Assembly: GCA_021158465.1 (NCBI GenBank)
Contig: JAGGUN010000035.1
Coordinates: 5,669 to 69,668, forward strand
Length of the DNA: 64,000 nt
DNA from: a bacterium
GTDB taxonomy: Bacteria; UBP14; UBA6098; 4484-93
Direction of reading: 5' to 3'
This document shows, one piece after another, positions 1 through 64,000 of the stretch (positions are counted from its first letter, which is position 1; each line of letters starts with the position of its first letter). Position numbers and translations under genes: made by a program. The notes under the pieces are model-generated. The model worked only from the letters and a program-made list of their open reading frames with translations. It was not told the origin of the DNA and searched no databases.

Positions 1-146
1 GCCTCATTGCTGGATTGGGAGAATCTTCCTGCTGGCTCATACAGTGTAATCTGGAATGCTGATGGGATGCCGTCGGGCTTCTACTTCATAAGCCTCCGGA
101 GTGAGGCAGGGACAGGGAAAACAATGAAGGTCGTCTTCCTGAAGTA
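1..146 (+). CDS. 3' end of an upstream gene; encodes a T9SS (Por_Secre_tail-type) C-terminal sorting domain
   Basis: Frame 1 translates to ASLLDWENLPAGSYSVIWNADGMPSGFYFISLRSEAGTGKTMKVVFLK*. This matches the C-termini of the cargo proteins at 25571, 30845 and 37448. The gene is truncated by the window edge. Confidence 0.6.
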
Positions 147-164
147 GGCATTTCCCATCCAAAA

Positions 165-200
165 TAGGGGGAGACAAGGCTCCCCCTATCTTCTCTTTAT
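165..200 (+). terminator. Rho-independent terminator after the upstream cargo gene
   Basis: Hairpin AGGGGGAG-ACAAGG-CTCCCCCT at 166-187, followed by the T-rich tract ATCTTCTCTTTAT. Confidence 0.5.
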
Positions 201-213
201 AGCAAGAAAACTG

Positions 214-241
214 TTGATTTTCTTATCTTTTACCTTATAAT
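214..241 (+). promoter_or_regulatory. Putative sigma-70 promoter of ppdK (-35 TTGATT, 16-nt spacer, -10 TATAAT)
   Basis: TTGATT at 214-219 and TATAAT at 236-241. A GAGGGAGG ribosome-binding site lies at about 255-262 and the ATG at 269. Confidence 0.4.
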
Positions 242-268
242 TAAAGGTCTAAACCGAGGGAGGAAAAG

Positions 269-2953
269 ATGTCAGTAACAGGTAAGTATATTTACAGGTT
301 CGGAGGTGGTTCATCAGATGGTGACGCTTCTATGAAGGATCTTCTCGGAGGGAAGGGAGCGAACCTTGCTGAGATGGCGAGGATAGGGCTTCCTGTTCCA
401 CCAGGGTTCACCATAACCACAGAGATATGTACCTATTATTATCAGCATAATAAGAGCTACCCTGAGGGTTTCCGGCGGAATGTTATGGATGGAATGAGGC
501 ACATTGAAAAGATTGCAGGTAGGAGGTTCGGCGATGCTGATAATCCTCTTCTCGTTTCGGTGCGTTCTGGTGCGAGGGTCTCTATGCCGGGAATGATGGA
601 TACGATTCTGAACATCGGTTTGAATAATGAAACTGTTTATGGGCTTATCAGGGCGACGGGTGATGAGAGGTTTGCCTACGATAGTTACAGGCGACTTGTG
701 CAGATGTATGGTGATGTGGTTCTTGGGGTGCCTCGTGAGCGGTTCGAGGAGGTTATATCCAAGAAGAAGATGGAGCGTGGGGTGACGGCGGACACGGAGC
801 TGTCGTCTGGCGATTGGAAAGAGGTTGTTGCGAGGTATAAAGAGCTTATAAAGGAGGTCACTGGTACGGCGTTTCCTGAGGATCCTGAGGATCAGCTTAT
901 GGGTGCGATAGGGGCTGTATTTGAGTCTTGGAATACCAAGAGGGCAAGAGACTATCGGCGTGTCAACGATATTCCTGATGACTGGGGAACGGCAGTGAAT
1001 GTTCAGATGATGGTGTTCGGTAATATGGGAGATGACTGTGCGACAGGTGTTGGGTTCACCAGAAACCCATCCACGGGTGAGAACAGGATATTTGGCGAGT
1101 ACTTGAAGAACGCTCAGGGAGAGGATGTTGTTGCGGGCATAAGAACCCCGCAGGCTATATCGGTTGAGCAGAAGATAGCGTCAGGTTCCTCACTTCCTGC
1201 TCTTGAGGAGGAGTTCCCTGATCTCTACCATGAGTTACTCAAGGTGAAGGATATTTTGGAGAGCCACTACCGTGATGTTCAGGATTTCGAGTTCACCATA
1301 GAGAAGGGGCGTCTGTGGATGTTGCAGACGCGAACAGGGAAGAGAACTGCCCTCTCTGCGCTTAAGATAGCGGTTGATATGGCAGAGGAGGGGCTTATCG
1401 ATAAGAAGACAGCGGTTTTGAGGGTTCAGCCGGACCAGCTTGACCAGCTTCTCCACCCTATGATAGACCCGTCAGAGAGGGTAAATGTTATAGCGAAGGG
1501 GCTTCCTGCCTCGCCTGGTGCAGCGACAGGTAAGGTAGTCTTTGATCCGGATGAGGCGGAGAGGCTTGCCGGAGATGGTGAAGATGTGCTTCTGGTCAGG
1601 CGTGAGACCTCTCCTGACGATTTCCACGGGATGGTTGTCTCTAAAGGGATTTTAACTGCTATGGGTGGGATGTCTTCGCATGCTGCAGTTGTGGCGAGGG
1701 GGATAGGTAAACCCTGTGTTGCAGGGTGCTCCGCAATCTCCATCGATTATGAGAAGGAGTTATTTACCGTAGGTGATGTTGTGGTTAAGAAGTTCGATTA
1801 TGTTACCATCGATGGTGGCACAGGTCGGGTTATACTTGGGAAGGTGAAAACCGTTCCTCCGAAGCCATCAGGCGATTTTCGGAAGCTTATGAGCTGGGCT
1901 GACTCCTTCAGGAAGATGGGGGTTCGGGCGAATGCTGACACACCTGAGGATGCGGCTCGTGCAAGGGAGTTCGGAGCCGAGGGGATAGGTCTGTGCCGGA
2001 CGGAGCATATGTTCTTCAAGGGAGATAGGATAATTGCTATGCGTGAGATGATCCTTGCCACCAGCAAGGAAGAGAGGCAGCATGCCCTTGAGAGGATTCT
2101 TCCGTATCAGAGGCAGGATTTCATCGAGATATTCCGTGTAATGGATGGACTGCCCGTGATTATTCGTACGCTTGACCCTCCGTTGCACGAGTTCCTTCCT
2201 CACAATGATGATGAGGTTCGTGAACTTGCCGAAAAGACTGGCATCCCCGATGAGAAGATAAAGAAGAAACTTCTTTCTATGGAGGAAGCGAATCCGATGT
2301 TGGGTTACCGTGGATGCCGGCTTGGGATTCAGTATCCTGAGATCACCGAGATGCAGGCAAGAGCCATATTTGAAGCGGCAGTGGAGGTCATAAAGGAGGG
2401 TAGGAAACCTATCCCGGAGGTAATGATACCTCTTGTCGGGTTTAAGGAGGAGTTGGAGCTCCAGAGGAGGATTGTTGAAAGGGTCGCCGATGAGGTGATG
2501 AAGGAGACTGGTATCAAGTTTGACTATATGGTTGGGACAATGATTGAGCTGCCCAGGGCTGCTCTGACCGCGGACAAGATCGCTGAGGTTGCTGATTTCT
2601 TCTCGTTCGGCACAAACGACCTCACACAGACAACGCTCGGGCTTTCCCGGGATGATGCTGCAAAGTTCCTGCCGCTTTACCTCGATGAGAAGATTATGAA
2701 GGATGAGCCGTTTCAGGTGCTTGACCAGGAGGGTGTTGGGCAGCTGGTAAAGCTGGGGATTGAGAGGGGTCGGAAGACGAAGCCAGACCTTGAGATCGGC
2801 ATCTGCGGAGAGCATGGCGGTGAACCGAGCTCCGTTCACTTCTGCTTTAGGGTAGGTATGGACTATGTTTCCTGCTCACCGTTCAGGGTGCCTGTTGCAA
2901 GGCTCGCGGCGGCGCATGCGTCGATACTCGCGGAAAAAGCGACAAGTAACTAA
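269..2953 (+). CDS. ppdK: pyruvate, phosphate dikinase
   Basis: 894 aa. N-terminal GGKGANLAEM ATP-grasp motif, central phospho-histidine domain (GGMSSHAAVVARG) and C-terminal PEP-utilising domain (CRTEHMF). Full-length PPDK architecture. Confidence 0.95.
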   Translation: MSVTGKYIYRFGGGSSDGDASMKDLLGGKGANLAEMARIGLPVPPGFTITTEICTYYYQHNKSYPEGFRRNVMDGMRHIEKIAGRRFGDADNPLLVSVRSGARVSMPGMMDTILNIGLNNETVYGLIRATGDERFAYDSYRRLVQMYGDVVLGVPRERFEEVISKKKMERGVTADTELSSGDWKEVVARYKELIKEVTGTAFPEDPEDQLMGAIGAVFESWNTKRARDYRRVNDIPDDWGTAVNVQMMVFGNMGDDCATGVGFTRNPSTGENRIFGEYLKNAQGEDVVAGIRTPQAISVEQKIASGSSLPALEEEFPDLYHELLKVKDILESHYRDVQDFEFTIEKGRLWMLQTRTGKRTALSALKIAVDMAEEGLIDKKTAVLRVQPDQLDQLLHPMIDPSERVNVIAKGLPASPGAATGKVVFDPDEAERLAGDGEDVLLVRRETSPDDFHGMVVSKGILTAMGGMSSHAAVVARGIGKPCVAGCSAISIDYEKELFTVGDVVVKKFDYVTIDGGTGRVILGKVKTVPPKPSGDFRKLMSWADSFRKMGVRANADTPEDAARAREFGAEGIGLCRTEHMFFKGDRIIAMREMILATSKEERQHALERILPYQRQDFIEIFRVMDGLPVIIRTLDPPLHEFLPHNDDEVRELAEKTGIPDEKIKKKLLSMEEANPMLGYRGCRLGIQYPEITEMQARAIFEAAVEVIKEGRKPIPEVMIPLVGFKEELELQRRIVERVADEVMKETGIKFDYMVGTMIELPRAALTADKIAEVADFFSFGTNDLTQTTLGLSRDDAAKFLPLYLDEKIMKDEPFQVLDQEGVGQLVKLGIERGRKTKPDLEIGICGEHGGEPSSVHFCFRVGMDYVSCSPFRVPVARLAAAHASILAEKATSN

Positions 2954-2976
2954 CCCGAACTTAGAAAGGATAGGCA

Positions 2977-4068
2977 ATGGACAGAATTGAAAAACTACTA
3001 AAGGAGATCACAGAGATACCGGGACCGTCTGGGTTTGAGATGAAGGTAGCGGATTTTGTTGTCAGCAGGATGGAGGGGTACTACGACGAGCTTGTGCGCG
3101 ACGGTCTGGGTTCTGTCATCCTGAAGAAGTGTGGCACATCCGATTCACCGAGGGTTATGATTGCTGGGCATATGGACGAGGTTGGCTTTATGGTCAAGGG
3201 GATTACCAAGCAAGGGTTTATCAAATTCAATCCGCTCGGTGGATGGTGGAGCCACACCTTGCTTGGACAGAGGGTGAAGATTATCACATCCGATGGGAAA
3301 GAGATACTCGGTGTGGTCGGTTCGAAGCCGCCTCATGCCCTTCAGCCTGATGAGAGGAAGAAGGTGATAGAGCTTGACCAGCTTTACATCGATATAGGGG
3401 TATCGGAGGCTGACCCGAAGCTGCCGGAGAAGGTGGGGATAAAGGTGGGAGATCCGATTGTTCCTCTCTCCGATTTCCAGATTATGGCGGATAAGAAGGT
3501 TTATCTTGCCAAGGCGTGGGATGATAGGATTGGGGTGGCTGTGATGATGGAGGTGATTAGATCCCTTAAGGGCAAGGAGCATCCCAATGTTGTCTTCGGT
3601 GTTGGAACTGTCCAGGAGGAGGTGGGGCTTCGTGGTGCAACAACTGCTGCTTATACTGTGGAGCCGGACATCGCCATCGCCGTCGATGTGACTCTTTGTA
3701 ATGATACCCCAGGTATGCCTGATGCTGAGTATGCCGAGAAGATGGGCAAGGGACCATCTATCTCTGTTATGGATGGCTCGGTCATATCCAACCCATTCTT
3801 CAAGGAGCTCATTGTCGAGACGGCTGAGGAGTTGAAGATACCGTATCAGATGGGCTCGCTCACAAAAGGCGGAACGGATTCTGGAAGGATACATATCTCG
3901 AAACAGGGTGTCCCGTCAAACACGCTTTCTATTCCGACGAGATATATCCATTCCCACAATAGCATACTCCACAGGGACGATTTCGATAACCTTGTGAAGC
4001 TCATAGTCGGGGTTATTATGAAGCTCGATAAGGATACGGTTGAGAGGATTAGAACAAAGAGGAGATGA
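2977..4068 (+). CDS. M42 family metallo-aminopeptidase (FrvX/CelM-like)
   Basis: 363 aa. Contains HMDEVGF and EEVGLRGA motifs typical of M42 glutamyl aminopeptidase / endoglucanase-like peptidases. Its stop overlaps the tldD start in an ATGA. Confidence 0.85.
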   Translation: MDRIEKLLKEITEIPGPSGFEMKVADFVVSRMEGYYDELVRDGLGSVILKKCGTSDSPRVMIAGHMDEVGFMVKGITKQGFIKFNPLGGWWSHTLLGQRVKIITSDGKEILGVVGSKPPHALQPDERKKVIELDQLYIDIGVSEADPKLPEKVGIKVGDPIVPLSDFQIMADKKVYLAKAWDDRIGVAVMMEVIRSLKGKEHPNVVFGVGTVQEEVGLRGATTAAYTVEPDIAIAVDVTLCNDTPGMPDAEYAEKMGKGPSISVMDGSVISNPFFKELIVETAEELKIPYQMGSLTKGGTDSGRIHISKQGVPSNTLSIPTRYIHSHNSILHRDDFDNLVKLIVGVIMKLDKDTVERIRTKRR

Positions 4069-5441
4069 GGATGAAGGATAGGATAAGAGAAGCGCTCTCG
4101 AAGGTGAAGGATGCCTTTGTAGAGGTTAGGTTTGAGCAGAAGGAGTCCAGTCGGGTGGTATTCCGTGGGAAGGTGCTTGAATCGCTAACGGTTACCATCG
4201 ATGGAGGGGGATTTGTCAGAGCTCTTGTCCCGAACAAGGGCTGGGGAATTGTAACCTTCAACAATATGGAGGAGCTGGATAAAAGGATTGAGCAGGCAAT
4301 CTCTTGCTCGAGGATAGTTGTTCCTGATGAGCCTATAAAGCTCTCGGATGTTGAGCCTGCTGTTGTTGATATTCCTGCTGTTCTCAAGAGTGATTTCAGA
4401 GGGGTTCTTCTGAGCGAGAAGAAGAAGCTTATCGAGGGATACAACGATATCTTGCTCGGGTACGATAAGCGGATCATCAACACCGCCTCTTTCTATGTAG
4501 ATGGGTTCACGAAGTGCTGGTATGCCAACACAAACGGGGCTTGCATTTACAAGGAGCGCGCTGATACGGTTGTGGCAATCACGGCGATAGCCTCCGACGG
4601 GAAAACTGTTCAACAAGCCCATGATTCCTGGGCGTCGCGCACCGACTATAGTGAGATGCTGGGGCGAGAGAAGGAGGTCGAGGATGTGGCACGGTTGTCC
4701 ATCGAGATACTTGAGGCAAAGAGTATAGAGGGTGGGAGGTATACCGTGATCCTCGACCCGAGGTTGGCTGGAGTGTTTATCCACGAGGCGTTCGGGCATC
4801 TCTCTGAGGCAGACTTCGTATACGAGAATCCGAAGGCTCAGGAGATGATGGTCATCGGCAGAAGGTTCGGACCAGATTTCCTCAATGTCGCCGAGGACGG
4901 TTCCATACCGGACCTCAGAGGGAGCATATACTACGATGACGAGGGGACAAGGTGCAAGAAGAACTACCTCATAAAGAACGGCATTCTTGTTGGTAGGCTT
5001 CATTCGAGGGAAACGGCTGGCAGGATGGGGGAAGCCACAACAGGGAACGCACGAGCCCAGGATTATGCTCACCCTCCGATTGTCAGAATGACAAATACCT
5101 TCATCGAGAATGGCGAGACTGCTGTGGATGATATGTTCTCCGACATAGAGCTGGGGGTATACGCGGTGGATGCATACGGTGGGCAGACGATGCTTGAGAA
5201 CTTCTCCTTCTCCGCTGGGTATGCGTATATGATTCGGAACGGTAAGAGAGCGGAGATGGTGAGGGATGTTGTCTTGCAGGGTAACCTGTTCCATACGCTT
5301 GCCAATATTGAAGCAGTGGGTAATGATTTCCAGTGGTCAAGGGGTGGAGGTTCTTGTGGAAAAGGAGGACAATCTGTGCCGGTCGGAATGGGAAGCCCTC
5401 ACATAAGGATCAAGGATGTCTTGATAGGGGGGAAACGATGA
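4065..5441 (+). CDS. tldD: TldD family metalloprotease
   Basis: 458 aa. HEAFGHLSEAD zinc-binding motif, a GxC-rich C-terminus and TldD-like length. Confidence 0.85.
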   Translation: MRMKDRIREALSKVKDAFVEVRFEQKESSRVVFRGKVLESLTVTIDGGGFVRALVPNKGWGIVTFNNMEELDKRIEQAISCSRIVVPDEPIKLSDVEPAVVDIPAVLKSDFRGVLLSEKKKLIEGYNDILLGYDKRIINTASFYVDGFTKCWYANTNGACIYKERADTVVAITAIASDGKTVQQAHDSWASRTDYSEMLGREKEVEDVARLSIEILEAKSIEGGRYTVILDPRLAGVFIHEAFGHLSEADFVYENPKAQEMMVIGRRFGPDFLNVAEDGSIPDLRGSIYYDDEGTRCKKNYLIKNGILVGRLHSRETAGRMGEATTGNARAQDYAHPPIVRMTNTFIENGETAVDDMFSDIELGVYAVDAYGGQTMLENFSFSAGYAYMIRNGKRAEMVRDVVLQGNLFHTLANIEAVGNDFQWSRGGGSCGKGGQSVPVGMGSPHIRIKDVLIGGKR

Positions 5442-6745
5442 AAATACTCGATAAGGTCAAGCAGTTCACTGACAGGTTTGAGCTCTACGAATTGGCTGAG
5501 GAGTCTTACAATGTCTCTTTTAAGGGGTGGAAACTGAACGAGTCCTGTATAAGTCAGGAAGCTGGAAAATCTGTTAGACTGATAGTTGATGGCAGGATTG
5601 GGTTTGCTGGTGCTAAGGGGGTGTTCGACGAGGAGAAGCTTGTGGAGAATGCGAGGGAATCTGCGAGGTTTGGTGATGAGGTTACGCTTGAGTTCCCGAA
5701 GGAAGCTGGCTCGGCGGATGTTGTGGTCTGGGATGATAAACTGGCACAGCTCTCTCTCGAGGAGATGATGAGGGTAGGGAAGTCCGCTATGGAGCGGTTT
5801 GAGGACCTGAAAGGTAGCTGTGATTTCGAGCTCTCTCTCTCTAAGTCTATCATTCATGAGAGGATAATAAACTCCTCTGGGTTGGATGTGTCGAAGAAGA
5901 AAACGGTTTTTTCCTTTGGCTTTGAGTTGAGAAGAGTGAGGGAAAACGATATTCTGTCGCTTTGGGAACAAGAATCGACCAGTGTATATCCTGATGATAT
6001 AGCCTCGCTTATGAGCATCAAGGAGAAGAAGCTCCGTGAGAGGCTTGCACTTGCTGATAACCTATTGAGTGTCCCGAGGGGGAATATTCCTGTTGTGCTC
6101 AGTCCGAGGGGTGTTTTGGTTTTCCTCGTTCCACTCCTTTCTGGGATAAACGGAAAGAACATCTATACGAGGGTTTCGCCAGTGTGGAACAAGAAAGGGA
6201 AGCTCCTTTTTGACCCAAAGCTTTCTGTCGTAAACGATGGGATTATCTCTGGCAAGCCTTCTTCCGATACATACGATGATGAAGGTCTTCCGAAGAGGAG
6301 GACAAGCATTATAAGGAATGGAGTACTTGAGAATTTCGTTTTTGATCTGCTTTCTGCTGCCCGTGCGGACGAGCTCTCCACAGCTTCTGCCCGAAGGGGT
6401 GTCTTTTCCCAACCGTACCCCGACACCGATAACATCGTTATCGAGCCTGGGGATGTTTCCTACGAGGATATGCTCAAGGGTATAAAAGAGGGGATTTTGA
6501 TTGAGGATGTTCTCGGACTGGGACAAGGGAATGTGCTATCGGGAGACTTTTCTAACCCTGTTGGGCTCGCTTTTAAGATAGAGAACGGCGAGCTTGTCGG
6601 AAGGGTTAAGGATGCAAGTGTTGCTGGGAACATCTATGATAATTTCACCGCCATCGAGGCTATCTCTTCGGAGCAGGAGTGGGGGTATCCCTCTACCTTA
6701 GCACCCTATATGCGTCTTGATACCCTCTCTGTGGTCGGGAAATAG
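5438..6745 (+). CDS. pmbA: PmbA/TldE family protein, the non-catalytic partner of TldD
   Basis: TldD/PmbA fold without an HExxxH motif. The ORF-track start at 5333 is rejected: ATG 5438 (MKILDK) overlaps the tldD stop in an ATGA, and the 35 codons upstream have no homology. Confidence 0.8.
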   Translation: MKILDKVKQFTDRFELYELAEESYNVSFKGWKLNESCISQEAGKSVRLIVDGRIGFAGAKGVFDEEKLVENARESARFGDEVTLEFPKEAGSADVVVWDDKLAQLSLEEMMRVGKSAMERFEDLKGSCDFELSLSKSIIHERIINSSGLDVSKKKTVFSFGFELRRVRENDILSLWEQESTSVYPDDIASLMSIKEKKLRERLALADNLLSVPRGNIPVVLSPRGVLVFLVPLLSGINGKNIYTRVSPVWNKKGKLLFDPKLSVVNDGIISGKPSSDTYDDEGLPKRRTSIIRNGVLENFVFDLLSAARADELSTASARRGVFSQPYPDTDNIVIEPGDVSYEDMLKGIKEGILIEDVLGLGQGNVLSGDFSNPVGLAFKIENGELVGRVKDASVAGNIYDNFTAIEAISSEQEWGYPSTLAPYMRLDTLSVVGK

Positions 6746-6751
6746 CCCCGG

Positions 6752-7384
6752 TTAGCTTTTGGGTGGTTTACCCATTCTCTTTATAGCGTGCCACACTTTT
6801 ACTGCCTTGGAGCGCAGCACAGGTAGGTCTCCGTTGTTCTTGATGACAAAGTTTACCCTTCTTTTGAGGATGCTGGCGAACTCCTTGTCGAAGCCCTCAT
6901 TCTGAACGGATATTCTTGCTTCGATGTCCGAGCGGGAGTACCCACGCTCGAGTAATCTGTTTGTCCTCTGCCAGGTCGGGGCATCCACGAGGATGAGATA
7001 GTCTAGGAGTTCCATAATATCCTCCCACTTAGGCAGGAGTGCTGCGTCGATGACTGCGAGACCGGGGAAGCGGTGCGCCTCGAGGTTTGAGAGCTCCTCC
7101 TTTATCACTCGCCGGATGTAGGGATGGGTAATCTCTTCGAGATACTTGCGAGCCTCATCATCATGGAATACTATCTCTGCTATCTTCTCGGTTGATATAC
7201 TACCGTCTTCTTCCAGTATCTCATCCCCGAACCGCTCGACCAGCTGCGACTTCGTATCGGGTTTCTCGAGAGCCTCTTTACCTATCCTGTCGGCATCCAG
7301 GAGCTGGGCCCCAAGGTCCTTGAAGGTGGCTGCCACTGTGCTTTTTCCTGTCCCTATCTTTCCTGTTATTCCGACGACTATCAT
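6752..7384 (-). CDS. coaE: dephospho-CoA kinase
   Basis: 210 aa. MIVVGITGKIGTGKST P-loop and typical CoaE length. Confidence 0.9.
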   Translation of the reverse strand: MIVVGITGKIGTGKSTVAATFKDLGAQLLDADRIGKEALEKPDTKSQLVERFGDEILEEDGSISTEKIAEIVFHDDEARKYLEEITHPYIRRVIKEELSNLEAHRFPGLAVIDAALLPKWEDIMELLDYLILVDAPTWQRTNRLLERGYSRSDIEARISVQNEGFDKEFASILKRRVNFVIKNNGDLPVLRSKAVKVWHAIKRMGKPPKS

Positions 7385-7395
7385 ATCTTTCTCTC

Positions 7396-10300
7396 TTATC
7401 TGATGAGGGTGATTGTCCCGTTACAGACTATCTCCCCTTCAACCTCTATAGCATATATGTATAACCCTTCTGGGACTGGTTTATTATGTTTGTCGCGTCC
7501 GTTCCAGCAGCGGTCAAGGAAGTTTGAGAACCCTGTCTGAGGCGGAACGGTGCATTCCCAAATAAGCATGTTACGGAGGTTATACACCCTGATCCTCCCC
7601 TCTTTACTGAACATAAACGGGTAGCTGAAAACCACAAATTCGTTGTAGCCATCGCCGTTTGGCGAGAACGGGTTGGGGTGAACCAGGCAAGATACCCTCG
7701 GTTCGATGGTGAAGAACCAGAAGTACTCATCGTTGTTTGGGTCGCAGTAGTCGGGGGTATCGTACACCGAGAGCTGGACTTCCACTGTGTCCCCAGAACC
7801 GAAGCTCACGCCGACAGCGGGAGGGTTGAATATCAGAAGACCACCAAGCGAATCGCTCGTTGGTTGGAAGTCGAAATCCGGATAGTGATATTCCCTGCCA
7901 GCCACATGAAGCACAAACTCCCCGACATCGGCGCCTGACATAAGGTCGTATACATATATCTCTATTCTCTGCTGATCGCTTCTGACCATCATCTCTGGTG
8001 TGGGAATTCGCATCTCCGCGTAGGGCGGAGTGAAGTCCGTATAGAACTGCCAGCAGACAGGAGCCCCTGTGAGCGGATTGCCAAGATTGTCGTCGGCATG
8101 GGTGAGACAGACCGAGATTGTCTCGTTGTCTGCGAATCCACCATCGGGATGGTAGATTAAGAGAGTATCTCCTATGAATGTTATCTGTGCATCTCCCACC
8201 CTAAATGTCGCACCGTTTACTGTAAGGACAACGGTTTCCGGGTTTACCCCGTCAGGGTCTCTCAGCACCACAGCTATCGACTCATCGATGCAGGCTGTGA
8301 ATGTCTCATTCAAAGGTCTTATAACCGTTGCAACGGGTCCCCCAGGGGAGATTATGAACGAGTATATGGAGTCTAGGATGTTTGGACTGCAATAGTATGT
8401 TGTATCGAGAGTGTGTGGGTTGATATAGATTGTGTCGGGAGAATCTTCTGCCTGAACCTGAACCACAACCTCTGTTCCTCCGAACCACTCGACGCCAGCG
8501 GTGGCCGGGTCGAATGTTATGGTGTCACCTGATATACTGACCCCAGGGTCGTAGAGATGATAGGTTATTCCTCCTATTGTCAGGGTTACCGCTGATGTGT
8601 CGACGCCTGAGACAGAATCAGAGAGGACAAACCGTATTACCGGCTGAGTAGTTGATACGGTCTCGGCGGGGGCGGGCGAGGCATCGGTTATGTAAGGCGG
8701 CTCTATGTCTACAACGAACGACCAGCACAGGGGAGCTCCTGTGAGTGGATTGCCAAGGTTGTCCTCAGCTTCGATAAGGCAGACATCTACTGTCTCAGCC
8801 TCACCAAATGGCGGCTCAGGATGGAATACGAGTATGCTGTCATCTATAAAATCAAGCTCATCGTCAGATATTGTAAGATCTGTTCCTCTGACCTGAAGGA
8901 TTATCGTTGACTCATCCACACCGTTCGGATCGACAATCGAGACGGCGACCGATTCGTCGGGGCACGAGGAGATTGCTCCATCGAACGGCCTGAGAATAGT
9001 CGGGATAGGTCCTCCGGGAGAGATATAGAACGCCCAGCAGGAGTCGAGGACATTCGGGTCACAATAGTCGGGTGTATCCTCGGAGTATATGCAAACAGGT
9101 ATGGTGTCGCCTCCGACAAACGATGTTCCAACAACAGCCGGGTCAAAACAGATTGTTTCACCATCCCAGCTGATCCCTGCGTCGCCTATGTGGTAAGGAT
9201 GTCCTGCAACGGTGAGTGTGATGCCCGCCTCATTAATCCCTGACAGGGAATCCGTTATCTGAACACAGATGATAGGCTCCCTCTCATCGATATAGCTTCC
9301 AGGCAGAGGCGATTGTATGAGTATCACGGGTGGAGTAAGGTCCATTACAAAGCTCCAGGAGACAACGGATGTCAGATGATTACCGAGCGAGTCGTCTGCT
9401 GCAATGAGTGCAACACAGACGGTCTCTGCGTCGACAAACGGCGGGTTAGGTTCAAAGCGAAGGTCAGGGTATGTGAAATCGAGCTCGGGGTCTGTTACCT
9501 CGTAGTAGGCGGTATCTCGACATCCGTTTCTCGCCACCATAAGTCGAATGGTCTCGTCGATGACCGAGTCCTCGTCCTCAATAGTCATCTCGATATGCTC
9601 GGTATCCTCGCAGGCAGAATACGCCCCATCGAACGGGCGAATAATCGTCCCGATAGGTCCGCCCGGTGAGATATAGAATGTCCAGCAGCTATCGGAGCTA
9701 TTCGGGTCGCAGTAGTCGACAGAATCATACGCTACGACACACACATCAACCGTGTCGCCACCACCAAATACGATCCCTGCTATACCGCAGTCCACACTGA
9801 ACAGGGTATCTTCGATAAGCGATACCCCCGGCGAGTCGAGAGCGAATGTATCGCCGTTTATTAGGAAGAACAACGAGTCGAGGTTCAGCCAGGAGATTGT
9901 CTCGTGGAGTATTACCGAGATGATAGGTCTCGTCGACACAACAACATCCTCCGGTGCAGGTGAAAGATCGGTTATCTCGGGTGGAATCCTGTCCATAACA
10001 AATGTCCAGGAGAGAGGCGTCTCGAGCGGATTTCCGAGGATGTCGTCGGCACTCACAAGCTCGACTGTCACCGTCTCTGCATCTCCGAAATACGGATCCG
10101 GGATGAAGATGAGTACACTATCCTCGTAGGTTAGTCTGGGGTCGAGGATGCCTATTGTGTCGTCGTTGACGACGAGGACTATGGTAGAGTCATTGACACC
10201 TGTTGGATCTGTCAGGTATATTACGATATGTTCATCCTCGCAGGCAGAATGTGCACCGTCGAACGGTCGAACGATGGTCGCAACAGGACCGCCCGGCTCG

Positions 10301-13300
10301 ATATAGAATGTCCAGCAGCTATCGAGTAAGTTCGGTCCGCAGTAGTCAGGGGTATCATAGGCAGAAAGACATACATCGACTGTGTCTCCTCCTGTGAATA
10401 GAACACCTGCTGTCGTGGGGTCCCACACAAGAGCTGAATCTGTTAATGTGAGTGATGGGTCGGATAGTGTGTAGTCAGTTCCGTTAATTGTCAATATAAT
10501 TCCTGTTATATCCAGTCCGGAGAGGTCATCCCATAGGTTCATCGAGATGGTTGGCGTTCTTGTGGCGACAACATCGCCGGGAGGTGGTGTAATATTCCAT
10601 ACTCGAGGCGGTGTCGTGTCCATCACAAAGCTCCAGCAGACAGGAGACGGGTCAAGCGGATTACCGATAATGTCCTCAGCATCCGTCAGGCAGACATAGA
10701 TAGTCTCCGCATTGACGAAAGGCTCTGTCGGATAGTAGATCAGGTTCTCTCCATCGAATGAGAAGCCGGAGGTTGTATAGTCGATAAATGTGGTATCGGT
10801 CATATCGGTCGAACGCAACACCCACATCCGGATGGATGATGTCACGACGCCGTCCTCGTCGGATACTATCATCTCGATGTGCTCCGTGTCAATGCAGGCG
10901 GAGTATGCTCCATCGAACGGACGAACGATGGTAGCAACGGGACCACCCGGCTCGATATGGAATGTCCAGCAGCTGTCGAGATGGTTTGCAGGAAGGCAAA
11001 TATCTGGTGAATCATCCGCTCGAATGCAGATTCTCACGCTGTCTCCGCCTGGGACATAAAGCCCGATAGAGTCTGCCCAGATGCAGAAGTGCGGAAAAGT
11101 TCCTGACAATCCTGGGGAGCCGGGGTAAAGAACAATTGTGTCATTCAGAACAACCTCTATTGTTGTTTCGTCAACGCCAGATAGATTGTCTGTCAAGTTG
11201 AAGCAGAGAACGGGTGTTGGCGTTGAGACGGTGTCGCCAGGACCGATTGTTGCATCAGAGACGACAGGCGGCGATAGGTCGACCCAGAAATCCCATGCAA
11301 GTGGTGTCTGAAGTGGGTTGCCGAGATTGTCGTCCGCTCGAACGAGCTCTACCTCGACCAGCTGGGAATCTAGCCATGCCCAGCCAGCCTCGTATGGATA
11401 GAAATAAAGTGTATCGCCGGAGAATCTGATTCCTAAATCATCCAGATGGAATGTCGAGCCGTTGATGATAACCTCGAGCGTCGTCGAGTCGACCCCGACA
11501 TCGTCATCGGAAAGGGCGATAATTATTGCCTGGCTGTCACAGGCAGCAATCTGACCAGGTAGAGGGGTAACTATCTCAGCAACCGGTCCCCTCAGATGCA
11601 CAAAGAAACGCCAGCAACTATCGAGTGTGTTCGGCCCGCAGTAGTCGGGGGAATCATCTGCCGTTACGCATACATCCACCGTATCCCAGTCGTTCCAGTA
11701 GATACCGAGAAGCTCTGGGTCGAATGTTATGCTGTCACCCCAGACTACTCCAGGACTTCCCGGCGTGAGAACAATTGTATCGTCGATTGTGATTGTAACC
11801 GACAAGGAATCCAATCCGGATATGGAATCTGCGATATGGAACGAGATGATGGCAAGAGAATCGTTTATGAGTGTGTCAGGGGATGGGAGTTCGTTCCAGA
11901 TAACGGGTGGTGTCAGGTCGATGAGGAACCGCCAGCACAAGGGAGAACCCATCGGGTTGCCGAGGCTGTCTCGAGCATCCACAAGACAGACATAAACCGT
12001 CTCGCCATCTGTCCAATACTCACTCGGAATGAAGATGAGGGTGTCGTTGACAAAATCGAGCTCCCACGATGCAACTGTGAATGTGTCGTCCCCGACGGTG
12101 AAGATTATACTTGCCGGGTCGACCCCATCCGGGTCGATGATCGTCATAAAAAGGACCTGCTCCGTATCGACACAGGCAACGAAGCTCTCCGGCATATACT
12201 GGATAATGGTCGGGCGAGGCCCAGAAAGCGATACAACAAAGCTGAAGCAGAATTCCTCTGCTACATTCGGCTCGCAATATCCGGGTGTCGGAGAGTCCTG
12301 CGCATTGTGCACACAGACTACCACCGTGTCGCTATCTGCGAATACAAAACCAGCCTCTTCTGGATGCACAACGAGGTTCTCTCCGTCCCAGTCGACCCCC
12401 ACATCCCCTATGTGGAATATGAGCGTGTCGTTTATCGTTATGTAGACCGAATCAGTGGAAAGCCCTGAGACAGAGTCTACAATACTTACTCCTATATCCG
12501 GCGTTGCATCCGGGACGATAGCACCGTCCGGTGGGAAGTTGCCATATATAGCGGGTGGGTGTGTGTCCACGAGGAAGCTCCAGGAAAGCGGGGTATCGGG
12601 CGAGATATTCCCCCAGACATCGGCGAGTGAATCGAGCGAAACAAGCACTACTTCGCTGTCCGAGAAGAAGCCGGCTGGCGGTTGGAATATAATGAGTGTA
12701 TCCCCATCGAGTGTGAGATAGGGGCTGCTGATGGTGTATATAGTTCCGTTCACATTCAGTACGATTGATGATGAGTCTATCCCGGAAGCGTCGTAGACAC
12801 GGATGATAATCTCCTGGTCATCGCAGGCGGATATAATGTCTGGCTCCGGTCGGACAATCTCGGCTGTCGGACCGATGAAGTTCACTGTGAAGCTCCAGCA
12901 GTATGGTTCGATCCTGTTGGAATCGCAGTAGTCGGGGGTATCCCATGCCTGCTGCACACAGACGGTCACTGTCTCACCGTCGGCGAAGGTTATGCCGTTG
13001 CGGACTGTCTCACAGATGTATTCCCCTGTTGTCGGGTCAAGCACAAATACGCTGTCCGAGAGCGTGAATGAGAGTGTGTCGTTTATCGTGAAGACAACGG
13101 ATGGCTCGTAAAGCCCGGATATAGAATCGAAGATGCTGATATGTATAACAGGGTTTGGTGTGGTGACATTCGTATCTGCTGGGAACTCGCCCCAGATATC
13201 GGGTGGGTTAAGGTCAACGAGGAAGCACCAGGTCAGCGGGCAGTCGTCGGATGGGGTGTGATAGATGTCCTCTACATTGTTCACCGTTACGCAGACAGTA

Positions 13301-15528
13301 TCCCCATTGTGCCAGGTGCCGGTGGGCGGCGTTATCGTTAGGATCGAATCATCATGGAAGGATACCCACCTCGGGTCGACCGTAAACGGCTCACCGTTCA
13401 CCGTTATGGAGAAATCGATGCTGGATTCATCTATCGGCGCGGCGACCGGATGGATGAACAGTTCGATATACTGGTCATCGCATGCTGTTATGGAGTCGGG
13501 TTGCGGGATAACTATCTCGAGGGCAGGACCTGCAAGTGCAACATAGAATGTCCAGCAGAAGCTCGTGTCGTTCGGAGCGCAATAGTCATAGGTAGGCGAG
13601 TCCCAGGCATGAAGAATGCATACCTCCACTGTATCGCCATTGGAAAAGCTTACACCTGTTATCTCGATATGCATCCCATCGAATGTGAAGGAGTATCCGC
13701 TTATAACTGTTCCGTTCACCGACACCTGGATGTTGGAATCGACGATCGAGGATGGGTCGAGCCCGGAGATCGCATCGAATATATCAACGCCGATGACCGG
13801 TGTCGGTGTATGAACGACGGTATCCATAGGTGGGTAAGCGTTGTCGAATATAGGTGGTTCAATGTCTACCTGGAAGTTGCAGGTAACGATGTTTGCTACG
13901 CAGCCTGAGTCATCCTCTGCACTGATGAGAGAGAATGTGACCCAGGAGCCGTTTGTCCAAGGGGTGGAGGGGATAAAATGTAGTTCGGGTGGGCTCCAGG
14001 TGAGCTGTGGGTCGGATGTTGTGTAGTTTATCCCGTTCACCTGAAGGATTATGCTCGACTCGATAATAGGAGCCATTCCCGGGCTGATGTTTATTATTAT
14101 GTCCTGGTATTCGCAGGAGGTTATTCCGCCGCAGGGGTCGGGACGAACCACCTCCGCCACAGGTGGAGACCCTTCGCAGTAAGGGATGTCGAAGCAGTAG
14201 TCTATCGAGTTGCCGTCGATATCAGGCGATGTTGTCGTCACATCGATGTGAATGCAGGTGTTTGTTCCCATACAGTCGCGGTTCAGCTCAAAACGCCAGG
14301 AAGCGCTCCCGACAGATGGGTCCAGGCAGAATGGGTCCTCCGAGGAACACAGGTCTCTTGGATCTGTATACTGCGGATTAGCTCCAGAGACGAGCGTCAG
14401 GCAGCTCGCATCATAGGTTATTGTCGCCTGGACATTGTAAGCCGTCTCATCATCGAACGGCCAGAGGGTGTAATATGTATTGCGGACGAGGAGCGTAACA
14501 TCGATGGGATTTGGAGACAGCTCCCCGCAGCGAGCGCAGCTTATCATTATCGGGTTGAGGTTCAGCTCGAGTTCACCCTCGCTCGTTATCTCCGCACCGA
14601 GACCATAGTATGTCGCCTGTCGGAGAGTTCCACCTGGGGGAATGGAAACAGGATACCACCACAGGAGGACTGCGGAATCACCGTATGTTCCGAAGGTCGG
14701 TGTATAGTCCCAGACAACATTATAATAGGTGGGCCAGGAACCGAGGCAGATCCTGTCTGGTATCGTTGATTCAGGACCCAATATGTCACCCTGTGCTACC
14801 ATACCTGAGAGGTCATCATTCTCCCATGCTCGCCAGTAGGAGGGTATGTCTGGAGCGAGGAACTCCTGCTCGTGGTCCTCGAAGCCATAGTATGTTGAAA
14901 TCCTTGTCGCATCGTTCCCGTTTATCATCGTATCGAACTCTATCAGGAGCCCTACATTGTGCGATACTGTTCCGGTGTTCTCCATAAAATATTCGTAGAG
15001 GATAGTTGCTGAGCCAGGACCGGATATCTGGCGGGGGGAGAGTTTCTGTGTTATCCGTATGTCCCCTGCCTGCCAGACCGTCCAGATGGTGTCTCCAACA
15101 GAATAGGGAGGAGTTGTGAGTGTAGGGACGAATGTCCCTGTAAGCCCTCGGATGTTGTAGATCACCCCATCGATATTGAAGGCGACCCAGGAGCTCCATG
15201 GGCGCGGTGCCCCAGGGTCGACACCACCAACATCGTGACGGAAATCGTACAGGAGATCCCTGCCGGTTAGGTCTCCTTCAACGAAGTCGCCTATCCAGGT
15301 AGAGCCGCCGCCGGTGCCATCTGCATCGTCAGCTGTTGCCACACATACCCTCACATTCTGGGTAGGGTCACCACCGTTATAGTTGCTCTGGATACACACG
15401 CAAGGGGTCATAATATCCTTCGAAGAGGAAGGATGTCTTGCCGTTTTCCACGAACCACCCTCCTGTGCGAACAGGGACCAAGAGATCATTAACCCCAGAA
15501 ACGCCAAAGCCAGCCACGATCTTTTCAT
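7396..15528 (-). CDS. giant secreted repeat protein (2710 aa): signal peptide, unique N-terminal region of about 450 aa, about 10-11 tandem two-domain repeats, and a T9SS type B C-terminal sorting domain
   Basis: N-terminal signal peptide MKRSWLALAFLGLMISWSLFAQ. Recurring motif ...DTVxVCxxAxDxPDYCxPNxLDSCWTFYIxPGGPxAxIVRPxDGAxSAC.D..I... at a period of about 210 aa. C-terminus NPFSPNGDGYNEF...WNGRD...GLYIYAIEV, matching the gliding-motility / TIGR04131-type CTD. Confidence 0.85.
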   Translation of the reverse strand: MKRSWLALAFLGLMISWSLFAQEGGSWKTARHPSSSKDIMTPCVCIQSNYNGGDPTQNVRVCVATADDADGTGGGSTWIGDFVEGDLTGRDLLYDFRHDVGGVDPGAPRPWSSWVAFNIDGVIYNIRGLTGTFVPTLTTPPYSVGDTIWTVWQAGDIRITQKLSPRQISGPGSATILYEYFMENTGTVSHNVGLLIEFDTMINGNDATRISTYYGFEDHEQEFLAPDIPSYWRAWENDDLSGMVAQGDILGPESTIPDRICLGSWPTYYNVVWDYTPTFGTYGDSAVLLWWYPVSIPPGGTLRQATYYGLGAEITSEGELELNLNPIMISCARCGELSPNPIDVTLLVRNTYYTLWPFDDETAYNVQATITYDASCLTLVSGANPQYTDPRDLCSSEDPFCLDPSVGSASWRFELNRDCMGTNTCIHIDVTTTSPDIDGNSIDYCFDIPYCEGSPPVAEVVRPDPCGGITSCEYQDIIINISPGMAPIIESSIILQVNGINYTTSDPQLTWSPPELHFIPSTPWTNGSWVTFSLISAEDDSGCVANIVTCNFQVDIEPPIFDNAYPPMDTVVHTPTPVIGVDIFDAISGLDPSSIVDSNIQVSVNGTVISGYSFTFDGMHIEITGVSFSNGDTVEVCILHAWDSPTYDYCAPNDTSFCWTFYVALAGPALEIVIPQPDSITACDDQYIELFIHPVAAPIDESSIDFSITVNGEPFTVDPRWVSFHDDSILTITPPTGTWHNGDTVCVTVNNVEDIYHTPSDDCPLTWCFLVDLNPPDIWGEFPADTNVTTPNPVIHISIFDSISGLYEPSVVFTINDTLSFTLSDSVFVLDPTTGEYICETVRNGITFADGETVTVCVQQAWDTPDYCDSNRIEPYCWSFTVNFIGPTAEIVRPEPDIISACDDQEIIIRVYDASGIDSSSIVLNVNGTIYTISSPYLTLDGDTLIIFQPPAGFFSDSEVVLVSLDSLADVWGNISPDTPLSWSFLVDTHPPAIYGNFPPDGAIVPDATPDIGVSIVDSVSGLSTDSVYITINDTLIFHIGDVGVDWDGENLVVHPEEAGFVFADSDTVVVCVHNAQDSPTPGYCEPNVAEEFCFSFVVSLSGPRPTIIQYMPESFVACVDTEQVLFMTIIDPDGVDPASIIFTVGDDTFTVASWELDFVNDTLIFIPSEYWTDGETVYVCLVDARDSLGNPMGSPLCWRFLIDLTPPVIWNELPSPDTLINDSLAIISFHIADSISGLDSLSVTITIDDTIVLTPGSPGVVWGDSITFDPELLGIYWNDWDTVDVCVTADDSPDYCGPNTLDSCWRFFVHLRGPVAEIVTPLPGQIAACDSQAIIIALSDDDVGVDSTTLEVIINGSTFHLDDLGIRFSGDTLYFYPYEAGWAWLDSQLVEVELVRADDNLGNPLQTPLAWDFWVDLSPPVVSDATIGPGDTVSTPTPVLCFNLTDNLSGVDETTIEVVLNDTIVLYPGSPGLSGTFPHFCIWADSIGLYVPGGDSVRICIRADDSPDICLPANHLDSCWTFHIEPGGPVATIVRPFDGAYSACIDTEHIEMIVSDEDGVVTSSIRMWVLRSTDMTDTTFIDYTTSGFSFDGENLIYYPTEPFVNAETIYVCLTDAEDIIGNPLDPSPVCWSFVMDTTPPRVWNITPPPGDVVATRTPTISMNLWDDLSGLDITGIILTINGTDYTLSDPSLTLTDSALVWDPTTAGVLFTGGDTVDVCLSAYDTPDYCGPNLLDSCWTFYIEPGGPVATIVRPFDGAHSACEDEHIVIYLTDPTGVNDSTIVLVVNDDTIGILDPRLTYEDSVLIFIPDPYFGDAETVTVELVSADDILGNPLETPLSWTFVMDRIPPEITDLSPAPEDVVVSTRPIISVILHETISWLNLDSLFFLINGDTFALDSPGVSLIEDTLFSVDCGIAGIVFGGGDTVDVCVVAYDSVDYCDPNSSDSCWTFYISPGGPIGTIIRPFDGAYSACEDTEHIEMTIEDEDSVIDETIRLMVARNGCRDTAYYEVTDPELDFTYPDLRFEPNPPFVDAETVCVALIAADDSLGNHLTSVVSWSFVMDLTPPVILIQSPLPGSYIDEREPIICVQITDSLSGINEAGITLTVAGHPYHIGDAGISWDGETICFDPAVVGTSFVGGDTIPVCIYSEDTPDYCDPNVLDSCWAFYISPGGPIPTILRPFDGAISSCPDESVAVSIVDPNGVDESTIILQVRGTDLTISDDELDFIDDSILVFHPEPPFGEAETVDVCLIEAEDNLGNPLTGAPLCWSFVVDIEPPYITDASPAPAETVSTTQPVIRFVLSDSVSGVDTSAVTLTIGGITYHLYDPGVSISGDTITFDPATAGVEWFGGTEVVVQVQAEDSPDTIYINPHTLDTTYYCSPNILDSIYSFIISPGGPVATVIRPLNETFTACIDESIAVVLRDPDGVNPETVVLTVNGATFRVGDAQITFIGDTLLIYHPDGGFADNETISVCLTHADDNLGNPLTGAPVCWQFYTDFTPPYAEMRIPTPEMMVRSDQQRIEIYVYDLMSGADVGEFVLHVAGREYHYPDFDFQPTSDSLGGLLIFNPPAVGVSFGSGDTVEVQLSVYDTPDYCDPNNDEYFWFFTIEPRVSCLVHPNPFSPNGDGYNEFVVFSYPFMFSKEGRIRVYNLRNMLIWECTVPPQTGFSNFLDRCWNGRDKHNKPVPEGLYIYAIEVEGEIVCNGTITLIR
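8000..13600 (-). repeat. intragenic tandem DNA repeats (unit about 0.63-0.65 kb) encoding the two-domain repeat of the giant protein
   Basis: Near-identical stretches such as GGACCGCCCGGCTCGATATAGAATGTCCAGCAGCTATCG at about 9660-9695 and 10290-10325, with a variant at about 10940-10980. Coordinates of the repeat block are approximate. Confidence 0.7.
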
Positions 15529-15529
15529 C

Positions 15530-17245
15530 TTATTTTATCCCTCCCGAAACTCCTTTTATTGGTAAAAAGACCACAAATTCGCTTCCTGAGCCTGCCTTGC
15601 TGTGAACCTCTATAAGCCCCTTATGCTGGGTTGCTATCCTCTGTGCAATTGAAAGCCCAAGTCCTGTCCCCTTTGGTTTTGTCGAGAAGAACGGCTGGAA
15701 TATCTTCAGCAGGTTCTTCTCGCTTATACCCACACCGTTATCCTTTATGGATATCCCGACAAGCGTTATGTTCCTGTCGAGGAGCCCTTCTCGCTGTCCA
15801 TCAAGCGATATCCGTATCTCTGGTTTCTTTTCGTTCTTTACAGCCTCGACTGCATTTATCAGGAGGTTCAGAAACAGTTGCTTGAGGTGGTCCTCGCGCC
15901 CATATACGCTGAACTCCTTGCCCTCGAACTCATTTATCACTGTTATTCTGTCGTCCCAGCAGGAGTTTCTTTTCAATAGCTCTAATGTTTCTCTAAAAAG
16001 CTTGGAGATGTCTGTTTTCACGAACGGTAGCTGAGAGAGAGAGACATCCTCGATTCGAGCAAAGTTCAAGAACTCATCGAGTATCCCCTTCAGGCGATCG
16101 GTTTCCTTAACTATTAGGTCGAACAGTTCTCGTTTTTCGCTCTCTGTGGGGAAGAGTTCCTTGTTTAGAAGCTCGACCGAGCCACGGATCGAAGCTAACG
16201 GGTTTCTTATCTCGTGTGCTAGACCGGCAGACATCTCCCCGATAAGTGCCATCTTGTCCACATTCTTGAGATACTCGTCTACAAGCTTCTCCTGTGTTAT
16301 GTCCTCGAAGACCGTTATCACCCCACGAACTATGCCGGCTACCTTAAGGGTGCTTGTCACAAGGAGGAGCGGGATCTCCTTCCCCTCATCCGATGTTATA
16401 ATTATCTCACCACGAGAGTTCTCGTTTGTAGAACCGGAGAGTGCTCGCTCCAGCGTTTCTCGGAATGTGCGAAGCCGCTCTGGAAACACCTCTCGGAAAT
16501 CTTTATCCCTTACTTCCGACTTGTTGAGCCCGAGTATCTTGCCTGCTGCCTCGTTGAAGTACTGTATCCTCCCAGTTGTATCCACCGTCACAAGCCCGTT
16601 GCGCATATACTCCAGTATCTCATCCGTGTCCATACGCGTCTGCATCAGCTGATAATAGAGGAGTTCGATCTCGTCGATGCGGGCTCGAAGCCTGTTGGAG
16701 ATATACCCAGCAAGGAGCGCAACTATGTAGAAGAAGCAGACATAGATATAGGTTAGATAAAAAAGGTACTCTGATTGGGAGTAATACGATGCGTGGAAGA
16801 AGCCTGGTCTAAAGGGGAGGATATTTTTTGCCTCTAAGAAGACAAGAACGACGAGTGATGCCGAGGCAAATGTAGTTATCAGCAGGGTTCCGCCCATCTC
16901 GAGGAAGAACGAGGTGCTTATTATGGTGAAGAACAGGAGTATTACAAAGGGGGAGTTTATCCCACCGGAGTAGTGAATGATAGCCAATTCGGTCAGGATT
17001 TCCACTACGGAGTGGATAGTGCAGAGGAATTTCAGGCTTACCTTCTTATGGGTGAACCGCCAGAGGGAGAGGGCAAGAAAGAAGCCGAGGGTTGTTATAC
17101 CGTACAGCAGCAGAAATTCGTATAGAAACTTCTCCGATGCGCCGAGGATAAAGGGAGCGGAGATGAAGATAAAAACGAATATAAACAACCTAAGGATTAA
17201 GAGCCAGTTGAGTCTCTTTTTTAGCTCTTCCTGCCTGGATTCCAT
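15530..17245 (-). CDS. PilS-like sensor histidine kinase (6 TM, PAS, HisKA, HATPase)
   Basis: 571 aa. Six hydrophobic helices at the N-terminus, a PAS-like region, H-box HEIRNPLASIRG and G-boxes NGVGI / GTGLGLSIA. No response regulator in the window. Confidence 0.85.
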   Translation of the reverse strand: MESRQEELKKRLNWLLILRLFIFVFIFISAPFILGASEKFLYEFLLLYGITTLGFFLALSLWRFTHKKVSLKFLCTIHSVVEILTELAIIHYSGGINSPFVILLFFTIISTSFFLEMGGTLLITTFASASLVVLVFLEAKNILPFRPGFFHASYYSQSEYLFYLTYIYVCFFYIVALLAGYISNRLRARIDEIELLYYQLMQTRMDTDEILEYMRNGLVTVDTTGRIQYFNEAAGKILGLNKSEVRDKDFREVFPERLRTFRETLERALSGSTNENSRGEIIITSDEGKEIPLLLVTSTLKVAGIVRGVITVFEDITQEKLVDEYLKNVDKMALIGEMSAGLAHEIRNPLASIRGSVELLNKELFPTESEKRELFDLIVKETDRLKGILDEFLNFARIEDVSLSQLPFVKTDISKLFRETLELLKRNSCWDDRITVINEFEGKEFSVYGREDHLKQLFLNLLINAVEAVKNEKKPEIRISLDGQREGLLDRNITLVGISIKDNGVGISEKNLLKIFQPFFSTKPKGTGLGLSIAQRIATQHKGLIEVHSKAGSGSEFVVFLPIKGVSGGIK

Positions 17246-17253
17246 AACTTGAT

Positions 17254-18456
17254 TTAAGCCTTTATTTGACCTATGATATCAAACATAGGTAGATACATTG
17301 CTATCAAGAGCGCGCCAACTATCCCACCCAGAACTACAATTGTGATAGGCTCAATGAGGGACATAAGTGTGGTGACAGCTGCATCCACCTCCTCGTCGTA
17401 GAAGTCGGCGATTCGTGTCAGCATATCGTCTAAGTTACCTGTCTGTTCGCCGACAGCTATCATCTGCACGACCATTGGTGGAAACACCTTACTTTCCCTG
17501 AGAGGCGCAGTGATGGTTTCTCCCTCGGAGATACTCACCATAGAGCCGTGTATAGCCTTTTGGAGGACCACATTTCCGGCTGTTTTGGATGTGATGTTCA
17601 GCGCGTCGATGAGGTTGACACCGCTCGAGAGCAGGGTAGCTAAGGTTCTTGTAAAGCGGGCTATGGCGGTCTTACGGATGAGTGGACCGAATACTGGGAG
17701 CTTGAGTTTAGCAGAATCTATCCACCAGCGTCCTTGGCGTGTTCTCTGGAGTCCTGAGAAACCTAATATAATGCCGACAACAAAGAGGACGATCAGAATA
17801 GCATTATGTCTGAAGAAGCTGGAGATGCCGAGCACAATCAGGGTTGGTTTGGGGAGTTCAGCACCCAGCCCCTCGAACATGCCCGCAAAGACTGGGATAA
17901 TAAAGGTCAACATTGCCCAGGTTATAAGGATAGTAAATGCGAAGATTGCAGTCGGGTAGGCCATAGCTCCTTTAATCTTGCGCCTTATCGAATCCATCTT
18001 TTCCCTGAACTCGGCGAGTCGTTTCAGGATGACCTCGAGGGCACCACCTGCCTCACCTGCTTCTACCATATTCACATACAGGTCGTCGAACACCTTCTTG
18101 TGTTTTGCGAGGGCGCTGGATAGGGTTGAGCCGCCGGAGACATCCGCTTTGACCTGTGATATAACATTGGCGAGATACTTGTTCTCTGTCTGTTCTGCAA
18201 GGATTGTCAGGCATTGAACGATGGGAAGTCCTGCCTCTACCATTGTGGCGAATTGGCGAGTGAACCTCGATATGTCAACGCTGGAGATCCCTGTTCCGAA
18301 GCGGATATTTATCTCCTTCTGTTTCTTCTTTACAGAGGAGATGATGATCCGCTGCTTCCGCAGGAAGAGTTTAAGTTCCTCGGCGTTTTTGGCTTCCAGC
18401 TCCCCCGATATAGGAGCGCCAGTCAATGTCCTTCCCTGATATTCAAATACAGGCAT
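17254..18456 (-). CDS. pilC: type IV pilus assembly platform protein PilC (GspF family)
   Basis: 400 aa. Duplicated GspF domains, three TM segments and a typical PilC N-terminus. Confidence 0.9.
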   Translation of the reverse strand: MPVFEYQGRTLTGAPISGELEAKNAEELKLFLRKQRIIISSVKKKQKEINIRFGTGISSVDISRFTRQFATMVEAGLPIVQCLTILAEQTENKYLANVISQVKADVSGGSTLSSALAKHKKVFDDLYVNMVEAGEAGGALEVILKRLAEFREKMDSIRRKIKGAMAYPTAIFAFTILITWAMLTFIIPVFAGMFEGLGAELPKPTLIVLGISSFFRHNAILIVLFVVGIILGFSGLQRTRQGRWWIDSAKLKLPVFGPLIRKTAIARFTRTLATLLSSGVNLIDALNITSKTAGNVVLQKAIHGSMVSISEGETITAPLRESKVFPPMVVQMIAVGEQTGNLDDMLTRIADFYDEEVDAAVTTLMSLIEPITIVVLGGIVGALLIAMYLPMFDIIGQIKA

Positions 18457-18470
18457 AATCTTTCCTCCTA

Positions 18471-19553
18471 TTATGCTCCCCTACCAACTCTCTCCTTCCT
18501 CCGCATAATGAGGTCGTTGAGCTCTGCAGGGTCGGAAGAATGAGCATATGCCTCTTCCAGTGAGATTAGACCACGAAGGTAAAGGTCTGCTATGGACATA
18601 TTCATTGTCTGCATACCGTATTTTTGTCCAGCTTGCATAGTTGAGTATACCTGATGAATTTTATCCTCCCTTATCTGGGCTCTGATTGCTGGCGTAACAA
18701 TGAGTATCTCTGTCGCAACGATCCTTCCGCCGCCTATCATCGGGATAAGTTGCTGGGTGACGATTGCGCGGAGGACGAAGGAGAGCTGTACCCTTACCTG
18801 GGTCTGCTGGGCGGGTGGAAAGATATCTATAATTCGGTTTATTGTTTCTGCACAGGAATTGGTGTGGAGGGTTCCGAATGTTAAATGTCCTGTTTCGGCG
18901 ATAGTGAGGGCTGCCCTAATTGTTTCGAGGTCTCGCATCTCACCTATCATAACAACATCCGGGTCCTCACGCATTGCGTATTTGAGAGCTGAGTCGAATG
19001 ATTTGGTATCCGAATACACCTCGCGCTGGTTTACTATGGAGTTTTTGTGTTTGTGGACAAATTCTATCGGGTCCTCGACGGTGAGTATATGGACGTGTTT
19101 CTCCGTATTTATCTTATCGACGAGTGCTGCCAAGGTTGTGCTTTTACCTGTGCCGGTTGGACCGGTGATAAGGACGAGTCCTTTTGGGTAGTCAGTGAAG
19201 GAATTGATTATCTTGGGTAACCTCAGCTCTTCGATCCCCTTTATCACTGTTGGGACCCTGCGGAGAGCCATTGCAACGACTCCCTGCTGTAGGAATATGT
19301 TTGTCCGGAAGCGGCAGAGTCCTTCGATTCCGAATGAGAGGTCAATCTCCCAGTTCTCCTCGAACTTCTGTTTCTGTTTCTCGGTCATAATGCTGTAGGC
19401 AAGGCGCTTTGCTGTTTCTGGTGTTACAACCTCATATCTGCTTCTGACGAGCTTTCCATCTATTCTAAACATCGGGGGTGCGCCCGGGGTTATGTGTAGG
19501 TCACTTGCCTCTCTTTTCACAACCTCTGTAAGGAGTTCACGCATCGAAATCAT
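18471..19553 (-). CDS. pilT: twitching-motility retraction ATPase PilT
   Basis: 360 aa. LVLITGPTGTGKST Walker A and PilT-size secretion ATPase; N-terminus MISMRELL...SDLHIT. Confidence 0.9.
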   Translation of the reverse strand: MISMRELLTEVVKREASDLHITPGAPPMFRIDGKLVRSRYEVVTPETAKRLAYSIMTEKQKQKFEENWEIDLSFGIEGLCRFRTNIFLQQGVVAMALRRVPTVIKGIEELRLPKIINSFTDYPKGLVLITGPTGTGKSTTLAALVDKINTEKHVHILTVEDPIEFVHKHKNSIVNQREVYSDTKSFDSALKYAMREDPDVVMIGEMRDLETIRAALTIAETGHLTFGTLHTNSCAETINRIIDIFPPAQQTQVRVQLSFVLRAIVTQQLIPMIGGGRIVATEILIVTPAIRAQIREDKIHQVYSTMQAGQKYGMQTMNMSIADLYLRGLISLEEAYAHSSDPAELNDLIMRRKERVGRGA

Positions 19554-19569
19554 AGAACTGCCTCCTCAT

Positions 19570-21267
19570 CTATGAGATTGTAGTGGCTATTACCTGTTCA
19601 GCGGTTACTATGCCCTTCTTTAACTTCTCTATTGCCTCTGCTCGAAGGGTTGCCATCCCTTCCTTGCAGGCTTGCTCCTGGAGCTCCAAGGCAGATGCTC
19701 CCTCTATTATCATATGCTCGAGGGTTCTTGTTATGGGCATTACCTCAAATACTCCGGTTCGCCCTTTATACCCTGTCCCTCCGCAGGTGTCGCAACCTCT
19801 TCCTTTATAGAATTTGATATCCTTTGCCTCTTCGTCTGTTAGTCCGAGGAGTTCGAGCTCCTCTGGGGAGATTTCTGTTTCCTCTTTGCAGTTGGGGCAG
19901 ATTGTCTTAAGGAGTCTCTGTGCTATAACGAGCTTGACGGATGATGCGACAAGGAACGGCTGGACCCCCATATCGACAAGTCTGATTATGGTTGATGGAG
20001 CATCATTTGTATGCAAGGTAGAGAAGACCAGGTGTCCTGTCAGTGCTGCCTTGATAGCGGTGTCTGCTGTCTCAAAGTCTCTTATCTCTCCGACCATTAT
20101 GATGTCCGGGTCTTGGCGCAGGAATGAGCGAAGCGCTGCAGCGAATGTGAGCCCTATCTCAGGATGCACCTGCACTTGGTTTATTCCTTCGATGTTGAAC
20201 TCGACAGGGTCCTCGGCGGTCATTATATTAACCATCGGGTTGTTAAGTGTAGATAAGGCTGAGTATAAGGTTGTGGTTTTACCTGATCCTGTGGGTCCTG
20301 TTACCAGTATCATTCCGTAAGGTAGGTGTATTGCCTGTCGGAACAGTTTGAGAGACCTCTCGGGGAATCCAAGTTTTGTCATATCGAGCATCAGCGTTTG
20401 TGGGTCTAGTATTCTCATAACGACCTTTTCCCCGAACATGCATGGTAGGACCGAGACACGGAGGTCGACTGGTCTACCACCTGCATTTATCTTGATTCTA
20501 CCGTCCTGTGGTCGGCGCCTCTCCGATATATCGAGCCTCGACATAATCTTGATACGGGATACCACGGCGTGGCGGAGCTTGCTCGGTATAGGGGTCATCT
20601 CGTGAAGGACACCATCCACGCGGTACCGGACCCGAACGGACTTCTCATAAGGCTCGATGTGTATATCGGATGCCTTCTGGCGTATCGCCTCTAATATTAT
20701 CCCGTCTACAAGGCGGACGAGCGGTTTCTCCTGAACAGCCTTTTCTATCTCCTGTTCTGTGAAATCTTCTGTTTCTTCCAGGACCTCTATCTCCTCGTAG
20801 TCTGCATTCATCTCTGAGATGATCTCATCGAGGGAGTGTTCCTCCTCGTAGTATTTATTTATCGCCTCCTGGATAGCGTTTTTCGATGAGACGAGCGGCT
20901 GGACATCAAGACCGGTAACAAACTTCAGCGTGTCGAGGACATAAACATTTGTCGGGTCACTGGTTGCAATGAAAAGGATCTTCCCTATCCTTAAGGTGGG
21001 TACCACGCCGAACTTCTTTGCTATTTCTGCAGGTATAAGAGAGATTATCTCCGAGTCCAGTTCCATATCCGAAAGCTTGACGGTGCCGATATTTAACTGC
21101 TTTGCCAGGAACTCCGAGATTACATTCTCGTCCTTGATAAATCCCAGCTCCAATAGTACCTGACCAAGTTTTTGCCCTGTCTCTTTCTGGCGTTCGAGGG
21201 CGATCTTCAACTCCTCCTCCGTTATCTTCCCCGCTTTCACGAGCATCTCGCCGATCTTTAGTGCCAT
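19570..21267 (-). CDS. pilB: type IV pilus extension ATPase PilB (GspE family) with an MshEN-type N-terminal domain
   Basis: 565 aa. GspE ATPase core (TGPTGSGKTT) and a C-terminal tetracysteine CPNC...CDTCGGTG. N-terminal tandem motifs KIGEMLVKAGKITEEELKIALERQ and KLGQVLLELGFIKDENVISEFLAKQ. Confidence 0.9.
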   Translation of the reverse strand: MALKIGEMLVKAGKITEEELKIALERQKETGQKLGQVLLELGFIKDENVISEFLAKQLNIGTVKLSDMELDSEIISLIPAEIAKKFGVVPTLRIGKILFIATSDPTNVYVLDTLKFVTGLDVQPLVSSKNAIQEAINKYYEEEHSLDEIISEMNADYEEIEVLEETEDFTEQEIEKAVQEKPLVRLVDGIILEAIRQKASDIHIEPYEKSVRVRYRVDGVLHEMTPIPSKLRHAVVSRIKIMSRLDISERRRPQDGRIKINAGGRPVDLRVSVLPCMFGEKVVMRILDPQTLMLDMTKLGFPERSLKLFRQAIHLPYGMILVTGPTGSGKTTTLYSALSTLNNPMVNIMTAEDPVEFNIEGINQVQVHPEIGLTFAAALRSFLRQDPDIIMVGEIRDFETADTAIKAALTGHLVFSTLHTNDAPSTIIRLVDMGVQPFLVASSVKLVIAQRLLKTICPNCKEETEISPEELELLGLTDEEAKDIKFYKGRGCDTCGGTGYKGRTGVFEVMPITRTLEHMIIEGASALELQEQACKEGMATLRAEAIEKLKKGIVTAEQVIATTIS

Positions 21268-21349
21268 CGTACCCCCTTGACAAGGAATACACTCATACCT
21301 GCTTCACTATCTATATAAATATACAACATTCTCTTTCAAAATTCAAATA
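21268..21349 (-). promoter_or_regulatory. putative promoter region upstream of pilB
   Basis: 82-nt AT-rich gap. The minus strand carries TTGAAT/TTGAAA and TATATT-like hexamers, but they cannot be resolved uniquely. Confidence 0.2.
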
Positions 21350-22987
21350 TTACCTACCGGTTATAGCGAATTCCACTTTGTGTGTTTTATCGGCAAATTT
21401 CAAGACTGCTGTATATACTCCTTTTGCCAGATTTCTACCGTCGAAGCTCATAGCAGAAGTTTTCTCTCTGTGGAACCCTGTATAGATGAGCTTCTCCTCG
21501 GCAGCCACGAGCTCGCCAGATGCTGTGAACACGGCGAGGCAGAGCTTTCCATCGTTTGGCACATAGTATGGGAAATAGACTACACCGTCCGTTGATGGGT
21601 TCGGGTAAGGTGCCCAGAAGACAGGTTTGTCTTTTGGAAGAGCGGTTTCTCCGCTGTATTCCCAATGGAATTCGTAGTTATAGACGCCCGAGGTATTGCG
21701 TGAAACGAACGGGATTACGATAAGCTTTTCATATTTATATAGAGAATCTATGAAGACCGTTTGGGGGAAAGAGCTTATTGTTTGGTAGAGGTTTTTGGCG
21801 TCCGTTCCCGGATTGGCGAGAAGGACGATGTTCATTCCCATACCTGGGGAGCAGTCTGTCTCAAGTGAGAGGTTCTTCCTATCTCGTCTCTGGTAGAACC
21901 AGAGGTATCTGGATGAGAGCTTGTATAGTCCTGATGAGGGAGAGAACAGTCCTGAGTCCTGGAATTCGTAATCGTTTATATCGTCTGTCGCTATCTCTGG
22001 ATATAGTTCTGCTTCTCTATAAAACTTCCCGTAGGCGCAGTTTTCTCCTGTGAACAGGTTCCAGAGGGTAAAGTTTGCAAATACCTGATCGAAACCGAAT
22101 CCTCTGTCGTTGCAGGCAGATTCGATTGCCTCGATGGAAGATACAAACGGTTCTGAGCAGTTCTCCCATACATTCCGAATGATGTTTATATCATCTGTGA
22201 ACTCCCATAAGAAGCGAGGGAATATCACCGAGCCGTACAACAGGGCGCTTGATGTCAGGACTTCACCTGGATTATCGAAGAATATCGGGAGATAGAGGAT
22301 ATAATCGTTGACAGCGTCGAATATATAGTCCTCCATAAGGACTGCCGTTGCCTCCATCCACCAGATGTCCTCCATAGCATCGTAGGTGAACTGCACAAGA
22401 TGGAACAGTTCGTGAGCACAGGTAACTGCCAGTGCATCGGTCTCATGGTCGGCGTACTCTGGGATATTTGCGTAGTCGTTGTCAATCACCGAGTATCCGG
22501 AGCGAAGCTGGATCTGCCCGACGGGATGTCTTTCATCGACCGTCCAGCCATAAGCGGTATTGTCGATATCGAGGATATAGAAGTCTATTCGATCGTCGCC
22601 GCCGACATCGGATGCATCAGGGAAGGTTGACGAATCAGGTAGTGGCCGGTTATAGCCAAGTGAACCAACATACATGGACAGTGAATACTCTAAGAGGTTT
22701 CCCGCTGTTTCGACCCAGTCAGGGACGCCGTTTGAGTTGGTGTCTGCTGTGGAGACAGCGGAATTACCCTCCGTCGTGTACCAGATCCTAAAGTTTGGGG
22801 TATCGTAGAAATACGGCAGTTCTGGTCTCTCCCTTTGCACATATTTCCCATCGCGAGTTGCCTGGAGGATGTAAGGCGTCAGGGATTTGACCGGGAGTTT
22901 CGTGCCTGCAGGGATGAGCTGGTCGATTGTTTCTCCTATCAGGGAACAGGCAGGAAGTAGAAGAAGGATAATCAATCTCTTTAGCAT
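21350..22987 (-). CDS. secreted HExxH zinc-metalloprotease-like protein with a T9SS-like C-terminal domain
   Basis: 545 aa. Signal peptide MLKRLIILLLLPACSL. Motif TCAHELFHLVQF...E. C-terminus PYPNPSTDGVVYF...GVYTAVLKF resembles a cargo CTD. Confidence 0.6.
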   Translation of the reverse strand: MLKRLIILLLLPACSLIGETIDQLIPAGTKLPVKSLTPYILQATRDGKYVQRERPELPYFYDTPNFRIWYTTEGNSAVSTADTNSNGVPDWVETAGNLLEYSLSMYVGSLGYNRPLPDSSTFPDASDVGGDDRIDFYILDIDNTAYGWTVDERHPVGQIQLRSGYSVIDNDYANIPEYADHETDALAVTCAHELFHLVQFTYDAMEDIWWMEATAVLMEDYIFDAVNDYILYLPIFFDNPGEVLTSSALLYGSVIFPRFLWEFTDDINIIRNVWENCSEPFVSSIEAIESACNDRGFGFDQVFANFTLWNLFTGENCAYGKFYREAELYPEIATDDINDYEFQDSGLFSPSSGLYKLSSRYLWFYQRRDRKNLSLETDCSPGMGMNIVLLANPGTDAKNLYQTISSFPQTVFIDSLYKYEKLIVIPFVSRNTSGVYNYEFHWEYSGETALPKDKPVFWAPYPNPSTDGVVYFPYYVPNDGKLCLAVFTASGELVAAEEKLIYTGFHREKTSAMSFDGRNLAKGVYTAVLKFADKTHKVEFAITGR

Positions 22988-24864
22988 ATCTTGGTTCCTG
23001 CGGGAATATCTTTGTCCACCGTAAGAAGGGAAAAATTGTCGTCTTTATCGCTTGCTGCTAATAGCATCCCTTCTGAGAGGATACCTCGAATCCTTGCTGG
23101 CTTGAGGTTACAGACAACAACGATCTTTTTCCCGACCATCTCATTGGGAGTTCGATAGGTAGCGATCCCGGCGACTATTGTTCGTGTCTCGTTGCCCACA
23201 TCTATTGTGAGGCGGAGGAGCTTGTCGGTGCCGGGAACCCTCTCAGCGCTTTTCACCTCTGCAACCCTCATATCGATCTTTTTGAAAAGTTCGATGTCAA
23301 TGATTTCTTCTTCCATTTCCTTCTCCTTTGGGAAAAGGTTATTAATATCCACCCTTGGGAAGAGGATAAACGGTTTTTCGACTGATACCCTTTCTGGCAG
23401 GGACTCCATATCTTTCAGACTGTCCATCGTTACCTCAGTTTTTGCTCCTATTGCCTTGAGTATGCGCGTGCTCGAGCTGGGTATCACAGGGTACATTAGC
23501 TTTGCTATCTTCTCGATTGTTATGGCAATTGCCCAGAATATCTGTTTGAGCGTCTGTATGTCGCCGTTTTTTGCGAGCCTCCATGGGGTGGTCACTTCGA
23601 TGAACTGGTTCGCCGATGTGGCGAGTTCTATAACATCCGCTATGGCGAGATGGGGCTTGTTTTTTTCCATCTTTTCAAATACTGACTCGATTGTCGATGT
23701 CGCCTTATCGATAAGTGCTTTTGCGTTGGGGTGTGTTATTTCGACCTTCTCGAGTTCTCCGCCAAGGAATGAGTGTATCATATTCAGTACCCTGGAGAGG
23801 AGGTTTCCTATGTTGTTTGCGAGCTCGGAGTTCACGCAGGATACAACAGCTTCGAAGGAGAAATCTGCGTCCCGACCGACTGCCATCTTTCTTAAGAGAA
23901 AGTAGCGCAACGGGTCTTTGCCGAGTCTCTCCACGAGAAACTCCGGGTTCACAGCATTGCCAAGGGATTTCCCCATCTTGCTCTTATCAACGAGCCACCA
24001 GCCGTGTGCAAGTATGTGTCTGGGTAGTTCTATTCCCAGAGCGATGAGTAGTGTTGTCCAGTAGATGGAGTGTGTAGTCAGGATGTCTTTGCCGATTAGA
24101 TGATAATCGGCAGGCCACAATTTGGTGAACATTTCCTCGTCTGTAGAGAAACCGACAGCAGATATGTAATTTATCAGTGCATCCACCCAGACATAGACGA
24201 CATACTCTGGGTCGAACGGTAGTTCAATTCCCCAGGAGAGCCTTTTCTTCGGGCGGGAGATACAAAGGTCCCCGAGCGGCTTCTTCAGAAACCCGAGTAC
24301 TTCGTTTTTTCTATATGGTGGCAGAATGAAATCAGGGTGGGATTTGATATGGTCGATCAGCTGGTGCTGGTATTTGCTCATTCTGAAGAAATAGTTTGTC
24401 TCTTTTATCTTCACGACATCCCTTCCACACAGGGGGCATCTACCGTTGACAAGGTCCTTTTCCAGCCAGAAGCGTTCGTCGGGGACACAATACCACCCCT
24501 CGTATTCGCTTTTGTAAATATCCCCGTTATCGTAGAGTCTCTCCAGGGCGTTTTTTACTACCCTTGTGTGTCGTTCTTCTGTTGTCCTAATGAAATCGTC
24601 ATAGCTTATGTCGAGCTTCTTCCAGAGTGATTTGAACCGTTCAACAATTCTATTGCAGTGGACGATCGGCTCGACCCCCAAGCTCGCTGCAATATCTGCT
24701 ATCTTTTGCCCGTGCTCGTCTGTCCCCGTGAGGAAATGAGTGCTAAGACCGCGGATTCTGGCAAAACGGGCAATGCAATCGGCGAGGATGGTTGTATAAG
24801 CGTGCCCGATGTGCGGCTCAGCGTTCACATAGTATAGTGGTGTGGTAATGTAGAACTTACCCAT
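22981..24864 (-). CDS. metG: methionine--tRNA ligase
   Basis: 627 aa. HIGH motif PHIGHAY and KMSKS motif. C-terminal EMAP/Trbp111-like tRNA-binding domain. Confidence 0.95.
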   Translation of the reverse strand: MGKFYITTPLYYVNAEPHIGHAYTTILADCIARFARIRGLSTHFLTGTDEHGQKIADIAASLGVEPIVHCNRIVERFKSLWKKLDISYDDFIRTTEERHTRVVKNALERLYDNGDIYKSEYEGWYCVPDERFWLEKDLVNGRCPLCGRDVVKIKETNYFFRMSKYQHQLIDHIKSHPDFILPPYRKNEVLGFLKKPLGDLCISRPKKRLSWGIELPFDPEYVVYVWVDALINYISAVGFSTDEEMFTKLWPADYHLIGKDILTTHSIYWTTLLIALGIELPRHILAHGWWLVDKSKMGKSLGNAVNPEFLVERLGKDPLRYFLLRKMAVGRDADFSFEAVVSCVNSELANNIGNLLSRVLNMIHSFLGGELEKVEITHPNAKALIDKATSTIESVFEKMEKNKPHLAIADVIELATSANQFIEVTTPWRLAKNGDIQTLKQIFWAIAITIEKIAKLMYPVIPSSSTRILKAIGAKTEVTMDSLKDMESLPERVSVEKPFILFPRVDINNLFPKEKEMEEEIIDIELFKKIDMRVAEVKSAERVPGTDKLLRLTIDVGNETRTIVAGIATYRTPNEMVGKKIVVVCNLKPARIRGILSEGMLLAASDKDDNFSLLTVDKDIPAGTKIC

Positions 24865-24868
24865 CGAG

Positions 24869-25561
24869 TTATCCCTTCAGCTCAAAGGTCTCACCGGGGT
24901 TGAGTATAACCCCTTCAACCCCCTTCGGCAGATTCTCGACGAACTTCCTCGGGTCAGCCTTTATCAGGTCGAATGTATTGTAGTGCATAGGGATGGCGTA
25001 TTTTGGCTGGATGAGCTCTGCTGCCGTTGCTGCATCTATTTCATCCATTGTGAAGTTTCCGCCGATGGGTAGGAGCGCGACATCTACAGGGTGACGCCTG
25101 CCTACCAGCTTCATATCGGAGAATAGCCCTGTATCGCCGGCGTGATAGATATATTTCCCATCAATACCGATGAGAACACTTGTCGGCAGTCCGAGTGATA
25201 GAACCTGCTTGTTCTTGATAACTGCCGAGCCATGGAAGGCGGGGAAGAGTTTCACGAATAATCCGTCCGGGAAACTTACGCTTCCGCCTATATGCATCGG
25301 ATGGTTCTTCACTCCGTTAAATCCGAAGAAGTTGGCTAACTCATTGTTGGCGACGATCGTTGCGGAGCATCTTCTCGCTATACTCTCCGCATCGCCTGTA
25401 TGGTCGCTGTGGGCATGGGTTACTATTACATAATCGACAGAGAGCTCTTTGGCTGATAAGGGAGCCAGTGGGTTTCCTGTCAAAAACGGGTCGATGACTA
25501 TCTTGACCTTTTCACCCTCGATGAACCAGGCAGCATGCCCAAGAAACCTTAGTCTTACCAT
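24869..25561 (-). CDS. UPF0173-family metal-dependent hydrolase (MBL fold)
   Basis: 230 aa. MVRLRFLGHAAWF and THAHSDHTGD motifs. Confidence 0.8.
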   Translation of the reverse strand: MVRLRFLGHAAWFIEGEKVKIVIDPFLTGNPLAPLSAKELSVDYVIVTHAHSDHTGDAESIARRCSATIVANNELANFFGFNGVKNHPMHIGGSVSFPDGLFVKLFPAFHGSAVIKNKQVLSLGLPTSVLIGIDGKYIYHAGDTGLFSDMKLVGRRHPVDVALLPIGGNFTMDEIDAATAAELIQPKYAIPMHYNTFDLIKADPRKFVENLPKGVEGVILNPGETFELKG

Positions 25562-25570
25562 ATCTGCCTC

Positions 25571-27889
25571 CTATTTTAGGTAGATTACCTTCCCTGAAGC
25601 CTCACCTTCTCCAGAGAGACGGTAGAAATATACTCCAGATGCCAAATTTTCTTTCGGTTGCCAGGTAATATAGGTTTTGCCTGCTGGGATTATCCCGGAG
25701 AGCAGCTCTACCACGGGTTGACCGAGCATATTGTAGATGATGAGCCTTCCGTTGGTCGCCTTATCTGTCTCGATGGACAGGATAAGCTGCGAGTTGAACG
25801 GGTTCGGGAACGCAGATATAGAAAGTTCCTCTGGTATAATCCTCTTTTCATCGACACCCGGATGAACATCGAGGAAGTCCATTATCGAGCGGATGTAGCT
25901 TTCGCGTATCTGTGGATTTGTCGCCGAATGCATACCCCCTGTGTAGCAGGCGGAGAAGACGAGTTTTGCCCCATCGTGCTCGTAGGCAGATGCTCTACCC
26001 CTCGAGGAGATAGGCGATGGCTCCTCCTGACTTTGGAGTATTATCTCTGCTCCATCGCTTCTTATTTCGTCTATATACTGGTCTGCTGGTAGCATGAACT
26101 CATACTCTATTACAATATCCTCACCGAAGAACGAGCTTTCCCCATATAGCTCAAGGACGTTACCTTCCAACATGCTTCTGCCGTTGGCAGACCAGCTTAT
26201 CCCGAAGCGGGAGAAAAGGTTCCTTCGGATTGGTGTGCCGCCTCCGTAGGCGTAGTAGTCGTATCCGAAGTCTGCTCCTTCCCAGTATATCTTTCCACCG
26301 CTATCAATATAGTCTATGAGCAGCTGGATGTCCTCATCGGGGATAACGGAACTTTCTCCACCCTGTGTTCCTGTGACAACAATCACAGCGTCGTAGACAG
26401 ACAGATCGTATCCATAGGCGGTTAGAGATGCGTTTTGTGGTGTTATCTCGTATGAGTAGTCGAGGCTGGACAGAGCAAGGGCAATTGCTCGTTCTGCTCC
26501 TGTTCTACCGCTGTCGCAGGGGGTGTCACCATCATCGAAGTCGTATATTAGAACCTGGGCAGGGGTTGCTCGCTCGAGTGTGAAGTTTATCACCGTGTCA
26601 GTATATACCGTTATTGTTCTGGAGATAGGGATATAGAAGGTTTTTTCGGCTCTGATCTCATGTGAGCCCATTCCCACGCCGGAGATCGAGTAGAAGCCGT
26701 CCTCACCTGTTGTATCGGAGAGGGAAGAGTCGATTGAGACCACTACATTGCTTCTGTCGAGTGAGCCGTCCGAGAAGGTCACCACACCGGAGACGGTGTA
26801 TGAGCCGATTACACTCCTGCTAAGGTAAAAATTGACTGTGGTATCGTGGAGTGTTACCACTGTTGTTTCCGCCGGTATATAACCTGCTCTGAATGCGAAA
26901 AGCGACTGCTCGGGTGAAAACATAGCGACTGGCAGCTTGTAGAATCCATCGATGTCGGTAGTATCCGCAGTGAGGGCTGTAATATTCATAACCATACTGC
27001 CCTCAAGGGTTGTCTCGGGTGGAGCATCAATGAGATACACATAACCGGATATGGTGGGTGTTCCGGTCGTCTCTCCCTCTGCAACATAAAAGTGTATCGA
27101 ATCGGTGAAGCAGTTTGGGGGATAAGACAGGTCGCAGGCAGACACCACCACGCGGACGGGTCTATCGGTTGGATAAGGAAGAAGAGAGAAGGGAGTATAT
27201 GTTAGCCGGTAGCCGTGAGGAATAGGGACCTTCATTGTGAAGAAGGAAACATCGAGCGTATCTACCACAAGACTGATCGATGCAGAATCGACCCCCGTAG
27301 AATCATCGACTATGTCGATCGTTATGGTAGCTGTGTCGGAATCGACCGTATCGCCGTCCTCTGGGTCCCAGTAGGAGACATAAGGAGGAAAACTGTCCGA
27401 TGGCATCTCCACCTCGTGGATAAATTTTATCTGCGCCTCCTCGCTCAGCGAGAACTCTACAGAGGATACTGTGGATGTGGAAGCCCAACTGTCAGGCTCT
27501 TCGCCCATTGAACAGACACCGATATAAGCCTCACCGAACGGAGGAAATGCTCCCCAGCTCATTGTTACCGTTGCTGTTGTGGCATTGGCTACCCTTATCT
27601 TCCATACTTGAACGGTATCCAGAGCCGAGCGGATATCTGTCGAAAGCTCGGAAAGTAGACCTGTTGTGTCAAATTCATTGTAGGAATAGGCGTAGAATAT
27701 AGGCATAGGAAGTGCAGGCATATCGAAAGATAGGTCGAACCCGTTTGTGGCAGAGGGGTCGATGCCTATTGTCACATCGCTTGATGAGGCTCCACTGTAG
27801 AGATGAAGAACATTGGTAAAGCTCTGCCCAAATAGAGGAGTTACAAGAAAAGAGACGAAAAGCAGGATTATGATGGCTGTATACCTCAT
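25571..27889 (-). CDS. T9SS cargo protein (772 aa) with carboxypeptidase-regulatory-like domains and one copy of the giant-protein repeat
   Basis: Signal peptide, DIDGFYKL / GEDGFYSISGV CarbopepD_reg-like segments. The segment VRVVVSACDLSYPPNCFTDSIHFYV resembles the DSCW repeat of the giant protein. C-terminus FPNPFNSQ...GVYFYRL is a T9SS CTD. Confidence 0.75.
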   Translation of the reverse strand: MRYTAIIILLFVSFLVTPLFGQSFTNVLHLYSGASSSDVTIGIDPSATNGFDLSFDMPALPMPIFYAYSYNEFDTTGLLSELSTDIRSALDTVQVWKIRVANATTATVTMSWGAFPPFGEAYIGVCSMGEEPDSWASTSTVSSVEFSLSEEAQIKFIHEVEMPSDSFPPYVSYWDPEDGDTVDSDTATITIDIVDDSTGVDSASISLVVDTLDVSFFTMKVPIPHGYRLTYTPFSLLPYPTDRPVRVVVSACDLSYPPNCFTDSIHFYVAEGETTGTPTISGYVYLIDAPPETTLEGSMVMNITALTADTTDIDGFYKLPVAMFSPEQSLFAFRAGYIPAETTVVTLHDTTVNFYLSRSVIGSYTVSGVVTFSDGSLDRSNVVVSIDSSLSDTTGEDGFYSISGVGMGSHEIRAEKTFYIPISRTITVYTDTVINFTLERATPAQVLIYDFDDGDTPCDSGRTGAERAIALALSSLDYSYEITPQNASLTAYGYDLSVYDAVIVVTGTQGGESSVIPDEDIQLLIDYIDSGGKIYWEGADFGYDYYAYGGGTPIRRNLFSRFGISWSANGRSMLEGNVLELYGESSFFGEDIVIEYEFMLPADQYIDEIRSDGAEIILQSQEEPSPISSRGRASAYEHDGAKLVFSACYTGGMHSATNPQIRESYIRSIMDFLDVHPGVDEKRIIPEELSISAFPNPFNSQLILSIETDKATNGRLIIYNMLGQPVVELLSGIIPAGKTYITWQPKENLASGVYFYRLSGEGEASGKVIYLK

Positions 27890-27964
27890 GATTCTCCCCT
27901 TAAACTATTCGGTTTAAGCTATAATTATATTTATATACTGCGCAAAATCAAGCAAAATTAGGAA

Positions 27965-27997
27965 TTAAAAAAGGGGGAATCTTTTCCCCCTTCTCTT
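27965..27997 (-). terminator. Rho-independent (bidirectional) terminator downstream of kbl
   Basis: AAAAGGGGGAA-TCTT-TTCCCCCTT hairpin at 27969-27992, flanked by an A-run (a T-run on the minus strand) and a T-run. Confidence 0.5.
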
Positions 27998-28022
27998 TTT
28001 GTTCTTGATGGTTTTTTCTGTT

Positions 28023-29225
28023 TTACACGACGCCGTATTTCTTCCCAACCTTGATGAACGCATTGATTGCTCTATCGAGCATCTCTTTTGTGTGAGCTGC
28101 TGATATTTGGACACGGATTCTTGATTCTCCCCTTGGGACAACGGGGTAGTAGAAGCCGACGACATATATTCCCTCGTCGAGCAGGTCGGCGGCCATATCC
28201 TGTGACAATTTGGCGTCGTTGGGGAACTTGCCGAGCATAATCGGGACGATCGGATGCTCGCCTGGAATGATGTCGAAGCCAGCCTCACTCATCTTATTTC
28301 GGAAGTATTTTGTGTTTTCCATCAGGCGGTCTCGGAGTTGTGTTGTTTCCGAGAGCTTGTTGAAGACTGCTATTGCTGTTCCAACGACGACAGGGGGTAG
28401 GGTATTGCTAAAGAGGTATGGTCGTGAGCGTTGGCGATAGATGTCGATTAACTCCTGGTGTCCTGCGATGAACCCGCCGGATGCTCCGCCGAGTGCTTTA
28501 CCGAGTGTACTTGTTATAAGGTCGACCTTATCAAGACAACCTCTGTATTCTGGGGAACCTCTTCCTGTTTTTCCGAGGAAGCCTGTTGCATGGGAATCGT
28601 CGACCATGACAAGCGCATCATACTTTTCCCCGAGTTCGCACATCTTGTCAACCTTTGCGATATCTCCATCCATTGAGAAGACACCGTCCGACACGATAAT
28701 CCTGAACCGTGCTGATTGTGCCTCCTTCAGCTTCTCCTCGAGATCATCCATATCCATATGCTTATAGATAAACCTCTTTGCCTTTGTGAGCCTTATTCCA
28801 TCGATAATCGAGGCGTGGTTCAGTCGATCGGTGAGGATTGCGTCTTCGGGACCGAATATCGGCTCGAAAACACCGCCGTTGGCATCCATACAGGCTGCAA
28901 ACAGGATTGCATCATCCTTGCCAAGGAAATCTGCAATCTTTCGTTCGAGCTCCTTGTGTATCTCCTGTGTTCCGCAGATGAACCGCACGGAGCTCATTCC
29001 GTAGCCATATTTTTCCAGGACCTTTTTTGCCTCGTCGACCAGCCACTGTTGTCCGGCAAGTCCCAGGTAGTTGTTTGCACAGAAGTTTAGGACCTTTCTA
29101 CCGTCTTTGAGCTCGACTTCTGGCCCCTGGCGGGAGACGATAACCCTCTCCTCCTTCCATAACCCTGCTTCCTTGATTGAGTTGAGCTCTTGCCTCATGA
29201 AATCTCGCATCTTTCCAAACGCCAT
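28023..29225 (-). CDS. kbl: glycine C-acetyltransferase (2-amino-3-ketobutyrate CoA ligase)
   Basis: 400 aa. PLP-dependent alpha-oxoamine synthase family: ...NNYLGLAG..., SxSKALG. Confidence 0.9.
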   Translation of the reverse strand: MAFGKMRDFMRQELNSIKEAGLWKEERVIVSRQGPEVELKDGRKVLNFCANNYLGLAGQQWLVDEAKKVLEKYGYGMSSVRFICGTQEIHKELERKIADFLGKDDAILFAACMDANGGVFEPIFGPEDAILTDRLNHASIIDGIRLTKAKRFIYKHMDMDDLEEKLKEAQSARFRIIVSDGVFSMDGDIAKVDKMCELGEKYDALVMVDDSHATGFLGKTGRGSPEYRGCLDKVDLITSTLGKALGGASGGFIAGHQELIDIYRQRSRPYLFSNTLPPVVVGTAIAVFNKLSETTQLRDRLMENTKYFRNKMSEAGFDIIPGEHPIVPIMLGKFPNDAKLSQDMAADLLDEGIYVVGFYYPVVPRGESRIRVQISAAHTKEMLDRAINAFIKVGKKYGVV

Positions 29226-29242
29226 CTTGATACCCCCGTTTC

Positions 29243-30202
29243 TTAAAGCTTCCCTTCTTTATGTTTTTTTGTCAATTTTTCGAGCATATCTTTTGCCATA
29301 TTAGCCAAGTCGTAATCTGGTTGCCAGCCCCATTCTTCTCTTGCGGCGGAGTCATCGATTGTTTTGGGCCAGGAGTCAGCAATCTTCTGGCGGAAGTCCG
29401 GCTTGTATTCGCAGACAAACTCTGGTATGTGTTTCTTTATCTCTTCAGCCAGTTCACCTGCTGAGAAGCTCATTGCTGCGATGTTGAAGTTCGAATGGTG
29501 GACGAGACGGGATGCCTCAGCGTCCATTAGGTCGAGTGTTGCTTTTATCGCATCGGGCATATACATCATCGGCAAGACGGTCTCCTTGCTGACGAAGCAT
29601 GTGTATCTTTTGTGTTTTATAGCCTCGTAAAATATCTCGACGGCATAATCTGTTGTTCCTCCACCTGGCGGTGTTTCACTGCTTATGATGCCTGGGTACC
29701 TGAGTCCGCGGACATCGACACCATACTTGAGGAAATAGTAGTCACAGAGGAGTTCGCCTGTTACCTTTGTCACGCCGTACATCGTTGTTGGAGCGAGGAT
29801 GGTGTCTTGGGGTGTGTTGTCTCTTGGTGTTGTTGGTCCGAAGACGGCGATAGAGCTTGGATAAAACAGTCTTATCTTGTATTCCCTTGCCAACTCGAGA
29901 ACATTATACAAGCTGTCCATATTCACATGCCAGGCGAGTTGAGGGTTCTCTTCACCTGTGGCTGACAGAACCGCTGCCATGTGATAGATTGTGCCTATGT
30001 TGTATTTCTTTATTGCCCGTTCGATATCGTCCCTGTTTGTTGCATCGAAGGTGATATATGGTCCGGTCTCGACGAGAGCCTTGCCCGGGGCACGTCTATG
30101 CCCGACGGCAACAACATTATCACCACCAAACTTCTCCCGAAGAGCAAGAGTCAGTTCCGAACCTATTTGACCCGTTGAACCCACGACCAGAATTCGCTTC
30201 AT
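29243..30202 (-). CDS. tdh: L-threonine 3-dehydrogenase, NAD-dependent epimerase/dehydratase type
   Basis: 319 aa. GSTGQIG Rossmann motif and SDR-extended fold. Co-operonic with kbl, 18-nt gap. Confidence 0.8.
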   Translation of the reverse strand: MKRILVVGSTGQIGSELTLALREKFGGDNVVAVGHRRAPGKALVETGPYITFDATNRDDIERAIKKYNIGTIYHMAAVLSATGEENPQLAWHVNMDSLYNVLELAREYKIRLFYPSSIAVFGPTTPRDNTPQDTILAPTTMYGVTKVTGELLCDYYFLKYGVDVRGLRYPGIISSETPPGGGTTDYAVEIFYEAIKHKRYTCFVSKETVLPMMYMPDAIKATLDLMDAEASRLVHHSNFNIAAMSFSAGELAEEIKKHIPEFVCEYKPDFRQKIADSWPKTIDDSAAREEWGWQPDYDLANMAKDMLEKLTKKHKEGKL

Positions 30203-30284
30203 CTTACCCCCTTCCTTGCATTCGGGTTAGAGCCACTGTGAACCTAATCAAAATAACTTTTTCTGCCAGAAAATCAATAATATT

Positions 30285-30313
30285 TTTGCAAATCTGGTAT
30301 GTCTAATTTATAA
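30285..30313 (+). promoter_or_regulatory. near-consensus sigma-70 promoter (TTGCAA, 17-nt spacer, TATAAT) for the lipoprotein gene
   Basis: TTGCAA at 30285-30290 and TATAAT at 30308-30313. A GAGGAGGGG ribosome-binding site precedes ATG 30349. Confidence 0.45.
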
Positions 30314-30348
30314 TAAAAATACTAAGGCGAAAAAATCCGAGGAGGGGT

Positions 30349-30822
30349 GTGATGAAAGGCTATTTACTTATGATTTTATCTGTTGTTATCCTTGTCTCCT
30401 GTTCTAAGGGGAAGGTGCCAAACCCAGCGAAGGATCCGTTCTCGAAGCAGAATGTAGCAGGTAGTCTTGCCGATTCACTTGCATCCTTGCATAAGGTGCA
30501 TGTCTTATCCGATTTCCGTTCCGTGATGTATGCGAATTCGATCGACTCTACATACTACATACATCTCGGGTATGCTGGGACGACAATAGGTGAGGAGATT
30601 CCGCTTGAGGAGTATGTAAAGGATGTGGTTGATGTGCTTACGCTCTATATGAGGCGTTTCTACTGGGCGCCGAAGGATAATATCTTTATCGAGGTGGAGT
30701 ACAAGGATGTGCAGGCTATTCTCTCACTCGACGAGTGCATTAGACTTGACCTTATGGCGAAGGGTGGGCAGGAGGAGAAGCTGAAGCGGTTTATAGAGGA
30801 GCACTTCCTCCCTCGCACCTGA
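30349..30822 (+). CDS. hypothetical lipoprotein
   Basis: 157 aa. Lipobox LVSC after a hydrophobic signal peptide. No recognisable domain. Confidence 0.6.
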   Translation: MMKGYLLMILSVVILVSCSKGKVPNPAKDPFSKQNVAGSLADSLASLHKVHVLSDFRSVMYANSIDSTYYIHLGYAGTTIGEEIPLEEYVKDVVDVLTLYMRRFYWAPKDNIFIEVEYKDVQAILSLDECIRLDLMAKGGQEEKLKRFIEEHFLPRT

Positions 30823-30826
30823 TATT

Positions 30827-30840
30827 GGGGCTGTAACCCC
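30827..30840. terminator. weak hairpin between convergent genes
   Basis: GGGG-CTGTAA-CCCC. The stem is only 4 bp. Confidence 0.2.
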
Positions 30841-30844
30841 GTTA

Positions 30845-33800
30845 TTAGCGGATAAGAACGGTTTTCTCTAAGGTTCGTCTGTTTCCTTTTTCAAGCAGGA
30901 TAAGATATATCCCCGATGGAAGCGAGCCTGCATCCCAGACGATCTCGTTTCCCATGGTATAGCCGTTGAATATCTCTGCGACCTCTTCCCCGAGGATATT
31001 GTAAGCGGACAGTTTTATCCTTTCGCTGTCGTTACCAGCGAGGATGATCTTCTGGGTGGAGTTGAACGGATTGGGGATGAGCCTTATGGAGAGCCTTTCC
31101 GGGGAGGCTCCTCTCTTTTGTATGCCGGTGAAGTGGTCTATGGATATGCCTGTGTGATACCTGTTTCCTCGTGCTGTTCCCCATAGGATCGCCCCATCGT
31201 ATGCTTCTGATTCTGTTCGCCATAGGTAGAGTGCCCCGTCGAATGCGGATGCAGCTATCTCAAGGTATCCATCGTTGTCGAGGTCGGATACGACTGGTGT
31301 ACCGAGCGACAGGTCGTTCATAAGGAGAGGGTAGCCGACGACAAGCTCGCCGTCGTCAGATGAGTATGCATATAGCCTTTCCCGCAGGAAGAAAAGGATG
31401 TCCTGGACACCGTCTCCATTTATGTCAGCGACGGCAGGTTCTACAGGGATGACCTCGGTCGCTGGCAGTGGCAAGGGGATGGATAGCAGCGTTTCGGCTG
31501 AGCCGTTCAGGACGATGAGCTGAGAGCAACCCACAACGATAATCTCATCTCTTCCATCGTTGTTCACATCGGCGCAGATAGGGGTCGATGTATAGCCGTA
31601 TGTCCCCGCCGACGGCATCGGGAAGAGGTATGGGAAACCTGGTAGGAGCTCGCCTGTCGAGCTATAGGCGTATACCTTCTGATGGTAGGATGAGAATATG
31701 ATTTCGAATGTTGACAGGTCGCCGTCTATGTCGCCGAGCGAGATAGAGGATGCCGGGTAATCTGCTTCTATCTCTATCGGGAAGCCGTCCGGCTCATTAC
31801 CTTCAATGTCCCAGCAGTAGATGTGTCCTGTGTTGGTCGAGTCGTTGCGGTTTCCTGGGAAGATAATCTCCTTCACGCCGTCACCGTTTATATCGGCGAC
31901 AGCTGGAGTGCCATAGTTGACGCCGTAGTTGTCAAGATATGTATAGGCAAACATCCCTGGAGACTCGGGGAAAAGCTCGGAGTATAGCTCTCCGTTCCAG
32001 CGCCATATATAGAACCTTCTGTATTCGTTGGCGACAATTATCTCGGTATATCCGTCGCCGTCTATATCCGAGGCAACGATATTTGTCAGAGCGGGTCCAA
32101 TCATATGGGAGGGCCAGCCTGGTGTGTCTGTTCCGTCGATCTCCCACATATACACATTCCAGTCGATGTCTCGGGAGGCAACTGTTATCTCACTTTGCCC
32201 ATCTTCGTCAAAATCCTCCACGACACCGGACGACCATATACCCTCTGTTGCGAGTGTTTCTATTGCTATCTCTGCGAACGGATTGATTGTGGCAGGGTTC
32301 CTGTCAATCACTTCTTCCCCTGAGAGATGGAAGCCGTATACGAGCCCCTTGATGCTCCCGGCGAACATTTCGTCTATTCCGTCTCCATCGATGTCGCCGA
32401 AGAACGGGGTCGTGGCGAACTTGTCCCCTCCTCCTATACGGATGGGCCAACCAGGGTAGGTGGCAAGTGATGTCCATGCGAATATAGCGTCGGAGAGTGC
32501 GCCTTCAACGAGGTCATGGCTGAGGGAACTGACCCTGTAGAAGAACCCACTGCCGCGCTCGAGCGGGGAATCGAGAAAGCTCGATATTCCGGCTATTGGG
32601 TAGTCGTTCACTCGAACATACTCACCGTCCAGCTCCTCTGAGCGATAGACATTGAAGGCATAGGCGTTGCTATCGCTTGCCGACCAGTTTACCTTTATCC
32701 AGTCAACGCCGTTTTCCATAAGGAGTGTCTCCGGAGGTAGCGGGATAACGAGCAAGCAGTTGAAAAGTTTCTCGTTGCCGAAGCTATCCACAAGAGAGAG
32801 GGAGAAAGGTATACCTCCTCCGTCATATGAAGCAGAGACGGAGAGATCAAAGCTAATGGATACCTCATCAAGGTGAGAGACCTCGCCCACAGGCATAGAG
32901 TCTTCAGCCACGGTAAGCAGGCTTCCTGGTATGAATACCATGTATCCTCCGGGGAAATCGCCGGTTCCGAGGTTCTTTAGCTCGGCTGTGAGCTGTGCTT
33001 CATCGAGCGGTTCGACCATATTGTCTCCGTCTGCGTCGTTCCAGAGGATGCGGAGGGTCTGCATATCGGGTGTGTCGACTCTGAGGTGAAGGGTCTCCTG
33101 TACAGTATGTTCTCCGGTCAGTTCCACAAGCACAGGCAAGACCCTGCTCCCTTTTAATGTATCTGATAGGAGGAGGGAGAATATATCCAAATAGACAGAG
33201 TCCGTGGCTGGGATGACTACAGTGGTGTCGTCGGGCGTATGAGTGAAATGTGGTGAGCTGGCGATACTGACCGTGGCAGTAGTTGTTTCTCTACCTGTAT
33301 TTTCGACCCAAAAGGGGAACAGGATGTTTTCCCCAGGCTCATATGTAGAGTCGCTATCTCCTGTAAGTTCCACGGGTGTATCGGGGTAAATGACAAGATG
33401 TGCTGCCGAGGGGGGAGAAACAAATACTGTCTCTGCCACGGGGGCGATGTTATCACCTGTCACCCAGACAAAGAGCGTCTCCGATCTGCCGAAAGAGAAC
33501 CGAAAGGAGATCCTTCCTGTCTCATCTGTAAACCCTATTGCGCTTCTGCCGTCTGGTGTGAAGCAGGAAACGGTTGCCGAATCGATTGGACTGCCTGTTG
33601 TATCGTTCACGGAGACGGTTACGAAGGTATCGGAGAGGGAGATAGAATCGGGTTCAACCTCGACCACGGGGAAGATGGGTGGAGCGGTAAAGAGTCTGAG
33701 CAAGGGGTACCCTTCAAGATGCGTTATGAATAGCAGGTATCTGTCGAAGCCAGCAGCATAGACATAGACTCCTCCCATAATATCGCCGAGGCAGTTCATT

Positions 33801-35482
33801 CCGTGTCGGGCTATCATCCTGTAGAACCTTTCCAGCGTTCCTTTGTGGTGTGTCCAGGCGGTTCTGGTGTTCCCTATAAATGCTACTCCACCACCGGCGG
33901 GCGCAAATAGCCAGTGCTCGGAGATACAGTCGAAGTCGACAGCGTTCACCGTGCAGGAAAAGGAGACAAGAACCGGGTAAAAAGGGGAGTTTGTTAGAGT
34001 GTCGAAGTCGGAGGAAAAGAACCCTCCTCCACCGCATTTAAACCCTGTTCCTATGAAATACTGTGAGGAATGACCGACATGGAAAAGGATCTGGTGTCCT
34101 CTGTTCAGCTCCCTATCGAAGTTCAGGTAGTTGAGTTCGTCTGCCTCGAAAGTTGAGCATTCCTCTGGGCGCGAGAATAGCCTTGTGAATCTTACATCCT
34201 CGGGAGGGGGTGATGTTATGACCATAGAATCGAGGAAAAAGGCTCCGATGCAGTCTGTACATCCGTTGGAGAGGGCTGCACCGGCGAGGAGCCAGTCGGT
34301 GTAGAACTGCTCGGAGGAGTCGGCGAGGAGACGGTCTTCGAGGGAGAATGTCCTGTACTTGGCGAGATAGAGCGTCGCTTCGGATATATCCTCGGCTGAG
34401 ACTCGCCCCACTGACAGCTCCGGATAGGGGTCGTCCTCGACTGATTCCCCGAAGTGATAGTCGCCATTTGAGTTCCAGTTACCGTCGAGGCAGGTGTAGT
34501 ACAGGTCTGTCGGGACATCAACATAGGAGGAGACAGCATCCCTTGCATACCCGTACCTCATCGGCACAAAGGTAGGGTCTCCTCCTATGAAAAGGCAGGA
34601 TGCACCCCATATCCGGTAGGCGTCCTGCATAAATCTCCTTATCTTTTCGGGGAGATCCAGTCCGAAGTAGTTCTCATCTATTTCTTCCACTGTTATGGTG
34701 CGTGAGAATGAGCCGTATTTTATTCCGTCAAACTGCGAGAAGACAGGTGCAAGGCTGTCCGTTGTCAGTATAATTAGGTCAACAGGATCATCGCCTGGCG
34801 TAGGCGGAAAGCTCTCCTGTCGACCAGATATAACCTGTGTATACTCCTGGATGTTGTAGCAGACGGAGAATCTAGGAATGTCCTCCGGGTTGTCCACGAG
34901 GGACAGGAGGAGCTTCTTCCTGAAGAGAGCAGAGACTGGGGTCATAACCCTGGGGACAAAGACCTGTTCTTCTTGACCGAAGCGGAGGGTAATATCGATT
35001 CTTCTGTTGAGGATGAGCGTTCCTGTAACTGGAAGGTAAGAGACAGGATAGATGATAAGGGAGACGATGTGGTTTCCAGAGAGGTACCCTGAGCCTGCAA
35101 TTTTCACGACCGTGTCGGGATAAGCCTCGCTTTTATAGGTCGCCTTCTGTGGTTCCCAGGCGCTCATATCTGGTCGAAGGTTCCCTATCGGGGCAAGGTC
35201 GAATCTCCCTTCGAGGGTGTCAGACAGAACGGTGTATTCTATCCCCAGGAGTGATTTGGGAGGCACTATTAGGTTGATGCTCTTTGCAGGCAGCGCGGGT
35301 GTGCCAACTTCACCCAAGATCTGGCAACCTTTCATACCGACAGCTACTCCAGCTTCCAAGTAGTTGAAGGAAATATCGTTTGGTGAGAACTCGAGGGAGT
35401 ATCTCATTTCCGATGCATACAGGGGAAAAACGAGGATAAGTATGGCTGTAACTTTTATAATTAATCTCATTTCTCCCTCCAT
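30845..35482 (-). CDS. peptidase C25 (gingipain-like, clan CD) protein with an FG-GAP β-propeller and a T9SS C-terminal domain
   Basis: 1545 aa. Signal peptide. DLYYTCLDGNW, HVGHSS and SFSCTVNA resemble the His/Cys dyad. Eight or more DxDGDGxxE FG-GAP-type repeats. C-terminus IPNPFNSTQ...GIYLILL is a T9SS CTD. Confidence 0.7.
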   Translation of the reverse strand: MEGEMRLIIKVTAILILVFPLYASEMRYSLEFSPNDISFNYLEAGVAVGMKGCQILGEVGTPALPAKSINLIVPPKSLLGIEYTVLSDTLEGRFDLAPIGNLRPDMSAWEPQKATYKSEAYPDTVVKIAGSGYLSGNHIVSLIIYPVSYLPVTGTLILNRRIDITLRFGQEEQVFVPRVMTPVSALFRKKLLLSLVDNPEDIPRFSVCYNIQEYTQVISGRQESFPPTPGDDPVDLIILTTDSLAPVFSQFDGIKYGSFSRTITVEEIDENYFGLDLPEKIRRFMQDAYRIWGASCLFIGGDPTFVPMRYGYARDAVSSYVDVPTDLYYTCLDGNWNSNGDYHFGESVEDDPYPELSVGRVSAEDISEATLYLAKYRTFSLEDRLLADSSEQFYTDWLLAGAALSNGCTDCIGAFFLDSMVITSPPPEDVRFTRLFSRPEECSTFEADELNYLNFDRELNRGHQILFHVGHSSQYFIGTGFKCGGGGFFSSDFDTLTNSPFYPVLVSFSCTVNAVDFDCISEHWLFAPAGGGVAFIGNTRTAWTHHKGTLERFYRMIARHGMNCLGDIMGGVYVYAAGFDRYLLFITHLEGYPLLRLFTAPPIFPVVEVEPDSISLSDTFVTVSVNDTTGSPIDSATVSCFTPDGRSAIGFTDETGRISFRFSFGRSETLFVWVTGDNIAPVAETVFVSPPSAAHLVIYPDTPVELTGDSDSTYEPGENILFPFWVENTGRETTTATVSIASSPHFTHTPDDTTVVIPATDSVYLDIFSLLLSDTLKGSRVLPVLVELTGEHTVQETLHLRVDTPDMQTLRILWNDADGDNMVEPLDEAQLTAELKNLGTGDFPGGYMVFIPGSLLTVAEDSMPVGEVSHLDEVSISFDLSVSASYDGGGIPFSLSLVDSFGNEKLFNCLLVIPLPPETLLMENGVDWIKVNWSASDSNAYAFNVYRSEELDGEYVRVNDYPIAGISSFLDSPLERGSGFFYRVSSLSHDLVEGALSDAIFAWTSLATYPGWPIRIGGGDKFATTPFFGDIDGDGIDEMFAGSIKGLVYGFHLSGEEVIDRNPATINPFAEIAIETLATEGIWSSGVVEDFDEDGQSEITVASRDIDWNVYMWEIDGTDTPGWPSHMIGPALTNIVASDIDGDGYTEIIVANEYRRFYIWRWNGELYSELFPESPGMFAYTYLDNYGVNYGTPAVADINGDGVKEIIFPGNRNDSTNTGHIYCWDIEGNEPDGFPIEIEADYPASSISLGDIDGDLSTFEIIFSSYHQKVYAYSSTGELLPGFPYLFPMPSAGTYGYTSTPICADVNNDGRDEIIVVGCSQLIVLNGSAETLLSIPLPLPATEVIPVEPAVADINGDGVQDILFFLRERLYAYSSDDGELVVGYPLLMNDLSLGTPVVSDLDNDGYLEIAASAFDGALYLWRTESEAYDGAILWGTARGNRYHTGISIDHFTGIQKRGASPERLSIRLIPNPFNSTQKIILAGNDSERIKLSAYNILGEEVAEIFNGYTMGNEIVWDAGSLPSGIYLILLEKGNRRTLEKTVLIR

Positions 35483-36546
35483 TCACCCAGTCCTTCGAGC
35501 ATTCTTCTGACGACAGATACTGGGTTGTGATAACTTTCGACCCACCTGCGTCCGTTTTCGGCGATATGGGGTATCATCTCGGGGTGGTCGAAGAACTCTG
35601 CTATCCTGTCCACGATATTCCTCTCATTTATGGTTATGAACGGATGTTCTCCAAGTAGGCGTTCATAGTCAGGTTTTAGCTCGACGAGTGTTGGTATCCC
35701 CATAGATATAGCCTCGAGTGCTGATATTCCGTATCCCAGCTCGCCGAGCTGGTCAATGAATATATCGCAGGTCGACTTTTGCTCGATAGCCTCCTTGTAT
35801 GGAACCCCCTCTATCAGCACAATCTCAATAGGATAAACTTTTTCCGCTTCCCGAAGTGCTGATAGTATCCTCTTTGTTCCTTTGGTGGCTCTGTGTGTGG
35901 GGCTGTGCCCCACGCGAAGCAAACCGTTCCCAGACCAGAACTTCTCCTTCATACGGAACCTGCTTGCATCGAACGGGAATGGTAGATGCTCAAGCCCGTT
36001 GCAGTAGTATATATGATCGAACTCGAACCCGTATATCTTGTCCGCTATCTTCTTTATATAAGGCATAAGCCCGACCCATCTGAGGTCGACTCCGTAATAG
36101 ACTGCAGCGAGCTTTTTCCCGGAGAGGTCGAGCGATTGCAAAATCTTCCCCGAACGCAGAAACCCCTCTCCACCATCCAGGAATATTATATCGGCGTTCC
36201 TCACAATGTCTAAAGCGGTCGATGAAGAAAGGAGTTTTTCCCAGAGCCTATCACGGAGGGAGAAGAAGAGCTTATGCACCGGTGTTGCAGGTTTCCAGAG
36301 CCGCTCTCCGCTTTCTCGACGGAGATTGTCCACACGAACGGTCATCCACGGGAACAGCTTCTTGCCTGCCTTTGCGATAGGGTCATCTATCAAGGGGAGG
36401 GATAATGGTATATCTTCGCCGGGGAAGTTGGGGAGTGTGTGCCGGGTTATGAGTTGTGAGTGGTATCCGAGGTGTCTTTCCGTTTCTGCGAGAAGCGAGG
36501 GAAGACCAGCGAAGTTCACAGTTGCGAGATGAACTATGCTCTTCAT
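35467..36546 (-). CDS. glycosyltransferase (GT-B, group-1-like)
   Basis: C-terminal GT-B-like region. ATG at 36546 overlaps the stop of the methyltransferase in an ATGA. The ORF-track start at 36693 is rejected as an upstream extension. Confidence 0.55.
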   Translation of the reverse strand: MKSIVHLATVNFAGLPSLLAETERHLGYHSQLITRHTLPNFPGEDIPLSLPLIDDPIAKAGKKLFPWMTVRVDNLRRESGERLWKPATPVHKLFFSLRDRLWEKLLSSSTALDIVRNADIIFLDGGEGFLRSGKILQSLDLSGKKLAAVYYGVDLRWVGLMPYIKKIADKIYGFEFDHIYYCNGLEHLPFPFDASRFRMKEKFWSGNGLLRVGHSPTHRATKGTKRILSALREAEKVYPIEIVLIEGVPYKEAIEQKSTCDIFIDQLGELGYGISALEAISMGIPTLVELKPDYERLLGEHPFITINERNIVDRIAEFFDHPEMIPHIAENGRRWVESYHNPVSVVRRMLEGLGEWREK

Positions 36547-37337
36547 TCGGGTTTCCTCGCAAGAAGGTAACTCCTTGGACCGCGCCGGAGAAACGCCCGC
36601 ATAAGGTGATCTATCAGGAGAAGGCGTATGAGCCCGTATAGGATATTCAACGATATAATCATCATCTTGAAGAGTGCCCGCCTTAGATGGCATGGCTTAT
36701 TGTGCCACATCCGTTCGAACAGCATACTGATTGCTGTCTGCCAGAAGCGCGTCTCCTTCTCGAATGTGCCCGATTCCACCAGCTCAAACCCTGCTTTCTC
36801 TGCCATACTGGCAAGCTCGGATGGTCTGTATGCGGTGTGAATATACCCTTCTGGGGATGCTACACCGAAGCTTTCGGGGATATCGTCGGAGAGGTATTTG
36901 GGCTTTATCCTGCCGTAGCTTGGACAGGTGATGAGAAGATAACCGCCTGGCTTTATAATCCGGAAGAAGGAGCGAATGACGCCCTCTGCATCTTCTACAT
37001 GTTCGATGGACTCCGAGCAGAGGACGTTTTTGACCGAGTTATCCCGCAGGAAATCGAGCCGCTCCATATCCCCCTGAATGTAAAGGTTGTTGGGGTATCG
37101 GCTCTTTGCAATCCGGAGGGCTGGGAGCGCAATATCAACTCCGATGACCCTGCCCATCCTGTATCCGCTGGAGAGATACCCTCTATTGCAGCCAACATCA
37201 AGTAGAACGCCTTCGGGGATCAGACGCAACATCCTCCTCACAAAATTTGCTCGAAGCCTGCCGGAGGGAGTCCGATAGATAAACTCCTCCTCAGGGTAGC
37301 GCTCAGCAAGCCTGTTATAGAATTCTACAAGATCCAC
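36543..37337 (-). CDS. class I SAM-dependent methyltransferase
   Basis: 264 aa. Motif I LLDVGCNRGYL, Methyltransf_11-like. Confidence 0.75.
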   Translation of the reverse strand: MDLVEFYNRLAERYPEEEFIYRTPSGRLRANFVRRMLRLIPEGVLLDVGCNRGYLSSGYRMGRVIGVDIALPALRIAKSRYPNNLYIQGDMERLDFLRDNSVKNVLCSESIEHVEDAEGVIRSFFRIIKPGGYLLITCPSYGRIKPKYLSDDIPESFGVASPEGYIHTAYRPSELASMAEKAGFELVESGTFEKETRFWQTAISMLFERMWHNKPCHLRRALFKMMIISLNILYGLIRLLLIDHLMRAFLRRGPRSYLLARKPE

Positions 37338-37390
37338 AGAGAAACAATCTATTTAAAACTACCCGATTAGTCAAGTTGTTCTATTTGGGC

Positions 37391-37419
37391 TTGACTTTTC
37401 CTGCATTACTTGTTAAAAT
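37391..37419 (+). promoter_or_regulatory. putative sigma-70 promoter (TTGACT, 17-nt spacer, TAAAAT)
   Basis: TTGACT at 37391-37396 and TAAAAT at 37414-37419. AAAGGAG ribosome-binding site at 37433-37439 and ATG at 37448. Confidence 0.4.
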
Positions 37420-37447
37420 TTGACCCATAAAACAAAGGAGCGGTAAT

Positions 37448-39328
37448 ATGAGGAGGGTTGTTATATCGATGATTTTTGTTTTTGCTTTTGTGGTCTCTGT
37501 TTTCCCTGCGGAGAGGATGCATCTTGTAGAGCTTTTCACTCGGCTCAGTTGCGGTTGCTGTTTCTCTGCCTCGCAGGAGGCAGCGCGGGCAGGAAGGGCA
37601 TTTCCCGAGAATGTTGCTGTCATTCAGTATCACTACGACTCGGTTATTAGGATTGACCCGTATTATCTTGCTAACCCTTCGGAGGTGGATGAGAGAGCGT
37701 TCCATAGGAGTGCATCTCCACCGTCTGCGTTTCTTGACGGAGGGTCACTACCGCTGGATGAGTCGGAGGCTACGGAAATCATCTCGTCCCGGATCGGGGA
37801 AACTACCCCTGTTGAAATCGAGATAACGGAGTTCTCCGAAGGAACCGCATCCTTCACTGTAAGATGCGAAGAACCGCTGGCAGGTGAGTATAGGCTCTTT
37901 GTTGTCCTCACTGAATCGAATATCATCTATGAGGTTAACTTGTTGTCTTCCGTTTTCAGGAAGTTCCTCACGCCTGTGACGGGCGAACCTATTGTTCTCT
38001 CGGGGGAGCGGGATTTTGTCTATCCGTTCACAGTTGATGACAGCTGGAAAGAGGAGAATCTGAGAATCGTTGTTTTCATCGAGGATGCGGAGACTGGGGA
38101 GGTAATTCAGGCGGCGAAGGAGCCGGTGCATCTTCCTCCATCGTTCTGGCTCTCCACGCCTTTGAGGGCAGCGTTTGTGCATCCGGGCGAAGTGGAGACA
38201 CTATCCGTCTATATTTACAACTATGGTGAGGAGACCGACAATTTCTACTTCTCGCTCGATCCTGGTATACCGGAGGACTGGGAGGTAACCGTTGTTGGGT
38301 ATGATGAGTTCTCGTTTAGTATTCCTATACTGTCGGCGGATACGGGGCTCGTTAGATTTGTGGTAACTATCGGTGGGACGAGGGGGGAGGGAGACATAAC
38401 GGTTCGGGTGTCGCCTGTTAGGGACACGACACAGGTCTACATCTTGCCCTTTGCGCTTCTGAACGATCCGGAGTATCTGGTAGTTGACGATGATACTGGT
38501 GAGAGGTTTGAGTCGCTGTATATCGAACCGATGGAGGAGTTGGAGAATGTATTTGCTGTATGGGATGTGTTCTGGTACGGTGCGCTTCTCTATCCTAACC
38601 TCCGTGATTTTGAGGGGGTTATTTGGTTTTGTGCATATGATACGGCGACATCGCTACGGTCGACGGATATAGTAAGGCTGAACAATTTTCTCTATGAGGG
38701 GAGGAAACTGCTTCTATTTGGTTCGGGGTTGGGGGTCGATGTTGGTGACGATGACCTGTTCGATGAGCTTGCAGGGAGCTTTGTTCGGGAGGATATAGAT
38801 GCGACCGAGATTATCGGGACGGATGAGATACCCGAGTTGTCGGGGATCTCCTTTCCGTTCAACAATACAGCTCTGGGTTTCTGGGATGCAACGGCGCCGG
38901 ACGCGAGGGTCATCCTCAGATACAATGACCCAGAGGAACATCCTGCTGCTATTGAGGTGGAAAATTTCTGGTTTCACTCGATCCTGTTTAACTTTGGGCT
39001 CGAGGATATAACGGATACAACGGCAGCTGAGGTTCTGTTTCGAACGGTTCTGGAGCATATTGGGATAACTGATGTGGAGGATGCACCGTCGTTGCCTGAG
39101 GGTATGAGCATTGATATATTCCCGAACCCGTTCAACGATAGGCTGAGGGTGGAACTCTCGCATCCTGCCGATGTCAATATATACAACATAGCAGGGGAGA
39201 GGATAGCGCAGTTCGACAGGGTAGAGAAGCTTGTCTGGGATGCAGGGGGAAACCCCTCGGGGGTTTATATTATCCAGGCAAGATCGAAAGGGTTTTCGGC
39301 AACTTCTAAGGCTATACTTATCCGCTGA
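37448..39328 (+). CDS. Omp28-related T9SS cargo protein with an N-terminal thioredoxin-like CxxC segment
   Basis: 626 aa. Signal peptide. VELFTRLSCGCC resembles Omp28 EEFTGTWCGYC. C-terminus IFPNPFNDRL...GVYIIQA is a T9SS CTD. Confidence 0.6.
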   Translation: MRRVVISMIFVFAFVVSVFPAERMHLVELFTRLSCGCCFSASQEAARAGRAFPENVAVIQYHYDSVIRIDPYYLANPSEVDERAFHRSASPPSAFLDGGSLPLDESEATEIISSRIGETTPVEIEITEFSEGTASFTVRCEEPLAGEYRLFVVLTESNIIYEVNLLSSVFRKFLTPVTGEPIVLSGERDFVYPFTVDDSWKEENLRIVVFIEDAETGEVIQAAKEPVHLPPSFWLSTPLRAAFVHPGEVETLSVYIYNYGEETDNFYFSLDPGIPEDWEVTVVGYDEFSFSIPILSADTGLVRFVVTIGGTRGEGDITVRVSPVRDTTQVYILPFALLNDPEYLVVDDDTGERFESLYIEPMEELENVFAVWDVFWYGALLYPNLRDFEGVIWFCAYDTATSLRSTDIVRLNNFLYEGRKLLLFGSGLGVDVGDDDLFDELAGSFVREDIDATEIIGTDEIPELSGISFPFNNTALGFWDATAPDARVILRYNDPEEHPAAIEVENFWFHSILFNFGLEDITDTTAAEVLFRTVLEHIGITDVEDAPSLPEGMSIDIFPNPFNDRLRVELSHPADVNIYNIAGERIAQFDRVEKLVWDAGGNPSGVYIIQARSKGFSATSKAILIR

Positions 39329-39393
39329 GACAAAAGAAACCTGTTGACAAGTCTGATTTTTTGCTTTATTTTTTCAAACTTTGAAACGCCTGG

Positions 39394-40686
39394 TTGTTTG
39401 AGGAATTGATGAGGAGTGTAACAGTTATCATCCTTCTTTTTGCTACAGCATCCTTTGCCCAGGATTATTTCGAGGCGGTGGAGGAGATTCCAGAGGTTGA
39501 TGGGACATTGCTCGAGCTTGAGTCTAGTCTTGTCTATTCCCCCGATGATCCGACTATCCTCTATAACCTTGCCCTTCGGTATCAGGAAGCTGGTGACTGG
39601 GAGAAGGCAAGGGGTATGCTTTACCGTTTGGAGGAGCTGAAGCCATCGTCTGCTTTTGTCGAGTATGCTGTTGGGGAGTTTTTCTCTGCAAAGGGGGAAA
39701 CCGATTCTGCTGTCTACCATTACGAGAAGGCGCTTGAGCTACATTATGAATATCCTGTTGTTTGGGAGAAGCTTGTTCTGCTTGAGCCGAAGTATCTTTT
39801 CAACCTTGGGATGCTTTACAAGGAGAAGGCGGATAGTCTCTTAAGGGAGGATGTGGCGGAGAAGGCGATACAGTATCTTGAGGAGTATAAGGAGAAGAAT
39901 CCAGGTGGGATGTATGTGGCTGATGCTGATGCTGCGATAGAGAGCTTAAGGCTTTTGGAGGGTGAGATAAAGGCGTCAGCGAGAAAAAGGGAACGAGAGG
40001 AGCAGAAGCGAGCGCTTTTGGTGGATGAGAGGAAAAGGCGTATTGAGGAGAGGAACCGTTTTTTGAGGGAGCGCCCTACTATTCTGGGTGGAGGACTGCG
40101 TTTCTGGACACCGGGAAATACCGAGCTCGAGTTCAAGGTAAAAGAGGGGGTGGAGGTTCCTGAGCCGATGGTTGTGGAGACAGGGGGCGATACCGTGGTC
40201 TTTACTCCCACGGAGGATCTGTCGGTGAAGAGGGTTATGAAATCTGCATCAGGGGTTGCACTTTCTGGTGGGCGGTTCTTTGGACCGCTCTGGGCTTGCT
40301 CATCTGTCTACTTCGGTGGTGCACACCCGGCATACTCCTATAAGAAAGGGATCGATACCACACTTGTCGGAACACCTTACGACCCGTATGTGCGTGGAAC
40401 AATAAATACCGTCTCCGTTTTCGAATTGACAGGAGAGGCGAGATATAATATCTGTTATTACTCTCCTCTTGTTGTGTATATCGGAACGGGCGGTGGGCTT
40501 GTGTATATCTTACCACATGAGAAGACCCCATATTTCGACTCCGTTCTGTCGGGGGATATGTTCGCTTCGGTTGCACTCCTTTTCGGGTTTCACAACATTG
40601 TAGCCTGCTTGAGCTTTCGTAGGGGGTTTCTGGGAAGCTCGCAGGCAGGAGTTGTTGACCTGCTTGTATACTATAAAATTTTCTGA
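39394..40686 (+). CDS. secreted TPR-repeat protein with a C-terminal β-barrel-like domain (candidate exopolysaccharide outer-membrane export component)
   Basis: 430 aa. Signal peptide. TPR-like N-terminal half and a charged coiled coil. The C-terminal half is rich in alternating hydrophobic/aromatic residues and ends ...YYKIF. Confidence 0.45.
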   Translation: MFEELMRSVTVIILLFATASFAQDYFEAVEEIPEVDGTLLELESSLVYSPDDPTILYNLALRYQEAGDWEKARGMLYRLEELKPSSAFVEYAVGEFFSAKGETDSAVYHYEKALELHYEYPVVWEKLVLLEPKYLFNLGMLYKEKADSLLREDVAEKAIQYLEEYKEKNPGGMYVADADAAIESLRLLEGEIKASARKREREEQKRALLVDERKRRIEERNRFLRERPTILGGGLRFWTPGNTELEFKVKEGVEVPEPMVVETGGDTVVFTPTEDLSVKRVMKSASGVALSGGRFFGPLWACSSVYFGGAHPAYSYKKGIDTTLVGTPYDPYVRGTINTVSVFELTGEARYNICYYSPLVVYIGTGGGLVYILPHEKTPYFDSVLSGDMFASVALLFGFHNIVACLSFRRGFLGSSQAGVVDLLVYYKIF

Positions 40687-40688
40687 GG

Positions 40689-41954
40689 GTGTATAAAGAT
40701 ATGAGAAAGGCTGGAATCCTTTTGCTCTGTGCAACTGAGTTTTTTCTCGGTTCTGTTTCTCTTTTTGCTCAAGGTGTGGTGCCGCTTAGGTTTCAGGGAA
40801 AGGTAAAAGAAGAGAGATCTGCGAAGCTTGGTGTGAGAGTGAGGAGAGCAGAATTTGATAGGTTCGAGACGGAGGAGCTTCCAGAGGCGAGGGTGAGCAC
40901 GGGTGGAGGTGGTGTTCCACAGGAGGGACCAGTTGATCCGAAAGCATATATCCTTGGACCGAATGATGTTCTGAAGCTCAAGGTTTGGGAATCCGAGGAG
41001 TATGAGCATGAGCTGACAGTAACGCCGGAGGGTGAGCTTGTTATTCCGCTTGTTGGCGTGGTTGACCTGCGCTGGAAGAGTCTTGAGGAAGCGAGAGCCA
41101 TCGTCAAAGAGGCGTTGAAAAAGAGATTCAAGAATTTTACCTTCTCGCTGACATTAAAGCAATTGCGTCGGTTCAAGGCACATATCACAGGGCAGGTGGA
41201 ATTCCCTGGCGCATATGATGTTACGGCGGCGGATAGACTCTCTACCCTTATATACATGGCAGGAGGTACCGCTAACTTCCCTGACATCCAAAACATCCTC
41301 ATCATCCGAAGAAGCGGGACGGAGACATTGTCCGTTGACCTTTCGCGGTATTTCAGACTGGGGGATACAAGTCAGAACCCATACCTTCTCGACGGGGATA
41401 TAGTGTATCTGCCGAGGCTCGATTTCAGGGCTAATGTTGTGGTTGTTGTGGGGGACGGTGTAACAGGGATATACACGATAGACGAGAATGAGTCGCTTGA
41501 CGGTTTCCTGAAGAGGGTAGATGCGCTGTTCCATACATCCGATATCTCGCATATCGAGGTAGTGAGAGGGGACAGGGTTGATACGGTCAATTTTATCGAT
41601 AAGGGAGGAGAGTATCTGCTTCTCCCTGGCGATACTGTGTATATTCCGACCATATCCGATTCGGTCTATGTGGTGGGGTTCGTCACATCTCCTGGAGCTG
41701 TTCCGTTCAACTCTGGGGAAAGCATTGAGGGGTATATTGCGCTTGCAGGTGGACCAAGCGAAGACGGAAGCATATCCCGTGTCAAGGTAAAGCGGCTCGG
41801 TAAGAGCTATTCGCTCTCGGAGATTGACAGGATAAGGCGAGGGGATGTTATAATTGTTGGGGAGCGCTTCTCTTCCCAGGTTGTAAGATACCTTACCCCT
41901 GTTGTGCAGATCGCCTCACTCATTCTAACCGGGTTTGCAGCGGGAGTGTTCTAA
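40689..41954 (+). CDS. polysaccharide export protein (Wza/Poly_export with SLBB domains)
   Basis: 421 aa. GPNDVLKLKVWESEEY...GELVIPLVGVV is the Poly_export signature, with repeated SLBB-like segments. Confidence 0.8.
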   Translation: MYKDMRKAGILLLCATEFFLGSVSLFAQGVVPLRFQGKVKEERSAKLGVRVRRAEFDRFETEELPEARVSTGGGGVPQEGPVDPKAYILGPNDVLKLKVWESEEYEHELTVTPEGELVIPLVGVVDLRWKSLEEARAIVKEALKKRFKNFTFSLTLKQLRRFKAHITGQVEFPGAYDVTAADRLSTLIYMAGGTANFPDIQNILIIRRSGTETLSVDLSRYFRLGDTSQNPYLLDGDIVYLPRLDFRANVVVVVGDGVTGIYTIDENESLDGFLKRVDALFHTSDISHIEVVRGDRVDTVNFIDKGGEYLLLPGDTVYIPTISDSVYVVGFVTSPGAVPFNSGESIEGYIALAGGPSEDGSISRVKVKRLGKSYSLSEIDRIRRGDVIIVGERFSSQVVRYLTPVVQIASLILTGFAAGVF

Positions 41955-43157
41955 GTGGATAAATCGAGACTTATATCTTTCCTCGATTACATTGAATATC
42001 TCGTATCGCATGTGAGGATAATTATCCTTAACGGTGTTTTGGTGGCGGCTGTCGCGTTTGCTATAACAACTCTTCTTCCCAAGTGGTATGAGGGTAAGGT
42101 GGAAATAATGCCACCGCGATCTGCTGGCGGTGGGATTATGGGAATAGCGGCAAGCATTGCAGGAAGCTTTTCCCTTGCATCTGAGGGAGAATTCAAACTA
42201 CCGTTTATGTCTACCCCCTCTGACCTTTACTCTGCTATGGTGAAGAGCAGGGCGGTCATAGACCCGATAATCGACAAATATAATTTGCAGAAGTACTACA
42301 AGAAGAAGGACATAGATGAGACGAGGAAGAAGTTTTTGAAGTATCTGACTGCAAGGGTCACGGGTGAGGGGATTGTTGAGGTAAAGTTTCTTGCGAAGCG
42401 TGACCCTGTTTTTTCTGCTGCCGTTGCGAACGATGTGGTTAAGCAGCTTGATAAGGTCAACAGGGAGCTTCTTTTGCAATCTGCGAGGAGCACGCGAGAG
42501 TTTGTTGGAAAGAGGCTTGCGGAGTGTAAAGAGAGGCTTGCAGAGGCAGAGCGTTCTCTTGCGGCGTTTCAGAAGGAGCATAAGGCGATATCCATTGAGG
42601 ACCAGATGCGCATTATGCTTGAGCTCTCCGCTGGTATGCGGGCTGAGCTTATGGAGGCAGAGCTTGAGCGAGATTTTCTGAGGGAACATTACCTTCCAGA
42701 TAACCCGCGTCTTCTGCAGGTAGAGGAGCGGATACAGGCAATTGAGAAGAAGGTAAAGTCGTTTGAGGAGGAAGGGAGCGAGTTTCGGGAAGCGCTGGTT
42801 TCTCTTCCTGACCTGTGGGTGGAGTATTCCAACCTTTTAAGGGAGGTCAAGGTCCAGGAGACGCTATATGAGTTCCTGTTGACCCAATATGAGCAGGCAA
42901 AGATACAGGAACAGAAAGATACGCCAGTCATTCAGGTCCTGTCCTGGGCGACTGTTCCGGAGCATAAGGTGAAGCCGAAGAGGGGTATTATATCCCTTGT
43001 GCTGGCTGTGGTGGCGGTGCTCTTGACGATACTTTATCTTCTGTGGCGAAGGTTTATTGAGAACCAGCGAACTCAGAACCCCCATCTGCATAGCAGGTGG
43101 ATACAGTTCAAGAACAGTTGTATAAGAGTTTTTACATTTAGGATAGGAGAAAGATGA
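41955..43157 (+). CDS. polysaccharide chain-length determinant (Wzz/GumC-like, no kinase domain)
   Basis: 400 aa. GTG start. N-terminal and C-terminal TM helices flank a coiled-coil periplasmic region. Confidence 0.7.
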   Translation: MDKSRLISFLDYIEYLVSHVRIIILNGVLVAAVAFAITTLLPKWYEGKVEIMPPRSAGGGIMGIAASIAGSFSLASEGEFKLPFMSTPSDLYSAMVKSRAVIDPIIDKYNLQKYYKKKDIDETRKKFLKYLTARVTGEGIVEVKFLAKRDPVFSAAVANDVVKQLDKVNRELLLQSARSTREFVGKRLAECKERLAEAERSLAAFQKEHKAISIEDQMRIMLELSAGMRAELMEAELERDFLREHYLPDNPRLLQVEERIQAIEKKVKSFEEEGSEFREALVSLPDLWVEYSNLLREVKVQETLYEFLLTQYEQAKIQEQKDTPVIQVLSWATVPEHKVKPKRGIISLVLAVVAVLLTILYLLWRRFIENQRTQNPHLHSRWIQFKNSCIRVFTFRIGER

Positions 43158-44167
43158 ACGAGAGGACTAAACTTGTCCAGATAGGAGTGGGAGCATGGGG
43201 GAGGAACCTGCTCAGGAACTTTTCCTTACTGCCGGATGTAGAGGTTGTTGGGTTGTGTGATAAGAGTGAAGAGACACGGGAGGGGCTTAAGAAGCAGTTT
43301 CCTGCTCTGCCTGTGACTGCCGACTACCGCAAGCTGCTTGACAATCTGGAGGTAGATGCTGTTGTTATTGCTACACCGCCTGCGCATCATTACAAGATAG
43401 CGAAGGAAGCGCTTTCCCTTGGGAAGGATGTTTTCGTTGAGAAGCCGATGACCCTTGCTATCTCTGAGGCGGAGGAGCTTGTCCGGCTGGCAGAGGGAAG
43501 TAGGCGGATACTTATGGTTGGACATATTATGGAGTATCACCCAGCTGTGGTCAGGATGCGGGAGTATATAGAAGGCGGTGAGCTTGGTGATATCTATTAT
43601 GTTTATTCCACGAGGGTGAACCTTGGGAAGGTTAGGGATGTGGAGAATGCGCTTTGGAGTTTTGCCCCGCATGATATTTCGATGATAATCTACCTTCTGA
43701 GGGAGAAGCCTGCGGCTGTTTCTGCTACAGGGGCTGCATATCTCAGAAAGGGTATAGAAGATGTGTCGTTTATCACCTTGTTCTTCGATTCTGGAACGAT
43801 AGCGCACATACATACGAGCTGGCTTGACCCACACAAGGTCAGACGCTTGACCATTGTCGGAAGCAAGAAGATGGCTGTATTGGATGATGTTGAGCCACAG
43901 GAGAAGATACGGATATATGACAAGGGGGTAAATCTTCAGCAGGCGTATGACACATATGGCGAGTATCTATCACTCAGGACAGGTGATATTCTCATCCCTG
44001 CTGTGAAGGTACAGGAGCCACTGAAGATAGAGTGTCAGGAGTTTATTAAGGCGGTAAGGAGTCGAATTCCACCTATCACGGATGGCAAGGATGGGCTTGC
44101 TGTTCTGAGGGTGCTTCGGGCTGCCGATAAGTCGATGAAGGAGAACGGTACACCACACAAATGTTAA
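43154..44167 (+). CDS. Gfo/Idh/MocA family NAD-dependent sugar oxidoreductase (WbpB-like)
   Basis: 337 aa. GVGAWGRN Rossmann motif, EKP motif, and a C-terminal Gfo/Idh/MocA domain. Confidence 0.8.
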   Translation: MNERTKLVQIGVGAWGRNLLRNFSLLPDVEVVGLCDKSEETREGLKKQFPALPVTADYRKLLDNLEVDAVVIATPPAHHYKIAKEALSLGKDVFVEKPMTLAISEAEELVRLAEGSRRILMVGHIMEYHPAVVRMREYIEGGELGDIYYVYSTRVNLGKVRDVENALWSFAPHDISMIIYLLREKPAAVSATGAAYLRKGIEDVSFITLFFDSGTIAHIHTSWLDPHKVRRLTIVGSKKMAVLDDVEPQEKIRIYDKGVNLQQAYDTYGEYLSLRTGDILIPAVKVQEPLKIECQEFIKAVRSRIPPITDGKDGLAVLRVLRAADKSMKENGTPHKC

Positions 44168-44180
44168 CAAAGGAGCAACG

Positions 44181-44942
44181 ATGGACAGATTTATCTCTTC
44201 AAGAGCAAAGGTAGGGAAGGGAACGACACTCGGGTATTTTGTTGTGATAGAGGATGATGTGGAGATAGGTGAAAATTGCGTTATCGGGCATAATGTAGTT
44301 ATCCATCGTGGTAGCAGATTGGGTGATAACTGCCTTGTTGGAGATGGCAGTATAATCGGCAAGCTACCTATGAAGGCTGCCAGAAGTGCCACGACAAAGG
44401 AGCAGATGCTCCCTCCTGCTGTTCTTGGTAACGGCTGTATGGTTGGTGCAAACTGCGTCGTCTATGCGGGTAGTGTGATCGGGGAGAGGGTGCTCATCGC
44501 CGACCTGGCGACGGTCAGGGAGAACGTCACGATCGGCGACTATACTATCGTTGGCAGAGGTGTTGCTATTGAGAACGAGTGCAGAATAGGGAAAAAGACG
44601 AAGCTTGAGACCAATGTTTATATTACCGCATACTCCGATGTAGGAGATTATGTCTTTGTTGCGCCGGGGGTGAATACGAGCAATGACAACTTCATCGGCA
44701 GGACGGAGGAGCGGTTCAAGCATTTCAAGGGCGTAACGATAAAGAAAGCCGCTCGTGTCGGTGTTCAGGCAACGGTTCTTCCAGGGAAAACAATAGGAGA
44801 GGACGCGCTTGTTGCCGCTGGTGCGCTCGTTACGAAGGACATCCCGCCAAGGAAGATATATGCAGGCGTTCCGGCAAAATATTTCAGGGACGTTCCCGAG
44901 GAACAACTGCTCGAGAACCAGACATTTTACGATGGCGATTAG
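44181..44942 (+). CDS. hexapeptide-repeat sugar N-acetyltransferase (left-handed β-helix, WbpD-like)
   Basis: 253 aa. Repeated [LIV]G-x-x-x-x-I-G hexapeptides throughout. Confidence 0.75.
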   Translation: MDRFISSRAKVGKGTTLGYFVVIEDDVEIGENCVIGHNVVIHRGSRLGDNCLVGDGSIIGKLPMKAARSATTKEQMLPPAVLGNGCMVGANCVVYAGSVIGERVLIADLATVRENVTIGDYTIVGRGVAIENECRIGKKTKLETNVYITAYSDVGDYVFVAPGVNTSNDNFIGRTEERFKHFKGVTIKKAARVGVQATVLPGKTIGEDALVAAGALVTKDIPPRKIYAGVPAKYFRDVPEEQLLENQTFYDGD

Positions 44943-45367
44943 TCCACGGTTATGAGCGGTTTGAGGATCTTATAGGTTTTCTCACCTATTCCCTTCACAT
45001 TTGTTATATCCTCTTTGCGTCGGAAGCCTCCGTGGGCTTTTCTGTATTCGATTATCCTTCCCGCCAGCACTTCCCCGATGCGTGGAAGAAGGGTGAGTTC
45101 ATCCTTGCTTGCTGTATTTATGTTTATTGGGAACTTGCTGTCTTGAGTTGTGTCGGATGACCCTTTGTGGACCGATGTTGTGTCTGGCAGGAGTCCTTCG
45201 AACCCTCCGGGGTTTCTTGCGTTGAGGTATAGAAAGATGTTCCCAACGACGATGGCTGCTGCGATGAAGACGACTACCCTTTTGTCCGTTTTAGTAAGGA
45301 GGTCATCAACTCTTATCCTTTCCTCCTTTCCACTTGACCTTGAGTTCTTTGTTTGCCTTGAGTTCAT
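44939..45367 (-). CDS. comEA: ComEA-like helix-hairpin-helix DNA-binding protein
   Basis: 142 aa. TM helix followed by INTASKDELTLLPRIGEVLAGRII...VKGIGEKT HhH motifs. Overlaps the 3' end of gcvPB by 62 nt. Confidence 0.8.
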   Translation of the reverse strand: MNSRQTKNSRSSGKEERIRVDDLLTKTDKRVVVFIAAAIVVGNIFLYLNARNPGGFEGLLPDTTSVHKGSSDTTQDSKFPININTASKDELTLLPRIGEVLAGRIIEYRKAHGGFRRKEDITNVKGIGEKTYKILKPLITVD

Positions 45368-46766
45368 CGAGTCGTCTGACGGGGGTGTGCATCGGAGATT
45401 TTCTGAGAAGCTCAGGTTTTTCTTTTGCCTCTTCGAGGATAGTGTTCATTGCACTGGCGAAATCCTCGAGGGTCTCCTTGCTTTCTGTTTCTGTTGGCTC
45501 TATCATCAAAGCCTCGTGGACAATGAGCGGGAAGTATATTGTTGGAGCGTGGAACCCCATGTCTAAGAGCCTTTTTGCTACATCGAGTGTCTTCACACCG
45601 TATTTTTTGAGGAACTCTCCAGAGAGGACGAATTCGTGCATCGGTGTCGATGGGTATGGGAGTTCCCACTTATCCTTCAATAGATGCAAAAGATAGTTCG
45701 AGTTCAATACAGCCATCTCGCTTGTATGTTTCACCCCATCGCTACCGAGCGATTTTATATAGGCGTACGCCTTGACCATGACGAGGAAGTTCCCCCAGAA
45801 GCATAGTATCTTCCCGATTGAGTGAGGGTTGTTCCAGTTGAGGGAGTATCTTCCGTCTTCTGTGCGGGTGACAATGGGGACAGGCAGGAAATCAGCAAGG
45901 TTAGATTTCACTGCTATTGGTCCACCGCCGGGACCGCCTCCACCGTGTGGGGTTGAGAAGGTCTTGTGAAGGTTGTAGTGCAATATGTCGACCCCCAGCT
46001 CACCTGGCCGGACTATTCCCATAATGGCGTTCAGATTCGCGCCGTCCATATACAGGATTCCACCAGCTGAGTGAATAAGTTCTGCGACCTTTGTTATCTC
46101 GCGCTCGAATATTCCCAGTGTATTAGGGTTTGTAACCATCATACCTGCAACCTCATCGGAGAGAGCAGATTCAAGCGCCTGAATGTCGATATTCCCATCT
46201 TCGTTTGATTTTATCTCAACCGGTTCAAACCCAGCCATAGCAATTGACGCAGGGTTTGTTCCATGTGAGGAATCGGGGATTATCACATATTTGCGCTGTT
46301 GGTGCTTTGCCTTAAAGTATGCTCGCATTATGAGAGTTCCTGTCAACTCGCCGTGTGCGCCTGCTGCTGGCTGTAGTGTGATGGCGTCCATTCCGCCTAT
46401 ATCTTTTAGCATCTCGCCTAACTCGTACATAAGCATAAGAGCGCCCTGGACGAACTCTTCTGGCAGAAGAGGATGGATAGATGTGAACCCTGGGAGGCGG
46501 GAGATGGTCTCGTTCACGACAGGGTTGTATTTCATCGTGCAGGAACCGAGCGGATAGAACCCCTTGAGGATATGGTGGTTCAGCGAGGATAGCCTGACGA
46601 AGTGTCGCAGTGTGTCTATTTCCGAAAGGCTCGGAAGGTCGAGCTCGCCTCTCAGAAGGGTTGGGTCGAGCATCTCGTCGATCGGACGCTCTGGAACATC
46701 AAGCTCGGGCAGATCTGCCCCTGTTCTACCTTCACAGGAAAGCTCGAATATAAGCTTTTCGCTCAT
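45306..46766 (-). CDS. gcvPB: glycine dehydrogenase (decarboxylating) subunit 2
   Basis: 486 aa. PLP-dependent. Typical N-terminus MSEKLIFELS. Confidence 0.95.
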   Translation of the reverse strand: MSEKLIFELSCEGRTGADLPELDVPERPIDEMLDPTLLRGELDLPSLSEIDTLRHFVRLSSLNHHILKGFYPLGSCTMKYNPVVNETISRLPGFTSIHPLLPEEFVQGALMLMYELGEMLKDIGGMDAITLQPAAGAHGELTGTLIMRAYFKAKHQQRKYVIIPDSSHGTNPASIAMAGFEPVEIKSNEDGNIDIQALESALSDEVAGMMVTNPNTLGIFEREITKVAELIHSAGGILYMDGANLNAIMGIVRPGELGVDILHYNLHKTFSTPHGGGGPGGGPIAVKSNLADFLPVPIVTRTEDGRYSLNWNNPHSIGKILCFWGNFLVMVKAYAYIKSLGSDGVKHTSEMAVLNSNYLLHLLKDKWELPYPSTPMHEFVLSGEFLKKYGVKTLDVAKRLLDMGFHAPTIYFPLIVHEALMIEPTETESKETLEDFASAMNTILEEAKEKPELLRKSPMHTPVRRLDELKANKELKVKWKGGKDKS

Positions 46767-46767
46767 A

Positions 46768-47397
46768 TCAGTTCTCCCTACTTTTCACCTTAATCTTTCT
46801 AACGAACTCATCGATTGTTCCGCGGTACTCCTCGAAATTATCTATCGGAGCAAAGGCGTAGATAAAGTATTCTGTTCCGCCGTTAAGTATGGAGTAGGAG
46901 ATGATGTGGACGGGGACTCCTTGCGCAGGTATACCGTTTGCTTCCCACTCGACGGCAGGGAATTCCCCGATATGGATAACCTTGATAGGGGATGTAACGG
47001 AATCCTGCTGGTATATGTTGAGGACCTGCGTTCGCCTTATCTTTCCAAGGGAATCGATCGGTAGGTTTATCTCCTCGTTGGATAGCTCAAACACGGTGAA
47101 GCCGATAGCCGCGGGTTCTCTACCTTTGATCTCTGGTGGTCGTCGTGTTAGGAGAAACAGGAAACCTGCCTTCTCTGATGCTTCGTGGTAGGATAGTTTT
47201 TCAACCTTCTTTGGGTCGACGCCTGGGACGGTATTTATGATGTATTCCTTTGCATCCTGCGGGTACCAGCCGTTGGGCACGAAGAGTTGCAACCCATACT
47301 CTGGAAATGAATAGTATGCCTCATCTGTTGTATTCCCTTTTGAGCAGGAGAGTGCTACAAACAGAAGGAACAGAACGCTTATCCGTTTTGCTCTCAA
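46768..47397 (-). CDS. hypothetical lipoprotein embedded in the gcv operon
   Basis: 209 aa. Lipobox LSCS. 4-nt overlap with gcvPA upstream and a 1-nt gap to gcvPB downstream. Confidence 0.6.
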   Translation of the reverse strand: MRAKRISVLFLLFVALSCSKGNTTDEAYYSFPEYGLQLFVPNGWYPQDAKEYIINTVPGVDPKKVEKLSYHEASEKAGFLFLLTRRPPEIKGREPAAIGFTVFELSNEEINLPIDSLGKIRRTQVLNIYQQDSVTSPIKVIHIGEFPAVEWEANGIPAQGVPVHIISYSILNGGTEYFIYAFAPIDNFEEYRGTIDEFVRKIKVKSREN

Positions 47398-48734
47398 GGG
47401 ATTACCTCTTTTATGCTCTCGGTGAAGTCGTCCATCTCGTCTTTTGTGCGTCTCTCAGTGACGGCAACGAGGAGCGAGTTTTCCTCGCCAGGGTAGAATT
47501 TGCCGAGGTCGAGCCCGGCGATGAACCCTTTCTCCTTCAGTTTTTCGATGACAAGCGATGCCGAGACAGGCAGAGAGACAGCGAATTCGTTGAAGAACGG
47601 AGCGGAGAACCTGAGTGATACTCCGTTGAGAGAGGTTAGCCGTTCCACCAGGTAGTGCGCTTTTTGGATATTCAGTTCAGCGAGCCTTTTCATACCGAGC
47701 TTGCCCATAAGCGTCATAAAGACTGTTGCTGCAAGTGCCACAAGCCCCTCGTTTGTGCAGATGTTTGATGTAGCACGGGCGCGTCTTATATGTTGTTCCC
47801 TTGTCTGGAGAGCCATAACGAATCCACGTTTTCCCTCGGCGTCGACGGTCTCCGCGACCATTCGACCAGGCATAGACCGGATGAACTCCTTGCGCGCAGC
47901 GAATATCCCGAGATATGGTCCGCCAAATCCCAGTGGGATTCCCAGGGGTTGCCCTTCTCCGACAGCGATATCGGCACCAAGTTCACCAGGAGGTTTTAAC
48001 AAGCCGAGTGATATCGGGTTGAAAACGGAAACGAGCAGTGCACCAGACGAGTGGATGTGTGGTTCGAGCGATGCAATATTCTCGATAACGCCGAAGAAGT
48101 TTGGTGAGGCAACCACGACGCAGGCTGTGTCGTCATCAACGAGTGATGCGATGTTATGCATTCTGCCTGTGGGGTCGAAATCTGCCACAACAAAGTCAGC
48201 AGTGTGAGCCATATATGTTCTGACAGTCCTATCCCACAGCGGATGGAGTGAACGAGGGAGAATAACTTTTCTTCGTCGGGTTTTCTTCACGGCAAGATGG
48301 ACAGCTTCTGCGAGTGCTGATGCGCCATCGTACATCGAGGCGTTGCAAACATCGAGTCCAACGAGGTGGGAGATAAGAGACTGGTACTCGAATATTGCTG
48401 TAAGTGTTCCTTGGCTTACCTCTGGCTGATATGGTGTGTATGCAGTGTAGAACTCTGGTCGTGAGACGATAGCGTCCACAGCGGCGGGGATGAAATGATC
48501 GTATGCGCCAGCACCGAGGAAGCTTGTGAACTCCTCGACGGTTATATTGAGTGAGGCAATATCCTGGAGGCGTCGTACGAGTTCATCCTCGGAGATACCC
48601 TTGCCGATTGAGAGAGAATGTCTCGTCAGGCTGTTCTTGCCGACTGCTGCCTCTACCAACTCATCGATTGAGTCGAAACCGAGGGCAGAGAGCATTCTTT
48701 CGATATCCTTCTCCGTATGGGGAGTATATTTCAT
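47394..48734 (-). CDS. gcvPA: glycine dehydrogenase (decarboxylating) subunit 1
   Basis: 446 aa. Typical N-terminus MKYTPHTEKD. Confidence 0.95.
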   Translation of the reverse strand: MKYTPHTEKDIERMLSALGFDSIDELVEAAVGKNSLTRHSLSIGKGISEDELVRRLQDIASLNITVEEFTSFLGAGAYDHFIPAAVDAIVSRPEFYTAYTPYQPEVSQGTLTAIFEYQSLISHLVGLDVCNASMYDGASALAEAVHLAVKKTRRRKVILPRSLHPLWDRTVRTYMAHTADFVVADFDPTGRMHNIASLVDDDTACVVVASPNFFGVIENIASLEPHIHSSGALLVSVFNPISLGLLKPPGELGADIAVGEGQPLGIPLGFGGPYLGIFAARKEFIRSMPGRMVAETVDAEGKRGFVMALQTREQHIRRARATSNICTNEGLVALAATVFMTLMGKLGMKRLAELNIQKAHYLVERLTSLNGVSLRFSAPFFNEFAVSLPVSASLVIEKLKEKGFIAGLDLGKFYPGEENSLLVAVTERRTKDEMDDFTESIKEVIP

Positions 48735-48736
48735 CT

Positions 48737-49117
48737 TTACTCCTCGCCAATTAGTTGCCTATATTCTTTGGCGGAGAGCAGATTTTTTTTCTCCTCTGTG
48801 TTGGACATCTTTATCTTGGCGATCCATCCGTCTCCGTACGGGTCGCGGTTTATCGTTTCTGGTGATGATTCGAGGTCTCCGTTTACCTCGATGACCTCGC
48901 CTGATACGGGGGCAAAGACATCCGACACCGCCTTGACAGCCTCTATCGTGCAGAACGGCTTTCCCTGTTCAACTTTTGTCCCGACCTCGCAAATCTCGAT
49001 AAAGACAATATCGCCCATCTCACCTTGAGCGTAGTCGGTGATGCCGACGACGGCAATATCGCCCTCACATCTTGCCCACTCATGGTCCTTCGTGTAGAGA
49101 AGCCCTTCCTTTACCAT
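48737..49117 (-). CDS. gcvH: glycine cleavage system H protein
   Basis: 126 aa. Lipoyl-lysine motif EAVKAVSD. Confidence 0.95.
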   Translation of the reverse strand: MVKEGLLYTKDHEWARCEGDIAVVGITDYAQGEMGDIVFIEICEVGTKVEQGKPFCTIEAVKAVSDVFAPVSGEVIEVNGDLESSPETINRDPYGDGWIAKIKMSNTEEKKNLLSAKEYRQLIGEE

Positions 49118-49211
49118 ACCTTACCTCCTTGCGCGGTAAAAAGGTTTATTCTGGCGAAAATTGGAACAAAAATATAATGAAGGGGAATAAAAAAGCAATA
49201 CATAAATCTGG

Positions 49212-51569
49212 TTACATTCGTGGGGTGGCGTTGAACTTCTTGCATAGGCTCTCAACCAGTCTAATGTGAACCTCGTTTGCCTGCTCTTTTGTTAGGGTTC
49301 CGTTGAACGAGCGGTAGGTTATCCTAAAAGCAAGGTTCTTCTTGCCTGATGGGATACCCTTTCCGGTGTAATGGTCGAAGAGATATGCGTTCTCGACGAG
49401 GGGTTCCGATTCCCCTATCGCGTGTAATATCTCCTCAGCGGAGGTGTCCTTGTCAACAATCAGAGCAACATCCCTGCGGATGGCGGGGAAGCGCGAGAAC
49501 TCCTTGAATACCTTCTTTTTCCTCAGGGATTCTACGAACGGTGAGAGAGATAGTTCAAACGCGAACACAGGGCTTTCGATGTCGAATATGGAGCGGATCT
49601 TGCGTGAGATGAGTCCAAATGAGCCGACCGCCTTCCCCGAGATGATGAAGTCTGCGCATATCGAGAAGACATTGTCATCTCGAGGGAGGGAGTGAAACCG
49701 CTCCATATTGCAGAAGAGGGCGAGTGATTCAACCGCTCCTTTCACATCGAAGAAGTCGAACTCGCGGTGGGTGGTTTCCCAGAAGTCGGGGATGGACTCT
49801 CCGACAAGTGCACCAGCTATCCTCTTTTCCTCTATGTAGCTTCCCTGCTCTTTGCGGAAGGTTTTCCCTATCTCGAACAGCTTGAGGTTAGTGTTCTGGC
49901 GATGGAGATTGTATGAGACGACCTTTAATATCTCTGGCAAGAGAGAGGGGCGCATAACAGTGAAATCCTCGCTGATAGGGTTGATTATTTCGATGAGCGA
50001 ACCGTCTTTCAGAAACGGGAGATAGTTGCTCTCTTTGCCTATCGAGTTTGTTATGATCTGTGAGAATCCCATACCGGTGAGCTGTTCTGCTACTATCTTT
50101 GTAAGCTCGAAGTCCTCTATTCCGCAGAGGATTGCACTGCCTGAGATGGTAGGGTCGTTCGGGATCTTCTCCAGACCGTATAGTCTGCCTATCTCCTCGA
50201 CGATGTCGGCACTTCCATCCACATCTGGGCGAAAGCTGGGAACCTCAACCCTGAAGGTTCTCCCTCTCCTTTTCATTCGAAACCCTATACCTTCGAGGAG
50301 CGGGACAAATTTCTCCTCCGGGACAGATATTCCTAAGAGCTTTGGGATCTCCTCTGGGTCGAAATCGACGATGTTTTGGGGGATCTTCTTTGGGTATATG
50401 TCGAATATCTGAGAGAAGCTTCCACCAGATATGTCTTTTATCAGTTCTGTTGCTCTTTTGATAGCTCGGATGGTTGCCTCTGGGTCGGCTCCGCGCTCGA
50501 ACCGTGCGGATGCTTCTGTAAAAAGCCCCAGGGACTTGCTTCCCTTTCTAACGACCCTCGGATTGAAGTAAGCTGACTCGAGCAGAACCGATTTTGTATC
50601 TTCTGTTACCTCTGTCTCCTTTCCGCCCATTATTCCAGCGATGGCAACGGGGTGATCAGTAGCTATGAGCATAATATCGGGAGACAGGGGACGTTCTTCG
50701 CCGTCTATCGTGACAATCCTTTCATTCTCTTTTGCCCTGCGAACGGTGATGCTGTCTGAGTTGAGCCTGTCAAGGTCGAATGCGTGCATCGGGTGTCCCA
50801 TCTCGAGCATCACGAGATTCGTTATATCAACGATGTTATTTATTGGGCGGATACCGAGTCTGCTTAAAAGCGATAGAAGCCATGGTGGGGATTGGTCAAC
50901 CTTTATATCCCGGATGATGGCGCAGGAATACCTTGGACAGTCGTCGAGGTTCTCTATCTTAATCCTGAAACTGTCTTGGTAGTCAGGCTTATACTCCTGG
51001 AGCTTATAGATATATTGTCTGCCGAGTAGAACCTGCAGCTCCCTTGCGATTCCGATATGTGACAAGCAGTCAGGTCTATTCGGCGTTATCTCCAGCTCGA
51101 AGACAGTGTCTTCATTCCTGGCGACCAGTTCCAGCGGCTTACCGACGAGATGCTCGGAGCGTAGGAAAAGTGGTTTACCCTTCTCCTCACAGAACCCCAG
51201 AGCCTCTGTGGAGAGGATTATCCCCTCGGATATGGCACCTGCAAATTCTGTCTTTCTCACTCTCTTGCCATAGGGGAGTGAGGCTCCGTCCTTTGCAAGC
51301 GGGATAATATCTCCTTTCCGGAAGCCAGGATAGCTGGAGATAACAGAATAGTTTTTCTTGCCGTCGGAGAGCGTTAGATGGTAGTATCCATCCTGTGGGC
51401 TGTTTGGGGTAATATCCTCTATTTTTGCGATAATAATCTTACTATCGAGCGGTGGATAACGGATAATTTTCTCCACCTCGCTTCCAGACATAGTAAGGAG
51501 CCCCGCCAGCTTTTCAGCTGATTCTTGTATCTCGATGAAGTGGCTTATGTATGATAGGCTTACCCTCAT
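49212..51569 (-). CDS. pheT: phenylalanine--tRNA ligase β subunit
   Basis: 785 aa. tRNA-binding, B3/B4, B5 and FDX-ACB domain order. Confidence 0.95.
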   Translation of the reverse strand: MRVSLSYISHFIEIQESAEKLAGLLTMSGSEVEKIIRYPPLDSKIIIAKIEDITPNSPQDGYYHLTLSDGKKNYSVISSYPGFRKGDIIPLAKDGASLPYGKRVRKTEFAGAISEGIILSTEALGFCEEKGKPLFLRSEHLVGKPLELVARNEDTVFELEITPNRPDCLSHIGIARELQVLLGRQYIYKLQEYKPDYQDSFRIKIENLDDCPRYSCAIIRDIKVDQSPPWLLSLLSRLGIRPINNIVDITNLVMLEMGHPMHAFDLDRLNSDSITVRRAKENERIVTIDGEERPLSPDIMLIATDHPVAIAGIMGGKETEVTEDTKSVLLESAYFNPRVVRKGSKSLGLFTEASARFERGADPEATIRAIKRATELIKDISGGSFSQIFDIYPKKIPQNIVDFDPEEIPKLLGISVPEEKFVPLLEGIGFRMKRRGRTFRVEVPSFRPDVDGSADIVEEIGRLYGLEKIPNDPTISGSAILCGIEDFELTKIVAEQLTGMGFSQIITNSIGKESNYLPFLKDGSLIEIINPISEDFTVMRPSLLPEILKVVSYNLHRQNTNLKLFEIGKTFRKEQGSYIEEKRIAGALVGESIPDFWETTHREFDFFDVKGAVESLALFCNMERFHSLPRDDNVFSICADFIISGKAVGSFGLISRKIRSIFDIESPVFAFELSLSPFVESLRKKKVFKEFSRFPAIRRDVALIVDKDTSAEEILHAIGESEPLVENAYLFDHYTGKGIPSGKKNLAFRITYRSFNGTLTKEQANEVHIRLVESLCKKFNATPRM

Positions 51570-52582
51570 CTTCCGCGGAACTGGGATAGAAATCTTATAT
51601 CGTTGTTATAGAAAAGGCGTATATCGTTTATCTGGTATTTTATCATGGCGAGTCTTTCGACTCCCATACCGAAGGCGTATCCGTGAAATCTTTTGGGGTC
51701 GATGCCGGAGTTCTGTAGCACCTTTGGGTGGACCATACCTGCGCCCGATATCTCGAGCCAGCCTGTGTTCTTGCACACTCTACATCCTTTTCCCCCACAG
51801 ATGGTACAGGTTATATCGTACTCAACTGACGGTTCGGTGAACGGGAAGAAATGAGGACGAAATCGTATCTGTGTCTGCTTTCCTAAGAGGCGTCTGGCGA
51901 AGACGGATAACACCCCTTTTAACATCGCCATTGTGACATTACGGTCGATGTAGAGCCCCTCCACCTGGTGGAAGCAGATATAATGTGTTGGGTCGATGGC
52001 GTCCCGGCGGTAGCATCTGCCTGGTGATATCATCCTTATCGGGAGTGGATGCGTCTCCATCGTCCGAATCTGTACGGGTGAGGTTTGTGTTCTTAGGAGG
52101 TATCCTGGCGTAGCGAGGTAGAATGTATCCTGAATGTCTTTGGATGGGTGGTAATCTGGGGTGTTGAGTGCGTCGAAATTGTAATACTCTGTCTCGATGT
52201 CTGGTCCTTCTATCACCTCAAACCCCATAGAATAGAATATGTGGGTTATCTCCTCAATAATAGTGACGATCGGGTTTCTGGAGCCGAGGAACCCTTTTCT
52301 TCCTGGGAGAGAGGTGTCGAGCTTGGCAGCCTCCTGCGAGTTGAGTATAGCTTCTCTTTTTTCCTGAATAAGCCTCTCACAGAAGGATTTGAGGGAGTTG
52401 ACTGCCGTTCCGAACGATCTTCTCTCGGATGCCGGGAGTGTAGGAATCTTCTTCAGGAGACCAGTTACAATACCCTTTTTGCCGAGATATTCTACCTTAA
52501 GGTTGTCGAGCTCGGCGAGTGTGGACACCTGTTTTATACGCTTCTCAAACCTTCCCTGGACATTCTTTATATCTTCGGGCAT
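51566..52582 (-). CDS. pheS: phenylalanine--tRNA ligase α subunit
   Basis: 338 aa. Class II aaRS motifs. ATGA overlap with pheT. Confidence 0.95.
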   Translation of the reverse strand: MPEDIKNVQGRFEKRIKQVSTLAELDNLKVEYLGKKGIVTGLLKKIPTLPASERRSFGTAVNSLKSFCERLIQEKREAILNSQEAAKLDTSLPGRKGFLGSRNPIVTIIEEITHIFYSMGFEVIEGPDIETEYYNFDALNTPDYHPSKDIQDTFYLATPGYLLRTQTSPVQIRTMETHPLPIRMISPGRCYRRDAIDPTHYICFHQVEGLYIDRNVTMAMLKGVLSVFARRLLGKQTQIRFRPHFFPFTEPSVEYDITCTICGGKGCRVCKNTGWLEISGAGMVHPKVLQNSGIDPKRFHGYAFGMGVERLAMIKYQINDIRLFYNNDIRFLSQFRGR

Positions 52583-52941
52583 TACTGTGTTATGTGTGTC
52601 TTCGCCCTTTCAACGATTGCCTGAAAGCTCCTCGGTGACCTTACTGCAAGCTCGGCAAGGTTTTTCCTATCGATGTGGATGTTTGCCAGCTTGAGTGCGT
52701 GAATGAACTGAGAGTATTTGAGCCCGTTTTCCCTGACGGCTGCGTTGATTCGTGCTATCCACAGTCTGCGGAAGTCGCGTTTCTTTCTCTTGCGTCCGAT
52801 ATATGAGAATTGGAGGGCTCTCTCCGATACCTCGCGAGCTGTTCTGTAGAGTCTGTGCCTGCCGCCGTAGAACCCTTTGGCAGCTTTCAGCCATTTTTTC
52901 CTCTTTTTGCGTGCGTTGGGTTGTCCTGTTGCTTTTGCCAT
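52582..52941 (-). CDS. rplT: 50S ribosomal protein L20
   Basis: 119 aa. Begins MAKATGQPNARKKRKK. Confidence 0.95.
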   Translation of the reverse strand: MAKATGQPNARKKRKKWLKAAKGFYGGRHRLYRTAREVSERALQFSYIGRKRKKRDFRRLWIARINAAVRENGLKYSQFIHALKLANIHIDRKNLAELAVRSPRSFQAIVERAKTHITQ

Positions 52942-52968
52942 GCTTCTTCTCCTGATAATCGCGGGGTC

Positions 52969-53166
52969 TCACAGATAGGGAACTATCCGCTTCATTCTGG
53001 TCGTATCTGCTCTGGAGAGGACGGATTTTCTTTTCAGTCTTCTCGATCGACTTCCCGATTTTTTGCTGTTCTTGTGGGATTTACCGGCGCGGAACCGCAT
53101 AATCTTTCCCGAGCCGGACAGCTTGAACCGCTTTGCCGCGCTCTTGTTTGTCTTGAGCTTTAACAT
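52969..53166 (-). CDS. rpmI: 50S ribosomal protein L35
   Basis: 65 aa. Begins MLKLKTNKSAAKRFKLSGSGK. Confidence 0.95.
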   Translation of the reverse strand: MLKLKTNKSAAKRFKLSGSGKIMRFRAGKSHKNSKKSGSRSRRLKRKSVLSRADTTRMKRIVPYL

Positions 53167-53233
53167 ATCTTTTCCATCCGTTTTCTCTTATGAACAAGCC
53201 TTTAATATTATATAAAATCTGGCTTATGTCAAA

Positions 53234-53758
53234 CTATTTTTTGCTCCTGGGGATAAGGGTAAATTGGAAGCTTTCTCCCTCGAGTTTGATGAAGGTTGGA
53301 TTATCCTCTGACCCACCGAATTTTGAGCGTTTTTCGACGGTAGCAAGCTCCTTTGTTTCATCCAGTATCCTCTCGATAATTGCCTCACCGAGTTCCAGGT
53401 GTGTTTTTTGCCTTCCGCGGAAGAACATTGTTATCTTTACATGGTTTCCCTTTTCGAGGAACTTTTTCACCTGCTTTATCTTGTAGCCGAAGTCGTGTTC
53501 GGATATCTTTGGGGAGAAGCGCATTTCTTTCACATGGATGGTGTGTTGTTTTTTTCTTGCGAGCTTCGCCTTACGGGAGAGCTCGTACATATACTTACCG
53601 TAGTCCATTATCTTACACACTGGTGGTCTGGCTGTTGGGGCTACCTCGACGAGATCAAGGTTGGCGTTCCTTGCTATTCTCAGTGCTTCATCCGTGGGGA
53701 GTATTCCCAATTGTTTGCCATCTTCCCCTATGAGTCTGACCTCTTTGACTTGGATCAT
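53234..53758 (-). CDS. infC: translation initiation factor IF-3. Coordinates are for the ATG-defined ORF; the true start is probably ATA at 53791 or ATC at 53788.
   Basis: 174 aa from the ATG. The conserved core IQVKEVRLIGEDGKQLG is present. The upstream in-frame codons KQRKVRVNQ align to B. subtilis LVNDGIRAREVRLI and are preceded by the ribosome-binding site AAGGAGGGG. Confidence 0.9.
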   Translation of the reverse strand: MIQVKEVRLIGEDGKQLGILPTDEALRIARNANLDLVEVAPTARPPVCKIMDYGKYMYELSRKAKLARKKQHTIHVKEMRFSPKISEHDFGYKIKQVKKFLEKGNHVKITMFFRGRQKTHLELGEAIIERILDETKELATVEKRSKFGGSEDNPTFIKLEGESFQFTLIPRSKK

Positions 53759-53790
53759 CTGGTTAACTCGAACCTTTCTTTGTTTGATTA

Positions 53791-55692
53791 TTACCCCTCC
53801 TTGTTTGAGATTTTCTCTTTCAGAAGCAGGATGAACTCGTCCTGGGTCATAGTTCCGAGTTCGCCCTGTTTATGTTTTCTGACCGATACGGTGCCGTCCT
53901 TTTCTTCTCTCTCGCCAACTATAACGATGTATGGTCTTTTCTTCAGTTCCGCGTCTCGAATCTTACGCCCAAGCTTTTCGTCCCTTTTATCCAGATAGGG
54001 TCTTATGTTGTTTTCTTCGAGTTTCTTTGCGACCGATGATGCGTAGTCGAGGAACTGCTGGGACACTGGCAATATTGCTACTTGGATGGGAGCGAGCCAG
54101 AGAGGGAACTCGCCGGCGTACTGTTCGATGAGTATTCCGAAGAACCGTTCGAGTGAGCCTAAGATTGCCCTATGGATTACTATTGGACGACGGAGTGTGC
54201 CGTCTTTGGTGCTGTATTCCAGACCAAACTTTTCTGGTAGGTTGAAGTCAACTTGGACGGTTGTGCATTGCCATACCCTGCCGATGGTATCCCGTACCTT
54301 TATGTCTATCTTTGGACCGTAGAATACGCCTTCGCCCGGGTCAACCTTGAACGGGATGTTCCGTTCTTTCAGTGCCTCGGTTAGGGATGATGTTGCCTTC
54401 TTCCACATCTGTTCTGTCCCTGCAAACTTCTCTGGACGTGTAGATAGGAATATGTCAAACTGCTTGAAGCCGAATGCAGCGAATATCTCGAATGTCAGGT
54501 CAAGCACCCCTATTATCTCATCTTTCAGGTTATCCTCTGTGCAGAATATATGAGCATCATCTTGAGTAAAGCCTCTGACACGTAGGAGTCCGTGCAGGAC
54601 CCCTGAGCGTTCGTAGCGGTATACTGTTCCGAGTTCGGCGAGTCTCATTGGCAGGTCGCGATATGACCGCTTCTCTGAGCGAAAGTATGCCATATGGAAA
54701 GGGCAGTTCATCGGCTTGAGCTGATACTTCTGTCCCTCGACATCTATCGGCTGGAACATATTATCCGAGTAGAACTCTGTATGTCCGCTTGTTTCCCAGA
54801 GGCTTAGCCTTGCTATGTGTGGTGTATAAATATATTGATATCCCCGCTTCCGGTGAATGCTCTTCCAGTAGTCCTCTATTATCTCGCGGACAACCGCACC
54901 CTCGGGTTTCCATATAACGAGCCCGGGACCGATGGAGTCATCCATCATAAAGAGGTTGAGCTTGGCGCCGAGTATTCTATGGTCTCGCTTCTTTGCTTCT
55001 TCGAGTCTATGAAGATACTCTTTTAGCTCTTTTTTCTTCGGGAATGAGATGCCGTATATCCGCTGGAGCATCTTGTTTCTCTCGTCCCCTCGCCAGTAGG
55101 CGCCTGCGACGGATGTCAGCTTGAGGAATTTCACCCACCCTGTCGATGGTAGATGTGGTCCGCGGCAGAGGTCGACAAAATCCCCGTTACGGTATACGGA
55201 GACATTTTTCTCCTCTATATCAGAGAGAAGCTCGAGCTTATATTCTTCACCGAGTGACCGGAAGATATTCTCCGCTTCTTCTTTTGAGATCTCCTCGCGA
55301 ACAAACGGGATATCCTCCTTGATTATCTTTGCCATCTCTTCTTCAATCCGTGCAATCTCCTCCTCTGTGAAAGGAGATTCTATATCGAAGTCGTAGTAGA
55401 ACCCCTCCTCGATGGGGGGACCTATGGCGAGCTTAGCCTCTGGGAATAGCCTTTTCACCGCCTGAGCAAGGATATGTGATGTCGAGTGCCAGAAGACAGC
55501 CTTCCCCTCAGGGGAATCAAATGTTATAAACTCCAGGGTGGCGTCGGAGAATATAGCTTTCGTGAGGTCAGAGAGCTCTCCGTTTATCCGACATGCAACA
55601 GGGGTCAGTTTCCTTTCTTTTGCAATCTCGAGAGGGGTTATGCCTTCTGGATACTCGGAGACCGAACCATCAGAGAACGTGATATGAATAAT
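53791..55692 (-). CDS. thrS: threonine--tRNA ligase, full length with a probable ATT start
   Basis: The ORF track stops at GTG 55458. The upstream in-frame 78 codons (IIHITFSDGSVSEYPEGITPLEIAKE...FWHSTSHILAQAV) are the canonical ThrRS TGS domain. AAAGGAGGAAG lies 6 nt before ATT 55692. Catalytic and anticodon-binding domains are downstream. Confidence 0.8.
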   Translation of the reverse strand: MIHITFSDGSVSEYPEGITPLEIAKERKLTPVACRINGELSDLTKAIFSDATLEFITFDSPEGKAVFWHSTSHILAQAVKRLFPEAKLAIGPPIEEGFYYDFDIESPFTEEEIARIEEEMAKIIKEDIPFVREEISKEEAENIFRSLGEEYKLELLSDIEEKNVSVYRNGDFVDLCRGPHLPSTGWVKFLKLTSVAGAYWRGDERNKMLQRIYGISFPKKKELKEYLHRLEEAKKRDHRILGAKLNLFMMDDSIGPGLVIWKPEGAVVREIIEDYWKSIHRKRGYQYIYTPHIARLSLWETSGHTEFYSDNMFQPIDVEGQKYQLKPMNCPFHMAYFRSEKRSYRDLPMRLAELGTVYRYERSGVLHGLLRVRGFTQDDAHIFCTEDNLKDEIIGVLDLTFEIFAAFGFKQFDIFLSTRPEKFAGTEQMWKKATSSLTEALKERNIPFKVDPGEGVFYGPKIDIKVRDTIGRVWQCTTVQVDFNLPEKFGLEYSTKDGTLRRPIVIHRAILGSLERFFGILIEQYAGEFPLWLAPIQVAILPVSQQFLDYASSVAKKLEENNIRPYLDKRDEKLGRKIRDAELKKRPYIVIVGEREEKDGTVSVRKHKQGELGTMTQDEFILLLKEKISNKEG

Positions 55693-55733
55693 GCACTTCC
55701 TCCTTTGGATAAGGGGCAGAGATAAAATATAAT

Positions 55734-55810
55734 GGTGGGCGATACTGGACTCGAACCAGTGACCTCTTGCATGTCAAGCAAGCACTCTAACCACCTGAGC
55801 TAATCGCCCA
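55734..55810 (-). tRNA. tRNA-Val (anticodon GAC), CCA encoded
   Basis: Reverse complement reads GGGCGATTAGCTCAGGTGGTTAGAGTGCTTGCTTGACATGCAAGAGGTCACTGGTTCGAGTCCAGTATCGCCCACCA. 7-bp acceptor stem, anticodon loop TTGACAT and TTCGAGT T-loop. Confidence 0.85.
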
Positions 55811-55950
55811 CTTCAAAATCTGTAAAGAATATATTGAAGACAGCTGTTTTGTCAACAAAAAATTTTCCAACAGTGGGTAGGGATACTTGTTTCGTAGGTT
55901 TGGTTCTTGTGTCAGACTGGCAGTCACTATTCTTTTTGCCTATCCCGCTG

Positions 55951-58900
55951 TCAGGTTGAGACCTGCTCTTTATCTTTCCTTTTGAAACGCTCGAAGACAG
56001 AGTATAGAACAGGGATGAACAGCAGGGTCAGGAATGTCGATGTTATGAGTCCACCGATGACCGAGCGAGCGATTGGTGCGCGGAGTTCTGCTCCCTCGCC
56101 TATACCGGCTGCCATCGGTATCATTGCTATGATGGTTGTGAGTGCCGTCATAAGGACAGGTCGTAGACGGCGTCTACCGCCTGTGATTATCGCTTCTCGG
56201 ATGGGTAGCTTGTCCCGCCTGCGGAGGAGGTTTGTATAGTCAACGAGCAGGATTCCGTTGTTGACCACGATGCCGACCAGAAGCACTATTCCGATGATGG
56301 AAAGGACATTGAGCGATGTGCCTGTCCAGAAGAGCATCCAGAGAGCTCCTATGACAGCGAGCGGAATGGTGAACATTATTATGAACGGGTCCTTCAGTGA
56401 CTCGAAGATGGAAGCCATAATCATATAGACGAGTGTGATGGCAGCGATGAATGCGATCCGGAGCCAGAAGAACGATTCTTTCTGGTCCTTTGCCTGACCG
56501 CCGACGCGGTAGTAGAACCCTTCTGGGAATTTGAGGCGCGCCAGTTCCTTCTCTATGTTAGAGACAACCTTTCCGAGGTCCTGTCCCTTGTGGTTGCAGG
56601 ATACGGTGACCACACGGCTCTGTTCCTTCCGTTTTATGACCGTTGGGCTGGCGGTAACTGTAACATCGGCGATGTTTCCGAGCGATACCATTTTCCCTGC
56701 TAAGCTCTTTATTGGAAACCTTTTTACATCCTCGAGCGTCCTTCGGTCGGGTTCCTCCATCCTCAGGGAGATATCGTATTCGTTCCCGCCGATGCGGAGC
56801 TTGGAGATAGTGCTTCCTCTGGTATAGGTATAGACATCGGATGAGGCGATTGCAACAGGTAACCCGACAGCGCTCGATTTGTGTGGGTCTATATGGATAG
56901 AGTAGTTTGGCTTTGTCCCCTCAATACTGCTCGTTATGTCCACAGCTCCCGGCGTCCTGCGCATAATCGCCTCAACGGAGTCGGCAAGCTCTTTTGCGAT
57001 ATTCTGGTCAAACCCGTATATCTCCACTTCGATACTTGAACCACCGAATGGTCCGCCTTGCATTATCCCTTCTTGGAAATAGATCTTGGCACCTGGGAAG
57101 TTGTCGAGGATAGGTCGAACGGCATTTTCAATCTCTTTCTGGCTGCGTTTGCGCTTACTTGACGGGAGAAGTTTCACAGAGATATCTGCGATGTTATTGT
57201 CGGAGCCGACGCCGACCATTCCACCGCCACCGCTCTGGGAGTATATATTCATAGCCTCTGGGACACTTTCCTGTAGCTTAGGGAACAGCTCGTTGAGATA
57301 GCGGTTCGTCTCCTCTAAGCTCTTGCCCGGGGGAAGTTCCATTCGCATGCTTATAAGGCGAGTGTCCATTGATGGGGTAAATTCCGTTCCGATGAAGCGA
57401 AATGGAAAAACGAGCATAACACTTATCAAAAATAGGAAGACGACGCCGATGGTGAAGGTTGTCCTGTGTGAGAGGCACCACTTAAGCCAGCGTGTGTAAG
57501 TTGTATCGATATAATCGAAGAACCGCTTGAACACTCCAAATAATCCCCTTCCGTTTCCAGTATTCACCTTGACAGGGATAACCCTCGCGGCGAGAAGCGG
57601 AATGAGTGCGAAGGCAACGAAAAGTGATGTAATCAGGGATATTGTAACTGTTAGAGCCAGGTCGTGTGAGAGTATCCCGACAACACCGGGGATAAACATA
57701 ACGGGCACGAATACGGAGAGGGTGGTTAGTGTCGATGCGACAACTGGTGATATTACCTCCTGCGTTCCGGTGAGAGCAGACTCTATTAGCTTTTTCCCGC
57801 CTTCCCTATGTCTGAAGATATTCTCCATAACGACAATAGAGTTATCGACGAGCATTCCGACAGCGAGCGCAAGTCCGCCCATAGACATAAGGTTCATCGT
57901 TATGCCCATTCCGTTCATCACGATGAATGTTGCGATGACCGAAATCGGGATAGCAAGTCCGACAATAATGGTGCTGCGGAAGTTCCGCAGGAATATAAGA
58001 AGCACGAGAATTGCGAGCAGGAACCCCTCAAGCAGGCTGTTTAAGACATTCTTCAAAGCCTTCTCGATGTATTCGGACATATCTATAATTGTTGTAAGCT
58101 TAATACCGGGTGGTAATATTTTTTCAAGCTCCTTCATCTCCTTGCGAACCCTCCGGGCGACCTCAACGGTCACGGCATCGGATTCCTTGGCGATCTGTAT
58201 AACCACACCAGGCTTCCCATCGACGAGTATAGAGGAAACCTCCTCCTTGAATGTGTCTAAAACTGTTGCCACATCCTTCAGCAGAACGGGCGTCCCATCC
58301 TGCAAGACACTGACGGTTGTATTCTTTATCTCATCGACCGAGCTGTATTCTCCGACTGTCCTAACGATGAACTCCATACCTCCCTTTTTCACCGAGCCAC
58401 CCGGCATACTCACATTTGCTGCCTGAACGGCGTTGGTAATCTCTCTCGGAGATATATTATAAGCGATAAGTTTATCCCTGTTGAGGTTTATCTGTATCTC
58501 TCGCTCGAGTCCTCCCCAGACCTCTGCTTGTGCGACACCATCGAGCCTTTCCAGGTGTGGGGCGATCTTTTCGTCGGTGATGTTGCGAAGCTGAAATAGG
58601 TCGTCTCTGCCGGATACTCCTATCACCATAATCGGCATTACCGATGGGTCGAACTTCATTGCAAGCGGCTTGGAGGCATCGGAGGGTAAAAACGCCTCCA
58701 CAAGCCCAAGCTTGTCCCTTACATCCGTCACGGCGGCATCCATATCATAGCCCCAGTTAAACCTGACGAGGGTCATCACCTGACCTTCTCTTATTATCGA
58801 TATAACATCCTTCATACCGCTAACGGTGGATAAAGCACCCTCTATCGGGCGGGCAATGATCTTCTCCACATCCTCCGGACCAACGCCCTGATATGTCGTT

Positions 58901-59043
58901 ATCACCCCGACAACAGGGAAGTTTATGTCTGGGAACAGGTCGATATTCAGATTGATAAGCGAGACCAGCCCCAGGCAAACAATTATAAGGAACACCATTA
59001 TGAAGGTTATTTTTCTGTTTATAGCGATCTTTGTGAGCCACAT
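55951..59043 (-). CDS. RND efflux transporter permease (AcrB/HAE1 family)
   Basis: 1030 aa. Twelve TM segments and two large periplasmic loops. Typical N-terminus. Confidence 0.9.
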   Translation of the reverse strand: MWLTKIAINRKITFIMVFLIIVCLGLVSLINLNIDLFPDINFPVVGVITTYQGVGPEDVEKIIARPIEGALSTVSGMKDVISIIREGQVMTLVRFNWGYDMDAAVTDVRDKLGLVEAFLPSDASKPLAMKFDPSVMPIMVIGVSGRDDLFQLRNITDEKIAPHLERLDGVAQAEVWGGLEREIQINLNRDKLIAYNISPREITNAVQAANVSMPGGSVKKGGMEFIVRTVGEYSSVDEIKNTTVSVLQDGTPVLLKDVATVLDTFKEEVSSILVDGKPGVVIQIAKESDAVTVEVARRVRKEMKELEKILPPGIKLTTIIDMSEYIEKALKNVLNSLLEGFLLAILVLLIFLRNFRSTIIVGLAIPISVIATFIVMNGMGITMNLMSMGGLALAVGMLVDNSIVVMENIFRHREGGKKLIESALTGTQEVISPVVASTLTTLSVFVPVMFIPGVVGILSHDLALTVTISLITSLFVAFALIPLLAARVIPVKVNTGNGRGLFGVFKRFFDYIDTTYTRWLKWCLSHRTTFTIGVVFLFLISVMLVFPFRFIGTEFTPSMDTRLISMRMELPPGKSLEETNRYLNELFPKLQESVPEAMNIYSQSGGGGMVGVGSDNNIADISVKLLPSSKRKRSQKEIENAVRPILDNFPGAKIYFQEGIMQGGPFGGSSIEVEIYGFDQNIAKELADSVEAIMRRTPGAVDITSSIEGTKPNYSIHIDPHKSSAVGLPVAIASSDVYTYTRGSTISKLRIGGNEYDISLRMEEPDRRTLEDVKRFPIKSLAGKMVSLGNIADVTVTASPTVIKRKEQSRVVTVSCNHKGQDLGKVVSNIEKELARLKFPEGFYYRVGGQAKDQKESFFWLRIAFIAAITLVYMIMASIFESLKDPFIIMFTIPLAVIGALWMLFWTGTSLNVLSIIGIVLLVGIVVNNGILLVDYTNLLRRRDKLPIREAIITGGRRRLRPVLMTALTTIIAMIPMAAGIGEGAELRAPIARSVIGGLITSTFLTLLFIPVLYSVFERFKRKDKEQVST

Positions 59044-59057
59044 ATTCTTGTATTCCC

Positions 59058-59954
59058 CTATTCTACGATTTCGACTGTTGCCCCATCGGATAAGTAGTAG
59101 TTTCCTCTGCTTACCACCAGGTCATCTGCAGATACGCCAGAGATGACCTCGACTGAATCCTCGTTTTCCAGTCCGAGCTTAAGCATCTTTTTATGTGCGA
59201 TGTTGTTCTTCACGGTGAATGCATAGATCTCGCCTGTTTCGAGGTTCCTTACAACGGCGTTTTGAGGGAGGATAAGAACATTCTCCTTTGTCACGGTTGG
59301 GAGTGTTACCCTGGCAAACATACCAGGTTTCAGGAGGTAGTCTTTATTTCTCACCATGCATTCTACCTTGACCGAGCGGCTCATCGGGTCGACCACGGGT
59401 GAAATGTTCGTTATCCTCCCTATGAAGACTGTGTCCGGATAGGCGTCCACGCTGATATTTACCTGTTTTACTCCGTGTAGCTCCAAGATCTTCTTCTCTG
59501 GGACGGAGAAGCTTACCTTCACGATATTCATCTTGATCACTGATGCGACAGGAACCTGAGGAGCAACATAGCTGCCAGCGTCGAGGTTCAATTGAGCGAT
59601 TATGCCTGTTATCGGGGATCTTAGCTTTGCTCGCTCATATTTCATTCCAGGGATATCCTTGCTAATGTAGGCTATTACCTCGTCCTTCACTACCAGCTCC
59701 CCCTCGTTGACTAAGAATTTCTCTATCTTCCCTGCCACCTCCGGATATACATTGACCTGCTTGTCTGGCAGAACATTTCCTGTGAAGTGCAGTTGATAGG
59801 AGAATTTCCCTTTCGTGGGATGGACAACCTTTACAGGGATAGCGGCTTTTTCTTCCTTTGCGAGTTTCTCCTTTAAGGAGACCTCCTCATAAACCCTGAA
59901 AGCAGTCAATCCAACGAGGAAGATGAGCAGGAGAACCAGAACTATCCTCTTCAT
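59058..59954 (-). CDS. RND efflux periplasmic adaptor (membrane fusion protein, HlyD family)
   Basis: 298 aa. Signal-anchor, coiled coil, lipoyl/β-barrel domains. Confidence 0.85.
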   Translation of the reverse strand: MKRIVLVLLLIFLVGLTAFRVYEEVSLKEKLAKEEKAAIPVKVVHPTKGKFSYQLHFTGNVLPDKQVNVYPEVAGKIEKFLVNEGELVVKDEVIAYISKDIPGMKYERAKLRSPITGIIAQLNLDAGSYVAPQVPVASVIKMNIVKVSFSVPEKKILELHGVKQVNISVDAYPDTVFIGRITNISPVVDPMSRSVKVECMVRNKDYLLKPGMFARVTLPTVTKENVLILPQNAVVRNLETGEIYAFTVKNNIAHKKMLKLGLENEDSVEVISGVSADDLVVSRGNYYLSDGATVEIVE

Positions 59955-59972
59955 GATTATATTCCTCCGTTT

Positions 59973-61289
59973 TTATTCTTCGTGCATTGCTCTCTTGAGC
60001 TTTGCTATTGCTGTATTGTACTGGACGAGCGCCTGAAGATAGTTTACCTTTGCTTGATTGTTTGCCATTTGTGCATCAGTGTATTCTGTTTGTGAGATGA
60101 GTCCGTTCTTGTACTGTTCCTCTGCGATTCGCAGAGCCTCCTGTGCCTGAGATAGGTTTGCCTCCTGCGATTCCAGAAGCTCCTGTGCCTCCTGGAAACT
60201 GAGGTAAGCCTGTCTTACCTCCAGTTTTATACCCTCACGTGTCTGCTTCATAGCGTAGTCTATTTGTTGGAGCTGTGAGCGAGCGCTCTTTACATCGGCA
60301 ATGCGGGATAACCCATTGAATATGTCGAAATTCAGGATGAGCGATATGTTCCAATCTTTGCCCCATTTGTTCTGTTGCTGGTATGGTTTCTGATAGCTGT
60401 AGGAGAACTGTGTGACAAGCGTTGGCAGGAAGGCTCGCTTTGACATAACGAGCGCGAGGTGCGCCATCTCCCGTCTCTTTTCGAGCGATAGCAGCTCACA
60501 CCTTCTTGAGAGCGCAGACTCTATTGCTTCCTCGAGGGTTATATCCCAATCGGGCTTGCTCAGGCTATCAACGAGTACAAACGGTGTGTCAAGAGGGAGA
60601 CCGAGTAGCAGTTTCAGAGCGTCTTCTGCAAGACGGACACCGTTTTTTGCCCGTATGAGGTTCGGCTGGAAGTTCGCCTTTGCTACCCTTGCACGCAACA
60701 GGTCGAAATGAGACAGCATCCCCGCAGCATAAAGCGATTCCGCCTGCTCAAGATGCTTAAGAAGTTGAGCATAACCATCCTTGGTAACTTCAAGCATATC
60801 GTATGCCCAGAGCAGGTTGTAGTAGGTTTCCTCGACCTGAAGTATAAGGTCTGATTCAGCCTTTTTGTTATCATATTCTGTTGCCTGGAGGTTCAGGCGA
60901 GATAGTTTGTATGAGTTTATTATGTTTCCACCGGCGAAGAGCGGCTGGTTAACAGTTACCGAGTAGTTGTAATTGTTCTGTTCGCCCATTTCTATCTCGA
61001 CGGTTTCCGAGAATGGAAGTCCCATCATCTCGCCCATATCTATTTTCATCTTTGGGACCTCGCCCAGCCTGGTATAGACGCCGGTGAAGCTTGCTTGCGG
61101 GAAGAATGCCGCCCTTGATTTCTCAACCTTCGCCCTTGCCTGCTCAACCGCCTCACCCGATGCAAGCAGTCCAGGGTTCCTACTACGGGCAATAGATTTA
61201 GCTTCCTCGAGCGTGAGCCGAAGCGTGTCCTGAGCGTGAAGCCCTTCAAGGAAAAGCAAGAGCAGGAGCAAAAACAAGAATCTCTTCAT
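59973..61289 (-). CDS. TolC-family outer-membrane efflux channel
   Basis: 438 aa. Signal peptide and duplicated OEP repeats. Confidence 0.85.
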   Translation of the reverse strand: MKRFLFLLLLLLFLEGLHAQDTLRLTLEEAKSIARSRNPGLLASGEAVEQARAKVEKSRAAFFPQASFTGVYTRLGEVPKMKIDMGEMMGLPFSETVEIEMGEQNNYNYSVTVNQPLFAGGNIINSYKLSRLNLQATEYDNKKAESDLILQVEETYYNLLWAYDMLEVTKDGYAQLLKHLEQAESLYAAGMLSHFDLLRARVAKANFQPNLIRAKNGVRLAEDALKLLLGLPLDTPFVLVDSLSKPDWDITLEEAIESALSRRCELLSLEKRREMAHLALVMSKRAFLPTLVTQFSYSYQKPYQQQNKWGKDWNISLILNFDIFNGLSRIADVKSARSQLQQIDYAMKQTREGIKLEVRQAYLSFQEAQELLESQEANLSQAQEALRIAEEQYKNGLISQTEYTDAQMANNQAKVNYLQALVQYNTAIAKLKRAMHEE

Positions 61290-61297
61290 CCCTCACC

Positions 61298-61927
61298 TCA
61301 TTTCTCTACACCATGAAGGATAAACTCATAAACAGGGTTTATGTAGGACTTAATATCTTCATCGGGTTCGAAGTACCACCACCTGACGATTATTCCACGG
61401 ATCACCGAGAGCAGGAATGTCGAGAAGAGATGCGGCTCCATCTCACGAAATATCCCCTCCTCTTTCCCCTCATTGTAGATTCGAGCAAGTAGGGTATGAC
61501 TCCTCTCAAAAGCAGAAAGTATCTTGTCCAAAATACCCTTCGAAAATGCCCGACTTGTTTTCTCATAGAAGAGGTGAGACTCCCTCGACAGAAACGCTGC
61601 CATGTCCTTGTCCTCGATTGCTTCTTCGAAGTTCATCCTTATGTACATAAGTATCTTCTCTTCTGGGAAGGTATCCGATGCCGCTATCTCCTCGAGCTGT
61701 TTGAGCCTATCGGTTATTATCGAGTCCAGAAGCTCGGAGACTAAAGCCTCCTTGCTTGGGAAATAGGAGTAGAGTGTGCTTTTGGCAAAGCCTGATTCCC
61801 TTGCAATCTCGTCCACAGTGACCTCGATTATGCTCCTCTTACCAAAGAGACGCTTGGCGGCATCAAGAATAAGCTTCTTATGAAGCTCCTGTTCCTTTTC
61901 CTTGCGAATCCTTCTTGGCTCTGTCAT
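61298..61927 (-). CDS. TetR/AcrR family transcriptional regulator
   Basis: N-terminal HTH ...TVDEIARESGFAKSTLYSYFPSKEAL. Start placed at ATG 61927 (MTEPRR). The ORF-track extension to 62023 adds a non-homologous hydrophobic leader. Confidence 0.8.
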   Translation of the reverse strand: MTEPRRIRKEKEQELHKKLILDAAKRLFGKRSIIEVTVDEIARESGFAKSTLYSYFPSKEALVSELLDSIITDRLKQLEEIAASDTFPEEKILMYIRMNFEEAIEDKDMAAFLSRESHLFYEKTSRAFSKGILDKILSAFERSHTLLARIYNEGKEEGIFREMEPHLFSTFLLSVIRGIIVRWWYFEPDEDIKSYINPVYEFILHGVEK

Positions 61928-62030
61928 AAAAACTCCTTCGTTTGATAATCGAACTTTGAAGTTTAAAATATATACGAGGGAGTTTTTGTCAAGTAGTTTT
62001 TTGATTTTTTTGAGGAATACCAAAAATATC

Positions 62031-62058
62031 TTGACGGTATGATAAAAAACATTATATT
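62031..62058 (+). promoter_or_regulatory. putative sigma-70 promoter of the SRP RNA (TTGACG, 16-nt spacer, TATATT)
   Basis: TTGACG at 62031-62036 and TATATT at 62053-62058, about 25 nt upstream of the SRP RNA 5' helix. Confidence 0.4.
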
Positions 62059-62081
62059 CTGGAGAAATGTTCTTTGGAAAG

Positions 62082-62354
62082 TTGCCGTGCTAGGCGGGGA
62101 GGTAGCGGTTCCCTTTACCCGAAATCCGCTTTATGCGGGGCTGAACTCCCACAGGAGGGGATAGTTCGGTGAGATAAAGGGTTCTCTGGTATGTTGAGGT
62201 CTGGACCCCGCGCGACGGCAGCTCTCGAACCCCGTCAGGTCCGGAAGGAAGCAGCGGTAAGGGATGTTCTGTTCGTGCGCCGCGGGACTATCTGGGCTGA
62301 GTATCGGAGGATACCTGCTCGTCGGAGGATTCCTCGATTGTGGGTGCACGGCGT
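62082..62354 (+). ncRNA. ffs: signal recognition particle RNA, long (Bacillus-type, Alu-domain-containing) form
   Basis: Domain IV motif GTCAGGTCCGGAAGGAAGCAGCGGTAAGG at about 62258-62290. The 5' GCCGTGCTAGGCGGGGAGGTAGCGGTTCCC (Alu domain) pairs with the 3' GCACGGC. About 270 nt. Confidence 0.85.
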
Positions 62355-62372
62355 GATCTTTAGAAGGGTAAG

Positions 62373-63509
62373 ATGGGGCATATATACACACCTGGTTTGA
62401 AGGTCACGGAGTTTTACCGGATAAGGAAGAAGCGCCTTCTTCCGCTTAAGGGTAAGACGCTTGTTCAGGTCGGGGATATGGTCGGTCCTGATGATATTGT
62501 GGCTAAGGCTGACCTTCCTGGCAGAGCGGAGCCTGTGAATGTGGCGAACCTGCTTGGGATACCTCCAGCGGAGCTTCCCTTGTTTATGAAGTATAAGGAG
62601 GGTGATGCTGTTGAGAAGGGGGCGATAATAGCGGAGAGCAAGGGGTTTTTGGGGTTGTTCAAGACACAGATTCGTTCTCCATTAAAGGGTACTATTGAAA
62701 ATATCTCCGCGGTCACGGGGCAGGTGCTTGTCAGAAGTGAGCCGATTCCTGTGGAGGTAAAGGCTTACATTAGGGGAAAGGTGGTTGAGGTTCTTCCGGA
62801 AGAGGGTGCTGTTATTGAGGCTGTTGGACCATTCATTCAGGGGATATTTGGCATTGGTGGTGAGCGGCACGGCAGGATAACGGTGGTTGTTTCCTCCCCT
62901 GAGGAGGTTCTTGATGAGAGCAAGATCCGCCCGGAGCATCAGGGGGGAGTGCTTGTTGGTGGGTCAATGATTACTGCTTCTGCTATGCGGAAGGCTGAGG
63001 AATACGGCGTAGCGGGCATTGTGGTAGGCGGTATTGATGATAGGGACCTACGGGATTTCATCGGCTATGACATCGGGGTTGCAATCACTGGGGATGAGGA
63101 TGTGAATACAACTCTCATCATCTCGGAGGGGTTTGGCAAGATGCCGATAGCAGAGAGGACATTTACCCTCCTAAGGAAGTATGAGGGTAAGGATGCCTCC
63201 GTTAGCGGAGCTACGCAGATAAGAGCAGGGGTTATCCGACCGGAGGTTGTCATTCCGTTGGAGGATGTGCCGGAGGAGAAGCTAAAAGAGATAGAGAAGA
63301 GGTCGGAGGAATTGCCTGTATTGAGTGTAGGGAGCTTGATGAGGGTGATCAGGGTGCCGTACTTTGGGAAGATCGGTAAGGTTGTTGCACTGCCGCCGGA
63401 GCTGGAGAAGCTTGAGAGCGAGACATCGGCAAGGGTGCTTGAGATTGAGTTTCTTGATGGCACCAGAGCGATTGTCCCGAGGGCGAATGTGGAGATTATT
63501 GAGGAATAA
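62373..63509 (+). CDS. conserved hypothetical protein with a possible barrel-sandwich-hybrid N-terminal domain
   Basis: 378 aa, glycine-rich and Glu/Val-rich. No signal peptide. No family recognised from sequence alone. Confidence 0.5.
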   Translation: MGHIYTPGLKVTEFYRIRKKRLLPLKGKTLVQVGDMVGPDDIVAKADLPGRAEPVNVANLLGIPPAELPLFMKYKEGDAVEKGAIIAESKGFLGLFKTQIRSPLKGTIENISAVTGQVLVRSEPIPVEVKAYIRGKVVEVLPEEGAVIEAVGPFIQGIFGIGGERHGRITVVVSSPEEVLDESKIRPEHQGGVLVGGSMITASAMRKAEEYGVAGIVVGGIDDRDLRDFIGYDIGVAITGDEDVNTTLIISEGFGKMPIAERTFTLLRKYEGKDASVSGATQIRAGVIRPEVVIPLEDVPEEKLKEIEKRSEELPVLSVGSLMRVIRVPYFGKIGKVVALPPELEKLESETSARVLEIEFLDGTRAIVPRANVEIIEE

Positions 63510-63523
63510 TGTGAAGGGGATAA

Positions 63524-64000
63524 TATGAAAGCAAGAGCTATTTTGGGTGCATTAGCACTGTTTTTTCTTTCCTGTGGAGGTGGTCCACCACGGGCACCGT
63601 TTGAGGTTATAGTTGAAGATTATCCGAACGATGCCGGACGCTCGGCTATTGTCAAGTGGGAGCATTTTGCTGGGAACGGTGTGAAGGCATACAAGATTAT
63701 GCGCGGGACCACTCCAGACAATATGAGGGAGATATCTCAGATAAGCGTTGAGATACCGGCAACAAGAGACAAGTATGTTCCACCGGATACAACGGATTTC
63801 GTCGGTAAGTTTGGTTACTATCTTGTGCTTGAGGGAGAGAAGGAGCCGTTCACTGCTCATTTGGTAAGGGTGACTCCGGAGACGGAAGATTCTCTGAGGA
63901 AGATTGGCAAGAGGATAGAGAAGATTGAGACGGAGATAAAGGGTTACAATGAGGGGGTCAAGAAGACCATAATTGCTTACGGGAATTTTTATAAGCTCTA
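63524..64000 (+). CDS. hypothetical lipoprotein, 5' part; continues past the window end
   Basis: MKARAILGALALFFLSCGGG lipobox. The ORF is open to the window edge. Confidence 0.5.

Follow-up and report, generated by a model that had tools for sequence, protein, structure and literature searches.

We identified, in a 64-kb stretch of bacterial DNA (64,000 nt, hereafter the window), a locus that is best read as a variant of known systems, a putatively co-transcribed unit of pilus-motor genes and an adhesin gene. It comprises six ORFs, all on the minus strand: pilB, pilT, pilC, the gene for a PilS-type kinase, a giant gene encoding a 2710-aa protein, and coaE (Table 1). The intergenic gaps are, in gene order, 16, 14, 8, 1 and 11 nt. 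An earlier note on this DNA had described these co-directional genes, and its coordinates and gaps were reproduced. With a little better than even confidence, we read the sequence as a type IVa pilus core-motor operon with a PilS-type kinase, to which a giant adhesin gene is joined at the 3′ end, long kept there and co-transcribed.

Table 1. Features of the locus; positions count from the first letter of the window.
Feature	Position	Strand	Description and basis
Sigma-70-like promoter candidate TTGAAT-17-TATATT	21318..21346	-	82-nt spacer upstream of pilB; consensus scan, 9/12
pilB	19570..21267	-	Type IVa pilus extension ATPase, N-terminal MshEN/c-di-GMP-binding motif
pilT	18471..19553	-	Retraction ATPase
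pilC	17254..18456	-	Inner-membrane platform protein
pilS-type sensor histidine kinase gene	15530..17245	-	~6 TM segments, PAS, HisKA, HATPase_c
Shine-Dalgarno GGGAGGG of the giant gene	15539..15545	-	Inside pilS 3′ end; read from sequence
Giant gene, whole ORF	7396..15528	-	2710-aa secreted repeat protein; Big_5 and CHU_C
Giant residues 1-21, Sec-type signal peptide MKRSWLALAFLGLMISWSLFA	15466..15528	-	Inspection of translation
Giant residues 22-453, N-terminal head	14170..15465	-	All-beta domain, then CARDB/DUF11-like Ig domain
Giant residues 454-2612, 20 Ig-like (Big_5-type) domains	7693..14169	-	Two alternating kinds
Giant residues 2613-2710 and stop, type-B-like T9SS C-terminal sorting domain	7396..7692	-	CHU_C, TIGR04131
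coaE (dephospho-CoA kinase)	6752..7384	-	Final gene of the directon, outside the conserved unit; TIGR00152, 124.8 bits

Pfam and NCBIfam profile matches bore out the identities previously proposed for pilB, pilT, pilC, the PAS kinase gene and coaE. PilB matched TIGR02538 at 739.6 bits (cut-off 675.65), T2SSE at 470 bits and MshEN at 69 bits, and its c-di-GMP motif matched NF053729 at 63.1 bits (cut-off 38). PilT matched the PilT/PilU family model TIGR01420 at 475.7 bits (cut-off 319.1). PilC contains two T2SSF (PF00482) stretches (224 bits), and its top NCBIfam models are PilC equivalogs, at 459.9 and 438.7 bits, both under their 700-bit cut-offs. The kinase matched 6TM_PilS (PF25323) at 42.5 bits against a gathering score of 27, together with PAS_9, HisKA and HATPase_c, and its hydrophobic segments are confined to residues 10-184. 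Homologues of the kinase number in the hundreds, and many of them are named PilS by JGI. The order and orientation of the four genes match those of the type IVa clusters of Geobacter sulfurreducens and Myxococcus xanthus, which run pilB-pilT-pilC-pilS, then pilR and pilA. A further parallel is the membership of PilB, PilT and PilC in type IVa families, together with the six-TM sensor domain of PilS type in the kinase. Unlike in those clusters, the gene for a 2710-aa putative T9SS cargo stands where pilR and the pilin gene stand there.

The giant protein begins with a predicted Sec-type signal peptide of typical n-h-c layout, with cleavage read by eye from the translation between MKRSWLALAFLGLMISWSLFA and QEG. 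A prepilin leader and a lipoprotein signal were both rejected on inspection of the translation. The head is modelled, with moderate confidence, as a beta-supersandwich and belongs to a large, unnamed family (1414 cluster representatives). The stalk is made of nine complete ~215-aa two-domain super-repeats plus one additional domain at either end, with a period of 209-224 aa, mutual identities of 33-50% and a Big_5 score of 73.5 bits. The AF2 model of one super-repeat (pLDDT 87.9) has two beta-sandwiches, and its top PDB matches are tandem Ig/FnIII modules. Both of the alternating domain types bear conserved cysteines, and the whole protein contains 75 Cys and 402 acidic versus 72 basic residues. 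In its long array of ~100-aa beta-sandwiches, its acidity and its distal non-repeat head the protein is like giant Ig-repeat adhesins and Big_5 (SbsA-type) S-layer-type proteins. It differs from them in its two cysteine-bearing domain types, in a head drawn from the unnamed family, and in its predicted export, which would depend on a T9SS C-terminal domain and not on T1SS or T5SS. The gene is stop-free and encodes 2710 aa both in the window and in the relative L040, with a dN/dS of 0.09 versus 0.05-0.07 for the pil genes, and its GC3 (0.579) is similar to that of its neighbours. By this pairwise comparison the giant gene is shown to be intact and under purifying selection.

The C-terminus had been assigned earlier as a T9SS type B domain, and this assignment stood on one of two profiles. 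CHU_C scored 28.3 bits on the whole protein and 36 bits when the final 134 aa were scored alone, above its gathering score of 27, but TIGR04131 (type B), aligned over profile positions 3-85 of 85, reached 29.5 bits (E = 6e-7), below its cut-off of 35. The type A sorting models gave no match to the tail. The domain is 38-46% identical to the C-terminal domains of paralogues paired with PorP_SprF genes. Use of a T9SS by the organism is supported indirectly by three type A cargo genes in the window (25571-27889, 30845-35482 and 37448-39328). Profile searches of the 64-kb window found no T9SS core gene (PorV, PorU, SprA/Sov, PorK/L/M/N), and neither a profile search nor tblastn with three PorP_SprF-OmpA proteins found a PorP/SprF partner there, the downstream neighbour being coaE. 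The tail could instead be an FlgD-Ig-like or CHU_C-like fold with another use, the protein being exported or retained by another route. The TIGR04131 score and the lack of core and partner genes in the window are compatible with this, and our literature search found no paper on T9SS in Zixibacteria. We nevertheless regard it as very improbable, given the CHU_C match above threshold, the location of the domain at the very end of a protein that starts with a predicted Sec signal, its homology to the tails of PorP_SprF-linked paralogues, the three type A cargo genes, and a tail dN/dS of 0.07 (window versus L040).

The earlier note had also contrasted the protein with cargo linked to PorP/SprF, and for the family this contrast was not borne out. 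In L050 and L053, shorter paralogues whose C-terminal domain is homologous to that of the giant lie directly upstream of a PorP_SprF+CARDB+OmpA gene (Pfam), and the L054 paralogue has a ~963-aa ORF in the corresponding position. This arrangement resembles SprB/SprF of Flavobacterium johnsoniae (PMC12618676; PMC9143113), as do the very large size, repeat-rich build, Sec signal and type-B-like C-terminal domain of the giant protein. In contrast to SprB/SprF, one ~965-aa PorP_SprF-CARDB-OmpA fusion is the partner encoded next to the paralogues, and the host is a Zixibacteria-like lineage of the FCB group rather than a member of Bacteroidota. Nor is the giant similar in sequence to SprB beyond the C-terminal domain, and nothing about it points to gliding. 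Having no PorP/SprF gene adjacent to its own, it is comparable to the orphan type-B cargo of F. johnsoniae, for which service by an unlinked shuttle is documented (PMC12618676), and 'orphan' type-B cargo is on this analogy the most fitting description of it. PorP-like proteins anchor type-B cargo; in the PG1035-PorP-PorE system of Porphyromonas gingivalis the cargo is held by a PorP-like barrel, and an OmpA-family domain ties it to peptidoglycan (PMC9143113). The PorP_SprF+OmpA proteins of L050 and L053 likewise unite barrel and peptidoglycan-tie functions, but they fuse both in one polypeptide with CARDB between, and none is encoded in the window.

The co-directional layout described earlier holds, and a scan of the minus strand saw no terminator-like hairpins at the gene junctions, with promoter-like and terminator-like counts at the shuffled expectation. 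The promoter candidate upstream of pilB has 9/12 consensus matches in a scan that was overall no better than shuffles and that used a sigma-70-like consensus, from which the promoter rules of the host phylum may differ. It belongs to a ~34-nt block with hardly any changes in L040 and L001 (92%-identical relatives), and the remainder of the spacer shows indels between the window and these two. We infer a promoter function for this block. The Shine-Dalgarno sequence of the giant gene precedes the ATG at 15528 by 10 nt and lies inside pilS, whose TAA stop occupies 15532-15530, and the giant gene's own Shine-Dalgarno inside pilS was found in each giant-bearing lineage. Translational coupling, which the 1-nt gap had been taken to imply, is possible but not required, since the giant gene carries its own GGGAGGG.

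The small gaps themselves were not borne out as evidence of coupling, as tight packing is a genome-wide habit. The median same-strand gap within the window is 11 nt; metG and an MBL hydrolase gene are 4 nt apart, the MBL gene and a cargo gene 9 nt, and an HExxH protease gene and metG overlap by 7 nt. Spacing alone carries little weight because unrelated genes of the same directon (metG, the MBL hydrolase gene, coaE) are equally close, and co-transcription of the pil genes and the giant gene would not alone mean a common function.

The relatives bear more directly on the arrangement, and the synteny that the earlier note proposed to look for was found in some of them: the same junction is present in two further deep lineages, but the giant is absent in eight other contexts. 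Every relative examined keeps the order pilB-pilT-pilC-pilS. The giant gene directly follows pilS in three deep lineages (the window, L046/L048 and L056/L057), with junctions of +1 nt, +8 nt and −4 nt (an ATGA overlap), respectively. Identities among the three are 58-63% for PilC, 41-43% for PilS and 57-60% for the giant head (55% by BLASTP for L046/L048), and the head is at most 47% identical to the next relative beyond them (582 vs 197 bits); by sequence, the three giants form one subfamily. The L046/L048 giant follows pilC-pilS and has Big_5 and CHU_C, with the gene split by a scaffold gap into 462-aa and 2318-aa calls. In L056/L057 the order is three pilB copies, pilT, pilC, the HK gene and the giant gene. 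Two of the three lineages lie on short contigs that end inside or just past the giant gene. Upstream, the neighbours are HExxH/metG in the window but HD and ThiC, on the opposite strand, in L056; downstream, the window has coaE and L046 a 23S-rRNA-IVP protein gene.

In the eight other assemblies (three clades or singletons), pilS is followed by esterase, S8 peptidase, ATP synthase, rotamase or xanthine-dehydrogenase genes, or by opposite-strand genes. In an NJ tree of PilC and PilS (two genes, moderate support), the giant-bearing lineages form a grade in which L056 is sister to a clade without the giant (bootstrap 72-75%), and support for a monophyletic group of giant-bearers is 0.5%. Given this topology, the link between pilS and the giant gene is probably ancestral and was probably lost once, and its recurrence in three deeply diverged lineages suggests that it is probably not a packing accident.

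The same order could be inherited without any functional link to the pilus, the giant gene lying at the variable 3′ edge of a conserved pilB-pilT-pilC-pilS block in a very compact genome, with or without transcription reaching it from the pil promoter. Consistent with this, the position after pilS is a breakpoint with six different kinds of neighbour across relatives, housekeeping genes are packed as tightly, and the paralogues occupy a canonical PorP-linked context without nearby pil genes. However, both outer flanks are reshuffled while the pilS-giant junction stays within a few nucleotides, and all known members of the giant subfamily (3/3) adjoin pilS. The shorter paralogues examined (L047, L049-L055) do not; none has a PilS-type match beside it, and L053 and L054 have just 25-29% kinase-core matches, 3.7-3.8 kb downstream of the paralogue. 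We hold passive inheritance to be a possible but rather doubtful explanation.

Alternatively, the giant gene may be a regulatory target occupying the pilR-pilA slot, with its own promoter inside the pilS 3′ end and under PilS phosphorelay control through a response regulator encoded elsewhere, such that PilS would tune adhesin display instead of, or besides, pilin supply. The match of gene order to the deltaproteobacterial clusters favours this, as do the lack of pilR or a pilin gene after pilS in the relative loci with pilS contexts (0/11) and, in the L035-L038 clade, the presence of another secreted protein after pilS (an esterase, at 12-16 nt, with a T9SS tail in L037). Against it, no promoter was recognised in the pilS 3′ end by the scan, which was at chance level; profile searches found no pilR or any other response regulator in the 64-kb window, nor does one follow pilS in the 11 relative loci; and junctions as close as a 1-nt gap or a 4-nt overlap point to read-through more than to a start of its own. 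We consider such control unlikely.

In the co-transcribed operon that we favour, transcription would run from the pilB upstream spacer through the giant gene; expression of the pilus motor and sensor would therefore always bring that of the adhesin with it. The giant protein would cross the inner membrane via Sec, its type-B-like C-terminal domain would be the recognition signal for the type IX secretion system, and a PorP/SprF-type outer-membrane partner encoded elsewhere may hold it at the surface. The 20 Ig-like domains are predicted to form a long, acidic, disulfide-rich stalk of ~80 nm (our own estimate, at ~4 nm per Ig domain), displaying the beta-supersandwich head, a probable binder of a glycan or a surface. 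Reaching and retracting would be the task of the pili, and holding on that of the adhesin. Only tentatively do we suggest functional coupling of the pilus motor and the giant adhesin, in an adhesion-motility operon that would be ancient in a Zixibacteria-related clade and kept by selection, with the PilS-type kinase tuning display of the T9SS adhesin to pilus activity or surface contact. The earlier term hybrid adhesion/motility module was overstated and stays at the level of hypothesis, because profile searches of the 64-kb window found no T9SS core, pilin, prepilin peptidase, PilR or PilMNOPQ genes.

Most work treats type IV pili and T9SS as distinct surface machines, and research on T9SS has been almost confined to Bacteroidota. 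The locus provides a concrete, conserved genetic link of the two in an uncultured FCB-group phylum. Under the tentative adhesion-motility reading, it would join envelope machines that differ in evolutionary origin, with type IV pili serving reach and retraction and T9SS displaying an ~80-nm adhesin. Were the link functional, the locus would be an uncomplicated example from nature of pilus motility and adhesin display under common regulation; otherwise, it is a typical pilus operon next to a secreted adhesin that is very large but in no other way unusual. Type-B-like cargo and PorP/SprF partners exist outside Bacteroidota, the partner here being a fused PorP-CARDB-OmpA anchor. MAG assemblies break or collapse giant repeat genes such as this one, which are under-annotated as a result. 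The large unnamed head family is found at the N-terminus of many T9SS cargo proteins outside Bacteroidota.

Profile searches upheld the gene names assigned to six minus-strand ORFs in the window (pilB, pilT, pilC, the PilS-type histidine kinase gene pilS, a giant gene and coaE), which lie where the earlier note had placed them, with gaps of 16, 14, 8, 1 and 11 nt in that order. The pilS stop codon TAA occupies 15532-15530 and the ATG of the giant gene begins one base away at 15528, with a Shine-Dalgarno sequence, GGGAGGG, 10 nt 5' of this ATG. Tight spacing had been the main argument of that note for a coupled operon, and it proved uninformative. When every same-strand junction of the window was tabulated, the median gap was 11 nt, and unrelated genes are equally close: metG and an MBL hydrolase gene are separated by 4 nt, the MBL gene and a cargo gene by 9 nt, and the MXAN_6640-family protease gene just upstream of pilB overlaps metG by 7 nt. 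Because unrelated genes are packed as tightly, the small gaps are a property of the genome, and spacing was rejected as evidence of coupling. The C-terminus of the protease has a weak match to a T9SS tail.

The pil genes lie within a 30-kb minus-strand directon. No terminator-like hairpin was found on the coding strand at any junction from pilB to coaE, promoter and terminator scans of the sequence returned counts no higher than in shuffled sequence, and an Rfam search of 6-22 kb found no RNA regulators or elements. The spacer upstream of pilB contains a promoter-like TTGAAT-17-TATATT, inside a block conserved in the relatives at 92% identity, and transcription would start in this spacer. PilB residues 4-57 carry an MshEN/MshE-type c-di-GMP-binding motif (NF053729, 63.1 bits, cut-off 38), so pilus extension may be gated by c-di-GMP.

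Features of the window and of related assemblies or metagenome contigs (L-numbers); coordinates without an L-number are window positions
Feature	Location	Strand	Remarks
pilB	19570-21267	-	TIGR02538 739.6, cut-off 675.65 (type IVa equivalog)
pilT	18471-19553	-	above TIGR01420 cut-off
pilC	17254-18456	-	two T2SSF domains
pilS	15530-17245	-	PilS-type six-TM domain 42.5 bits (gathering score 27), PAS, HisKA, HATPase_c
Giant gene	7396-15528	-	ORF, 2710 codons
Giant, signal	residues 1-21	-	Sec-like, by inspection
Giant, head	residues 22-453 (14170-15465)	-	non-repeat; without Pfam or NCBIfam model
Giant, repeats	residues 454-2612	-	20 Ig-like domains, two kinds alternating
coaE	6752-7384	-	above TIGR00152 cut-off
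MXAN_6640-family protease	21350-22987	-	HExxH metalloprotease, 224 bits, cut-off 140
Type A T9SS cargo	25571-27889
Type A T9SS cargo	30845-35482	-	1545 aa; C25 (gingipain-type) peptidase, FG-GAP repeats, type A tail
Type A T9SS cargo	37448-39328
GT4-like protein	35467-36693	-	408 aa; upstream of C25 peptidase gene, 16-nt overlap
gcvPB	45306-46766
209-aa ORF	46768-47397	-	no family match
gcvPA	47394-48734
tRNA gene	55736-55809	-
SRP RNA, large bacterial	62085-62351	+	171 bits
ORFs directly 3' of type-B cargo paralogues	L050:13102-16008, L053:7390-10278		~965 aa; PorP_SprF, CARDB, OmpA (Pfam)
ORF in equivalent position after paralogue	L054:5180-8071		963 aa; domain content assumed from size and position
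Post-pilS esterase	L037:11807-13033, L035:11802-13079		alpha/beta-hydrolase, COesterase family
Three pilB copies	L056:826-5961
Two pilB copies	L044:3308-6732
Two pilT copies (L035-L037)	L035:6375-8769
Ras-like GTPase with Roadblock/LC7	L041:3676-5867, L042:3738-5696, L043:26-532		precedes pilB
Broken giant gene	L001:11718-15336, L039:11727-19460, L046:4549-4802

Synteny was assessed from the genomic contexts of PilS homologues. The order pilB-pilT-pilC-pilS is present in all of them, with extra pilB or pilT copies in some, and no pilR or pilin gene adjoins pilS in any. The expectation that relatives would share the full arrangement held in part: the giant gene directly follows pilS in two further deep lineages (L046/L048 and L056/L057), but the post-pilS neighbor otherwise varies. 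In L035-L038 it is an esterase gene at 12-16 nt, in L044 an S8-like peptidase gene after a 255-nt gap, in L058 xanthine-dehydrogenase genes after ~960 nt, in L041 and L043 ATP synthase and in L042 a rotamase, while opposite-strand genes follow in L045. The esterases belong to a giant-less clade and the one in L037 has a type A T9SS tail; this second secreted protein in the post-pilS slot could be chance, as about one in ten window genes encodes T9SS cargo. In L041-L043, another Zixibacteria clade, the Ras-like GTPase flanked by Roadblock/LC7 proteins resembles MglA/MglB and could switch the polarity of the pili; no such pair lies upstream of pilB in the window.

The pilS-giant junction measures 8 nt in L046/L048, where the giant retains Big_5 and CHU_C and its head shows 55% identity in BLASTP and 57-58% when aligned globally. 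In L056/L057, three pilB copies, pilT, pilC and the kinase gene are followed by a giant gene that overlaps the latter by 4 nt (ATGA) and runs off the contig after 1024 aa. Identities among the three giant-bearing lineages are 58-63% for PilC, 41-43% for PilS and 57-60% for the head. The flanks differ, with HExxH protease and metG genes upstream in the window versus opposite-strand HD and ThiC genes in L056, and coaE downstream in the window versus a 23S-rRNA-IVP protein gene in L046. The pilS-giant junction is thus conserved in three deep lineages despite reshuffled flanks. In a neighbor-joining tree of PilC+PilS (929 columns, 200 bootstraps), a two-gene tree of moderate support rather than a species tree, the lineages with the giant gene are arranged as a grade: L056 groups as sister of the giant-less L044/L045/L036/L037 clade (72-75%), and monophyly of the bearers received 0.5% support. 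The simplest history would be an ancestral junction lost once. We lean towards one unit of pilus-motor and adhesin genes that are co-transcribed and kept together by selection. Passive synteny of the giant gene with the pil block, which the generally small gaps of the window would suit and the reshuffled flanks would not, is a possible but rather doubtful reading.

The giant gene is native and under selection. Its GC3 (0.579) is the same as that of its neighbors, and between the window and L040 its dN/dS is 0.09, compared to 0.05-0.07 for the pil genes. L039 and L040 are two more assemblies of the relative represented by L001, the MAG 'candidate division Zixibacteria bacterium 4484_93', whose PilS kinase is 92% identical to that of the window; L040 has the window layout with the 2710-aa giant gene intact. 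Recent horizontal insertion was rejected on the GC3 value and on the orthologue in the same place in lineages with ~42% PilS identity. The 957-aa ORF of L001 and the L039 fragments are assembly collapses of one giant gene, and the 462-aa and 2318-aa calls of L046 are not two genes, since the split falls on a stretch of N in the scaffold. In 3/5 public assemblies, collapse, frame breaks or N runs disrupt the giant gene, and annotation consequently reports it in pieces (957 aa, 1318 aa, 462+2318 aa); MAG surveys will under-count such genes.

The repeat region of the giant protein comprises nine complete ~215-aa two-domain super-repeats and one extra domain at each end. The super-repeats are only 33-50% identical to one another, which excludes recent repeat expansion; TRF, whose period limit of 500 falls short of the ~650-nt unit, gave no match. 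Modelled with AF2 (pLDDT 87.9), a single super-repeat is predicted to fold into two beta-sandwiches, with tandem Ig/FnIII modules as best PDB matches. The protein is strongly acidic (D+E 402 versus K+R 72) and has 75 cysteines. Its last ~98 residues, taken alone, score 36 bits with Pfam CHU_C (gathering score 27); they also span the whole of the type-B model TIGR04131, at 29.5 bits, under the cut-off of 35; no type A T9SS model matched the C-terminus. That the tail is not a T9SS signal, a view the sub-threshold TIGR04131 score would fit and the CHU_C match would not, is very improbable. The head is predicted with moderate confidence to fold as a galactose-mutarotase-like beta-supersandwich. 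A word-indexed search with 2 matches had made it a near-orphan, a result overturned by exhaustive phmmer (1414 cluster representatives at E<=1e-3, 71 at E<=1e-30). In seven representatives scanned, the head is joined to VWA, cohesin, Big_5 or HYDIN-type Ig stalks, and Por_Secre_tail and/or FlgD_ig match the C-terminus in 4/7; CHU_C is present in 2/7, and Big_5 is the only match in P0129 (2148 aa). Many T9SS cargo proteins of 500-3100 aa with varied stalks begin with a head of this family.

When metagenomes were scanned with the head alignment, shorter paralogues (1030-1130 aa) were recovered whose heads are 35-42% identical across the full aligned stretch; those of L050, L053 and L054 have a C-terminal CHU_C-like domain 38-40% identical to that of the giant. 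Type-B cargo is canonically paired with a PorP/SprF-type protein (PMC9143113; PMC12618676), and this PorP-linked context exists for the paralogues. Whereas PorE supplies peptidoglycan binding in P. gingivalis, that function is fused in one chain with PorP_SprF in L050 and L053, whose domain content marks these proteins as a putative single-chain version of the PorP-PorE anchor on non-Bacteroidota metagenome contigs. No PilS-type match adjoins the paralogues (L047, L049-L055); L053 and L054 have only 25-29% kinase-core matches 3.7-3.8 kb downstream, which in L053 is a hybrid PAS kinase-receiver gene after the PorP_SprF-CARDB-OmpA gene. We consider it improbable that the giant gene is an independent target of a PilS relay.

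The PorP-OmpA proteins had no tblastn match in the window, which makes the giant comparable to the 'orphan' type-B cargo of F. johnsoniae, served by an unlinked shuttle (PMC12618676). In the pilus-motor and adhesin unit we favor, the giant protein would be exported via Sec and then T9SS and anchored on an unlinked PorP-type protein, where it would form a long stalk that displays a binding head. No T9SS core gene was found in the 64-kb window. The 408-aa ORF adjoining the C25 peptidase gene was rejected as PorV, having no PorV match and a cytoplasmic GT4-like sequence, and the C25/FG-GAP protein found no support as the PorU sortase because it scores 31 bits with the PorU-related model against a cut-off of 450, and so looks like cargo.

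The locus is a variation on known systems rather than one of a new kind. In its pil part, genes are ordered pilB-pilT-pilC-pilS as in the Geobacter and Myxococcus pil clusters, but without pilR and pilA. The giant resembles type-B T9SS adhesins as cargo and differs from them in having no adjacent PorP/SprF gene and a host outside the Bacteroidota. The literature searches yielded no paper on Zixibacteria together with T9SS, nor any on a T4P-T9SS cargo operon. The conserved pilS-giant junction is unexpected and testable, and the functional link is a proposal.

Elsewhere in the window, the 209-aa ORF sits between the split glycine dehydrogenase subunit genes gcvPA and gcvPB, with junctions of -4 and +1 nt. 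The only two Rfam matches in the window are the SRP RNA and one tRNA gene.

Follow-up and report, generated by a model that had tools for sequence, protein, structure and literature searches.

In the SasG/Aap G5-E rods of staphylococci, two different modules in strict alternation form a long, stiff stalk from a single chain, with an adhesive domain held out at its N-terminal end, and the alternation reduces the similarity between neighbouring modules. The G5 and E modules are flat triple-stranded sheets, found in sortase-anchored proteins of Gram-positive bacteria, and SasG is not known to have an inter-module disulfide. Linear arrays of Ig-like modules of ~100 aa also extend terminal ligand-binding domains in MpIBP RII (4p99), LapA-like BIg arrays and cadherin ectodomains, where the repeats are homotypic, often near-identical, stiffened by inter-domain Ca2+ and either T1SS-exported or eukaryotic. 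The SprB/CHU_large proteins of Bacteroidota are giant, repetitive, beta-rich surface proteins with a CHU_C/type-B end.

Here we describe a gene at 7396..15528 (-) of a 64-kb window (the whole stretch of DNA analysed, 64,000 nucleotides) that encodes a giant, apparently secreted protein of 2710 aa. Its array of two module types, B and A, works like the SasG/Aap rods in its heterotypic alternation, although its modules are Ig-like and a Pfam scan of the 2710-aa protein gave no match to G5. The protein shares with SprB/CHU_large the giant repetitive, beta-rich architecture, the type of C-terminal end and the same kind of NCBI name, but the repeat is of another type, the host is Zixibacteria-like, no sprF/porP-like gene is adjacent, and SprB repeats (PF13573) had no match at E<=1 in a Pfam scan of the whole protein. 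In contrast to RTX extenders and cadherins, the arrays described here are heterotypic and old, apparently disulfide-stapled and predicted to be T9SS-exported.

Results

The reading frame proposed from sequence alone, 2710 aa on the reverse strand, was confirmed by the ORF list and translation. Public metagenomes contain a cluster representative 100% identical to the protein, and the gene shares 92% identity with a contig of candidate division Zixibacteria bacterium 4484_93. The protein runs from a signal peptide through a non-repetitive head of ~430 aa and ten B-A pairs to a CHU_C sorting domain. The putative Sec-type signal peptide (aa 1-21, MKRSWLALAFLGLMISWSLFA/QE; 15466..15528 (-)) was recognised by eye in the translation from its basic n-region, hydrophobic core and A-x-A-like site. 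It is followed by the N-terminal head (aa 22-335; 14524..15465 (-)), a predicted beta-supersandwich outside all Pfam models, and by a small second beta-sandwich of the SPNPxDVxLxVxNT... type (aa 336-454; 14167..14523 (-)) that connects head and array; the non-repetitive part is 454 aa long, matching the unique region of ~450 aa described earlier. The array of 20 Ig-like modules (aa 455-2611; 7696..14166 (-)) was delimited by phmmer and HMM segmentation, alignments and AF2. The putative T9SS type-B sorting domain (aa 2613-2710, followed by the stop codon; 7396..7692 (-)) was matched by Pfam CHU_C (PF13585) at 36.4 bits as an isolated segment and at 28.3 bits in the whole protein (cut-off 27), and by NCBIfam TIGR04131 (type-B CTD) at 17.7 bits, below the cut-off of 35. 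The NCBI name of MCD6098315.1, a member of the 90% cluster, is 'gliding motility-associated C-terminal domain-containing protein' and leaves the repeat unnamed.

Three other proteins in the window carry a T9SS CTD (25571-27889; 30845-35482, a C25 peptidase; and 37448-39328). No T9SS core or PorP/SprF-like partner gene was seen among the scanned ORFs of the 64-kb window, nor were gld/spr genes found within it. The giant ORF starts at 15528, a single base beyond a PilS-like kinase gene whose end is at 15530, and pilC, pilT and pilB lie upstream. The order pilB-pilT-pilC-kinase-giant is retained in MAG L002, where the giant protein is only 44% identical, and two distant family members, P0003 (in L004) and P0004 (in L003), have unrelated neighbour genes.

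Segmentation with phmmer and HMMs resolved the array into 20 modules of ~105 aa each in the strictly alternating order B0, A1, B1...B9, A10. These make up ten two-module units of ~215 aa with a DNA period of 630-654 nt, in agreement with the earlier estimate of about ten copies of ~210 aa, and matches between copies within the protein reach E-values of 1e-17 to 1e-32 (phmmer), far past chance. Module A6 (aa 1639-1746; 10291..10614 (-)), the first row of a 47-sequence A alignment, has the pattern PPxI...D..SGxD...GDTVxVC..A.D.PDYC.PN.LDSCWTFYI, and module B6 (aa 1745-1847; 9988..10296 (-)), placed by its Big_5 match at 18.8 bits and the B alignment, has the pattern PGGPxAxIVRP.DG..SAC.D..I...D..GV..STI.L.VNG...ETV.V.L..A.D.LGNPL..PL.W.F..D. 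The motif quoted in the sequence-only reading is present in the copies, but its unit phase does not hold: "DSCW" is the F-G hairpin that closes module A, marked by covarying column pairs 82-100, 86-96 and 80-102, and "PGGP...SAC" is the start of module B, such that DSCW...PGGP...SAC crosses the boundary between two domains. The A and B profiles align with each other at 99.5% (hhalign, E 1.8e-22), and by this comparison the two module types are paralogous. An AF2 model of B5-A6-B6-A7 (pLDDT 93.3) contains four Ig-like beta-sandwiches, and Foldseek matched it to tandem Ig rods, e.g., titin, contactins, cadherins, the MpIBP adhesin and SbsB; matches among RTX extenders and cadherins included 4p99, 6xi3 and desmocollins. 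The proposal of a two-module beta-sandwich repeat containing disulfides was correct, with the fold taken from AF2 and the disulfides predicted from cysteine covariation.

The C-proximal copies had also been described as almost identical, as after a recent expansion, and this description was refuted. Identity is 22-46% among A modules and 24-53% among B modules, and the longest good DNA repeats within the array are 63-74% identical. In the 44%-identical homologue, the majority of modules are best-matched at the same ordinal position, and this orthology by position indicates that the array is old; together with the low identity among copies, it led us to reject recent expansion. Mean identity is 32.9% between neighbouring modules versus 44.2% between same-type next-nearest modules, because the types alternate.

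The repeat had been thought to lack any match to SprB, cadherin, Big or VCBS repeats and to form an undescribed family. As with SprB, cadherin or cadherin-like domains, Big_2 and VCBS had no Pfam match (whole protein at E<=1, single modules at E<=10), and single modules showed only sub-threshold traces of Big_7, Big_9 and Big_1. NCBIfam has no model covering the repeat, and no PDB sequence was matched below E 0.067, whether the query was the whole protein, the A profile or the B profile. The whole protein, however, scored 73.5 bits against Pfam Big_5 (PF13205; E 2.7e-20), above the gathering cut-off of 23.6 bits. This confident match to a known Ig-like repeat holds for the whole protein but not per domain, as no module of the 2710-aa protein reaches the cut-off and the two top-scoring B modules, taken singly, give 18.8 and 18.9 bits (E ~0.003). 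The B modules span Big_5 profile positions 5-103 of 105. Among A modules, 2 of 47 matched Big_5 (best E 0.003) and 45 had no match to it at all, and single A modules had no significant match in Pfam, NCBIfam or PDB sequences. The A profile nevertheless recovers strong Big_5 arrays, which themselves score 148-206 bits on Big_5, and ordinary Big_5 arrays align to it only up to column ~88. PF13205 is present in the precomputed annotation of relatives P0001-P0005 (marked 'faint' for P0003 and P0004), and members with a strict (BA)n order, for example P0046, P0079 and P0097, have no Big_5 match at E<=1e-3.

The homology of A and B, the full-length alignment of B to Big_5, the whole-protein score and the retrieval of Big_5 arrays by the A profile together point to a divergent Big_5 branch and not to a new fold. 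On these profile comparisons, the repeat is a distant, mostly unannotated branch of Big_5; it exists and is common, but its novelty is no more than moderate. The two share an Ig-like beta-sandwich of ~105 residues, a 'D..PP.V...P..G' start and a 'D..S..I.L' strand. Unlike ordinary Big_5 arrays, the A modules have a 20-residue tail, D.PDYC.PN..DSCW.F.I, with three cysteines, and the strict B-A alternation differs from canonical Big_5 arrays, which are homotypic and non-alternating. The family is undescribed insofar as annotation does not name the repeat and A is without a Pfam match, but not with respect to the kinship of A and B with Big_5.

An exhaustive HMM search with the A profile returned 3247 clusters, 1257 of them at E<=1e-10, and strict B-A alternation was found in about 100 of the 150 best-scoring of these 1257 clusters. 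Perfect (BA)n arrays (n=2-18) occur in 78 of the 154 family proteins examined, and most of the others deviate only by a shortened start or one single module. All six close relatives are strict (BA)n. The same stalk carries other heads: P0006, P0097 and a second giant gene in L002 have a VWA head. N-terminal heads, either a putative beta-supersandwich or VWA, are exchangeable on a common stalk. Literature searches gave nothing relevant on T9SS or type IX secretion in Zixibacteria, nor on PF13205, and no paper on family members. What is new here, as alignments and profiles indicate, is the recurring strict B-A alternation together with cysteine covariation pointing to an inter-module disulfide.

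Cysteine covariation was assessed in 1129 A modules and 982 B modules. Within A, C82 and C100 were both present in 639 cases, both missing in 317 and discordant in 13; for C78 and C95 of B the respective counts were 133, 792 and 2. We propose from these counts an optional second disulfide, VC...SCW, which would clamp the F-G hairpin of A and have a homologous counterpart in some B modules. Between modules, A C92 and C18 of the preceding B were both present in 792 cases, both missing in 41 and discordant in 10, giving an odds ratio (OR) of ~1500 as compared to 42 (mutual information (MI) rank 4) for A C92 and C18 of the following B, values that shared ancestry among related sequences can inflate. 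The informative within-array cases were 15 to 0 for B pairing with the next A. Of 76 arrays, 65 retain the cysteine of the first B, and 58 of 73 retain that of the last A, as pairing of B with the next A predicts.

At the B-to-A junction, B18-A92 was the top inter-module pair by MI, accompanied by B14-17 with A89-92 and A31-32 and by B71/B99 with A1/A31, pairs in which the C-terminal pole of B faces the N-terminal pole of A. A75/106/107 with B1/B31 dominated the A-to-B junction instead, and columns B14-17 covaried with A89-92 at the B-to-A junction only. A disulfide phase running from A to the following B was rejected on the ORs, the within-array cases, the terminal cysteines and the MI. Covariation and topology suggest that the B cysteine (SAC, A-B loop) most likely bonds the cysteine (DYC, F-G loop) of the following A, and we propose B followed by A as the physical unit of the stalk.

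The head had no Pfam match at E<=10, and about 30 of the proteins fetched contain a homologue, one of them a Ruminococcus polymorphic toxin. With its AF2 model (pLDDT 81, pTM 0.73), Foldseek retrieved N-terminal beta-sandwich domains of GH116, GH94 phosphorylases and cyclic glucan synthase, as well as OpgD, the YidC P1 domain and aldose epimerases. The matches were modest in strength (E ~1e-6, TMq 0.28-0.42) and represent non-catalytic accessory domains. An enzymatic head was rejected, since only such accessory domains of glycoside hydrolases and phosphorylases were matched and no GH family was matched in Pfam. The modelled fold resembles carbohydrate-associated beta-supersandwiches, and the ligand is probably a glycan, although any ligand specificity would be a guess. 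The second small sandwich is all-beta in the AF2 model (residues 321-426, pLDDT mostly 75-96) and is conserved in the head alignment.

Reuse of the domain elsewhere in the organism, proposed from a single copy at 25571-27889, was borne out by one full-length A-like module in this 772-aa T9SS type-A cargo (aa ~167-269; 27083..27391 (-)). The A-HMM match, to the N-terminal half, scored 21.8 bits, and hhalign aligned the module to the A profile over 102 columns (95.2%, E 2.8e-8) versus only 38 columns (59.7%) for the B profile. The module is divergent, without the DSCW/DYC cysteines and with its cysteines off the A positions.

Discussion

We favour, with somewhat better than even confidence, a giant T9SS-exported cell-surface fibril or adhesin, in which a stalk of alternating divergent Big_5-type modules with B-A disulfide staples carries an N-terminal head. 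The Sec signal peptide would direct the protein to the periplasm, where oxidative folding would take place, and the CHU_C/type-B sorting domain would then allow passage through the T9SS and retain the C-terminus at the outer membrane. Assuming the textbook Ig module length of ~4 nm, the twenty Ig-like modules would form a stalk of roughly 80-90 nm, holding off the cell a head made of a beta-supersandwich and a small beta-sandwich and probably binding glycans. A SAC-DYC disulfide would staple every B-A pair, and alternation and staples together should make the stalk stiff and resistant to misfolding and proteolysis. The most likely function is that of a rigid stalk presenting an exchangeable N-terminal head.

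The staples would be lost if the conserved cysteines were free, metal-binding or otherwise paired and their covariation reflected the shared ancestry of whole arrays. The weaker coupling of A C92 to the following B does imply that an array-wide state inflates the covariation statistics, but the discordant within-array cases, the strength of the B18-A92 pair with its adjacent covarying columns at the B-to-A junction only, and the cysteines retained in terminal modules make this reading unlikely, though it keeps appreciable weight. A function linked to type IV pili, e.g., in surface attachment coordinated with the pilus, on a transcript shared with pilB-pilT-pilC and the PilS-like kinase, would fit the adjoining kinase gene and the order kept in L002. 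However, the unrelated neighbours of P0003 and P0004 indicate that the pil linkage is lineage-specific synteny; we reject it as a family-wide trait and, since the giant protein bears a putative T9SS signal and not a pilin or T2SS signal, consider a pilus-linked function improbable.

Lower still is the probability of an S-layer or envelope-lattice protein whose Ig modules would pave the surface in the manner of SbsA/SbsB-type or HPI S-layers. InterPro also names Big_5 the SbsA Ig-like domain, and Foldseek matched the stalk model to the SbsB S-layer protein (4aq1) and to the Deinococcus HPI layer (8cka), but these matches came 29th and 36th in the ranking, after generic linear Ig rods. Array lengths of 2 to 18 pairs are unusual in lattice-forming proteins, and one stalk combined with varied heads (VWA or supersandwich) and a T9SS CTD follows the logic of a stalk-and-head adhesin. 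We see just as little chance of an SprB-like mobile gliding adhesin, as hinted at by the NCBI name of MCD6098315.1 and consistent with the putative type-B (CHU_C) sorting domain and giant repetitive architecture; that name comes solely from the CTD model, the scans described above matched neither SprB repeats in the protein nor gld/spr genes in the 64 kb, and gliding is not known to have been reported for Zixibacteria, nor was a paper on it found.

Returning to the stalked fibril or adhesin, we put at slightly below an even chance the broader proposal that (B-A)n is an undescribed stalk design, an obligate heterotypic Ig di-module stapled by disulfides from B to A in many hundreds of giant T9SS proteins of uncultured bacteria, with interchangeable heads, one of them an unannotated beta-supersandwich common to a Firmicutes polymorphic toxin. 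No current view is overturned; the fold, the secretion route and the general role each belong to a known kind. In uncultured FCB-group bacteria, the genes for giant Ig-repeat surface proteins rank with the largest and the least understood, and present domain libraries leave most of the 2710-aa protein blank. Profiles of the A and B sub-families would annotate repeats in over a thousand protein clusters whose present names reflect nothing but the sorting domain. Should the inter-module disulfide prove real, heterotypic alternation plus a covalent staple would be a compact, testable rule for building stiff, misfolding-resistant rods, with a bearing on 'periscope'/stalk adhesins and on protein engineering.

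Two module types alternate along the giant protein

The minus-strand ORF at 7396-15528 encodes, by ORF list and translation, a 2710-aa giant protein whose N-terminus reads directly as a Sec-type signal peptide. The signal peptide and a non-repetitive region occupy aa 1-454, and aa 455-2611 consist of 20 modules of ~105 aa, delimited by a phmmer search with one hand-picked unit against the giant protein itself, followed by HMM segmentation. The modules belong to two types, A and B, in strict alternation (B0, A1, B1, ..., B9, A10). The type A consensus is PPxI..P....V....P.I...L.D..SG.D..S.....NG......G....G..L.F.....G..F..GDTV.VC..A.D.PDYC.PN.LDSCW.F.I, and that of type B is (P)GGP.A.IV.P.DG..SAC.D..I.....D..GV..STI.L.VNG......L.F..D.L.F.P...F.D.ETV.V.L..A.D.LGNPL..PL.W.F..D. 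The sequence-only reading of about ten ~210-aa units had the count right (10 B-A pairs, 20 modules); the DSCW...PGGP...SAC string it quoted spans the end of A and the start of B, and its Ig-like second half corresponds to the N-terminal part of A.

B-A alternation is a conserved feature of the family. All six close relatives carry (BA)n arrays (n = 10, 10, 12, 18, 10 and 10) that start with B and end with A directly ahead of the sorting domain. Of 154 family proteins examined, 78 carried a perfect (BA)n array (n from 2 to 18); most of the others depart from this pattern in a single module or in having a truncated start. Mean identity was 32.9% between adjacent modules, compared with 44.2% between same-type next-nearest modules.

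Within the giant protein, pairwise identity was 22-46% among A modules and 24-53% among B modules. The array has a DNA-level repeat period of 630-654 nt, and its longest DNA repeats, of 127-178 nt, share 63-74% identity. For most modules, the best match in P0002, a homologue 44% identical overall, is the module with the same ordinal number, and the array is therefore older than the split from P0002. Near-identity of the C-proximal copies and a recent expansion, as had been proposed, are not supported by these identities or by the position orthology.

A and B are divergent members of the Big_5 branch

The A and B modules are a divergent sub-family in the Big_5 branch of bacterial Ig-like domains. 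As a whole sequence, the giant protein scored 73.5 bits on Pfam Big_5 (PF13205; cut-off 23.6), and the earlier statement that the repeat matches no Big repeats is not confirmed. Single B modules reached 18.8-18.9 bits, below the cut-off, with positions 5-103 of 105 aligned. Single A modules of the giant protein had no Pfam match; among 47 A modules from six proteins, sub-threshold traces of Big_7 were seen in five and of Big_5 in two. Profile-profile comparison showed homology between A and B along their full extent (hhalign 99.5%, E 1.8e-22, 97 columns). An AF2 model of B5-A6-B6-A7, built from a 27-row alignment, contained four beta-sandwiches (pLDDT 93.3), and Foldseek against the PDB returned generic tandem-Ig rods: titin, contactins, cadherins, the MpIBP extender and SbsB. 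Membership of the Big_5 superfamily is supported by the score of the whole protein, by the alignment over the full profile, by the fold and by transitive homology; single A/B modules fall short of the per-domain Big_5 cut-off.

An exhaustive HMM search of 1.84 billion cluster representatives with the A profile matched 3247 proteins at E<=1e-3; of these, 1257 also passed E<=1e-10 and 372 passed E<=1e-30. Lower-ranked matches include homotypic, strong Big_5 arrays (P0111, 205.8 bits; P0140, 157; P0103, 148), in which the alignment tends to end at about column 88, ahead of the cysteine-rich tail; the D.PDYC.PN..DSCW tail is a signature specific to A. In strict (BA)n proteins such as P0046, P0079 and P0097, the repeat region had no Pfam match at all, and the Pfam Big_5 model largely misses the sub-family. 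NCBIfam and PDB sequence searches gave no match for the repeat, and a literature search found no paper on the A/B module family. SprB, cadherin, Big_2 and VCBS repeats were also considered and rejected, Pfam scans giving no match to them.

Cysteine covariation points to a probable staple between modules

The cysteine counts draw on 1129 A modules and 982 B modules. In A, C82 (VC) and C100 (CW) were both present in 639 modules, both absent in 317 and discordant in 13; the homologous C78 and C95 of B gave 133, 792 and 2. Mutual information places the F-G hairpin register at 82-100, 86-96 and 80-102, and A C82-C100 is a putative optional cross-strand disulfide in this hairpin.

The remaining cysteines, A C92 (DYC) and B C18 (SAC), are nearly universal, occurring in 92% and 89% of modules, respectively. 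A C92 and C18 of the preceding B were both present in 792 cases, both absent in 41 and discordant in 10 (OR about 1500); covariation with the following B was weaker (OR 42). Informative discordant cases within arrays favoured pairing of B with the next A by 15 to 0. The first B of complete arrays retained its cysteine in 65 of 76 and the last A in 58 of 73, which is unexpected under the opposite (A-to-next-B) phase. APC-corrected mutual information ranked B18-A92 first among the inter-module pairs of the B-to-A junction; B14-17 were coupled there with A89-92 and A31-32, and B71/B99 with A1/A31. At the A-to-B junction, A75/106/107 with B1/B31 dominated instead. Ig modules arranged head to tail, the C-terminal pole of one facing the N-terminal pole of the next, are expected to give this pattern, which places the A-B loop of B against the F-G loop of A. 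In preference to the rival explanation that the cysteines form no bond between modules, we infer a disulfide (B C18-A C92) that would staple each B-A pair.

An exchangeable head and a probable C-terminal sorting domain

The last 98 aa scored 36.4 bits on Pfam CHU_C (cut-off 27) and 17.7 on TIGR04131, below its cut-off of 35; the NCBI name of a 90%-identity cluster member is 'gliding motility-associated C-terminal domain-containing protein'. The N-terminal head (aa 22-454; 14167-15465, minus strand) is a conserved domain and had no Pfam match. Among the roughly 30 fetched proteins in which it recurs are some 20 (BA)n proteins, P0007, a T9SS protein with other repeats, and P0008, a Ruminococcus polymorphic toxin. 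Further T9SS proteins, VWA-containing Zixibacteria proteins and an Anaerobium 'Ig domain-containing protein' also share it. Near-invariant motif types are DTM.N.NDA...T, PDR, YGDSA and W..P..L.PG....TYYG.

The AF2 model of the head (pLDDT 81, pTM 0.73) resembled the non-catalytic beta-supersandwiches of GH116, GH94 phosphorylases, cyclic glucan synthase, OpgD, YidC P1 and aldose epimerases (E about 1e-6, TMq 0.28-0.42); a small beta-sandwich follows. The predicted fold is a galactose-mutarotase-like beta-supersandwich, and the head itself is a candidate for a new domain family. A VWA head sits on the same stalk type in P0006, P0097 and the second giant gene of L002, the locus of a MAG with a 44%-identical orthologue. 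The tandem giant (BA)n genes there (6023-14524 and 14534-23422) both end in CHU_C, the first with a supersandwich head and the second with a VWA/integrin-beta-like head, which looks as if heads had been exchanged on a shared stalk.

Genomic surroundings

The giant gene is 92% identical to a contig of candidate division Zixibacteria bacterium 4484_93. Directly upstream, on the minus strand (15530-21267), lie pilB, pilT, pilC and a PilS-like histidine kinase gene (6TM_PilS + PAS + HisKA) that ends one base ahead of the giant ORF start; a dephospho-CoA kinase gene lies downstream. This order speaks for the less likely rival reading of the giant protein as a pilus-coordinated factor. The order is retained in L002 (247-6020), with the second giant gene next after the first, and is absent around the homologues P0003 and P0004, so the linkage is a lineage-specific synteny.

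Other T9SS cargo in the window comprises a 772-aa type-A CTD protein (25571-27889), a 1545-aa C25-peptidase/FG-GAP protein and an Omp28-like protein; no T9SS core genes and no PorP/SprF gene were found among the scanned ORFs of the 64 kb. In the 772-aa protein, a single A-like module is present at full length (hhalign 95.2%, E 2.8e-8), bearing out the copy first noticed there, and this module lacks the A cysteines. The 1545-aa protein (30845-35482, minus strand) combines a C25 (gingipain/PorU-type) peptidase and propeptide, FG-GAP repeats and a type-A T9SS sorting domain; it could be a secreted protease or be related to PorU-like sortases. An uncharacterised 408-aa ORF without Pfam match (35467-36693, minus strand) overlaps the start of its gene. 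Another uncharacterised ORF, of 545 aa (21350-22987, minus strand), carries Por_Secre_tail only as a weak trace of 16.8 bits, and its overlap with the metG stop is 7 nt long.

On the plus strand, 40689-44167 encodes a Wza-like Poly_export/SLBB protein, a GNVR chain-length regulator and a GFO/IDH/MocA oxidoreductase, with a TPR protein upstream; this polysaccharide export set indicates that the organism also makes a capsule or EPS. GC skew was +0.15 to +0.31 at plus-strand genes (1-6000, 38000-46000, 62000-64000) and about 0 to +0.1 at minus-strand genes, not symmetric around zero, which suggests that two skews of similar size, one of the replication strand and one of the coding strand, are superimposed.

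Proposed function

We lean towards the giant protein being a C-terminally anchored, T9SS-exported fibrillar adhesin, a reading that is somewhat more likely than not. It would be exported by the T9SS and anchored by its C-terminus, and ten disulfide-stapled B-A pairs would form a stiff stalk of about 80-90 nm presenting an exchangeable, probably glycan-binding head. Its rivals include an S-layer-type lattice protein, against which the matches to generic tandem-Ig rods and the interchange of heads speak, and a SprB-like gliding adhesin, for which the gliding-motility name of the cluster member speaks and against which the lack of SprB repeat matches does. For the fibrillar adhesin, the nearest known functional analogue would be SasG/Aap, a rod of alternating G5-E modules, which differs from the (BA)n stalk in its fold and in having no covalent staple. 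The A/B modules are a real, large and essentially unannotated sub-family with a distinctive heterotypic architecture that is probably disulfide-stapled.
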